Virus record (IMG/VR): IMGVR_UViG_2778261536_000005 | Coordinates: 1-25,360 of that record | DNA from: a virus | Taxonomy: Duplodnaviria > Heunggongvirae > Uroviricota > Caudoviricetes | DNA length: 25,360 nt | Reading direction: 5' to 3' (one strand) | Shown here: positions 1 through 25,360 of the stretch, piece by piece | How the letters are laid out: each line of letters starts with the position of its first letter | Position numbering within the stretch: position 1 is the stretch's first letter | Position numbers and translations under genes: made by a program | Notes under the pieces: generated by a model | What the model was told of the DNA's origin: nothing | What the model saw: only the letters and a program-made list of their open reading frames with translations | Databases searched by the model: none

Positions 1-612
1 CTACGCCTCCGGCAGTTCAGGCCAGATGACATCCGGCGCGGTGCTGGTATCTGTTGCCGTCACCGCGTCAATGTAATCCAGCACAGCGTTAAGGCGGGTT
101 GTTTCTGCCTGCGTCAGTTTACGTCCGGCCTGCAATTTCAGCTGAATCAGACTGATGGAGGCCATTGCAGTATCAATCAGCGACTGGCGCTGTGCTTCTG
201 CTGCATCTACTGCTGCGCCGTGCTGTGCCTCGGTATCCGTCACCCATTTCTCACCATCCCATTTATCGTATGGGGTTAACGGGGCGATAGTGGTTGTATT
301 ATCAGGGTAATCACCCGGAGCTGTGATTTCTTTTGATTCCCCTGTTTCGGTGCTAAAAACGATTTCACCGCGATGGTCTGGCACATATTCCCATGAGTTA
401 AAATCTGCAGAACGGCAGATTGCATAACCAGCTTTATGTGTAACTGGTGCATCTAAACAAGAACATGCCGGGATACCGACACCAACGGCAAGATATTCAG
501 TTGATGTGGAAATATATTCCCGCGTTTCACCGCTGTAGTTGTAAACGGTGATGAAGCCAGCTTCTGTTGCAAATCCGTTTTCATCCAAAGTGATTTTTTT
601 TGTGGTCATCAT
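1..612 (-). CDS. tfa: tail fibre assembly protein (Tfa-like chaperone)
   Basis: 203 aa ORF; C-terminal ...KWDGEKWV...TSTAPDVIWPELP resembles lambda Tfa as recalled; ATGA overlap with the upstream fibre gene. Confidence 0.8.
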   Translation of the reverse strand: MMTTKKITLDENGFATEAGFITVYNYSGETREYISTSTEYLAVGVGIPACSCLDAPVTHKAGYAICRSADFNSWEYVPDHRGEIVFSTETGESKEITAPGDYPDNTTTIAPLTPYDKWDGEKWVTDTEAQHGAAVDAAEAQRQSLIDTAMASISLIQLKLQAGRKLTQAETTRLNAVLDYIDAVTATDTSTAPDVIWPELPEA

Positions 613-1562
613 GATGCCCTTACAATGTAGTTAAATGCAATGTTACGTGGTCGGTTTTCTTCCGCAGTTGGTACAACTCTGGCGGCGGAAAAACCTACGT
701 CATACCTACTACCGGGCGATGAGGTTGTTTGACCAGCGCCGCCTTCGTATACAGCATAAAATGCCCCTGTTACCCACTCGTCTGCTGTCATCTGGCTTCC
801 CGCAGTGGTCATAAGTCCCAAGAGCTTCCCTGATATGTCCCTTATAGCATCACCTTGTGCGGACAGCAGCGCTCGCCCTGAATCGACCCCACGCCCGTCA
901 TCCCAGCCACGAATAAACTCACCACGTAAATCTGGCAATTTATTTGTTGGATAAGCCTTTGCCAGTTCCGGGTATTCTTCAGCAGAAAAAACCGCACCGT
1001 TGCATTTCAGCCAGCCTGTTGGCGGAGTGGCGGAAGGCCACGGAACAGGGACACCAACAGGTAATGCAGAGCCTTCTCCCAAACCAAGGTTTGTGCGAGC
1101 GTCTGCGGCATTCGTTGCGCCGGTTCCGCCGTCTGCGACAGTAACCGCACCGTTGCTCCCTTTCTGCGCAAGTTTACCGATGCCTGGGATGGTTACGGCG
1201 GTGCCGTTGATGGTAACTGTGATGCTTTGGTTTGCTGAGGTTGTGGCGAACGTCTCCCACGCACCAATATTCTCGTCATACTCCTTGATAAGCTGCGACA
1301 TGGCCAGCGCCAGCCCATCAACCGAGATATTGTCTGATACCAGAATTCCATACTTCTGGCCGCTCAGCGCAGGGGAAGCAGCTGGAGTAACCGTCATTGA
1401 CGTGGCGCTGTTCACGGATGAAATCTGAAACAGCTGCACCGGGTTAGACATCACGATAATCGTCTGGCCAGCGCGAACCTGGCTGGCGGGTGCCGTCCAG
1501 TTCGTGCCCGTGCCGGTGGCGCTGTTTCCGTTAATGGCGATGGTTCCAGTGTTATAAAGCAT
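609..1562 (-). CDS. tail fibre protein with C-terminal phage tail-collar-like domain
   Basis: Gly/Thr-rich N-terminal repeats and a C-terminal PWP...GWLxCNG...LPDLRG motif. Track ORF starts at 1607, but that extension contains a hairpin plus T-run; the ATG near 1562 has a GGAGA RBS and is preferred. Confidence 0.7.
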   Translation of the reverse strand: MLYNTGTIAINGNSATGTGTNWTAPASQVRAGQTIIVMSNPVQLFQISSVNSATSMTVTPAASPALSGQKYGILVSDNISVDGLALAMSQLIKEYDENIGAWETFATTSANQSITVTINGTAVTIPGIGKLAQKGSNGAVTVADGGTGATNAADARTNLGLGEGSALPVGVPVPWPSATPPTGWLKCNGAVFSAEEYPELAKAYPTNKLPDLRGEFIRGWDDGRGVDSGRALLSAQGDAIRDISGKLLGLMTTAGSQMTADEWVTGAFYAVYEGGAGQTTSSPGSRYDVGFSAARVVPTAEENRPRNIAFNYIVRAS

Positions 1563-1577
1563 ATTTTCTCCAGGCAA

Positions 1578-1606
1578 TAAAAAACCCCGCCGAGGCGAGG
1601 TTTGCA
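1578..1606 (-). terminator. intrinsic terminator-like hairpin between lipoprotein gene and tail fibre gene
   Basis: Minus strand reads CCTCGC-CTCG-GCGGGG followed by TTTTTT, then an RBS and ATG. Coordinates approximate. Confidence 0.5.
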
Positions 1607-1620
1607 TTGAAAATCATGAG

Positions 1621-1854
1621 TTATTTACATGTCGTGCTTGTGAATGTGTTCGCACTTACCCAGCGCCAGTTAAAGGGATATCCGGCCCGGTATTGCGTCT
1701 GGTTGTTTTGCTTTCGAACGGCGTAAATCATAACGGTATTCTCATGGCCACCCATATATGCCGTGCCGCTGCAAATCGGTTTCTGTTTCTCAAGTACACC
1801 AGCGCAACCAGACAGCATTAAAGCGCCCGCTATGCAGATAATTAGCCTTTTCAT
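1621..1854 (-). CDS. small lipoprotein (signal peptide plus lipobox LSGC); possible Cor-like superinfection exclusion protein
   Basis: 77 aa; N-terminal MKRLIICIAGALMLSGC is a typical lipoprotein signal; AT-rich upstream region. Cor-like role is inferred only from position in the fibre region. Confidence 0.7.
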   Translation of the reverse strand: MKRLIICIAGALMLSGCAGVLEKQKPICSGTAYMGGHENTVMIYAVRKQNNQTQYRAGYPFNWRWVSANTFTSTTCK

Positions 1855-1961
1855 TTTGATAGTATCCAGAGGTATTCAGTAGCTTCGAAGATACCAATAC
1901 ATAATCGATGGATATAATTGATTAGATAGATAAATTATTTGTTATTGATCGCTCAAAACAA

Positions 1962-2600
1962 TCAATCATAGGCGTCTGTTTTAATTGCTGTCAGGATAAT
2001 TCCATTATTTATCACCCCTCCAGCACCGCCAGGTGTATTTGCGGCTGTACCGGCGTTTATTCTTGTACTTGTGCCTGAATACCTACAAGATGAGTAAGCG
2101 TCGTTTCTGTTCACTTGCCCCAGCCTTGATGGAGCCACTGCCCATGAACCATCAAGCGTCTGGTCAATGTTAATCCCGCCGTTTGCTCCAGGCGTTCCGA
2201 TTGTCTGCAAGTCTGACAGCACGCGGGACTCATTAGTGAGTACCAGCTTCCCGCTCGAATCCCAGATGGCCATCCCCCATTTCGGTAACGTCTGGGGAAA
2301 TATGGCAAAAATATATGCGGTTAACGTGAAGCTCTGGTTATAGGGATTAACCCCCGCGACATATATATTTCCGCCGTTCCGGTAAGATATTACTGGCGTG
2401 GGCTGGGCGGTATTTGTGGTCCTGATAAATACCATCACAGGGTAGTCAGCATTTAATGCAATATTCTGAGCAACCTGCTGCGAACTGCCATTAGCAGAGG
2501 AGTTGAAAGTGTACTTGCCGTAAAGACAAAAAGGCGTTGACTGGGGCGTTACAAATGGGTTCCCGTTGTCCATTAATATCATCGCGCCAAATTCGGCCAT
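1962..2600 (-). CDS. hypothetical protein, tandem of two domains related to the adjacent 100 aa ORF
   Basis: 212 aa ORF; TAATG coupling with the upstream ORF; motif WDxSGK occurs internally and at the N-terminus of its neighbour. Confidence 0.6.
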   Translation of the reverse strand: MAEFGAMILMDNGNPFVTPQSTPFCLYGKYTFNSSANGSSQQVAQNIALNADYPVMVFIRTTNTAQPTPVISYRNGGNIYVAGVNPYNQSFTLTAYIFAIFPQTLPKWGMAIWDSSGKLVLTNESRVLSDLQTIGTPGANGGINIDQTLDGSWAVAPSRLGQVNRNDAYSSCRYSGTSTRINAGTAANTPGGAGGVINNGIILTAIKTDAYD

Positions 2601-2902
2601 TATGCTTTCTCCATGAAAACGACCACTTCACACTTTGAGGCCGGATAATTACCCAGACCTACAGAAGATGCAGCGCTTACGGTTATTGTGCTCCCTGACG
2701 CGACAATGCGCCGCCCTACGCTGTTACCTCCTTCATCAAGTGAAAGAACAAAACCAACTTTCATTCCTGAGGGCACCGTAAAAGACCAGCTGCCGGAGGT
2801 TTGCCCGGCAGCCAGCTGTATTCGCCCAACGACGGAAACGGGTTTGATGCCATAGTTGTTGGGTTTTCCTGAAGCATCCCAGGTCTGTATTCCATAAGCC
2901 AT
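2600..2902 (-). CDS. hypothetical protein, paralogous to the 212 aa neighbour
   Basis: 100 aa ORF starting directly after the J stop with a GGGAG RBS; N-terminus MAYGIQTWDASGKP resembles motifs in the next ORF. Confidence 0.6.
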   Translation of the reverse strand: MAYGIQTWDASGKPNNYGIKPVSVVGRIQLAAGQTSGSWSFTVPSGMKVGFVLSLDEGGNSVGRRIVASGSTITVSAASSVGLGNYPASKCEVVVFMEKA

Positions 2903-2903
2903 T

Positions 2904-5900
2904 TCAGAATACTCCCGTTAATCGGCCAACCTGCACCCTAAGAACATTACTGCCATCTTTGACGCTGATCGTCTGATTTGTCAGTTTCATGGCTCCCTCA
3001 CCAGCAGTCGAACCGTAGTTCTCAAACGTCCCCCCTTTATCAAGCTTCCAGCCAGCAGAACCAGCAACATAATTGTTCGACTGGATAAAATTACCAATCT
3101 TTGCGTTGCTGATAGTGCCGTCCTGGATGAAACTGGCCCGGATGAATGTCTGTCCATTCTGGATCACAAACGGCAAAGCCACGCTATTTCCGGCTGCCGT
3201 GGTGACGGCGAAGCGATCAGCCAGGAAGATAACCTGCGACTGCATGCCGGATGGCGTATTCTCCACGCCGATACCCATCCCCGCGGCGTAATACTGACCG
3301 TTGCTGGAAACGCCAACCTTGATGTTGTACATCGCGCTGAGGTCGCCATTAACGTTGGCTATCGCCTGAGCGTTAGTGGTGATGGCGGAGGTATGCCCGT
3401 TCACCGTCGCCGTTATGCCGTTTATCTGCGTGGCCGTAGCCTGCTGATAGTCGGAGAACGTCTGATTCAGGCTATTGATGGATGCCTTGTTGCCGTTGAC
3501 GTCCGTCTGCAGGCTAAGCAGCGAGCGCGCCGTTGCCTCCCTGTCGTTGACAATCACCTCATCAATACGGTCCAGATTCGCGCTGTTGCCGGCGACCGAT
3601 GCAGACAGGGTTTTACGCGCAGCCACCTGCGCCAGCCCGTTCTGGATAATGGCAATGGCTGAGTTCTTGACCCCACCCGTCATGCCGTCCATAGACACAC
3701 TGATGCTGTCGATTCGCTGGCCCAGCGCGGTATCAGCCGTCGCAACGGTCTGCTCAAGCTGACTGAGTGAAGACGAAACATTCCCGACCGTGCTGGAAAG
3801 CTCATTAACGCTGGTCTGAACCTTCCCGACGTCCTGGGCGTTTTTGGCGATATCCTTCGCATGCTGCTCAAGTTCATCATTGGCCTGTTTGATGTCGTCA
3901 GCCATGCCAGCAATTTTTTCATTGCTGTCCACAGCGTTCTCGATCAGGTCTTTGAACGTCTCAGACCCTTTGATGTCTTCAAGGATCACATCTGTGATGT
4001 CAGAAACATCGATACTGGCCTGCCCACGAACCCAGCCGGTATAACCTGACTCGTTACCGCTGCGGTCAACCAGCTGCGCGCGGTACCAGAAAATCTGCCC
4101 AGCCTTAAGGCCCATCTGCTGATATTTGCGCTGCGGGTAAGGCACATCGGCCAGCAGCATGGCATCGTCTTCAGTACCGGTCAGGCTGTACTGAATTTCC
4201 GTCTTCAGCGTGTCGTCGGTATTCGCCGGGAATCCCCAGTTCAGCTCGATACCGAACACCACGTTTTCAGAGGCGATAAAGCCAACAGGCTTCGGTGGAT
4301 TGCCCACTTTACCCGTCAGCGTTTTCTCTTCTGAATAGCCCCATCCGGATGAAATTTCTGCGGCATTGATTGCGCGCACCCGCACCAGGTAGCGCCCGGC
4401 ATAAATCCCCGGGACGTCGAATGACGTGGTGGAGGTGCGCGGCACGTTAACCCAGTTCCCGTCGTTGCGGCGCCATTGCGCTTCATAGGCGATAGCGTTC
4501 TGCGCCTGGTCCCAGCTCACGCGCATTGTTTCGACGCTGATATTTTGCTGAACCACGGAAAACGAGCTGATCACGATGTTCGCAGGCGGCGACTGGTTAC
4601 CAGGCGGGATCACGCTCACCGGCCGCTGGTCAATGATGGCTCCGGTATCGATGCGGGCATATTTATCCGGGTCGTGCCATGCGCCGGTGATTGAGAAAGT
4701 GCCATCACCGTTGTCGGAGACGCTGACAACACGATACTGCTGCGCGTAAAGCTCGTCAGATTCAACCACCCAAACAGCTTCGGCCTGTGGCGTCTCACTG
4801 TATGCCGTGGTGACTGTGACTGATTCCCCGTTCACGGCCTGAATGGTCCTGCTCTGCGACGCTCCGGAAGGTAGGTTGAGAATAAGGCGATCACCTGGTG
4901 CTGCATCAGCTACGCGGTCAAGTTTGATAACGCGACCGTTAACGGCGCTGATGCGGCCGCCCATAACCTTTCCGGAAAGCAGCTCGTCTGCCACGGCGAT
5001 GATGTAGCCCGGCTGCGGAATGTTTCCGTCCAGCCCGACATCAAACGAAACAACGCGATCCTTGTTATTGGTGAGAATACCCCAGCGCCCCTTTCGGTTC
5101 GCCTCTGACTGCCTGGTGCAGCCGATGGCTGTCATTTCCAGCTGATTGAAGCCGTACCGCGCCACCAGCGCCTGCTCAAATACCGGCTCCATCGCGTCGG
5201 CATAAGCGTTACCCGGGTCTGACCATGAAACCAGCGCTGTGGTGTAGCGGCTTTTCGTGGTGCTGCTCGAATAGGTGAAGCGACCGCCAACAACGTTAGC
5301 GCGCGTATAGCTGTAATCAACATCGCGCGGCATGTCAGCCAGGGCCACAATCTGATCCCCGCCCCAGTAGGTCATGCCACGGAAGATAGCGGCAAAATCA
5401 CGCAGGACTGTGTAGGCGTCGTTCCGGTCCTGAATGTACACGTTGCAGGTATAACGTGGTTCTGTACCGTTGCCCCCTTTGCCGTCTGGTACCATCTGAT
5501 CACAATACTGAGCAACCTGATAAAGCGTCCATTTATCAATATTCGCAGCGGTCAAACGGTGCCCAAGGCCGAACCGGTCAGAAACAACCAGGTCGTAAAA
5601 AATCCACGCAGGGTTATCCGTCCATGCCCACTTAAACGCACCGGTCCATGTACCGCTATAAGTGCGGGTTTCAGGGTCGTAGGTATCTGGAACGCGGATA
5701 ACGCGGCCGCGCGGTTCGCATGAAATTTGAGGAATAGAGCCGTTGAACTGGCTTGAGTCGAATTCGACGTAGAGCAGCGCGGTGTTCGGGTAGCGCAGTT
5801 TGGCGTCAATCACCTCGGTGAAGCTCTGCAGCATCATCGTGTCGCCGATCTTCGCGCTGTTGGCGTCAGAGGTAATCTTACGCAGACGTATTGTCCAGGT

Positions 5901-6455
5901 GCTGCCAGCCTGCGGTAAATCGATACGGTGGCTGCGCTCATAACCAGACGTCGTTTTTCCGGTCACGCTGGTATTGAGTACCGTCTGCCATGCGCCGCCG
6001 TCCGTCTGCAGGTCAATTGCATAATTGACCGAGTAACCCACCAGATCGCCGTCGTCCTCCTGTTTGAAAAGCGAGGGCCATTTAAGACGCAGGCGAACTG
6101 CTGAAAGCTGCGTATTGGTAAACGTGCGCGTCCAGGCTGTGGCACTTGATACCTCAGTTCCTACGCTGATCTCGTTTTCGGTACCGGGAATACCCTGAAT
6201 ATATTTTTGCGCCTGAGTTCCCGCGCGAAACTCCCACGTTACCCCGCTGAAGTTTTGGGAGCCGTCAGCATTCTCCAGCGCTGTTCCGTCCAGGTAGATA
6301 TCTTTGCCGGTGAGCTGCCCTGCAAACTCACCTTCCCCAAGCGCAACGAGGATTTTTGCCTTCGCTACAGATTGCAGATCATCAGGCTGTTCGGTAGGAG
6401 TTCGGGAACTTGAGCTGCCGCCCTTGCGGCCTTTTAACACTTTATCTGTAGCCAT
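2904..6455 (-). CDS. J: tail tip / host specificity protein J (central tail fibre)
   Basis: 1183 aa; N-terminal two thirds align with lambda J as recalled (PNTAL...YSGTWTGAFK...KWTLY...YCDQMVPDG); C-terminal third is a divergent Ala/Ser/Asn-rich helical region. Confidence 0.95.
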   Translation of the reverse strand: MATDKVLKGRKGGSSSSRTPTEQPDDLQSVAKAKILVALGEGEFAGQLTGKDIYLDGTALENADGSQNFSGVTWEFRAGTQAQKYIQGIPGTENEISVGTEVSSATAWTRTFTNTQLSAVRLRLKWPSLFKQEDDGDLVGYSVNYAIDLQTDGGAWQTVLNTSVTGKTTSGYERSHRIDLPQAGSTWTIRLRKITSDANSAKIGDTMMLQSFTEVIDAKLRYPNTALLYVEFDSSQFNGSIPQISCEPRGRVIRVPDTYDPETRTYSGTWTGAFKWAWTDNPAWIFYDLVVSDRFGLGHRLTAANIDKWTLYQVAQYCDQMVPDGKGGNGTEPRYTCNVYIQDRNDAYTVLRDFAAIFRGMTYWGGDQIVALADMPRDVDYSYTRANVVGGRFTYSSSTTKSRYTTALVSWSDPGNAYADAMEPVFEQALVARYGFNQLEMTAIGCTRQSEANRKGRWGILTNNKDRVVSFDVGLDGNIPQPGYIIAVADELLSGKVMGGRISAVNGRVIKLDRVADAAPGDRLILNLPSGASQSRTIQAVNGESVTVTTAYSETPQAEAVWVVESDELYAQQYRVVSVSDNGDGTFSITGAWHDPDKYARIDTGAIIDQRPVSVIPPGNQSPPANIVISSFSVVQQNISVETMRVSWDQAQNAIAYEAQWRRNDGNWVNVPRTSTTSFDVPGIYAGRYLVRVRAINAAEISSGWGYSEEKTLTGKVGNPPKPVGFIASENVVFGIELNWGFPANTDDTLKTEIQYSLTGTEDDAMLLADVPYPQRKYQQMGLKAGQIFWYRAQLVDRSGNESGYTGWVRGQASIDVSDITDVILEDIKGSETFKDLIENAVDSNEKIAGMADDIKQANDELEQHAKDIAKNAQDVGKVQTSVNELSSTVGNVSSSLSQLEQTVATADTALGQRIDSISVSMDGMTGGVKNSAIAIIQNGLAQVAARKTLSASVAGNSANLDRIDEVIVNDREATARSLLSLQTDVNGNKASINSLNQTFSDYQQATATQINGITATVNGHTSAITTNAQAIANVNGDLSAMYNIKVGVSSNGQYYAAGMGIGVENTPSGMQSQVIFLADRFAVTTAAGNSVALPFVIQNGQTFIRASFIQDGTISNAKIGNFIQSNNYVAGSAGWKLDKGGTFENYGSTAGEGAMKLTNQTISVKDGSNVLRVQVGRLTGVF

Positions 6456-6461
6456 ATTGCG

Positions 6462-6492
6462 CCCATAAAAAAGCCACCCGAAGGTGGCCAGA
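6462..6492 (-). terminator. terminator-like hairpin between I and J
   Basis: Plus strand CATAAAAAAGCCACC-CGAA-GGTGGC; on the minus strand the stem is followed by TTTTTTAT and then the J start. Coordinates approximate. Confidence 0.5.
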
Positions 6493-6507
6493 AAAAAGGT
6501 TAGTTAT

Positions 6508-7116
6508 CTACTGCTGATCTTCGACATAAATTCCGGCAGAAATAATCGCTCCGCCGATTCGACGCTTACCATAAAGCAGAGGCACCGGGTAGCCTTGCGC
6601 TGCAGTGTTGGTTACCCCGCCAAACGCATACGATGCACGGTTATCTGCGCTTTGTTTACTGGCTATGCCTGATGGCTGCGGTGAAAGCAGCTGAATAACC
6701 CCACCGAGGACCAACGAGGCACCAGTGGCAGCAGCAAACCCCGTCAATCCACCAGCAGCGAAAGCAGCGCCAATACCGCCGGGGCCAGTCAACACAGCAG
6801 CAGTAATAAGCACGGCCCCCAAGATCGTCTGCAAAAGACCAGCCTTTTTACTCCCTATTACTACAGGGACAATCCGGATCACTTCGCCGGTGACGGGAAA
6901 GCCGAGATCATCAACGCCAATATTCTTTTTATCTCTATAAACGGCATACGTCAGCCCTCGGGCTTTGCTTGTGTTTAAGAATTTCTCGAATCCATTGATG
7001 GTTTTCGCGAGTGCATTAATGGCTTCAGCAGTAGTGCGAACCAGACGGTGATGAACCCTTCCATATGTCTTAGCTAGCACGCCACTTAGCTCAATTCTTG
7101 TCATTACCTCTTGCAT
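6508..7116 (-). CDS. I: tail assembly protein I
   Basis: 202 aa ORF between K and J as in lambda; hydrophobic Gly/Ala-rich central segment. Confidence 0.75.
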   Translation of the reverse strand: MQEVMTRIELSGVLAKTYGRVHHRLVRTTAEAINALAKTINGFEKFLNTSKARGLTYAVYRDKKNIGVDDLGFPVTGEVIRIVPVVIGSKKAGLLQTILGAVLITAAVLTGPGGIGAAFAAGGLTGFAAATGASLVLGGVIQLLSPQPSGIASKQSADNRASYAFGGVTNTAAQGYPVPLLYGKRRIGGAIISAGIYVEDQQ

Positions 7117-7123
7117 GCTGCCC

Positions 7124-7152
7124 CCATAAAAAAACCACCCGTAGGTGGTTTG
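7124..7152 (-). terminator. terminator-like hairpin downstream of the small membrane protein gene, upstream of I
   Basis: Plus strand CATAAAAAAACCACC-CGTA-GGTGGTT, a near copy of the hairpin at 6462-6492 with a compensatory outer base pair; minus strand has a T-run after the stem. Confidence 0.55.
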
Positions 7153-7165
7153 TTAATTTACGCTC

Positions 7166-7390
7166 TCAAAGCCCAGCTTTTTTCCTTGCTTCTTCAAGGT
7201 AGTTTTCTTTCGACTGGTCTTTGTTATTTGCCTCGAAGTTTGGATCTACTATTTTTGATAATTTCTGGTCGATAGACTCAAGTAATTCAACCTGCCTGTT
7301 CGCTCTGACGCTGGCGCGGTTGATGAAAAACCAGAGAATTAACCCAATAAAAATACCGACGAAGATCCAACCAAACCCAACTGTATACAT
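7166..7390 (-). CDS. small single-pass membrane protein, moron between K and I
   Basis: 74 aa; N-terminal hydrophobic helix (VGFGWIFVGIFIGLILWFFI) then a charged C-terminal tail; strong AAGGAG RBS; AT-rich codon usage unlike neighbours; own downstream hairpin. Confidence 0.7.
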   Translation of the reverse strand: MYTVGFGWIFVGIFIGLILWFFINRASVRANRQVELLESIDQKLSKIVDPNFEANNKDQSKENYLEEARKKAGL

Positions 7391-7394
7391 ATCG

Positions 7395-7440
7395 TTCTCC
7401 TTGCCGTGTACTACACGATAGTATCAGTGACAGTTTGTTA
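7395..7440 (-). promoter_or_regulatory. candidate promoter/operator upstream of the membrane protein gene
   Basis: Perfect palindrome CGTGTA-C-TACACG just upstream of the RBS and a -10-like TACTAT on the minus strand; the -35 is weak. Confidence 0.3.
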
Positions 7441-8148
7441 AATAAAATTCTGATGTCTAAGAATCTTCATCGTCCTTTCCTGCCAGTAGCCACCATACGG
7501 CACGCGCTGGCTCAGATGTCCGTACAGGTGGTGCAGCAGCATATTGCCCTCCAGCAGAATTCCAGCGTGGTTCCACTTATCAGCCTGGACCTGCATGATC
7601 ACCATATCGCCGGGTTTCGGTGGTCCGTCGAATTCACGGAATCCGCACTCATACCAGCAATCCTGATAGAAGTTGTCCGGATAGTCGTTTTCCCACCAGG
7701 GATAATCAACCCGGTAATCGTGGAGCTCGATACCGTGGGTCTGCCGGAAATAGCTCATTACCAGCCCCCAGCAGTCGAAGTGTCCAAGCACAAACGGACG
7801 CTCCAGCAGTGGCAACTCACCACGCGGCTGAATGGTACGTAAATCCCCCTCGGGCCAGCTCACGATATGCCAGGGTAAAAGCGTTGCGTCGCATTGCGCT
7901 TTATCCAGTTCGCTCGGCTGCGTAGTGGCGTCAGGGTGACTGTGAACGATGGCTATCACCGTACCCCAGTCCTCAGCAGCTGCATAGTCTTCTGGAGACA
8001 GGTGAAAATGTTCTGTCGGCTCGGTAGCGAGGTTACTACATGGAAAATATTTCTCTACCCGGCTCTTTTGCGCCACCACGCCGCAACACTCACGAGGATA
8101 TTCAGCTGCAGCATGCGCCATAATCGCATCGATGGTTTTCTGACGCAT
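7438..8148 (-). CDS. K: tail assembly protein K (JAB/MPN plus NlpC/P60-like domains)
   Basis: 236 aa; HSHPD metal-binding motif and Cys/His residues typical of lambda K family; position between L and I. Confidence 0.9.
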   Translation of the reverse strand: MRQKTIDAIMAHAAAEYPRECCGVVAQKSRVEKYFPCSNLATEPTEHFHLSPEDYAAAEDWGTVIAIVHSHPDATTQPSELDKAQCDATLLPWHIVSWPEGDLRTIQPRGELPLLERPFVLGHFDCWGLVMSYFRQTHGIELHDYRVDYPWWENDYPDNFYQDCWYECGFREFDGPPKPGDMVIMQVQADKWNHAGILLEGNMLLHHLYGHLSQRVPYGGYWQERTMKILRHQNFI

Positions 8149-8149
8149 A

Positions 8150-8905
8150 TCAACTCCTGATCAGCGACGTACCAGGGAAGCCACCAAACGAGAGTTCGTT
8201 ATTTTCGCCGAACCGAAGTTTGCAGGCCGTCAGCGTTCCGTTGCATTCATCCAGTGACGGATCGCTTACCTGGTTGTTGTTTTTGTCGAAATAGCGCGTA
8301 CCGGCATAGTCGCAGCCGTCGCCGGTTCGGTACTTGTTCCGGATGCACCATGTGCACAGAGAATGAAGCTGGCGGGTAGGTATCATCAGCCCCTGCAGAT
8401 CCATAGGGCTGGATAGTGTGAACTCAACAACTTCATTGGTTTCACTGCTCTTTGCATCGATGTAGAAAACCTTCAGCTTCTCCTGGGTCGGATCGGCTGT
8501 CGGATTGCCTCCGGTGAAGTTTCTCGCATCGAGATACTTACCAAGGGTGTCATGTATCGTCACCTTCGCCTGCAGCATATCGTCGTAAGCCAGGCAAAGC
8601 GCGGTGATCGAACTGTCGAGGTTAGCAACCGAAAGTTTTGGCTGGGCACTACTTCCCGAGGTTGAAGCTTCGATCCCCTCAATCTGGCATGGCCACGCTT
8701 TATACTCCTCACCCTGCCACCAGATAGATTTTGCTGGCAGTTTATTTTCATCACCGCCAGCAGCGATAATTTCGGCTTCAGAGTGCGCAAGACTGTAGCT
8801 GTGAAATCGCAGCACATCACCTGTACCAAATGCCGTGCCATCCACTTCGAAAAGCCTGACCACATCGCCAGGTTCGAGCTTCTGAAAATCTGCGTTAAGA
8901 CTCAT
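8150..8905 (-). CDS. L: minor tail protein L
   Basis: 251 aa; conserved Cys cluster (CTWC...DGCDYAG...CKLRFG...FGGFPG) matching lambda L as recalled. Confidence 0.9.
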   Translation of the reverse strand: MSLNADFQKLEPGDVVRLFEVDGTAFGTGDVLRFHSYSLAHSEAEIIAAGGDENKLPAKSIWWQGEEYKAWPCQIEGIEASTSGSSAQPKLSVANLDSSITALCLAYDDMLQAKVTIHDTLGKYLDARNFTGGNPTADPTQEKLKVFYIDAKSSETNEVVEFTLSSPMDLQGLMIPTRQLHSLCTWCIRNKYRTGDGCDYAGTRYFDKNNNQVSDPSLDECNGTLTACKLRFGENNELSFGGFPGTSLIRS

Positions 8906-9243
8906 GGTTTGTAGGCCTGTTCAAAAGTTGCAGAAAGATTAAATAACCCGGCACCAAGTGGCGTTGGTGTGTAGGTGTCGCAGCGGTAAAGCCCGAGAGG
9001 CTCAAGCGGCGGGCGCCACTGAAACGCCGTCACGCCCGCATGGCGATCGAGAAAGTCTTTAATCGCCCCGATATACGTTTCGGTACCGGTAAACTGGAGA
9101 GTCCATTTCTGCGAGCGGGGATTAATCCCGTCGCCGGAAACCTGCTGATATCCGTCACCGAACTGCGCGGTGCGCCGTCGGAATGTCACTTCCTGCTCCG
9201 CGTTCGGGCGCGGACACCAGCTGAATGTTTCTATAGCCATCAC
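8902..9243 (-). CDS. M: minor tail protein M
   Basis: 113 aa; FGDGYQQ motif as in lambda M; overlaps L and H by 4 nt each. Confidence 0.85.
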   Translation of the reverse strand: MMAIETFSWCPRPNAEQEVTFRRRTAQFGDGYQQVSGDGINPRSQKWTLQFTGTETYIGAIKDFLDRHAGVTAFQWRPPLEPLGLYRCDTYTPTPLGAGLFNLSATFEQAYKP

Positions 9244-11660
9244 CGCCCTCCTTTTGCCAGATTCCAGACCGCGCCACCGGGTGAAAGGTCACGGCCTATC
9301 AACTCGCGGTATCGCCGATCAACAAAACTACCTACCTCCCGCCCGAATTGCTCATATCCACCGCTAGCCTGAGTCTGGGTATTCCCATTGCCATCAATCT
9401 GAATACTGACCTGAGGAGCACTACTACCACCCGGTGTTAAGCCTGAGATTCCCATAGCACGCACGCCAAGCGATCCGTCAGCGGCGCGGGTCAGTGGCAT
9501 AATAGCCTCCGGCCCAGCCTCCCCCATCAATCCGGCCCCTTTGGCAAAGGCAAACAGTGTTGGAGAGCTGACGACAGAGTTACTGTACTGACTGAGATCG
9601 GCAGAAGAGTAAACGCCGCCTTTGGCGTTGAATTGCAGGCTCGCCCCGTAGGACTGAATCGCAGTACCGCTGCTGGCGGAAGACGATGCGGCACCACCGA
9701 ACAATGAGCCTATCGAGCTGGCTGCATTGGCGATCATCATGTTAACCATCACCTGTTCGATGATTTTCAGAACACTGACACCCCAGTCTTTCCAGCTCGC
9801 TTTATTGCCGTTGAGCATGTCGACGATATTGCTGCTGATACCGGAAAGCGCGCTTTTCATAGCGTCCGCCGCCAGCGTCGCATAGTTAGTTGAATCATCT
9901 ACCCAGTCAGCGAGACCGTCTCTGGCGCCAGTCACCCAGTCAGACTGCAGCGCATCAATTTGACTGTAATAATCCTCCTGGATGCCCAGCCTCTCAGCTT
10001 GCGCATCCTTTAATGCCTGGGTTTCGCGGTCATAAACTGTCTGGCTGATATCTCCTGACTGATACTGCTTTTGCAGATCGCGCTGCTGATCGAGATAACT
10101 GCGCTCTATACTCAGCCTTTCCCTCAGCCTTTCACGCTGCTTGTCACCGAGTCCGGCCCCCTGAATATCCACGCCCAAATCTGCACGTGCATTCTCGTTC
10201 TGCTCCTGCAGATTTGCCACGAACGCCGCTACCTTCGCGTTTTCTTCATTAGCTTTTTTGACGGCATTAAGGCGATCAACTTCCTGAGCCAGAGACGCAA
10301 GTCGTTTCTTCTGGGTTTCGTTAAGCCCCTGCAACTTGCCGTCAGCTATATCGAACTGCAGTTTTTGCTGCTCGGTCACCACAGCAGTTTTTTTGCCGGT
10401 GGTATCGATCAGCTCAATCTGACGCATGTAACTGCGCTCAGCGCTTTTAAACGCTGAATCCAGTTTCTGACCAGAGGTATTTTTTTGCGGCTTACCGTTT
10501 GTTTCCCCGGCGCCAAGGGTATAGTTTGTTTTGACTGGCTCGGGCAGTTTTATTTCCGGTAGAGTAGATTGGGAGTTTCTCAAAAAGGCCAGTCGCCTCT
10601 GGAGCTCAGCCCTTTCGGCCTCCTTACCGGATACGTCCATACCTATTCTGTTGAAACTCGCCAGTATGCCTTTATCATCGAGATCTGCATTCAGGTTCTT
10701 GATGCGCCGTTCAATTTCTGGAATGGAGGCATTCAGGCCGACCGAACTCCCACCTTTGTACTGGTCTATCAGCTTTCCGGCCTCGGCTCCTACCCTTACC
10801 AGCCAGGTGGCAAGGTCCACTACCCCACCAACCAGATCAGTCAGACCCTGAATAACAGCCGGGTCTTTAAATACATCCCCCATATCTCCAATAGACTTCT
10901 GGAGCCCACTCAAATCTACGCTGGCGAGCCCTGCAGCAAGTTCAATTTTGACGCCGTTGACCTGCGTCTCCATATCCTCAAACAGGGCGTTGACTCTGAC
11001 CAGCTTTTCAATATCTGCGTCATCGGGCGCCACACCAAACTTCTTCGCGGCATCCATATACTGACGCAGCTTTTCACTGCCATTGTCCAGGAGCGGCAGC
11101 ATCTTTGACAGGTCATTACCCAGACTCTCCAGGATGGTAGTCTTCTCGGCGTTGGACTTAACTTTCTCCAGTGCGTCGCTGATAGCCAGGAGTTGCTTGT
11201 CGGGAGATTCTCCGGCCAGTTTCTTAGCCGACAAACCCAGAGCGTCCAGCGCACCGACCGCCTCACCAGATTTATTAAGAACGGCATCACCGATTTTGTC
11301 TCCGACATCTTTAAAGATATCGGCCATCTGATCGCCGGAAACACCTGCTTTTTCTGCAGCATATTGCCAGGCTAACAGGGACTGCGTGGACATGTTAAGT
11401 GACTTTGCCCAGCGGTCTGATTCGGTAATCTGACGTGAAGTGGTTTTGAGCAGGTTATACCCCGCCACTCCGGCTCCGATGGCTGCAGCCCCGACTGCTG
11501 TTGCGAATCCGGTCATGGCAGCTGCAGCGGCAGCGGCATCCTCCTTTACCTGCTTACGCCATTTTTGTGAAGCTCGCTCAGCCTGCGAGAGGCCTGAGAC
11601 AAAACCGCCCACTTTGGCAATCAGGTCGATCGTCAGCGTGCCCAGTGATTTGGAAGCCAT
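9240..11660 (-). CDS. H: tail tape measure protein H
   Basis: 806 aa, Ala/Gly-rich N-terminus and long helical central region; sits between G-T and M. Confidence 0.9.
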   Translation of the reverse strand: MASKSLGTLTIDLIAKVGGFVSGLSQAERASQKWRKQVKEDAAAAAAAMTGFATAVGAAAIGAGVAGYNLLKTTSRQITESDRWAKSLNMSTQSLLAWQYAAEKAGVSGDQMADIFKDVGDKIGDAVLNKSGEAVGALDALGLSAKKLAGESPDKQLLAISDALEKVKSNAEKTTILESLGNDLSKMLPLLDNGSEKLRQYMDAAKKFGVAPDDADIEKLVRVNALFEDMETQVNGVKIELAAGLASVDLSGLQKSIGDMGDVFKDPAVIQGLTDLVGGVVDLATWLVRVGAEAGKLIDQYKGGSSVGLNASIPEIERRIKNLNADLDDKGILASFNRIGMDVSGKEAERAELQRRLAFLRNSQSTLPEIKLPEPVKTNYTLGAGETNGKPQKNTSGQKLDSAFKSAERSYMRQIELIDTTGKKTAVVTEQQKLQFDIADGKLQGLNETQKKRLASLAQEVDRLNAVKKANEENAKVAAFVANLQEQNENARADLGVDIQGAGLGDKQRERLRERLSIERSYLDQQRDLQKQYQSGDISQTVYDRETQALKDAQAERLGIQEDYYSQIDALQSDWVTGARDGLADWVDDSTNYATLAADAMKSALSGISSNIVDMLNGNKASWKDWGVSVLKIIEQVMVNMMIANAASSIGSLFGGAASSSASSGTAIQSYGASLQFNAKGGVYSSADLSQYSNSVVSSPTLFAFAKGAGLMGEAGPEAIMPLTRAADGSLGVRAMGISGLTPGGSSAPQVSIQIDGNGNTQTQASGGYEQFGREVGSFVDRRYRELIGRDLSPGGAVWNLAKGGR

Positions 11661-11679
11661 AAACTCTCCGTTGGCGGCA

Positions 11680-12341
11680 TTATGTCCAGCTGGCTCTGGC
11701 TTCCTCTAACGAGATTGGTCCATCAGCAGCTTTGACTTTGGTAAAGTGAAGTGTGAAATCGGTCGGGTTGAATGGTGGGCGCTTGGGGTCTCTGTTAACG
11801 TTGGCTATCATGCTGCTCACCAGCCCGGCACCCCACTCAACCCGCAACATAGGGTTCAGACTCCCGTATCGTTCCCGGTACTTTGCCCAGAGTTGGGACT
11901 CTTTGAATGAGAGGACTTCCCGCGCTTCGGCGATTGTTCTGCCTCCGATTCCGTTGAGGACGAGCTCGCACCAGAATTCGTCTTCGGCGCTGAGCTCGAA
12001 GTCTTTCCCAGATCGTTAACTTCCTGAATGGCTAGAAGCAGTGCTACCGTCAGGCCGCCATCCAGTGCACCACGTTCAGGATCTGCCTCACCAGTAATGT
12101 CAGCCGGGGTGAAGATGGGTTTACCATGTTCATCGCAGATGGATGCGGCGATACGCCCTGCCACACCATCGACCTTACCACCAAAAGCCAGCACATCGGA
12201 CGTTGCTGTGTGATAACCCATCGGGCGAACATACACGGTCGCGGTGATTTTTTTATCGCCTTGCGTCCAGGTGATTTCTTTCTCAACCGGGCGACCGGTA
12301 AACGCGCCGGACTCCTTGAGTGCATCAAGTGTTAATTTCAT
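11680..12341 (-). CDS. T: tail assembly chaperone G-T fusion made by programmed -1 ribosomal frameshift
   Basis: Slippery heptamer G_GGA_AAG in the G zero frame (codons LGK, about 12003-12009); the -1 frame stays open for 108 codons and stops about 20 nt before the tape measure ATG. Confidence 0.7.
11856..12341 (-). CDS. G: tail assembly chaperone G (zero-frame product)
   Basis: 161 aa ORF directly downstream of the major tail gene; contains the slippery site; zero frame continues 47 Ser-rich codons past it. Confidence 0.8.
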   Translation of the reverse strand: MKLTLDALKESGAFTGRPVEKEITWTQGDKKITATVYVRPMGYHTATSDVLAFGGKVDGVAGRIAASICDEHGKPIFTPADITGEADPERGALDGGLTVALLLAIQEVNDLGKTSSSAPKTNSGASSSSTESEAEQSPKRGKSSHSKSPNSGQSTGNDTGV

Positions 12342-12343
12342 TA

Positions 12344-12378
12344 TTAATCCTGATTAATAAGGGCGTTGCCGCCCTGAT
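12344..12378 (-). other. hairpin between major tail protein gene and G
   Basis: AGGGCG-GCAA-CGCCCT perfect 6 bp stem right after the major tail stop, followed by A/U-rich sequence and the G RBS; possible attenuator or stability element. Confidence 0.35.
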
Positions 12379-12379
12379 T

Positions 12380-12880
12380 TTATGGGGTCACGACTTTTGG
12401 CACCCATACAGCAGAGCCGGAGCGCTGGATAGATGCAGAAGTAGAAACAACCGTGTTTGCTGCAAAATCAAACGGGAAGTCGGACACATAGCCTTTGAAT
12501 ACGAACCATGTGCGGCTATTAGGTAGCACCAGGCCATCGACTGCACCGGATGCACCATTTTCAGCCGCAGTTGGTGATGCGGTTCCGTCTGACCATCCAA
12601 TCGCGAAGGTCAGGTCCTGATCCTCTTCGTCGTCCGAAATGGACAGGTTGTAGAGCATGATGTGGCTGGTATTTTTAGGATCAGCGTTAAGCGTCAGTGA
12701 TGCTGTGCCAGGCGTTCGAAGACCACGCTTATAGCTGCGATCAAAGCGTTCAGAAAGACAGGTGTCTTCAATCTGGTCAGCCGGATTGCTGCCGGGTGAA
12801 AATGCAGTGATACATTCAACTTCGCTCACCTCGCCTTTTACGAGCACAAAGAGCTGCGTACCTTGCGTCAATACAGACAT
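12380..12880 (-). CDS. major tail (tube) protein
   Basis: 166 aa ORF in the conserved position upstream of G/G-T; strong GGAGA RBS. Confidence 0.75.
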
Positions 12881-12889
12881 TGTTATCTC

Positions 12890-12926
12890 CGGTCATAAAA
12901 AAACCGGCTCAAGGCCGGTGGTTGAA
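12890..12926 (-). terminator. intrinsic terminator-like hairpin upstream of the major tail gene
   Basis: Minus strand ACCGGC-CTTGA-GCCGGT followed by TTTTTTT, then RBS and ATG of the major tail gene. Confidence 0.55.
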
Positions 12927-12934
12927 TAATACGT

Positions 12935-13300
12935 TTATCGAGTGACTATCCAGTCAACATCGAATGAGTAGCGATAGCGCTTTGTTTCGGGGTCTCTTTC
13001 CTGTCCGCCCCAGCGCGTGATATGCGCGTGCGGCTCAATGGCATCCCGCAGCGCAGTAGCCACGGCAATCACTTCATCCACGGTGTCGGCATATGCATCC
13101 ACCTGCAGCGTGAAAAAGTCTGCGTCAGGGCGCTGGGCAATGTAGTTCTCTGGAGAACCGGTGATGTTCTGCCAGACCACATAGGGATAGACCACGTTGT
13201 CGTCCTGAATTCCGAAAGGATAAATTCTTACCGGATTGCTTCCGAGTAAGTCAGTGACTTCAGGACTCGACGCGCAAACAGAAAAAATAGGGGCAATCAT
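12935..13300 (-). CDS. tail terminator / tail completion protein (DUF3168-like)
   Basis: 121 aa ORF immediately upstream of the major tail gene; size and position fit this family; assignment by recall only. Confidence 0.55.
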   Translation of the reverse strand: MIAPIFSVCASSPEVTDLLGSNPVRIYPFGIQDDNVVYPYVVWQNITGSPENYIAQRPDADFFTLQVDAYADTVDEVIAVATALRDAIEPHAHITRWGGQERDPETKRYRYSFDVDWIVTR

Positions 13301-13845
13301 GCAGTGGTTCCTTTCTTCGTGGCCAGCCTGATAGCGCGATCAATAGCCTTTCCCATTTCCGTAGAAAAAACATTAATCACGTCATTATCTACGCCGTTCA
13401 TTGCAGGTCGGAGGATAGGCCGCGCTGATGTGTGCTCAGTACCAAACTCAAGAAAACGCCAGTACCAGGTATCTCCTCCTGGATTGCCTTTATCTCCTGA
13501 GGTTTTGTATGTTTTACCCGCTCTGCCTTTTCTGACGTTTGCCTTTGTATTTGCATACTGCCTGGCACCGCCCATTACCCCGACACGGAATGCCAGATCA
13601 CCTGTCCTGCGGAATTGCTTGCTGCTGAAGCTGGCGACGATATTTTTGTGGATTGCTTCTTTAGTCAGAGGATCATCAACTCGTGACGCGTTGCTTCTGG
13701 CCCGATCCCTTATAATGTTTGCCGCCTTACGCAATGCAAACCGACCGGCTTTATTACGGGTGACTTCTGATACGGCCTCCATTTTCCCAAGAAGTGATTC
13801 AAGCCCGGTAAGGCTTACCTCAACACTATCAGCCATCATTAACAC
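13297..13845 (-). CDS. HK97 gp10-family neck / tail-component protein
   Basis: 182 aa; C-terminal WRFLEFGT...ARPILRPA resembles the hallmark motif of the HK97 gp10 family. True start may be a few codons downstream. Confidence 0.65.
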   Translation of the reverse strand: MLMMADSVEVSLTGLESLLGKMEAVSEVTRNKAGRFALRKAANIIRDRARSNASRVDDPLTKEAIHKNIVASFSSKQFRRTGDLAFRVGVMGGARQYANTKANVRKGRAGKTYKTSGDKGNPGGDTWYWRFLEFGTEHTSARPILRPAMNGVDNDVINVFSTEMGKAIDRAIRLATKKGTTA

Positions 13846-14161
13846 CCTCAGAACAGGGAAGCGTCAGGTATTCACGTCCGCTTTTTGGATCGGGCAGAAC
13901 ACCATGGATGTTATACACAGCACCACGAAACAAGATGCGATGTTTTCTGGTAACTCCGGCACGGTAGCGAATAACAATACGGGTGGTTATTTCACCCTGA
14001 GAAGCCTGCGCAGCAATAAATTCACGCGCTGACAATGGTGAAACTTCGGCCCGGACAGTCGCAACATCTCGCCAGGTATTAATTACGGCTCCCGTTGTCG
14101 GGTTCTGCACTTTTACTGGCTCCTGCAGAGTAATCCTGTGGCGCAATTTCCCGGCCTGCAT
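13829..14161 (-). CDS. head-tail adaptor / head closure protein (Phage_H_T_join-like)
   Basis: 110 aa; N-terminal GKLRHRITLQ and internal IRYR motifs typical of this family. Confidence 0.75.
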   Translation of the reverse strand: MQAGKLRHRITLQEPVKVQNPTTGAVINTWRDVATVRAEVSPLSAREFIAAQASQGEITTRIVIRYRAGVTRKHRILFRGAVYNIHGVLPDPKSGREYLTLPCSEGVNDG

Positions 14162-14162
14162 G

Positions 14163-14360
14163 TTACCCCCTGGGTTTACCGCTCAGATAGGTTTGTTGCT
14201 CTGCAGTTTCATCTAGTTCACCAGCCAGCGACTGGATAATGACATCGCAAAGCGCCATATTTGATTCAGCCAGACGGCTTATCGCTTCCGTCTGCTCCCT
14301 CTGCGCTGTGATTTGTTCCCGTATCACTGCTATCAGTTCGTTTACCAGTTGCTCGTTCAT
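14163..14360 (-). CDS. small hypothetical helical protein in the head-tail joining region
   Basis: 65 aa ORF with ATGA coupling to the upstream ORF; acidic, predicted helical; no family recognised. Confidence 0.45.
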   Translation of the reverse strand: MNEQLVNELIAVIREQITAQREQTEAISRLAESNMALCDVIIQSLAGELDETAEQQTYLSGKPRG

Positions 14361-14593
14361 AAGCTATTTTTGCCCACTTTTTTATCCACTCGCTCCGTTG
14401 CGCGCATCCAGACGCGAATCGTTGCCTGCGCCGTTTCCGCGCCGCCTGAAAGCTGCTCTCTGCCGCTGATCCTCTTTACCTCAGCCGGGACCGGGTTGCC
14501 ACCTGTCCACGATTCAACCGGCTGACCAGATGGATCGCGCGAAGTCGTGAAGGTGAGAATTTTTACCCGGTTCCTGAATCGTCCAGGTTCCAT
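14357..14593 (-). CDS. short head-tail adaptor-like protein
   Basis: 78 aa; FRNRVKIL...W...AEV...SGRE...IRVW pattern resembles the N-terminal part of the adjacent adaptor family; coupled to flanking genes. Confidence 0.5.
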   Translation of the reverse strand: MEPGRFRNRVKILTFTTSRDPSGQPVESWTGGNPVPAEVKRISGREQLSGGAETAQATIRVWMRATERVDKKVGKNSL

Positions 14594-14919
14594 CAGGAGC
14601 CCTCCTCTGATTCGGCTTTTCCGCGCCAGTTGCGATGAATGAACATCATGCGTTCGGCGGCTGCATTCTCATAAAGCTGCACTTCGCTTTGTGCCGTCCG
14701 GTGTTCAAACATGTCAGCAAAGACAAGCAGAACGGCGCCCTTAACGGCGGCAGGAATATCAGCCGCAACCTTCCATGCTGGTTCATCGCACCAGCGCATG
14801 CAGTAGTCAAAAGCGGCCTGGGCGTACAGCGTGATCAGCTCGTCCCTGTCGTCTTCCTCAAACTCAATCTGCTGCTTAAACAGACTGAGGGAAATTACAT
14901 CCAGAACATCTATCGCCAT
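14593..14919 (-). CDS. head-tail connector protein (gp6-like)
   Basis: 108 aa acidic ORF immediately after the major capsid gene, the conserved gp6 position in HK97-type gene order. Confidence 0.7.
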   Translation of the reverse strand: MAIDVLDVISLSLFKQQIEFEEDDRDELITLYAQAAFDYCMRWCDEPAWKVAADIPAAVKGAVLLVFADMFEHRTAQSEVQLYENAAAERMMFIHRNWRGKAESEEGS

Positions 14920-14921
14920 AC

Positions 14922-14952
14922 GTTAAAAGGGCGGGTTTCCCCGCCCCCTCCA
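14922..14952 (-). terminator. intrinsic terminator after the major capsid gene
   Basis: Minus strand GGGCGGG-GAAA-CCCGCCC (7 bp GC stem, GNRA loop) followed by UUUU, directly after the capsid stop codon. Confidence 0.65.
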
Positions 14953-16110
14953 TCATGAGCCAGAAGAGAAGGTGCCCTTGATGATTGCTGTCGGGCGATA
15001 ATGCGCCAGCGCCAGACGCTCTTCGCACAGGATGGTCAGCATGTTTTTCACGAAGTTATCGCGGTCTTCACGGCTAACTTCCACGGTGGCATCCATGCGA
15101 TCCCAGACCTGTGAGGCCATATCGAAACCGCCTACGGTAAAGGTGCCGGCGGCCTGCGCCTTAGTCGGAACCACTGGCAAGCCCCACATGATGTTACTGG
15201 TGAATGCCTGAGGACCACCGAAGATATAGCGGCCTTCATTGTCTTTCAGCAACGCGATGTTGTGCCAGTCGCGCGGGTTCAGGACGATACCGGAAGCGCT
15301 GAACTCAGACTCGGTCACCTGATAAATAGCGTGAGCGATAATGTCAGCGCGGGTGTCGCCGGTGGCATTCAGCGAGGTGTCATAGGCGGTTGCCACTTTG
15401 TTCAGCCCTTCCAGGTTATCCCCGGTACCGTCGCCGTTCAGCAGCTGGCCCTCTTCCTTCAGTGCCAGGCCGTACATGAGGCGGTTGTTAATGTAGGACT
15501 GAAGCATTGGCGCATCATCCATCACCTGACGTGATGCCTGCACCCAGTGCGCGATGGTCTTCACGTTCGCGGTTTGTTTGCTGAAGGTGATATCCGATTC
15601 TGGCTTCAGTGCTTTCTCTGCCACCACGTCGGCGTTATTGGTAAACACCTCTTCACGCACATATTCCAGAGCGTTACTGGAAGTGCGGCCCTGAGCCAGC
15701 AGATCACGAATGGTAAGACGGCGCAGGCCTGGCATGATGATGCCTGGGATCTGCATAGGCTGGATCAGTGAGCCAGCCGAATCAGCGTCACTGCCTAGTG
15801 ACTTGTTAAACGTTTTAGCGCCAAAGGTGCCCTGTTTACCGTCCCATGACTTAATAAGCTCTTCAGCAGCCCGTTCAGAGAAGGATTTCTTCTCACCAGG
15901 ATTCTCAGCGCCGGATGCCAGTTTCTGTTCCAGATCGAAGAGGCGAGTGCCGGATTTGGTCAGCTCTTCCTGTACTTTCATCAGGTCGGACTGCAACTGT
16001 TTGGAAACCTGGCCTGTGCTTTCGATTTCTGCTTTCTGCGCATCGAAAAGCTGGGTCATTTTCTGCTGGGATTCTTCGATAGCTTTTTGAATGAGAGCGA
16101 GTTCAGACAT
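14953..16110 (-). CDS. major capsid protein, HK97 family
   Basis: 385 aa; closely matches phage HK97 gp5 as I recall it (N-terminal delta domain, SKQTANVK and NFVKNMLTILCEERLALAHYRPTA regions). Confidence 0.95.
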   Translation of the reverse strand: MSELALIQKAIEESQQKMTQLFDAQKAEIESTGQVSKQLQSDLMKVQEELTKSGTRLFDLEQKLASGAENPGEKKSFSERAAEELIKSWDGKQGTFGAKTFNKSLGSDADSAGSLIQPMQIPGIIMPGLRRLTIRDLLAQGRTSSNALEYVREEVFTNNADVVAEKALKPESDITFSKQTANVKTIAHWVQASRQVMDDAPMLQSYINNRLMYGLALKEEGQLLNGDGTGDNLEGLNKVATAYDTSLNATGDTRADIIAHAIYQVTESEFSASGIVLNPRDWHNIALLKDNEGRYIFGGPQAFTSNIMWGLPVVPTKAQAAGTFTVGGFDMASQVWDRMDATVEVSREDRDNFVKNMLTILCEERLALAHYRPTAIIKGTFSSGS

Positions 16111-16112
16111 AA

Positions 16113-16802
16113 TTATTTACCTAAGTTAGAAGGGAAAGATTTGATGCTCTGAAGCAGAGCGTTTATTTGTGCTTCGTTTCCGTCGCCCTCGGACTCGCTC
16201 CGAATCGCTGACTTAAACCGGGCAATTAGCCCAACTGCCTGTGATTTGGTGAGGCCGACTGAATCCCTCAGCCAGTTCTCCACATCACGAATCGTTTCAA
16301 TGCCATCGACACTTTTCATGGCTGCGATGCCAGCCTGTTCGTTGGCGGGGAAAGTGCAGACGCTGATTTCTCGCAGAGCCTGGATATTCTTAAAAATGCG
16401 GCCTGTTGGAATGATGGTGTAATCGTCTTTCGAAACGGAAAAGCCAACCGACATACCTTCAACCGTACCGTGCTGCATTGCCGCTTTCAGGTCAGCGGCG
16501 CCGCTGTGTCCTGGGGTAAGTTGACCGCGCACATACAGGCCTTTTTCGTCTTCAGCCAGGCTGTCCCATTTGCCAACCGGCAGTTCCCACGTCCTGTGGT
16601 TAAAAAACATCGCCACTTTTCGGGTCTGGTTCGCCAGCGCGTTTTTAAACGCCCCGGGCAGAATGATGTCGCCAGCGGAATCGGTGTTATTAAAAACAGA
16701 GGCGTAGCCTTCAAAAATCCCCTGTTTACCGTCACCGGTGAATTTGATTTCTGTCTCGTCGAAGGACAGCGTTTTTACGATTTCAGGCATTACGGCCCCC
16801 AT
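16113..16802 (-). CDS. prohead maturation protease, HK97 family
   Basis: 229 aa between portal and capsid genes; HK97 gp4-like features. Confidence 0.9.
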   Translation of the reverse strand: MGAVMPEIVKTLSFDETEIKFTGDGKQGIFEGYASVFNNTDSAGDIILPGAFKNALANQTRKVAMFFNHRTWELPVGKWDSLAEDEKGLYVRGQLTPGHSGAADLKAAMQHGTVEGMSVGFSVSKDDYTIIPTGRIFKNIQALREISVCTFPANEQAGIAAMKSVDGIETIRDVENWLRDSVGLTKSQAVGLIARFKSAIRSESEGDGNEAQINALLQSIKSFPSNLGK

Positions 16803-16807
16803 AAAAA

Positions 16808-18082
16808 TTAAGCCCCGTTATTACGGGGCTCTTTGTTGGTTCCTAAATCGGTGATCGGCACGTATTGCGACTGGCGCATTGCCACATCGCCACCCGGCAA
16901 TGGCGGGAGGTTGTCCGTTCGTCGCATCTCGTTGATGGTGCGTAGCCCTGCCTCTCCCATTGCCTTCATAAAGGCAGCGCGGGATGCCGAATCGCCCCTC
17001 AGCAGGCCGTCGAGGTTGTGCTCAGCATGAATGCGGCCAACATCCTTAGCAGGAATAAGCCACCGCTGAATGCTGTTTTCCCACCTGGAGATATAGGGCT
17101 GCAGGGTGTACTGCAGGAAGCCGAGATTCTGCTGCTCGATGCCCGATCCCCAGCTCGTTGATTTCTCGACGTCGCCGACAAGGTGAGGCGGTACGCCAAA
17201 GAATCGCGCCAGTTCACTTACCTGAAATTTTCGGGACGCCATCATTTCGGCATCCTGCGGAGTTACGCCAATTGCCGATGTAGAAAAACCCGCTTCCAGA
17301 ATCCAGAGGCGTTTTTTTACCGGGCCGCCGGCGATCTCTTTGAAGTTCTCTTCGACCTGGGAGCGCTGCTGTTCAGTTAGCACTTTTTCGCCAGTTGAGA
17401 GGATTTGCGGAGACTTGGCGCCGTTGGCAAAGAAATCTCGCTGCTGGTCCTCCATCGCAACTGCCACACCTGCCGATTTACAGGCAAAAGCAATGGGTGA
17501 CAGGCCTACAAGCCCGGTGAATCCGAAGCCTTTAAGGTGAAAAATCTCTTTCTGCGAAAAGTCGGCGTATTCGCTGTCGCGTTGATAGCGATAAACCACT
17601 TTTTTTCCGACGAGCTTCACATCCATATTGGCAGACTGAAGCGGGAGAAGGCTGATCACGTCACCTGCGCTGTTGCGGTCCACAAGTGCATATGCGTTAC
17701 CGTAGAAACAGAGCTGCATCGTCATGGCCTCCCTGAATTCTTGGGCGGTCATGTACTGATTCGGTGAGTAGCGCAGCAGTCGCGCCAGTGGATTGCTCAA
17801 ATCCACTTTTTTACGGTTGTCATTCTGGTCTGTTTCGAAGACATCAAGCGGTAAGCATGCCGTGAGCGTTGAAATCAGGCTCACGCAGCGCCACACAGTC
17901 GAAATTTGCAGTATCCGTTCATCGTTAATGGATGAATCGCCCAGGTGTCCGTGGGCCGAAACAGGCCCCGTCTGTGAGCCCTGATTTGGGGTGACTAAAC
18001 GCCCGCCGACAAACCAGGACTGCAGCCTTGCCCACCAGCCGTTATTGGTTCGCAGGTCAATCGTGTATTTAGGTTCTTCCAT
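16808..18082 (-). CDS. portal protein, HK97 family
   Basis: About 424 aa between TerL and protease. Track start at 18085 is a GTG; the ATG at 18082 overlaps the TerL stop (TGATG) and is preferred. Confidence 0.9.
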   Translation of the reverse strand: MEEPKYTIDLRTNNGWWARLQSWFVGGRLVTPNQGSQTGPVSAHGHLGDSSINDERILQISTVWRCVSLISTLTACLPLDVFETDQNDNRKKVDLSNPLARLLRYSPNQYMTAQEFREAMTMQLCFYGNAYALVDRNSAGDVISLLPLQSANMDVKLVGKKVVYRYQRDSEYADFSQKEIFHLKGFGFTGLVGLSPIAFACKSAGVAVAMEDQQRDFFANGAKSPQILSTGEKVLTEQQRSQVEENFKEIAGGPVKKRLWILEAGFSTSAIGVTPQDAEMMASRKFQVSELARFFGVPPHLVGDVEKSTSWGSGIEQQNLGFLQYTLQPYISRWENSIQRWLIPAKDVGRIHAEHNLDGLLRGDSASRAAFMKAMGEAGLRTINEMRRTDNLPPLPGGDVAMRQSQYVPITDLGTNKEPRNNGA

Positions 18083-19596
18083 CACATGCTCAGCGGTCGG
18101 AAAATGAAGTCGTCGAAGTCACCACCCTGTTCGGTAACTTCCCCATTAGCAGCACCAACGGACATTGTCATTGCGACCATGCCATCAATACGGCCCGTTG
18201 CTTTGGATTTATCGAGCTTGCGGTTGCCAGCAGCATCTTTCACCACCACCGCATTCACAGCACACATCGTTAATACGGGGTGCATGCCATGCCTCACGCG
18301 CCCGTTAAGCATCAGAGACTCCAGCGTGTCTACAGCTGGCCCCATATCCTTAAAGCCCTGGCCGAACTCGACCAGCGGGAGGCTCAGCCCAATGGCATCG
18401 GCATCCTTCCTGAACTGGTCAATGCGCCAGCGGTCAAAAGCCATCGAGGTAAGGTCGAAATCACCGATAATTTCAGCGATATCCGCAACGACGAATGAGT
18501 AATCCACCGAAGCTCCTGGCGTGGTGCGCAGCAGCCCCTCCCTCACCCAAACGTCATAGGGTGCTCGGTCCGTTTTGGTTCGCTCTTCAAGAGTCTTTTG
18601 CGGTGTCCAGAAGAAGGGGAAAACATCCCAGACACCATCATCTGCTTCACCAGCGATAACCAGCGCCGTTAAGTCGTTCCTGGCTGACAGATCCAGCCCC
18701 GCGTACCACTTCCTCGGGGTGTTAATCGGCATCTCTCCGCAAAGCTCCCACACGCTGCGGGAGATAAACGGCGATACGGTAGACACGCGCTGATTGAGGT
18801 TGAGGTTTCGGAAGGTGTTTTCGAAGCTTGGCATTCGGCCAGCTTTCTCAGCCTGGCGCGCCATGTCTTTTTCTGACCTGAATGTTCCCAGTGCCGGGTT
18901 CGCAGCCAGCCAGGACTCGCGTTTACTGATATCAGCGTCTTTTGGCGCTTCATAAACGTGGCACACGATGTGCGGATCTTTCGATTTGACCGCATCATCA
19001 ATCCAGATGCTAAGCAGGTCAGCATCGTTTGCTGCCTGCGTACTGATAACGATTAGCAGCGGGTTTTCATGAGCCCCCTGCGCCGTAGTTATTGCATCGA
19101 TAAAATCATCCTGCGGGCCCCTAACCTGCCCTGTTTCATCGAGAATGGCCAGAATGGGGGAAAGGCCGTGCGTCGTCTTACCTTCTGCGGATAAAGCCTT
19201 GTATTCGACGTTACACGGCAGGCCGATCAGCTTTTTGCCGCTGGGCGTAATGTGCACAATCTCCTGCAGCTTGGGGTTCAGGTTAACCATCTTCACCGCG
19301 AGGTTAAAAACGATGGCCGCCTGTTCCCGGCTGAGTGCACCGCTGACAATCTGCGTGTTCTGCACCGCTTCAGGCCCCACCAGGTGAGCCAGCAGAATTC
19401 CGGCAATCAGGCCAGTCTTACCATTTTTTCGGGCGATGGAGAGGATCGCCATATCCGTTCCGGCTGGATTGTCGTAAACCGCCAGGATGAAATCTTTCTG
19501 AAAGGGGTCCAACCGCATAGGTTGGCCGATAAGCTTGCCTTCTGGCACGATGCAAAAGCGCTCAATGAACGCTATTACACGCTCACCTCGCGTCAT
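18082..19596 (-). CDS. terminase large subunit
   Basis: 504 aa, with an ATPase region (ARKNGKTGL Walker A-like, ILDE Walker B-like) and a C-terminal nuclease region. Confidence 0.95.
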   Translation of the reverse strand: MTRGERVIAFIERFCIVPEGKLIGQPMRLDPFQKDFILAVYDNPAGTDMAILSIARKNGKTGLIAGILLAHLVGPEAVQNTQIVSGALSREQAAIVFNLAVKMVNLNPKLQEIVHITPSGKKLIGLPCNVEYKALSAEGKTTHGLSPILAILDETGQVRGPQDDFIDAITTAQGAHENPLLIVISTQAANDADLLSIWIDDAVKSKDPHIVCHVYEAPKDADISKRESWLAANPALGTFRSEKDMARQAEKAGRMPSFENTFRNLNLNQRVSTVSPFISRSVWELCGEMPINTPRKWYAGLDLSARNDLTALVIAGEADDGVWDVFPFFWTPQKTLEERTKTDRAPYDVWVREGLLRTTPGASVDYSFVVADIAEIIGDFDLTSMAFDRWRIDQFRKDADAIGLSLPLVEFGQGFKDMGPAVDTLESLMLNGRVRHGMHPVLTMCAVNAVVVKDAAGNRKLDKSKATGRIDGMVAMTMSVGAANGEVTEQGGDFDDFIFRPLSM

Positions 19597-19602
19597 AGTC
19601 TT

Positions 19603-20088
19603 TTATCCGTGCTTGGGAAAGGCGATCAGGTTATCGTCCTGGTCCTGATGCTCGTTTTTGGTATTCCGTGCATCACGATCGTTCTGATTACGTTTCTTCT
19701 GGTCGCGACTTTCGCCGTTGGTTGCGTGGGAGTGGATCTGGAGGTCGCGGCGCTGAGCCAGGATAGTTCGTTGTAGCTCAACAATTTGCTTGCGGAGGTC
19801 TTTTATAAGGCCTTCGTCTCGCTCCTCCCCGCGTATGCGCTCTTCTTTGCGTAAATCCTTGCGTAAAACGGTGATATAGAGCTGATTATTAGCAAGTTCT
19901 ACGGCGGCTAGAAGGTCGGCAGGCGTCCAGCTGTCCAGAGCTTTCGATCTGATATTGTCATGCCAGAATGGTTCGGCTTTTTTCTCCAAACCTGCATGGG
20001 ACGGCGGATCGATGGTGTCCACAGCTGCATTTTTCATGGCCTGAACCGCTGCCGCCGAACTGTCGGAACGGATTCGTTTATCTGCCAT
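19603..20088 (-). CDS. terminase small subunit
   Basis: 161 aa basic/acidic ORF immediately upstream of TerL and next to the candidate cos region. Confidence 0.85.
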   Translation of the reverse strand: MADKRIRSDSSAAAVQAMKNAAVDTIDPPSHAGLEKKAEPFWHDNIRSKALDSWTPADLLAAVELANNQLYITVLRKDLRKEERIRGEERDEGLIKDLRKQIVELQRTILAQRRDLQIHSHATNGESRDQKKRNQNDRDARNTKNEHQDQDDNLIAFPKHG

Positions 20089-20089
20089 A

Positions 20090-20273
20090 TGTCAACACCT
20101 TAAAACTAAAAAAATCGGGTTAGCGTTAAATTCAAACTTTGGCGGCGGTCATTTGGGGCAAAGGTTTTGAAGATTTGATCCCCCCCCCTGCCCTGAATGC
20201 GATTCATTCTCATTTGATATCGTTGCATTTGAAATGATTTCACATGATAGATAATCTACTTGCCGCCGCCGCG
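20090..20273. other. candidate cos / terminase recognition region
   Basis: Non-coding segment between the HNH-coupled ORF and TerS with oppositely oriented GC-rich elements (TTGGCGGCGGTC and TTGCCGCCGCCGCG), a C8/G8 homopolymer and AT-rich stretches; the cut site cannot be fixed from sequence alone. Confidence 0.35.
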
Positions 20274-20477
20274 CTATGCCGAATGTTTGTCTACCTGTTC
20301 GAGTTTGTGATCGCCTTTCCCATACTCGGACCACACATGTCCTGACACGGTCAATGTCGGTACGTCCTCGCCTAAGGTGTGGGAGAACTGGATAGACGTT
20401 ACGCGCTTCATCTCCACGCCATCAATCGCCAGCTGAACAAACTTACCGTCTCGGTATTCAATGATGAGGTCTTTCAT
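20274..20477 (-). CDS. hypothetical small protein translationally coupled to the HNH gene
   Basis: 67 aa ORF whose ATG overlaps the HNH stop (TAATG); ends at the candidate cos region. Confidence 0.5.
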   Translation of the reverse strand: MKDLIIEYRDGKFVQLAIDGVEMKRVTSIQFSHTLGEDVPTLTVSGHVWSEYGKGDHKLEQVDKHSA

Positions 20478-20818
20478 TACGTGCTCCAGTGAGACGCAGG
20501 ATCGAGCGGGTAGCCGTTGGCATCACAACCGATTACCGCGCCGCTCTTCTCCATTCTCTGTTTCGTTGAGTCATGATGCGCTTTGCACAGTGGCTGCCAG
20601 TTCTCTTTACTCCAGAACAGGAGCTGTGCTTTCGATATGGCCAGAGGGTTACCTGACTTAAGCGCATCTTTCAGTTTGTGGGGCACGATATGGTCGACCA
20701 CCGTTGCTGGTGTTATGCGCCCCTGCTGCTCGCACATCACACACAGTGGGTGCTGCTGGAGAAAACGCAGACGGGCCTTATCCCATCGGCTGCCATATAC
20801 GCGGGGCTCTTTGTTCAT
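20477..20818 (-). CDS. HNH endonuclease associated with the terminase (HK97 gp74-like)
   Basis: Cys/His motifs (CVMC...VDHIVPH...CKAHHD). Track ORF starts at 20830; the ATG at 20818 (MNKEPR...) has a GGAGA RBS and is preferred. Confidence 0.85.
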   Translation of the reverse strand: MNKEPRVYGSRWDKARLRFLQQHPLCVMCEQQGRITPATVVDHIVPHKLKDALKSGNPLAISKAQLLFWSKENWQPLCKAHHDSTKQRMEKSGAVIGCDANGYPLDPASHWST

Positions 20819-21301
20819 GCCAGTCTCCATGCACGGCGGCGTTCTGGTTCATGACCAGTTTGTAAATCTCTAACTGGAATTTCTGTTCTTCAGTCATGAG
20901 AATAATCTCTGCCATTGTTGGCTCCGTTTATCCGTTAAAAGGGATATCAGTTAAGTTATCCCGTGTAGGGTATAAGCTATTGTCGAGACCACTCATTGAA
21001 TGGTCTCTGCAATAACCGATGTCTTTCCATCAGTCCGCCACCACAAAGAATCTTTTTTGCCATAAGGCAGGAGGTTCATCTTTCAGTGGCTGCCAGTGTT
21101 ATTTCCCCACTTACTGGCTTGGGTTGTTTCGCGGTGCTGCCGTTAACTGGTGGCGCACAGATTTAGTTAAATCCGTTCTCGCATGATCCAGCTTTTACAT
21201 ACCTGGATTGTGAGGGATGTAAATCACGGTTTCATTATCAAGCCCACCCGTAGATGGGCTTTGGAATGAAGAGTTGTTATGAAAATTGCTCTAAACAAGC
21301 A

Positions 21302-21790
21302 TTAATAGCCATCAGAAGTAATCGCTACAGATTTCAATCCCTCAATGTCATCCTTGGACAGGGCGAACCATTCACCGTGCTTTCTCTTTGCGGCAAATTT
21401 GCGATGAAGCATGTTTTCAGTTTCTCTTCCACCAGGGATCAGGCACTCAAGCTTCAAGCAGTCTGGTCCAGAGTTGCCAAGCGATTTGATGCGTTGTGGA
21501 ATGTTGGATGAATACCCAATTTTGGTTAGCCCAGTTTTCTTCGATGACAAAACGTATACCTGAGGAGGTTCTTTTCTCTGGTCTTCCATTACACGTCTCA
21601 TTGTTGCCCTAAGTCCGCCGTGCATCAGCATTTCAACAAAGAACGCTGACCGAACACCTGACGACTTAAGCATGCCAGAAAATTCACTTGCCAATTCCAT
21701 TAACTCTGCGATGTTTTCAGGAACTTTTTGGCAGTTATCTTCCTTGTATAAGGAAATCATTCTTTGAAGCTTTTCTTCTAATTGGTTCAT
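21302..21790 (-). CDS. GIY-YIG-like / T5orf172-domain protein (putative nuclease), moron
   Basis: C-terminal VYVLSS..TGLTKIGYSSN...RIKSL...HRKF...GEWF fits a GIY-YIG/T5orf172 pattern; about 80 aa helical N-terminal region; AT-rich. Track ORF begins at a GTG (21826); the ATG at 21790 is preferred. Confidence 0.65.
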   Translation of the reverse strand: MNQLEEKLQRMISLYKEDNCQKVPENIAELMELASEFSGMLKSSGVRSAFFVEMLMHGGLRATMRRVMEDQRKEPPQVYVLSSKKTGLTKIGYSSNIPQRIKSLGNSGPDCLKLECLIPGGRETENMLHRKFAAKRKHGEWFALSKDDIEGLKSVAITSDGY

Positions 21791-21929
21791 AGCGTCTTTA
21801 CCTTTTAGAAAGTGAGCCTGTCTCACAGAAAAGCCGCCCGAGAGAGGTCGCCACCTATAACGGCATTTCTCAGGCTCGCTTACTGAAAGGCTCTCGTTAA
21901 TATGCGCGTGAGATGCGCGTTTACTGCGG

Positions 21930-21960
21930 ACATAAAAAAGCCCCGCATCGCGAGGCTCAT
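21930..21960 (-). terminator. intrinsic terminator downstream of Rz
   Basis: Minus strand AGCCTCGC-GAT-GCGGGGCT followed by TTTTTT, 30-60 nt after the Rz stop. Confidence 0.55.
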
Positions 21961-21988
21961 TAAATGGACTTTGTGATTTGCAAAAAAA

Positions 21989-22450
21989 TTATTTCAGGCA
22001 TTGCGTCCTGATGTACTCCTGCAGGTAGTTAACCTGCGCGGTTATCCTGTCGATTCCACTTCGGAGACGGTAATAATTGAGTTCAGCATCTGCTGTAAGT
22101 CCTGGGCTTTCTCCATCGCCCATGCCGCTGGCTCCGGTCGTTGACTTTGCACAGGTGGCGGCGACTTGCAGGCGCTTACGACCAGCAGAAACATCAGCAC
22201 GGAGACTTTCGATAGTCGCGTTAGCATCAGCAAGCTCCTTTGTATATCTGGCATCGAGTTCTGCTACGTCACGTTGACGCTTCTGCATATCAGAGATCGT
22301 CGCCATAGCCGAATCTAATGCCATAGCGTTTTCGTCGCGCTGTTTTTTGTATTCAATGGCTTTATTGTGGTAATGATTAGCTGACCAGACGAGAGAACCG
22401 AATAAAGTCAGGAGGAAAGCAGAAATAACCAGCTTATAGCGAAGTTTCAT
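21989..22450 (-). CDS. Rz: i-spanin Rz
   Basis: Close match to lambda Rz as recalled (AVNHY...AQRD...MQKRQRDVAELDARYTKELADA). Track ORF begins at a TTG (22483); the ATG giving MKLRYKL (153 aa) is preferred. Confidence 0.9.
   Translation of the reverse strand: MKLRYKLVISAFLLTLFGSLVWSANHYHNKAIEYKKQRDENAMALDSAMATISDMQKRQRDVAELDARYTKELADANATIESLRADVSAGRKRLQVAATCAKSTTGASGMGDGESPGLTADAELNYYRLRSGIDRITAQVNYLQEYIRTQCLK
22042..22227 (-). CDS. Rz1: o-spanin Rz1 lipoprotein, embedded in Rz in the +1 frame
   Basis: Embedded ORF with signal peptide and lipobox (LMFLLVVSAC) followed by a Pro-rich stretch; start taken at the internal Met MLTRL. Confidence 0.75.
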   Translation of the reverse strand: MLTRLSKVSVLMFLLVVSACKSPPPVQSQRPEPAAWAMEKAQDLQQMLNSIITVSEVESTG

Positions 22451-22910
22451 TAACCACCCCGCCAGCTTCTTTGAATTTGGCAATCAGACTATCGATCTTG
22501 TGTTCATACTGACCGTAGCCAGCACCGGGCAATGAAGCCCAAATATTGCTGCAACGATCAATAGCCTGACGAATATCACCCCGATCAATCAGCGGCAGCG
22601 CGCCGCGTTCTTTAATCTGCTGTAACGCCACCGCATCCTGGCTTTTCGGAGAGAAGTCTTTCAGGCCAAGCTGCTTACGATAGGCATCCCACCAACGGGA
22701 AAGAAGCTGGTAGCGTCCGGCGGCTGTTGATTTGAGTTTCGGGTTTAGCGTGACAAGTTTGCGAGGGTGATCGGAGTAATCAGTGAATAGCTCTCCGCCA
22801 ACAATGACGTCATAACCATGATTTCTGGTTTTCTGACGTCCGTTATCAGTTCCCTCTGACCATGCCAGCATATCGAGGAACGCCTTACGTTGATTATTGA
22901 TTCCCACCAT
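22434..22910 (-). CDS. R: endolysin R (lambda-type lytic transglycosylase)
   Basis: 158 aa, near-identical to lambda R as recalled ([49 protein letters not shown]...). Confidence 0.95.
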
Positions 22911-23217
22911 CTTCTACTCCGGCTTTTTTAGCAGCGAAGCGTTTGATAAGCGAACCAATCGAGTCAGTACCGATGTAGCCGATAAACACGCTCGTTATAT
23001 AAGCGAGATTGCTACTTAGTCCGGCGAAGCCGAGAAGGTCACGAATGAACCAGGCGATAATGGCGCACATCGTTGCGTCGATTACTGTTTTTGTAAACGC
23101 ACCGCCATTATATCTGCCGCGAAGGTACGCCATTGCAAACGCAAGGATTGCCCCGATGCCTTGTTCCTTTGCCGCGAGAATGGCGGCTAACAGGTCATTT
23201 TTTTCTGGCATCTTCAT
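22894..23217 (-). CDS. S: holin S (class I, dual-start Met1-Lys2-Met3)
   Basis: 107 aa, near-identical to lambda S as recalled; overlaps R by 17 nt as in lambda. Confidence 0.95.
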
Positions 23218-23507
23218 GTCTTACCCCCAATAAGGGGATTTGCTCTATTTAATTAGGAATAAGGTCGATTACTGATAGAACAAATCCAGGCTACTGTGTT
23301 TAGTAATCAGATTTGTTCGTGACCGATATGCACGGGCAAAACGGCAGGAGGTTGTTAGGGCAACCTCATGCCACCCGCTTTCACGAAGCCAGCCATTGCG
23401 CTGGTTTTCTTTTATGCAAAGCACACCGCACCGTAGCCACAGCGGATAAGTTGATTATTTTTGTCTGTCTGGTATTTGGTTTGATGTGCTTTCAGAAAGG
23501 CCGTGCT

Positions 23508-23542
23508 TAAAACGCAAAAAACCCCGAGATATTAACTCAGGG
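23508..23542 (-). terminator. tR'-like late terminator downstream of pR'
   Basis: Minus strand CCCTGAG-TTAATAT-CTCGGGG followed by TTTTTT, about 60 nt downstream of the pR'-like promoter. Confidence 0.6.
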
Positions 23543-23574
23543 CTTTATTTAACGAGTGAATTTATCCATCGTTG

Positions 23575-23612
23575 ATGTCAAATTTACCCAACTTTATTCA
23601 AAAAGTCAATAT
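23575..23612 (-). promoter_or_regulatory. late promoter pR' with qut (Q utilisation) elements
   Basis: Minus strand TTGACT-17 bp-TAAATT followed by TTGACATCAACGATGG, matching lambda pR' and its AACGAT pause element as recalled; just downstream of Q. Confidence 0.6.
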
Positions 23613-23651
23613 CATGCCGTTAATATGTTGCCATCCGTGGCAATCATGCTG

Positions 23652-24275
23652 CTAACGTGTGACCGCATTCAAGATATTGTCTGCGATTGACTCTTCCTTG
23701 TGGCATTGCACCACCAGAGCGTCATACAGCGGCTTAACAGTGCGTGACCAGGTGGGTTGAGTAAGGTTTGGGATTAGCATCGTTACAGCGCGATATGCGG
23801 CGCTTGCTGGCATCCTTGAATAGCCGACACCTTTGCATCTTCCGCACTCTTTCTCAACAACTCTCCCCCACTGCTCTGTTTTTGCTATATCAACCGCGCG
23901 GCCTGTACCATGGCAATCTCTGCATCTTGCCCCCGGCGTCGCGGCACTACGGCAATAATCCGCATAAGCGAATGTTGCGAGCACTTGCAGTACCTTTGCC
24001 TTAGTATTTCCTTCAAGCTTTGCCACACCACGGTATTTCCCCGATACCTTGTGTGCAAATTGCATCAGATAGTTGATAGCCTTTTGTTTGTCGTTCTGGC
24101 TGAGTTCGTGCTTACCGCAGAATGCAGCCATACCGAATCCGGCTTGTGATTGCGCCATCCCCATAGCAGCCATCACATCAGTACCGGAAAGAGAGTCAGA
24201 AGCCGTGGCCCGTGGTGAGTCGCTCATCATCGGGCTTTTTGGCGAATGAAATTTAGCTACGCTTTCGAGTCTCAT
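23652..24275 (-). CDS. Q: late antiterminator Q (lambda type)
   Basis: 207 aa with zinc-binding Cys cluster (CRDCHGTG...CGRCKG); matches lambda Q as recalled; located upstream of pR' and S. Confidence 0.9.
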
Positions 24276-24937
24276 GCGCCTTCTCCCTGTACCTGAATCA
24301 ATGTTAGGTTTCCGCAGAACACTGCGCCGGTATCGATATACATTTGGTTGGCAAACTTGAGTGGTTTCACTGCTGGCGTATGACCAAAGATGAACGTGTC
24401 CGCGCCTTTGATTTCTTTCACGATCCCGTTTTGTGAGTTGCTGATTCGTTCGCGGTTCCAGATTACCTGCTGATGATCAACTGGCTTTCCAAACTCGTAT
24501 TCGTCACAAGGATAATCGGCGTGGCAGATGACATATTTTTTATCTTTGCTCACCAGTTCGATGATTAACGGAAGTTCATCTGCTTTATGGGCAAGAGCTT
24601 TAGCCAGAATTTCTTTGTCGTAATCGAGATTAAAGAACCAGCCACCGCCATTAAGCATCCAGTGATTGACGTTTCCGCGCTCTGATAAGCCATCAATCAT
24701 CATTTGCTCATGGTTTCCACGTACAGCTCTGAACCAGGGGAATGTGATTAATTCCAGGCATTCGACGTTCTCTGTACCGCGATCGACCAAATCGCCAACC
24801 GAGATAAGCAGGTCTTTTTTGGTGTCGAATCCTATCGTCTCCAGTTTTTTCATCAGGTTCGTGTAGCATCCGTGCAGATCGCCAACTACCCAAATATTTC
24901 GGTATTTGCTGCCATCAATTTTTTCGTAATAGCGCAT
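24272..24937 (-). CDS. Ser/Thr protein phosphatase (lambda PPase, NinI-like)
   Basis: GDLHG, GDLVDRG and GNHE metallophosphatase motifs. Track ORF has a 25 aa N-terminal extension overlapping ninH; the start at MRYYEK (221 aa) is preferred. Confidence 0.9.
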
Positions 24938-25121
24938 CTCTTTCACTCCATCCGCGATGAACCATGAGAACGTCGTTGACGATGGCGTGCATTTTCCCGT
25001 CTTTATCATCAACGTATTTTCTGACCGTACCGCGACTACATTTCAGTCTGCGTGCTACTTCTGTCTGGTTTCCGTATGCTTCAACGAGCATGTCTGGAAT
25101 GGTTTTTACTGAGAACGTCAT
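24915..25121 (-). CDS. ninH: NinH
   Basis: 68 aa ORF matching lambda NinH as recalled, in the expected position between NinG and the phosphatase. Confidence 0.8.
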
Positions 25122-25360
25122 GCGGCCTCACTTCTGCTATTTCGCAGGTCTTTGAGTTTCTGCTGATACTCCGCCTTGATGGCCCTGCACTCTTCGACAG
25201 TCCAGCGATGGCGGTTATGGTTTGATTCGATTTCGTCTACTGCTTCCTGCCCGATGCGATTAATCAGTTCGACGCGATACGGAACGAGATTTCCGCTTTT
25301 GTGCTGGTTGCACACCACGCACTGAGAGATCCCCTCATAATTTCCCCAAAGCGTAACCAT
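25118..25360 (-). CDS. ninG: NinG (Rap-like), C-terminal fragment truncated by the window edge
   Basis: ORF runs to the window end; Cys-containing C-terminal region and position upstream of ninH fit lambda NinG; the 5' part lies outside the window. Confidence 0.7.

Follow-up and report, generated by a model that had tools for sequence, protein, structure and literature searches.

We identify the 77-aa open reading frame in the tail-fibre region of the DNA analysed here (25,360 nt from a virus of the Caudoviricetes, in the following called the window) as cor, the gene of a phage exclusion lipoprotein, and as far as sequence comparison can establish the identity of a gene, this assignment is certain. 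The explanation which best accounts for the data as a whole, and which we hold with considerable confidence, is that of the cor gene of a lambdoid phage or prophage of the HK022/HK106 type, the product of which would act upon the transporter FhuA by the mechanism proposed below. The gene is one that has already been described. It bears its annotation in RefSeq E. coli genomes as well as in public records of phages, and the cor family has been under study since the 1990s, so that the locus carries little weight as a discovery. It serves as a positive control, in that a receptor-blocking lipoprotein was recognised from the raw sequence via its position and its signal, and it provides a temperate-phage example of a receptor-specificity cassette linked to a cognate exclusion lipoprotein.

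The coding sequence of the 77-aa prolipoprotein has an ATG start and occupies positions 1621..1854 on the minus strand, a delimitation for which the ORF list, the family profiles and the annotation of the corresponding HK106 gene (HK106_023, “Cor protein”) were used. The NCBIfam equivalog profile NF047972 (“phage exclusion lipoprotein Cor”) matches with 138.8 bits against a cutoff of 31, with residues 1–76 of the protein aligned to profile positions 1–76 of 78, and PHROG 1119 (“Cor superinfection exclusion protein”) matches with an E-value of 2.4e-37. There is no family for Cor in Pfam, where matches to MiAMP1 and LPAM_1 were sub-threshold only. By tblastn, phages HK106, HK75, HK542 and HK544 encode an annotated Cor that agrees with the protein in every residue (100% identity), and an alignment gave the same value for Cor of HK022, the gene of which is labelled “moron gene product; gp27; phage exclusion” in its record. 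An earlier note on this DNA had proposed a Cor-like role solely from the position and type of the protein and had suggested HMM and BLAST searches against the Cor family as a check; with the profile score and the complete identity to annotated Cor proteins, that proposal is now backed by sequence and turns out to have been understated.

Matches to Cor were found by tblastn in 237 records among 50,697 phage records, and 114 homologues were detected among 5.8 billion proteins, those with a name being mostly called Cor. They come from Escherichia, Enterobacter, Citrobacter, Klebsiella, Salmonella, Kluyvera and Rouxiella. The cor region is also present in 86 of 5426 complete E. coli genomes, and all ten of the records listed among these 86 carry the annotation “cor: phage exclusion lipoprotein Cor”.

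When compared with the known systems, the gene shows no difference from cor of the HK022/HK106 group: HK022 (gp27), HK106, HK75, HK542 and HK544 have the identical 77-aa sequence, in the same position and with the same terminator, while the genome around it is put together as another mosaic. Cor of phi80 is 79% identical (about 16 substitutions), and phi80 agrees with the present phage in the cassette and the terminator as well as in the last 148 residues of J. It was with the Cor proteins of phi80 and N15, to which that of mEp167 may be added, that “lysogenic conversion” was originally described, and the direct comparison made here was with phi80. More distant are the Cor-like exclusion lipoproteins of T1-like phages (Drexlerviridae) and Dhillonvirus, which resemble the protein in belonging to PHROG 1119, in their full-length identity of 30–46% (tblastn) and in having the same two cassette genes upstream, but differ in that they are much more divergent and are encoded by virulent phages with early lytic expression and no prophage.

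The N-terminus of the protein (MKRLIICIAGALMLSGC) has Lys2 and Arg3, followed by a hydrophobic core and the lipobox L-S-G-C, so that residues 1–17 (1804..1854, minus strand) can be read from the sequence as a lipoprotein signal peptide. Cys17 is predicted to be the lipidated residue 1 of mature Cor. The residue following it is Ala, which is compatible with sorting to the outer membrane under the +2 rule; a lipobox signal peptide, a lipidatable Cys and a +2 residue other than Asp form the sequence pattern of the family. A lipoprotein signal on a 77-aa ORF had thus been noted correctly, with the strand missing. The strict pattern of n-region, h-region and lipobox, which we applied to ORFs of at least 40 aa in all six frames over the whole window, is rare: of 746 candidate start sites it picked out four, namely that of cor, two nested ones of the known lipoprotein Rz1 and a spurious one inside the portal gene. 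Rz1 is the sole other genuine lipobox ORF in the window; its gene (22042-22227, minus strand; Pfam PF06085, E 2.2e-20) lies out of frame inside Rz (21989-22483, minus strand).

Mature Cor would consist of residues 17–77 (61 aa), and contains exactly three cysteines, C17, C28 and C76, the number that had been counted before. An alignment of 25–28 Cor homologues shows no exception at C17 or C76, and at C28 the conservation is 90% or more. The core motif of the mature domain, YRAGYPFNWRW, is similarly constrained, with Y55, A57, G58, P60, F61 and W65 invariant, so that the 77-aa ORF possesses both the conserved Cys pair and the core motif by which the Cor family is recognised.

The position of cor within the tail region is equally characteristic. 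It is the last gene of a cassette that follows J and precedes the side tail fibre gene, and the order J, 100-aa ORF, 212-aa ORF, cor, terminator and stf is common to HK106, HK022 and phi80. All of these are on the minus strand: J (2904..6455), the 1183-aa central tail fibre or tip protein with a C-terminus of the phi80 type, as determined by alignment with J of HK022 and phi80; the first post-J gene (2600..2902), coding for the 100-aa protein, which matches PHROG 557 (“outer membrane protein”, E 2.4e-36); the second (1962..2600), coding for the 212-aa protein, which matches PHROG 425 (“membrane associated protein”, E 9.7e-75); cor with its terminator; stf (609..1562; Pfam Collar, PHROG 3100); and a gene for tail fibre assembly (1-612). 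No family in Pfam or NCBIfam covers either the 100-aa or the 212-aa protein. Conservation of the two ORFs reaches from the lambdoid phages as far as the T1-like ones and Dhillonvirus, and the 212-aa protein is 100% identical to its homologue in HK022, 50% to that in T1 and 56% to that in the BASEL phage KarlBarth.

These two genes had been described as unknown ORFs downstream of J. They are not unrelated neighbours of cor, as they form with it a published three-gene cassette that is linked to FhuA specificity (PMC13164509, PMC8594841). The three-gene locus is found directly downstream of J in T1, HK022, N15, ES18 and phi80, “all relying on FhuA” (PMC13164509), and small siphoviruses have been reported to carry a receptor-specificity locus together with a cognate exclusion lipoprotein behind gpJ (PMC8594841; bioRxiv 10.64898/2026.04.02.716166). 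Both post-J ORFs have been proposed in recent papers to be FhuA-specific receptor-binding and accessory proteins (PMC13164509, PMC8594841, bioRxiv 10.64898/2026.04.02.716166).

On the evidence of such comparisons, the receptor of this phage itself is very probably FhuA. We draw this conclusion because J is 98% identical to J of HK022, because its last 148 residues (1036–1183) are 100% identical to those of phi80 J, with which it shares only 59% identity overall, and because homologues of the cassette occur in T1 and in FhuA-targeting BASEL phages; phi80 is a classical FhuA-dependent phage (PMC10373560). That FhuA would also be the target of Cor is taken from experiments in the literature on orthologues, together with the identity of the protein to Cor of HK022. 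In PMC3594210, which cites Uc-Mass 2004, lysogens are reported to be shielded from FhuA-dependent phages by Cor of HK022, N15 and phi80, which inactivates FhuA, and ferrichrome uptake is reported to be lowered as well.

The process that we favour is as follows. After export, the 77-aa precursor would receive its lipid on Cys17 and lose its signal peptide to signal peptidase II, and mature Cor would then fold into a small five-stranded beta-barrel, the two ends of which are probably tied together by a disulphide between Cys28 and Cys76. We infer that Cor would bind, in the manner of Llp of phage T5, to the periplasmic face and the plug of FhuA. This transporter of ferrichrome is TonB-dependent, and the tail tip of the phage itself would use it as receptor. 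FhuA would thereby be locked in a state that refuses phages, resulting in the exclusion of FhuA-dependent phages, including siblings of the resident one, and in a reduced uptake of ferrichrome. As the last member of the three-gene cassette (100-aa ORF, 212-aa ORF, cor) behind J, cor would travel together with FhuA specificity.

The binding mode in this proposal is modelled on what has been described for Llp, which binds the periplasmic face and the plug of FhuA. In Llp-bound FhuA the plug is in a non-native state, and the extracellular loops EL7 and EL8 are folded inwards over the phage-binding site. Mature Llp has 61 aa with cysteines at positions 1, 11 and 58, and a disulphide links Cys11 to Cys58; mature Cor likewise has 61 aa, with cysteines at mature positions 1, 12 and 60. 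An AF2 model of Cor, with a pLDDT of 82 overall and of 85–95 in the mature part, predicts a small beta-barrel with disulphide-tied termini, as is typical of the Llp fold, and it is to Llp that the predicted fold comes closest. The match between the two folds is modest, because in a Foldseek search of the PDB with the Cor model Llp ranked 45th, at an E-value of 0.5 and behind generic Tudor, chromo and SH3-like barrels; no PDB entry matched at an E-value of 0.001 or below. In the BFVD, the best Foldseek matches were Cor-type and other phage lipoproteins. Published predictions have come to the same Llp-like conclusion for HK022 Cor (bioRxiv 10.64898/2026.03.26.714494), and also for the Cor proteins of phi80, mEp167 and T1-like phages (bioRxiv 10.64898/2026.03.26.714494; PMC13164509), and for T1-like Cor a docking on periplasmic FhuA has been predicted (PMC13164509). 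Our independent fold comparison supports the view of Cor and T5 Llp as structural relatives acting on FhuA.

Homology between Cor and Llp at the level of sequence was considered and rejected. A Cor profile did not match Llp among the PDB sequences at E-values up to 10, hhalign aligned the Cor alignment to Llp over 29 columns only, these covering the signal peptide and the region of the first Cys, and Llp did not match NF047972 when scanned with NCBIfam, so that no homology beyond the signal peptide was detected. Llp (PDB 8A60, 7QJF) differs from Cor also in that the aligned identity is about 11%, that it stands outside NF047972, and that for Cor the binding mode is a predicted one. Of the likeness to T5 Llp that had been put forward in the earlier note, the fold and the Cys pattern have therefore survived, but detectable sequence homology has not, nor has the implied grouping of T5 with the lambdoid phages, as T5 is not lambdoid.

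Some of the features surrounding cor would suit a transcription unit of its own. Upstream of the gene is an AT-rich spacer (1855..1961, minus strand) of 107 nt, with 29% GC compared to 51.7% for the window, which we presume from its composition to contain the promoter and the 5' leader. It is conserved with phi80 to about the same degree as the coding region of cor; the alignment of spacer, cor and terminator with phi80 gives a mean column identity of 88%. Downstream, a terminator scan identified an intrinsic terminator (1582..1603, minus strand) with a 9-bp G+C-rich stem, a CUCG loop and a U-run, which folds with -17.7 kcal/mol (z-score -2.5 against shuffled sequence). It is conserved between HK106 and phi80, and is annotated in both as rho-independent. 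An AT-rich upstream region and a hairpin with T-run belonging to the gene itself had both been recognised previously, and both stand. The terminator and the spacer fit an expression of cor from the repressed prophage, which we infer to take place, while the late operon under Q antitermination would read past the cor terminator into stf.

One candidate sigma-70 promoter, CTGACA-18-TATGAT (1965..1994, minus strand), is weak and overlaps the end of the 212-aa ORF, and its -35 element is not conserved in the phi80 alignment. Between positions 1400 and 2700 there was no excess of sigma-70-like matches, with one being found and 2.2 expected from shuffled sequences. A Fur box, by which cor might have been co-regulated with fhuA in response to iron, was rejected, as the best match in 1855-2000 agrees in only 10 of 19 positions; a match of 13 of 19 at 1995-2013 is one of four equally good matches in the window and thus at chance level.

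Directly past the stop codon of the 212-aa ORF, at about 1944-1966, there is an imperfect inverted repeat, ATTGAT(T/C)G-N7-CGATCAAT, the phi80 copy of which is perfect in the alignment, and which is missing from the output of the repeat tool. Within the leader of cor, it could form a hairpin in the RNA or be bound by a protein. A further observation concerns the start of the tail fibre gene: the longest ORF and the HK106 annotation (record position 19290) both begin at 1607, so enclosing the cor terminator. An ATG at 1562 is the more plausible start, as it is preceded by GGAG and aligns with the annotated start of phi80 gp25, and the deposited stf coding sequence is probably 15 codons too long.

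Of several possible alternatives to the explanation given above, the most radical is that the ORF is a chance or decayed frame, or encodes a lipoprotein with a role other than exclusion, for instance in virulence or serum resistance as with the morons Lom and Bor. Small phage ORFs in tail regions often have no assigned function, and the lack of a Pfam family might be read in the same sense, though neither point is specific to this ORF. We assign a negligible probability to this reading, which is effectively refuted by the full-length match to the curated NF047972 equivalog and by the identity to annotated Cor, and against which also speak the strict synteny with J and the conservation of the lipobox, the cysteines and YRAGYPFNWRW at 55–97% identity across Escherichia, Enterobacter, Citrobacter, Klebsiella and Salmonella. 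[quoted passage not shown] Interactions of Cor with these six proteins were reported by Arguijo-Hernandez et al. 2018, as related in a review (PMC9311878), which uses the term “antiadsorption (Cor-OMP interaction)”. The mechanism of Cor is said in the 2026 Llp preprint to have “not yet been elucidated” (bioRxiv 10.64898/2026.03.26.714494), and the failure of the profile search and of hhalign to detect homology to Llp is likewise consistent with an action unlike that of Llp. We nevertheless regard an indirect action as improbable, and prefer a direct binding of FhuA.

The remaining alternatives concern the stage of the phage life cycle at which Cor would matter. It might be a mainly lytic protein, made late under Q antitermination, which would keep the progeny from being wasted on the debris of the dying cell by inactivating the FhuA found there, with an exclusion by the prophage that is weak or negligible. 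This is a possibility to which we give some room, while still judging it unlikely. It would agree with the location of cor within the late tail operon and on the same strand, with the absence of a convincing autonomous cor promoter from our scan, and with the proposal that Llp/Cor-type proteins protect progeny from debris (PMC13164509). It is opposed by the protection of lysogens reported for Cor of HK022, N15 and phi80 in PMC3594210, by the annotation of cor as a moron in the HK022 record, and by the conserved AT-rich spacer and dedicated terminator, which suit a separate transcription unit. In addition, the mEp167 prophage of the 2004 Uc-Mass study reportedly expressed exclusion constitutively, which also counts against a mainly lytic role. 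A published plating result speaks for a mainly lytic role and against our explanation (PMC11364771, where Cor is unmentioned): for HK106, whose J/cor module is the same, normal plating was reported on a lysogen of phi80 delta-taiEcA, although cor is present in this prophage and phi80 has the same J C-terminus. The result suggests that exclusion at the level of the prophage is weak in some conditions or that Cor acts mostly in the lytic cycle. This result also hints at a stronger statement, namely that Cor alone is ineffective at the prophage level against sibling FhuA phages, its role being lytic or requiring the cassette proteins or other outer membrane partners. We are rather sceptical of this; if true, it would require a revision of what textbooks say of Cor, namely that as a factor of lysogenic conversion it brings about exclusion by itself. 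The reading that we favour is that cor would be expressed from the prophage, with FhuA as the probable direct target.

The window as a whole is an ordinary Hendrixvirinae mosaic, a relative of HK106 and HK022. Positions 1-6500 are 100% identical to HK106 (JQ086369.1, 14397-20896), where cor and the terminator are annotated at the matching positions, and the match to HK106 extends over 1-9240 at 96%. There is no HK106 match for 9240-14402, which carries a tail shaft and tape-measure module resembling that of HK022, and the matches resume at 14402-20088 (99.5%) and 20089-25324 (99.96%). The heads, the lysis genes and the region from J to tfa are HK106-like, while the tail shaft module is HK022-like. 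At about 20088/20089, in the cos region, the match passes from one end of the linear HK106 record to the other, which implies that the source of the window was a prophage or a circular form. No single identical record for the window was present in the collections of phages and complete E. coli genomes; the best whole-window matches were to phage mEpX2 (85% coverage, 98.4% identity) and to E. coli prophages with coverage of up to 89%.

Three further regions of the mosaic may be mentioned. Between the lysis cassette and the gene for the small terminase are a gene for a 174-aa MUG113/T5orf172-domain protein (21302-21826, minus strand) and one for an HNH endonuclease (20477-20830, minus strand) in a position like that of HK97 gp74, and about 450 nt without a long ORF are found at 20830-21300. 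Between the K-like and I-like tail genes lies a 74-aa ORF (7166-7390, minus strand) with an N-terminal transmembrane helix (MYTVGFGWIFVGIFIGLILWFFIN...). It is the counterpart of HK022 gp20 and of HK106_018, termed a “moron”, downstream of which a terminator is annotated in HK106.

Follow-up and report, generated by a model that had tools for sequence, protein, structure and literature searches.

A candidate FhuA-type receptor-recognition cassette behind the tail tip gene J of an HK022-like siphophage

The two open reading frames that follow the tail tip gene J in the phage DNA studied here probably constitute the FhuA-type receptor-recognition cassette of an HK022-like siphophage, forming a tail-tip module that would recognize the E. 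coli receptor FhuA, a reading to which we assign a probability of roughly 0.7. Judged from the sequences, receptor recognition at the tail tip is very probably the function of the pair. A first-pass annotation had suggested a receptor-binding role among other options, and this suggestion gains support from homology to a siphophage receptor-binding protein of known structure. The pair itself is already known: it has been noted since 2006 and was proposed as a receptor-binding locus between 2021 and 2026 (PMC13164509, PMC8594841, PMC12309495, bioRxiv 10.64898/2026.04.02.716166). New in the present analysis are the homology to DUF6453 proteins, the internal paralogy, the split versus fused architecture and the switching of J-tip alleles with the cassette type.

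The window, i.e. the whole stretch of 25,360 nucleotides analysed here (IMG/VR record IMGVR_UViG_2778261536_000005), is the structural arm of an HK022-like lambdoid coliphage and is read on the minus strand. It shares 98-100% identity with HK022-group phages. For most of its length the identity with mEpX2 and HK022 is about 98%, and over bases 1600-3000 it amounts to 100% with HK446, HK106, mEpX1 and mEp234 and to 99.8% with HK022. Phages of the HK022 group are reported to be FhuA-dependent, according to a statement cited in PMC13164509. In minus-strand order, J is followed by a 100-aa ORF (the small protein), a 212-aa ORF (the large protein), the Cor lipoprotein, a side tail fibre and a Tfa-type protein (Table 1). 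Both ORFs lie where the first-pass annotation had placed them, on the minus strand and directly 3' of the 1183-aa J homologue, and the peptides quoted there were all found, namely MAYGIQTWDASGKP at residues 1-14 of the small protein as well as MAEFGAMILMDNGNPF and WGMAIWDSSGKLVL at residues 1-16 and 108-121 of the large one.

Table 1. Features of the J-cassette-cor region and its flanks, in positions of the window
Feature	Position	Strand	Basis or remark
Tail tip protein J, trimeric central fibre, 1183 aa	2904..6455	-	ORF list; NCBIfam lambda_TipJ E 1e-159
Last 50 codons of J, proposed docking tip	2907..3056	-	Allele tracks downstream cassette type
Small cassette protein, 100 aa, PHROG 557	2600..2902	-	ORF list; PHROG 557 match
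Hairpin motif, small protein residues 3-16, YGIQTWDASGKPNN	2855..2896	-	Nearly invariant in family
Large cassette protein, 212 aa, PHROG 425	1962..2600	-	ORF list; PHROG 425 match
N-terminal hairpin, large protein residues 4-17, FGAMILMDNGNPFV	2550..2591	-	Conserved block, family alignment
Internal hairpin, large protein residues 108-121, WGMAIWDSSGKLVL	2238..2279	-	Opens C-terminal unit
C-terminal unit of large protein, residues 106-212	1965..2285	-	Variable; inferred receptor-contact part
Sigma-70-like promoter match CTGACA-18-TATGAT	1965..1994	-	10/12 consensus positions; consensus match only
Cor lipoprotein, 77 aa	1621..1854	-	NCBIfam lamb_exclu_cor; PHROG 1119
Intrinsic terminator after cor	1582..1603	-	9-bp stem then T run
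Side tail fibre with Collar domain, 332 aa as listed	609-1607	-	ORF list and domain match
Tfa-type assembly protein	1-612	-	ORF list and domain match

At the J/small junction, which reads ...GGAGTATTC-TGA-A-ATG (...TTC-TGA-A-ATG) in the minus-strand sequence, a single base separates the J stop from the start of the small ORF, with GGGAG 10 nt upstream of this start. The small/large junction, GGAGAAAGCA-TAATG (...GCA-TAATG), has a 1-base stop/start overlap, and GGAG is located 8-10 nt upstream at each of the two junctions. The translational coupling that had been proposed for both ORFs after J is therefore borne out by the TGA-A-ATG and TAATG arrangements. The gene order in the window is thus J, the small gene after 1 nt, the large gene with a 1-nt overlap and, 107 nt later, cor. 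The Cor sequence scored 138.8 bits against the NCBIfam model lamb_exclu_cor (NF047972; cutoff 31) and carries a lipobox, LSGC, in MKRLIICIAGALMLSGC behind a signal peptide with a KD19 of 2.09. The promoter match upstream of cor lies at the end of the large ORF and is followed by a 105-nt AT-rich spacer, and the terminator behind cor is annotated in HK446, HK106 and mEp234. Cor is a separate moron downstream of the pair and the only gene at the locus that behaves as one.

Both cassette proteins belong to their families over the full length, the small protein matching phrog_557 with its residues 1-99 of 100 (E 2.4e-36) and the large protein matching phrog_425 with residues 1-212 (E 9.7e-75). Scans of both proteins against Pfam, NCBIfam and PADLOC gave no usable match, and PDB sequence searches with the single sequences and with the large-family profile returned noise only. 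The Pfam and PHROG profile searches also confirmed the earlier remark that neither protein resembles lom, stf or tfa. The structure models of the two proteins are of moderate confidence; for the small protein, the AF2 model (pLDDT 78) consists of an N-terminal hairpin and one beta-sandwich, and its Foldseek search against BFVD yielded only weak matches to other phage proteins of about 100 aa (best E 3e-3). The large family comprises 124 clusters at 50% identity among 1.84 billion proteins, nearly all members having 205-240 aa, and no natural fusion of small and large protein was present among the 124 representative clusters. Three sequences considered as genuine fusions (P0340, P0218 and P0226) were rejected; in them, the C-terminal part of the large protein is attached to fragments of J or of other tail proteins, which probably reflects chimeric assembly or prophage decay.

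The hairpins and the N-terminal part are the best conserved portions of the large family, the region 161-200 is variable and bears indels, and distant members match profile positions 1-128 only. Identity with the phi80 proteins is 100% for the small protein (gp22) and 82% for the large one (gp23), and the large protein shares 50% of its residues with its T1 counterpart. With 212 aa, the HK022-type large protein is 12 residues shorter than the 224-aa majority form, the difference being situated in the C-terminal unit. The missing residues, which are present in phi80 and most relatives, map to positions 1965-2110 of the window (residues ~163-212 of the large protein). Since the J tip is likewise 100% identical to that of phi80, only residues ~163-212 of the large protein differ between these FhuA phages.

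The motif WDxSGK, which had been seen in both proteins by eye, is real. Its general form is [FYW]-G-h-x-h-x-[DN]-x-x-G, it is predicted to fold as a beta-hairpin, and it opens each unit; the internal copy of the large protein lies within a conserved stretch of the family (91-160, with the conservation peak in bin 121-130). Single-sequence BLASTP of small versus large protein found an 11-residue match (E 0.018) and narrow family profiles a match of 14 columns (E 9e-5), and unit-versus-unit hhalign with such narrow profiles suggested that the hairpin alone is common to the units. This was overturned by broader profiles, the small one resting on 9 diverse sequences and the large one on 100 non-redundant sequences obtained by homology and representative searches. 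With them, the small protein aligned with residues 1-87 of the large protein at a probability of 95.9% (E 6e-9, 79 columns), in register from Met1 and with a score of 46.2 in comparison to 14.2+-2.1 (maximum 19.7) for block-shuffled controls, i.e. 15 SD above. When the first 20 residues were trimmed, the score against the N-terminal unit was still 22.2 versus a null of 10.7+-1.8. By these matches, the small protein and the first unit of the large protein are paralogous.

The C-terminal half of the large protein, in the segment WGMAIWDSSGK, aligned with the small protein over 27 columns (92%, E 6e-7; score 37.8 versus 20.9+-3.5, maximum 33.8, for block-shuffled sequences), and the two halves of the large protein aligned with each other over 33 columns (89%, E 2e-6, score 33.3, a value that has no shuffled control). 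Similarity of the small protein to the body of the C-terminal unit was not detectable with the broad profiles. As far as these alignments indicate, the second unit has its opening hairpin and approximately 15 further residues in common with the small protein. The idea of the first-pass annotation that the large protein is a tandem of two domains related to the small one consequently holds in part: there are two units, each led by a hairpin, and the N-terminal one is paralogous to the small protein, whereas the C-terminal one matches it in its first ~27-33 residues and shows no detectable similarity in its body.

[quoted passage not shown] Direct binding to LptDE has been shown for the Oekolampad RBP, and in 9RPT its tail-proximal part is disordered and its C-terminal residues contact LptD (PMC12685063). 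Comparison of the large family with DUF6453, profile against profile, gave a probability of 94.9% (E 4.7e-8) and aligned residues 47-164 of the large protein with Rtp44 149-260. By fold, too, the large protein is related to a solved DUF6453 member. The window protein on its own gave no match to PF20051 (gathering score 25 bits) at E<=1. With an own-built DUF6453 HMM, about 30 proteins of the large family were recovered at E values below 1e-3, in a single consistent register; P0403, which is a distant member of this family and has J-small-large synteny, matched Pfam DUF6453 with 22.5 bits (E 8.3e-5), and, in the reverse direction, the DUF6453 member ORF24 of phage PY54, which carries PVYGLAIWNRAGQ, matched the large-family HMM with E 3e-5.

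The DUF6453 alignment contains three hairpin-like motifs about 100 residues apart. Its unit 2 aligned with the N-terminal half of the large protein (E 7e-4) and its unit 3 with the C-terminal half (E 2e-6, with the internal hairpin aligned), and the N-terminal hairpin of the large protein could also be aligned to that of unit 1 (E 5e-4). By sequence, the large protein thus corresponds to DUF6453 units 2 and 3. A DUF6453 protein has all three hairpin-led units in one chain of 311-344 aa and binds LptD, whereas the cassette of the window has two units in 212 aa, the third paralogous unit being a separate 100-aa ORF, and is found in phages that use FhuA. Taken together, the small and the large protein have 312 aa, compared to 311 for Rtp44. 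In 9 of 9 DUF6453 loci the DUF6453 gene is next to J and no small ORF lies between the two, which puts the small gene of the window in the position of unit 1. The resemblance of the small protein to this unit is limited to position and hairpin-level similarity (E 0.004-0.02), and profile comparison of the small family with DUF6453 gave no significance past the first 15 residues. A PSSM of the FhuA-cassette hairpins recovered units 1 and 3 of DUF6453 proteins (33% of top-3 picks versus ~9% by chance), rarely unit 2, and in no sequence all three, a result that supports the three-hairpin correspondence only partly.

Some DUF6453 loci have features of their own. The 340-aa DUF6453 protein ORF24 of the Yersinia phage PY54 (L008 2489-3511) has a third hairpin, YGLAIWNRAGQ, and is accompanied by a J tip (MKITNQTISV...), which both resemble FhuA-type versions; on sequence grounds, PY54 appears to be intermediate between the fused and the split architecture. 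In Rtp (L001 26752-27917), CY1, e4/1c, ChristophMerian and BF9 (L001, L002, L003, L006, L007), the DUF6453 gene has the reverse orientation and points towards J. In Rtp, CY1, e4/1c and BF9 the inversion also takes in a small ORF, for which the Rtp and BF9 annotations give a lipoprotein.

All 11 loci of the sample kept the order J-small-large, mostly with a stop codon that overlaps the next start, and in every locus examined the two genes are co-directional with J and adjoin it. Besides the window, the sample comprised the lambdoid phage phi80, the unclassified Erwinia phage Midgardsormr38, bob (Dhillonvirus), five Drexlerviridae (T1, PGN590, SLUR29, herni and the Klebsiella phage Sushi) and two uncultured contigs (L015 and L016), and thus included virulent phages. 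In the same loci cor was found on either strand, was absent or was replaced by an Ail/Lom gene: it is on the opposite strand in T1 and bob, and it is missing from the Sushi locus, in which the cassette is present. The coupling to J in the late operon and the conservation in virulent T1-like phages speak against the alternative of the first-pass annotation that the pair is an inserted cargo module. In contig L015 (4844-5599), the cassette is followed by a gene for an Ail/Lom-family outer-membrane protein and a HicAB pair and there is no cor, an arrangement that has been described for Stx phage 24B.

Previous work has linked these genes to FhuA. As far as the citation in PMC13164509 conveys, the cassette was noted in T1, HK022, N15, ES18 and phi80, all of them FhuA-dependent (Wietzorrek 2006). 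It was later called a "bona fide RBP locus" with an allele that predicts the receptor (PMC8594841; bioRxiv 10.64898/2026.04.02.716166), and every FhuA-dependent small siphophage examined carries this allele of the cassette (PMC8594841; bioRxiv 10.64898/2026.04.02.716166; PMC13164509). The locus described in T1, phi80, N15 and Dhillonvirus (PHROG 557, PHROG 425 and cor) has the families and gene order of the window and shows no essential difference from it, the HK022-type large protein having 212 instead of 224 aa.

A further link between the cassette and the tail tip comes from J itself, whose last ~50 residues exist as two alleles that follow the cassette type. When phages with different cassettes were compared (bob versus BF9 within Dhillonvirus, Sushi versus TAH8 within Webervirus), J was 88-89% identical between residues -160 and -50 and 38% identical in the last 50 residues. 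Conversely, phages of different families with the same small and large cassette were 57-76% identical in the last 50 residues versus 32-48% upstream. Such a switch is expected if the J tip is a docking site that is exchanged together with the cassette, and the pattern agrees with a k-mer result reported recently (bioRxiv 10.64898/2026.04.02.716166).

We therefore propose the following scenario, starting from the observation that distant relatives keep positions 1-128 of the large family and from the geometry of 9RPT (PMC12685063), which both suggest N-terminal docking and a C-terminal contact to FhuA. The small and the large protein would be expressed along with J as part of the late tail operon. 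The large protein is probably a soluble, beta-rich and presumably monomeric receptor-binding protein, homologous to the DUF6453 proteins with which Rtp and Oekolampad bind LptD but reduced to units 2 and 3. It would sit non-covalently on the last ~50 residues of the J trimer via its conserved N-terminal part and the hairpins, and its variable C-terminal unit would contact the outer face of FhuA. In the monomer models, the hairpins have low confidence (pLDDT 49-57 for the N-terminal and <50 for the internal hairpin of the large protein, and low values for that of the small protein); high conservation combined with low model confidence is the pattern of a segment that is ordered only on a partner. 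The 100-aa protein would most likely be the third subunit of the tip complex, in place of DUF6453 unit 1. Cor, having its own putative promoter and terminator, would block FhuA from the periplasm in lysogens and infected cells, thereby excluding other FhuA phages. FhuA-type binding has been derived from AlphaFold predictions (PMC12309495; bioRxiv 10.64898/2026.04.02.716166), and AlphaFold-Multimer docked a homologous "hand-like" large protein on the J tip and FhuA (PMC12309495). Our literature searches retrieved no virion proteomics and no host-range mutations mapping to the small or large gene.

It is also conceivable, although unlikely in our view, that the small protein is absent from the virion and serves as a Tfa-like assembly chaperone or adaptor for folding of the large protein or its loading on the J tip, the large protein still being the RBP. 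The position of the small gene, always immediately upstream of the large gene and coupled to it, would fit such a role, as would the fact that DUF6453-type loci manage without a small protein and the inconsistent placement of the small protein by AlphaFold-Multimer (PMC12309495). However, the small protein is paralogous to a structural unit of the large protein and has the same conserved hairpin, which points to a shared binding partner and not to the fold of a chaperone, and Pfam and PHROG searches revealed no similarity to Caudo_TAP or other chaperone families. Moreover, a virion band of ~13 kDa, the identity of which was not assigned, was reported for a phage with a homologous cassette (PMC12309495).

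Another possibility, which we regard as quite improbable, is that J itself binds FhuA and the pair represents accessory lectin-like tip modules, used for instance for a reversible first contact with LPS. In phage lambda, the C-terminal receptor-binding domain of J has the same place in the virion as the proposed cassette and the same task of recognizing an outer-membrane protein; it belongs to the J chain itself and, as a trimer, matches trimeric LamB. In contrast, the window J is proposed to end in a short docking tip, with recognition handed to separate proteins.

Very improbable is the assumption that the two proteins are membrane or outer-membrane proteins acting with Cor in superinfection exclusion. 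It is in line with the adjacency of cor and the PHROG labels "outer membrane protein" and "membrane associated protein", and the 2026 paper on KanT1, which found no structural matches, assumed a superinfection-exclusion role for the pair (PMC13164509). However, no signal peptide, lipobox, transmembrane or hydrophobic segment was present in either protein (KD19 maxima of 1.27 and 0.82 versus 2.09 for Cor), so that annotations as membrane proteins look wrong, and neither had an OMP beta-barrel or Ail_Lom match in Pfam or, in PADLOC, any match. The computed membrane affinity is low (PMC12309495). Furthermore, the pair is homologous to a receptor-binding protein, and its translation is coupled to that of J within the late operon. 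By contrast, a promoter-like site and a terminator of its own flank cor, which, as described above for T1, bob and Sushi, changes strand or is absent. Finally, that two unrelated proteins have the WDxSGK motif in common by chance, as the short BLASTP hit and the narrow profiles that are blank beyond the hairpin might suggest, is ruled out for practical purposes by the broad-profile alignment of 79 in-register columns with its shuffled controls, by its persistence without the hairpin, and by the conservation of the motif in both families and its recurrence at the starts of DUF6453 units.

Returning to the proposed receptor-recognition cassette, a more detailed model of its architecture is possible but doubtful. 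The module could be a pseudo-trimer of three paralogous units, each composed of a hairpin and a beta-sandwich, in which each hairpin docks one J chain so that three-fold symmetry would be turned into a single asymmetric receptor face, the units being fused in DUF6453 proteins and split at TAATG in the window.

The arrangement proposed here resembles that of phage T5, in which FhuA is bound by the monomeric RBP pb5, attached through non-covalent contacts to the end of a trimeric tip, and in which the small periplasmic lipoprotein Llp confers exclusion as Cor does. In isolated pb5 as well as in the RBP of 9RPT, the tail-proximal part is disordered (PMC9586334, PMC12685063). With about 640 aa and a gene located elsewhere in the T5 genome, pb5 is an analogue of the large protein and not a homologue, and PDB sequence and fold searches with the window proteins yielded no similarity to pb5. 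To our knowledge, T1, phi80 and HK022 are classic FhuA phages in which the protein touching FhuA has never been pinned down by experiment. With a soluble 212-aa candidate that has an LptD binder of known structure as a homologue, this question becomes directly testable. The analysis also corrects widespread "membrane protein" annotations, links two receptor-binding families that were called unrelated in a 2026 preprint (bioRxiv 10.64898/2026.04.02.716166), and suggests a compact swap unit for phage retargeting, consisting of the last ~50 residues of J and the cassette.

Three additional observations were made outside the cassette. The start codon listed for the 332-aa side tail fibre ORF, ATG 1607, is upstream of the stem-loop of the cor terminator (1603-1582), and the ORF as listed therefore reads through this terminator on the minus strand. 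A second ATG at 1562 (MLYNTG...), with GGAGAAAA ahead of it, lies just past the terminator and is the more plausible start. Similarity of the window to HK022 and mEpX2 begins only at about base 1077-1153, which indicates a different lineage as the origin of the Tfa gene and of the C-terminal portion of the fibre; both are HK106/mEpX1-like, with a mosaic junction inside the fibre gene. Between the start of J and the 202-aa ORF upstream of it, at 6472-6489, the minus strand carries a strong terminator-like hairpin (GGCCACCTTCGGGTGGCT, then TTTTTAT), at a position within what is presumed to be a single late operon.

Follow-up and report, generated by a model that had tools for sequence, protein, structure and literature searches.

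What is a short AT-rich reading frame doing between two genes of a phage tail operon, and what might its product do for the phage or for the host? The question is raised by a stretch of DNA of 25,360 nucleotides (positions 1 to 25,360 of IMG/VR virus record IMGVR_UViG_2778261536_000005; referred to here as the window), in which a 74-codon open reading frame (ORF) separates relatives of the lambda tail genes K and I. It was originally predicted to be a moron encoding a small membrane protein, with superinfection exclusion, abortive infection and membrane toxicity offered as possible functions. We describe here the organization of this locus, its relatives in other phages, and the evidence bearing on what its product does.

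Organization of the locus

The tail genes of the window are on the minus strand (which the original prediction left unstated) in the order tape measure, M, L, K, 74-codon ORF, I and J (Table 1). The ORF is present between the K-like and I-like genes as predicted, and its Shine-Dalgarno sequence, also predicted, is kept in most of the homologous modules. Downstream is an intrinsic terminator with a GC-rich stem of 8 bp, whose 3' end is ~9 nt short of the I start codon at 7116; a hairpin and T-run had been proposed here and are found, just outside the interval first assigned to the feature. The same terminator is annotated in mEp235, HK446, and HK97, and is described as rho-independent in mEp235 and HK446.

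Table 1. Coordinates of the 74-codon gene, its associated signals, and other features of the window.
Feature	Coordinates	Strand	Remarks
74-aa ORF	7166-7390	minus	ATG start, 74 codons plus stop; YebO-family single-pass membrane protein (predicted)
Shine-Dalgarno AAGGAG	7397-7402	minus	6 nt 5' of the ATG
Palindrome CGTGTA-C-TACACG	7405-7417		Within the predicted 5' leader
Candidate extended -10 TGaTACTAT	7418-7426	minus	27 nt 5' of the ATG; transcription would start near 7411
Intrinsic terminator	7125-7151	minus	AAACCACC-TACG-GGTGGTTT, then T-run; hairpin plus T-run at 7151-7132
Tape measure	9240-11660	minus	Tail gene
M	8902-9243	minus	Tail gene
L	8150-8905	minus	Tail gene
K-like tail tip assembly protein	7438-8148	minus	Upstream flank; Prok-JAB and NlpC/P60
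K end, last 7 codons (RHQNFI plus stop)	7438-7459	minus	Inside the exchangeable module
I-like tail assembly protein	6508-7116	minus	Downstream flank; Lambda_tail_I
J	2904-6455	minus	Tail gene, last in the order given
Q-like antiterminator	23652-24275		Encoded in the window

A second terminator-like hairpin (GGCCACC-TTCG-GGTGGCT followed by a T-run, 6472-6489, minus strand) is present in the 52 nt that separate I from J. This junction contains further morons in HK97 and HK022 (gp22 and gp23/srb), and in the window it is an empty slot with a terminator.

Other parts of the window also contain small genes. Three are located 3' of J on the minus strand (1621-2902), corresponding to phrog_557 ('outer membrane protein', 2600-2902), phrog_425 ('membrane associated protein', 1962-2600), and the superinfection-exclusion protein Cor (1621-1854), and the segment from 1638 to 2184 has one of the lowest GC contents in the window. 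A 174-aa ORF (21302-21826, minus strand; phrog_4284), in another of the lowest-GC stretches, is located after the Rz spanin gene and before the HNH/terminase genes with non-coding gaps on both sides, and may be another moron. The genes for Q, holin, endolysin, Rz, HNH, and terminase form an uninterrupted block between 19600 and 24300. This Q-terminase contiguity spans the cos junction, and the window therefore derives from a prophage or from a record that is circularly permuted, and not from a linear genome as packaged.

The gene corresponds to HK022 gene 20

A megablast search with positions 6400-8200 matched 54 phage records, of which 30 had a query coverage of 80% or more. mEp235 (99.1%) and mEpX1 (97.9%) come nearest, followed by HK75, HK106, mEp234, HK446, and HK022 at ~97%. 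The predicted protein is 100% identical to HK022 gp20 (AAF30371.1), which has the GenBank label "moron gene product", and identical copies are present in HK75, mEp235, mEp234, mEpX1, mEp506, HK106, HK446, HK542, HK544, HK633, and ECP1. This HK022 gp20 group has the same K/I slot, ribosome binding site, and terminator as the window, and differs from it by no more than a handful of bases, in the leader and the palindrome. Judged by these sequence matches, the element is the one already catalogued as the 'gene 20' moron of HK022, and we refer to its product as gp20. Juhala and colleagues reportedly recognized the element as a moron in their work on the HK022 sequence in 2000. The exact sequence is found on 640 contigs of a large collection, and in only seven of 5426 complete E. 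coli genomes.

Homology searching, which the original prediction had named as a check, thus led to HK022 gp20, and it also led to the YebO family and to HK97 gp15. The protein matches Pfam YebO (PF13974) with 47.7 bits against a gathering cut-off of 27 (E = 1.8e-12) and phrog_5031 with E = 7e-41, it is named 'YebO family protein' by the NCBI pipeline PGAP, and it contains the family's juxtamembrane motif NRAS.R.N.Q.ELLE following a single N-terminal transmembrane (TM) helix. The 74-aa protein has no match in PADLOC and gives only sub-threshold noise in NCBIfam, and an Rfam gathering search of the whole window yielded no family above threshold.

A moron at an exchangeable junction

According to the definition of Juhala et al. 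(2000), as relayed in PMC3594210, a moron is extra DNA between genes, of deviant base composition, with its own promoter and terminator and with expression from the prophage. Extra DNA is evident at this junction: K and I overlap in lambda, in keeping with the claim that they are adjacent or overlapping there, and in two of the other loci (L015 and L018) they overlap by 8 nt and the slot is empty. The composition is deviant, with a GC content of 0.42 for the whole insert and 0.40 for the ORF against 0.53, 0.51, and 0.55 for K, I, and J, such that the insert ranks within the lowest 2% of the window's 321-bp windows; the predicted AT-richness relative to the flanking tail genes is thus real. The insert also has a terminator of its own, the hairpin and T-run noted above.

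The K/I slot is occupied by other cargo in some phages. HK140 has a 113-aa lipoprotein gene at this position and LMessi has two lipoprotein genes, each cargo with its own terminator, and in Serratia and Pantoea a lipoprotein gene follows the K/I YebO gene to form a two-gene moron; these other K/I cargo genes are all lipoproteins, i.e. small envelope proteins. The homology of HK140 and LMessi to the window ends at ~7459, 22 nt short of the stop codon of K, and the C-termini of their K proteins diverge starting exactly at that break, so that the last seven codons of K are supplied by the module. The HK140/LMessi cargo corresponds to phrog_914 and phrog_2320, with lipoboxes AGC, MGC, and VGC. The junction is a cargo hot spot, with such genes at loci L011 (1061-1402), L012 (1066-1401 and 1408-1755), L007 (4278-4610), and L016 (3722-4147).

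HK97 contains the same gene with a single C-to-T change (CAG to TAG) generating an amber codon at position 33, and the gene is unannotated in that genome. HK97 is a fully viable phage, so gene 20 is dispensable for virion production. Its location in HK97 is L001 4652-4876 (AF069529.1, about 13560-13784), and the unannotated gene accounts for the jump in the HK97 numbering from gp19 to gp21.

The interpretation of the gene as a moron is supported by these observations, and the original prediction was correct in this regard: the HK022 label, the alternative cargo, the AT-rich insert, and the terminator all agree with it. We considered a tail structural or assembly gene and rejected it on account of the HK97 amber at codon 33, the empty slots in lambda, L015, and L018, and the different cargo in HK140 and LMessi. 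The original prediction had allowed that homologs might prove to be structural and conserved at this position in related phages; the position is indeed conserved across genera, but the HK97 nonsense codon does not fit a structural role.

Predicted topology and conservation of gp20

The predicted single N-terminal TM helix and charged C-terminal tail are both apparent in gp20. Residues 4-23 are uncharged and hydrophobic, with Kyte-Doolittle values up to 2.36, and the 51 residues that follow (24-74) include 10 K/R and 9 D/E. The helix is followed by the NRASVRANRQVELLESID motif, and the protein ends with a YLEEARKKAGL C-terminus. R25, R29, and R32 come after the TM helix, from which, by the positive-inside rule, we infer an N-out/C-in topology, and helix 4-23 together with the same rule predicts an inner-membrane location. 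An AlphaFold (AF2) model has a helix at residues 3-48, a break at DPN, and a second helix at 52-72, with a mean pLDDT of 70.

Among 29 homologs with 50-97% identity there are 17 invariant columns, comprising the start methionine, W20, R25-N31, Q33, L36-I40, L44, and K70, and the EEARKKAGL C-terminus is nearly invariant. The ORF DNA is identical in all of the coliphages, so dN/dS is not computable among them, and in cross-genus comparisons dN is 0.18-0.47 with dS saturated, indicating purifying selection on the protein.

Distribution of the gene within tail operons

We gathered 45 loci of the gp20 subfamily, some of them redundant, from genomes, viral contigs, and exact look-ups. All 45 are inside lambda-like tail operons and oriented in the same direction as the tail genes, with 32 at the K/I junction, nine at H/M, and four at T/H, the last being also the location of HK97 gp15. 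The H/M copies are at loci L015, L018, L022, L044-L046, and L052-L054, and the T/H copies at L005, L021, L050, and L051. The K/I position is conserved in Escherichia, Enterobacter, Serratia, and Pantoea. Most of the relatives also have a terminator 3' of the gene. In Serratia sp. Ag1 (L023 and L057, 4001-4225) the NRASVRANRQIELLESID core is kept together with a wholly different C-terminus and a start codon that is not clear, reflecting either a divergent subfamily or a decaying copy.

Eight coliphages (HK97, HK75, HK446, mEp234, HK544, HK106, HK633, and mEpX1) contain both gp15 at T/H and a gp20-type gene at K/I, whereas HK022, mEp235, HK542, mEp506, ECP1, and the window have gp20 alone. This co-carriage suggests that the two have non-redundant specificities. 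Identical gp20 proteins occur together with both HK97-type and HK022-type tape-measure proteins, with no correlation with tape-measure type among the coliphages.

Relationship of gp20 to HK97 gp15 and to E. coli YebO

A BLASTP comparison aligns gp20 with HK97 gp15 at 43% identity over 44 aa (E = 5e-9), and gp15 also belongs to PF13974 and phrog_5031. Like gp20, gp15 is encoded by a moron in the tail operon with its own terminator, and its one TM helix is N-terminal and precedes R.S.RAN.QVE.L. It differs in being 62 aa rather than 74 aa, in being encoded at T/H adjoining the tape-measure gene rather than at K/I, in having a middle segment (KQDAQIDLLIQVAH) unlike that of gp20, and in lacking YLEEARKKAGL. 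The similarity extends to about residue 49 and the last ~25 residues differ; it is the C-terminal segment that sets gp15 apart from the inactive E. coli YebO (see below). A 77-aa Klebsiella phage protein is gp15-like in its middle and gp20-like at its C-terminus, ending YLEEARKKAGLI.

Experiments have established gp15 as a protein of the inner membrane that mediates superinfection exclusion (Cumby et al. 2012; PMC3594210). Escape from gp15 has been traced to the region of the tail tube and the tape measure (PMC3594210; PMC10883804), and the block has been attributed to a complex of the tape-measure protein with PtsG in a 2026 review (PMC12939059). Another review states that gp15 is without homologs in other phages (PMC6379469); by sequence, the gp20-type relatives contradict this statement.

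The E. coli chromosome encodes a protein of the same Pfam family, YebO (b1825, 95 aa), which shares the IGLILWFFINRAS TM end and juxtamembrane motif with gp20 at 73% identity over 30 aa, but extends further at the N-terminus, is unrelated to gp20 in its C-terminal half, and is encoded at the chromosomal mgrB-yebO locus. DNA identity in the shared block is only 51/78, and gp20 is thus not a recent capture of yebO. YebO reportedly has no effect on HK97 (PMC3594210), and since it is inactive in spite of the shared core, membership of the YebO family is no guarantee of exclusion activity.

Several other small prophage-expressed envelope proteins, including Cor, P22 SieA, TP-J34 Ltp, and Tuc2009 Sie2009, block infection at or before DNA entry and have no sequence relation to gp20. 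Cor acts on the FhuA receptor, Ltp is a lipoprotein, and SieA is polytopic. Escape from Ltp, as from gp15, involves the tape-measure or tail region (PMC10883804).

A candidate promoter and a probably fortuitous palindrome

A strict scan for sigma-70 -35/-10 promoters gave no match upstream of the 74-codon ORF, and the candidate listed in Table 1 is of the extended -10 type. When 29 non-identical modules were scanned for TGn plus a hexamer with at least four of six matches, requiring A at position 2 and T at position 6, the motif was found in 24, mostly 25-31 nt 5' of the start codon, where ~0.12 per 55-nt region is expected by chance. The matches include modules with highly diverged upstream sequences and are found at all three slots (T/H, H/M, and K/I). 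E. coli yebO has the same architecture, with TGgTAGAAT located 25 nt 5' of its own ATG. We infer that the cassette carries a yebO-type extended -10 promoter with it as it moves, the motif's recurrence being supportive of this and not proof of it.

A palindrome upstream of the gene had been noted as one of the marks of a moron; it is present but provides no signal. Perfect palindromes with 6-bp arms and a 1-nt spacer occur six times in the window against 6.2 expected, the region folds no better than shuffled sequences (z = +0.75, with no stable fold), and the palindrome is among the few variable positions in otherwise near-identical phages. We therefore rejected it as an operator or RNA element, and it is probably fortuitous.

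Antitermination by Q is established in lambdoid late operons, where terminators are read through. The Q-like protein encoded in the window would by analogy let late transcription pass the moron terminator into I and J. The searchable literature yielded no account of what HK022 gp20 does or how it is expressed, and no transcript data for HK022 gene 20.

Proposed role of gp20 and its alternatives

Among the functions offered originally, exclusion is the best supported, because gp20 is homologous to HK97 gp15. The gene is part of a self-contained cassette of ~340 bp (about 7125-7459, minus strand) inserted at the K/I junction of an HK022/mEp235-like prophage tail operon, and this cassette would be transcribed from its own extended -10 promoter in the repressed prophage, and by Q-antiterminated late transcription as well. 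gp20 would be inserted in the inner membrane with its N-terminus out and its conserved ~50-aa helical tail in the cytoplasm, and would block genome entry of incoming phages with non-contractile tails at an inner-membrane step following adsorption. The likely route would be interference with the tape-measure-protein channel or with its inner-membrane host partner; only about three residues would face the periplasm, so direct contact with the incoming tail would be limited. Because two paralogs are present in eight coliphages, and because the C-termini differ, the target range of gp20 is probably unlike that of gp15.

The presence in the window of Cor, another exclusion moron, and the envelope nature of the other K/I cargo are in favor of this reading. 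The loss of the gene from HK97 without any known consequence, the C-terminal difference from gp15, the lack of a PADLOC match, and the lack of a strict sigma-70 promoter count against it. We regard gp20 as best explained as a protein made by the prophage that keeps phage DNA from entering in the manner of gp15, with roughly even confidence, limited by the insufficiency of the YebO core, the association with two types of tape-measure protein, and the HK97 loss.

The closeness to YebO also suggests a different role, in which gp20 is a lysogenic-conversion factor that mimics or perturbs YebO and alters an envelope or stress property of the host rather than blocking phages. The near identity to YebO of the TM end and juxtamembrane segment, the promoter architecture shared with yebO, and the lack of any YebO effect on HK97 (PMC3594210) are all consistent with this, but the 45 homologs are without exception in siphovirus tail operons and at no other loci, the sole characterized phage member of the family is an exclusion protein, and the C-terminal tail of gp20 is unrelated to that of YebO. 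We consider an action on host physiology unlikely, if worth keeping in mind.

It is decidedly less probable that gp20 is an accessory of the lytic cycle, made mainly from the late transcript and acting, for example, to stop injection by progeny or co-infecting phages, or to modulate tail-tip or DNA-exit events at the membrane. Such a role would account for the orientation shared with the tail genes inside a Q-dependent late operon and for the retention of the same junction in four genera, but HK97 is viable with its amber at codon 33, lambda, L015, and L018 have no gene in the slot, and a terminator and a promoter-like element belong to the gene itself.

With a short and very hydrophobic helix at its N-terminus and a charged amphipathic one after it, gp20 has the general look of a small membrane toxin, which could depolarize the membrane when over-produced or triggered, either as a toxin proper or as an abortive-infection effector. 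We think this very improbable, as there is no Rfam antisense or antitoxin RNA, no partner gene, and no PADLOC match, a strong ribosome binding site together with a probable constitutive promoter would be lethal in the case of a toxin, and the homolog gp15 blocks injection and does not kill the cell (PMC3594210).

Lastly, a decaying non-functional remnant or chance ORF, to which the HK97 nonsense allele, the altered ribosome binding site and two substitutions at L037, and the scarcity of the module in complete E. coli genomes might point, is effectively refuted by the conservation pattern, with a full-length protein maintained across genera at 50-97% identity, 17 invariant columns, saturated synonymous sites, and occurrence on 640 contigs.

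Implications

If gp20 is an exclusion protein, a broader proposal may be made, which we put forward tentatively and with less than even confidence. The gp20-type YebO proteins would constitute a second family of injection-blocking exclusion proteins, with a specificity other than that of gp15, distributed among three tail-operon junctions as a promoter-gene-terminator cassette derived from host yebO. Prophages with both gp15 and gp20 would have layered exclusion, and the invariant YLEEARKKAGL cytoplasmic tail would bind a host factor of the inner membrane on which certain siphophages depend to get their DNA into the cell. gp20 is a paralog of gp15, itself a textbook example of an exclusion protein. 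The family moves among three tail-operon junctions in a small module that retains a conserved extended -10, and it offers a clean model for the recruitment of host small-membrane-protein genes as prophage defenses.

Follow-up and report, generated by a model that had tools for sequence, protein, structure and literature searches.

I-TevI and the Seg proteins of phage T4 exhibit canonical GIY...YIG motifs and carry C-terminal DNA-binding modules of the NUMOD, helix-turn-helix or zinc finger type. What is known so far of the role of genes with a T5orf172 domain comes mostly from ICP1, a lytic vibriophage. In ICP1-like phages T5orf172 and AP2-associated HNH genes are enriched as the two families of putative homing endonucleases (PMC10448857), and the T5orf172 domain of the ICP1 protein Odn (gp88) is an active nuclease that depends on a glutamate residue (E180A) (PMC8263062). 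SNIPE possesses an N-terminal transmembrane segment and DUF4041 ahead of its GIY-YIG domain (PMC13190303). According to a passage that refers to Henthorn and Friedman 1995, the rha gene of P22 and phi80 belongs to the late operon and is harmful to phage growth once IHF control is lost (PMC4936722).

The protein considered here, gp64 of the temperate coliphage HK106, is an uncharacterised subfamily member among the T5orf172/GIY-YIG nucleases and is already labelled so in databases. Its domain identity is public, since the RefSeq name is "GIY-YIG nuclease family protein"; in PHROGs it is assigned to phrog_4284, with function listed as unknown. Odn and the products of the ICP1 T5orf172 homing genes have the same nuclease domain with its arginine and glutamate and likewise consist of two domains, the nuclease occupying one end, and the ICP1 and HK106 genes are alike in their sporadic presence, their decayed alleles and their position beside essential genes (PMC8263062, PMC10448857). 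The nuclease activity of Odn is proven (PMC8263062), whereas that of gp64 is predicted from sequence; DNA-binding domains can be recognised in the ICP1 proteins (CapR-like zinc fingers, DUF723, RepA_N), whereas gp64 carries a near-neutral three-helix bundle. Unlike those of ICP1, the gp64 gene resides in a temperate lambdoid host, is present only once, and occupies a swap slot of its own that follows a leader common to several cargo genes. Compared with the Seg proteins and I-TevI, gp64 has K-I-G as its second motif, and its additional domain is N-terminal and is no known DNA binder. It differs from SNIPE and PD-T4-3 in having no transmembrane segment, DUF4041 or defence-island context and in being phage-encoded in an apparent late operon.

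Proteins of the same two-domain architecture (161 aa, MUG113 plus T5orf172) are encoded by the P22-like Salmonella phages epsilon34 (gp68), g341c (gp64) and NM-3, in the same slot after Rz and its terminator and with the same leader and trailer, but are only 32% identical to gp64 and are uncharacterised. The epsilon34 genome paper contains no discussion of gene 68, and a preprint on cf-PICI that used HK106 does not mention the gene. The Rha and KilA-N genes of P22, phi80, HK97 and HK544 fill exactly this slot and follow the same leader, are of similar size (145-200 aa) and are non-essential, but their products are DNA binders, not nucleases, and have no sequence or profile similarity to gp64. 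The main yield of the present follow-up is the constant structured frame of this cargo slot, more than the nuclease.

Layout of the locus

Across positions 20089-25321 the window, that is, the whole stretch of 25,360 nucleotides that was analysed, matched the right end of coliphage HK106 (NC_019768) at 99.98% identity, and across 14402-20088 it matched the left end at 99.5%. The tail region was unlike HK106 and was closest to HK022 and mEpX2. The window is thus a Hendrixvirinae genome of the HK106 kind, in which the reading passes over the point where the ends of the record meet. The interval 21302-21960 contains three elements, all on the minus strand, namely an ORF, a leader of approximately 150 nt and the Rz terminator. 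The features of the locus are as follows, in the order in which they are read.

21989..22450, minus strand: Rz-like spanin, with which the lysis cassette ends (context)
21938..21958, minus strand: intrinsic terminator directly 3' of Rz, also marked in the annotation of HK106 and HK544
21788..21895, minus strand: conserved structured leader, from alignments, covariance model R1 and covariation counts
21302..21790, minus strand: cargo ORF of 162 aa, stop codon 21302-21304, product identical to HK106 gp64
21575..21790, minus strand: N-terminal domain, residues 1-72, predicted three-helix bundle
21305..21574, minus strand: C-terminal T5orf172/MUG113-type GIY-YIG nuclease domain (predicted), residues 73-162
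Codons of invariant residues: Y79 21554-21556; K90 21521-23; G92 21515-17; R100 21491-93; E125 21416-18; H129 21404-06; E140 21371-73
20916..21268, minus strand: conserved trailer 3' of the cargo, apparently non-coding and strongly structured
20477..20818, minus strand: HNH endonuclease, homologue of HK97 gp74 (context)

The terminator that an earlier note on this DNA had placed after Rz is present at 21958..21938, as a stem of 9 bp, 6 of them G-C, and a run of T after it (TTTTTTAT). The longest mechanical reading of the ORF, 21302..21826, begins at a GTG and encodes 174 aa. Translation probably starts instead from the ATG at 21790, which is preceded by AAAGG at a distance of 8-10 nt and agrees with the RefSeq CDS; the protein so encoded is 100% identical to HK106 gp64 (YP_007151734). 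The HNH gene is the next gene downstream of the cargo, is co-directional with it and lies ahead of terS and terL. The same note had described the gene as markedly more AT-rich than its neighbours. This bias is real yet moderate: the gene has a G+C content of 0.431 (GC3 0.442) against 0.517 for the window and 0.49-0.55 for neighbouring genes, a value as low being reached in only 1.8% of 489-nt windows.

Domains of gp64

A Pfam search yielded a match to the T5orf172/MUG113 domain at residues 78-151 that is far beyond chance, with 56.1 bits for MUG113 (PF13455; cut-off 22.3, E 5.7e-15) and 42 bits for T5orf172 (PF10544; cut-off 20, E 1.4e-10). The generic GIY-YIG model PF01541 reached just E 0.18. 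Pfam identified no further domain in gp64, DUF4041 included, and no transmembrane segment was found; a search of NCBIfam gave no match, and the family profile returned only chance matches (E > 1) against the sequences of solved structures. With MUG113 and T5orf172 both above their gathering thresholds, the profile HMM search upheld the earlier assignment of the gene to the GIY-YIG/T5orf172 nucleases, which had been made from motif spacing. The motif string on which it was based exists, as V-Y79-V-L, K90-I-G92-Y-S-S-N, R100, H129 and G-E140-W-F. The GIY-like and YIG-like motifs are V-Y79-V and K90-I91-G92, 11 residues apart, the second starting with lysine instead of tyrosine. The homologue from epsilon34 also matched both MUG113 and T5orf172. 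Structure prediction, which had been proposed as a check, was in agreement: the AlphaFold2 model built on the family alignment (mean pLDDT 87) comprised N-terminal helices followed by a GIY-YIG-type unit of beta-beta-alpha-beta-alpha, the core order of the GIY-YIG superfamily, in which helices flank an antiparallel sheet of three strands.

When 1.84 billion cluster representatives were searched with a profile, the C-terminal domain was found in 38,373 proteins and the N-terminal domain in only about 15 representatives. Residues Y79, K90-I91-G92, R100, E125, H129, E140, W141 and F142 were invariant across these 15 or so. R100 and E140 were invariant in sets of 23 and 15 homologues and, together with Y79, were kept in homologues down to 21-25% identity. 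Motif order suggests that R100 and E140 would be equivalent to R27 and E75 of I-TevI and, in the case of E140, to E180 of Odn.

This pattern bears on the alternative that gp64 would be a domesticated member of the 'Bro network' that binds DNA or regulates without catalysis, like Rha and KilA-N proteins or the PLE repressor CapR. Rha (Phage_pRha plus ORF11CD3) and KilA-N proteins are alternative occupants of the slot, the presence of one leader ahead of all cargo types suggests a common regulatory logic, and the T5orf172 domain, which was first predicted to be DNA-binding, often co-occurs with Bro-N and KilA-N domains (PMC8096241). The representative sequence of one homologue cluster, P0002, has the substitution E140G, which would also suit a protein without catalysis. 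However, the invariance of Y79, R100 and E140 at such low identities is unexpected if catalysis is dispensable. CapR, which is derived from T5orf172 homing endonucleases, corresponds to their DNA-binding domain and not to the T5orf172 domain, and hhalign of the T5orf172 family against the Rha and KilA-N cargo proteins detected no relation (probability approximately 0.1%). A regulatory role of this kind is regarded as unlikely.

The N-terminal region comprises 72-76 aa when counted from the ATG and approximately 84 aa from the GTG. Its description in the earlier note as helical and unrelated to the nuclease was borne out, three helices being predicted (H3-20, H23-43 and H49-71, pLDDT around 90) and relatives being confined to the gene's own family. 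The domain has a pI of 5.8 and no residue that is invariant across the family, and its structural matches are to generic helical bundles only. Pfam returned no match for it, RepA_N and DNA-binding domains included, and a search of 5.8 billion proteins with the N-terminal domain alone retrieved only the same gene and its truncated fragments. By both searches the Odn type of specificity domain, the RepA_N satellite homologue, is absent from gp64. The domain does not look like a standard DNA-binding domain and is probably a fast-evolving adaptor or oligomerisation module.

Distribution of the gene and exchange at the post-lysis slot

Among 50,697 records the gene was found in two phage genomes, HK106 (two deposited records) and Chlobot. 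It was present in 82 of 5426 complete E. coli genomes, always in single copy. He et al. 2024 put atiEcA in place of HK106 orf64 and obtained a phage that was viable, inducible and plaque-forming (PMC11364771). The primers HK106-orf64-3m and HK106-orf64-4c abut window positions 21788-21814 (minus strand) and 21276-21301 (plus strand) respectively and therefore flank 21302-21790, which indicates that exactly this ORF was replaced. As induction and plaque formation both survived the replacement, the gene is dispensable under laboratory conditions. Sporadic presence and the published replacement identify the gene as a non-core, accessory one, and the prospect raised beforehand that it might prove to be a conserved core gene of the lineage was not realised. 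HK106, a tractable temperate coliphage with a viable replacement of this ORF, is a convenient experimental system and is suited to asking whether T5orf172 genes of temperate phages act in homing, competition or counter-defence.

The same observations decide the case of a packaging or late DNA-processing accessory factor, comparable to the neighbouring HNH endonuclease of the HK97 gp74 type, which assists terminase. That the late-operon gene directly precedes the HNH gene, terS and terL would suit such a factor. Against it, the gene is missing from nearly all relatives that share the packaging module, HK97, HK022 and HK544 among them, is present in phages with unrelated terminases, and can be replaced in HK106 without loss of viability. 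A helper of packaging is thus highly improbable, being effectively refuted by distribution and dispensability.

The interval between Rz and the packaging genes had been singled out as a classic site for additional genes, and relatives support its description as a cargo hot spot. HK544 and HK97 have a KilA-N gene there, Gally and P22 have Rha, Dewey has an HNH_3 endonuclease plus a regulator, Louie has a Tad2-like gene annotated there as 'anti-CRISPR', and phi80 has the Tai/Ati defence and counter-defence pair (PMC11364771). Eighty IMG/VR loci were gathered via their Rz protein, and the leader was present in 60 of them. The first gene after it was Rha-like in 28 loci, T5orf172 in 12 and, according to BLAST, KilA-N in at least 6, to which Pfam added further ones.

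Homology to phages with other cargo stopped at 21783-21786, 4-7 nt inside the ORF, and resumed at 21268, placing the edges of the cassette at the start codon and 34 nt past the stop codon. As homology ends at the edges of the ORF, the variable unit is the ORF alone. The gene had been regarded as inserted between the lysis cassette and the packaging genes; the comparison shows rather an exact replacement of ORF for ORF between a conserved leader and a conserved trailer. In 14 carriers the ORF was 99.2-99.8% identical, most differing from the window by 1 nt (R61M), with identities of 86-93.5% in the adjoining leader and 86-90% in Rz. The lysis and packaging modules of carriers can be unrelated (HK97-type, DLP12/lambda-type and Chlobot-type). 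These values point to a recent spread of an ORF-sized cassette between phage backbones. Behind one and the same leader the slot holds three sub-lineages of the gene, at 100%, 49% and 32% identity, which suggests long residence there. For distant two-domain relatives, genomic context was sought with the following outcome: none was found for cluster P0019, and for P0055 only that of C-terminal domain relatives.

Several copies of the gene have decayed. A nonsense allele, E25*, was found in two loci (L009 and L067), the copy in L059 is broken after nt 265, two proteins (P0012 and P0015) are frameshifted, and 3 of the 12 IMG/VR T5orf172 copies are truncated; the E140G of the P0002 representative is counted with them. 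On these comparisons gp64 appears to be a two-domain protein whose gene is cargo of temperate lambdoid phages, non-essential and moving horizontally.

The reading favoured here, with a probability of roughly 0.4, is that gp64 would be a late-expressed nuclease that is either homing-endonuclease-like or active in competition. Transcription would occur late, through Q-antiterminated read-through of the Rz terminator, and translation would be throttled by a hairpin in the leader in which the Shine-Dalgarno sequence is hidden. Gp64 would cut non-self DNA, whether the genomes of related phages, co-infecting or resident, or other mobile elements, at sites at or near the same locus. Cutting would favour inheritance of the cassette, in the manner of a free-standing homing endonuclease, or would hurt competitors. 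The gene exhibits several traits of homing genes: it is optional between conserved flanks, sporadic in close relatives and located beside essential packaging genes, with degenerate (frameshift or nonsense) copies in some carriers, and its leader also stands ahead of HNH_3 and HNH_3+AP2 endonuclease genes. Other observations weigh against homing. No sequence-specific DNA-binding domain is recognisable, the N-terminal domain being near-neutral; no genome shows expansion beyond the single copy; and no extended co-conversion tract was evident, upstream identity dropping within approximately 60-75 nt of the ATG. Nor is the swapping of cassettes specific to nucleases, the Rha and KilA-N cargo also being 100% identical across differing leader variants. 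Because these genes swap as cleanly, homologous recombination in the conserved flanks suffices for mobility without homing.

A nuclease in the same late position might alternatively serve counter-defence or act against satellites (PICI, cf-PICI or P4-like), as Odn does, with the N-terminal domain directing it to a defence element, a satellite or a competing prophage during lytic growth. Odn is a T5orf172 nuclease with a borrowed specificity domain that destroys a satellite, and similar fusions occur in coliphages (PMC8263062, PMC10448857). Relatives carry counter-defence cargo in the slot, namely the Tad2-like gene of Louie and the Tai/Ati pair of phi80 (PMC11364771); a place in the late operon suits a function needed while the phage grows lytically; and a fast-evolving N-terminal domain beside a fixed nuclease core is what would be expected of a specificity module. 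The N-terminal domain is nevertheless not RepA_N, and homologues of it were detected in no other protein, satellite or host; alleles with nonsense mutations or truncations are common; and the HK106 derivative that lacks the gene had no reported defect, in laboratory strains only (PMC11364771). A counter-defence function is therefore considered rather doubtful.

The structured leader and trailer and probable late expression

The stretch of approximately 150 nt that separates the terminator from the ATG was found again in 224 phage records, and the same leader precedes T5orf172, Rha, KilA-N, HNH_3 and HNH_3+AP2 cargo genes. RNAalifold predicted a long imperfect hairpin, in which the basal helix pairs CCUUU with the AAAGG Shine-Dalgarno sequence of the cargo gene. 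A covariance model (R1) built from 8 sequences found 32 instances in 47 sources, and covariation was counted on the resulting alignment of 24 distinct sequences. In that alignment, which is fitted to the model and represents only about six independent leader types, 91.5% of cells were paired compared with 79.6% in shuffles, 14 of 24 pairs were changed on both sides, and 79 double-change cells were observed against 35 expected. The observed values were reached in none of 500 shuffles, and sliding the 3' partners out of register lowered pairing to 59% or less. The single-sequence fold had a z-score of only -1.9. The many G-U pairs indicate that the structure is specific to the sense strand. The leader is predicted by this model, with support from covariation, to sequester the ribosome-binding site.

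The trailer (20916-21268, approximately 350 nt) has no ORF longer than 28 aa on its sense strand. It folds far better than shuffled sequences, with z-scores of -6.26 for the sense and -3.92 for the antisense strand. Versions of the trailer average 93% identity, are mosaic with indels and are too alike for a covariation test. A search of positions 20000-23700 against Rfam, at E values up to 1, gave no match for either leader or trailer. Together, leader and trailer form the constant frame of the slot.

A scan of positions 20000-23600 for sigma-70-like promoters yielded none on either strand, where 4.2 were expected by chance; the scan used a simple consensus, which a weak or non-sigma-70 promoter could escape. 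No terminator-like site was observed after the stop codon, the only nearby terminator being the one upstream of the gene. With neither a promoter of its own nor a downstream terminator found, the gene appears to be part of the late operon. Since the downstream HNH gene and terS/terL need late expression, the simplest reading is that Q-modified polymerase passes the Rz terminator. Of the earlier proposal of a moron, the deviating base composition stands, whereas neither a promoter nor a terminator belonging to the gene was found; on the evidence of the consensus scan, a classical moron was ruled out for want of both.

These results also bear on the possibility of a true moron in function, that is, a defence or superinfection-exclusion nuclease expressed in the lysogen that cuts incoming phage DNA, as SNIPE and PD-T4-3 do. 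The gene had been called the most defence-like in the window, a description that receives little support. Its sole match in PADLOC-DB 2.0, to PDC-S57 (E 8.3e-6), is limited to positions 3-83 of the 212 in the profile and so to the nuclease core. From the upstream terminator to the ATG the scan showed no promoter-like site, the Shine-Dalgarno sequence is sequestered in the conserved predicted hairpin, transmembrane segment, DUF4041 and other sensor domains are missing, and nonsense alleles persist in prophages. Defence by the lysogen is accordingly judged decidedly unlikely.

Late expression as a homing-like or competition nuclease can be joined to the constant frame in a single, still tentative picture. 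The terminator, an RBS-hiding leader of approximately 105 nt and the structured trailer would form a riboregulated plug-in slot for interchangeable DNA-targeting genes, with T5orf172 as an active homing or competition endonuclease that would have swept at 99% identity or more through unrelated backbones of the HK97, lambda and P22 types. The leader may be an undescribed cis-regulatory RNA for potentially toxic phage genes, acting for example via RNase III, temperature or a trans-acting factor. If confirmed, a shared leader with a hidden ribosome-binding site would explain the clean exchange, at ORF boundaries, of potentially toxic DNA-targeting genes among lambdoid phages as well as their tight translational control.

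Other endonuclease genes were also observed behind the slot leader, which stands ahead of HNH_3 and HNH_3+AP2 genes alongside T5orf172. In one locus, L017, a second copy of the leader follows another terminator and precedes an HNH_3+AP2 endonuclease gene.

Leader and trailer of the cargo slot

The interchangeable position in the late operon, occupied here by the T5orf172-type GIY-YIG nuclease gene, is flanked by two elements:

21788-21895, reaching approximately 21935, minus strand: conserved structured leader situated after the Rz terminator and ahead of the cargo start codon
20916-21268, minus strand: conserved trailer downstream of the cargo ORF, apparently non-coding

The leader is predicted to form a long hairpin, the basal helix of which would sequester the Shine-Dalgarno sequence. 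One common leader element was found upstream of cargo genes of each of the T5orf172, Rha, KilA-N and HNH types. At one compared locus, a further copy (L017:631-734) lies in the late region outside the slot and is followed by an HNH_3+AP2 gene. Covariation, counted on 24 distinct sequences, included double-sided changes in 14 of 24 pairs, and the observed values were reached by none of 500 shuffles. Comparison of the leader with Rfam matched no family.

The trailer recurs in 206 phage records, among them HK97, HK022, P22 and Sf6, and its versions are mosaic, with indels. Its RNA exhibited a folding energy of -124.8 kcal/mol compared with -90.4 ± 5.5 kcal/mol for shuffled sequences, a z-score of -6.26 (-3.92 for the antisense strand). 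The longest ORF on the sense strand of the trailer does not exceed 28 amino acids.

Altered nuclease alleles and the cargo of phage Louie

Several copies of the nuclease gene, carried in prophages, are decayed or otherwise altered. An identical nonsense change, E25*, occurs in two prophage loci (L009:4001-4489 and L067:3159-3647), a further copy is broken after nucleotide 265 (L059:3159-3423), and two proteins, P0012 and P0015, are frameshifted products of the gene. In P0002, the representative of a Salmonella cluster with 114 members, the glutamate predicted to bind metal is replaced by glycine (E140G). Residue 61 is arginine only in the window and HK106 copies and methionine in every other copy. 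A doubtful 85-aa ORF lies antisense to the nuclease gene at 21254-21511 on the plus strand, overlapping its 3’ end.

In phage Louie, the same slot holds a gene annotated as an anti-CRISPR protein (L012:639-1109), the product of which matched the Pfam Tad2-like domain with an E value of 9e-27. Tad2 is Thoeris anti-defence 2, and the presence of a Tad2-like gene in the Louie slot therefore indicates that this position can hold counter-defence cargo. The leader of the Louie gene is short, at 78 nt, and no copy of the conserved hairpin was detected in this locus using R1, the covariance model of the leader built from eight sequences.

Mosaic joints and a promoter-proximal match

Downstream of the trailer, the following feature was identified:

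20778-20915, minus strand: 45-aa ORF, the first ~27 codons of which are the 5’ end of a P22-like DUF2560 gene

The DUF2560 gene is represented in P22-like phages by epsilon34 gp69, Sf6 gene 67 and HK620 hkbM, and epsilon34 is 97% identical to the window across 20834-21152. The ORF marks a mosaic joint at which P22-type post-lysis sequence gives way to an HK97-type module of HNH and terminase genes. At 9241-14401, the tape-measure gene and the central part of the tail region are unlike the HK106 record and closest to HK022 and mEpX2 (98.6%), with a tape-measure protein of 806 aa in the window versus 1088 aa in HK106. The window therefore represents a mosaic relative of HK106 and not the deposited genome.

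A weak Rfam match to isrJ was obtained at 23518-23588 on the minus strand (28 bits, below the gathering score of 37; E value 0.026). It coincides with a terminator-like hairpin (23546..23518) that closely follows the position annotated in HK106 as the PR’ late promoter, and probably represents a short promoter-proximal late transcript rather than a true isrJ.
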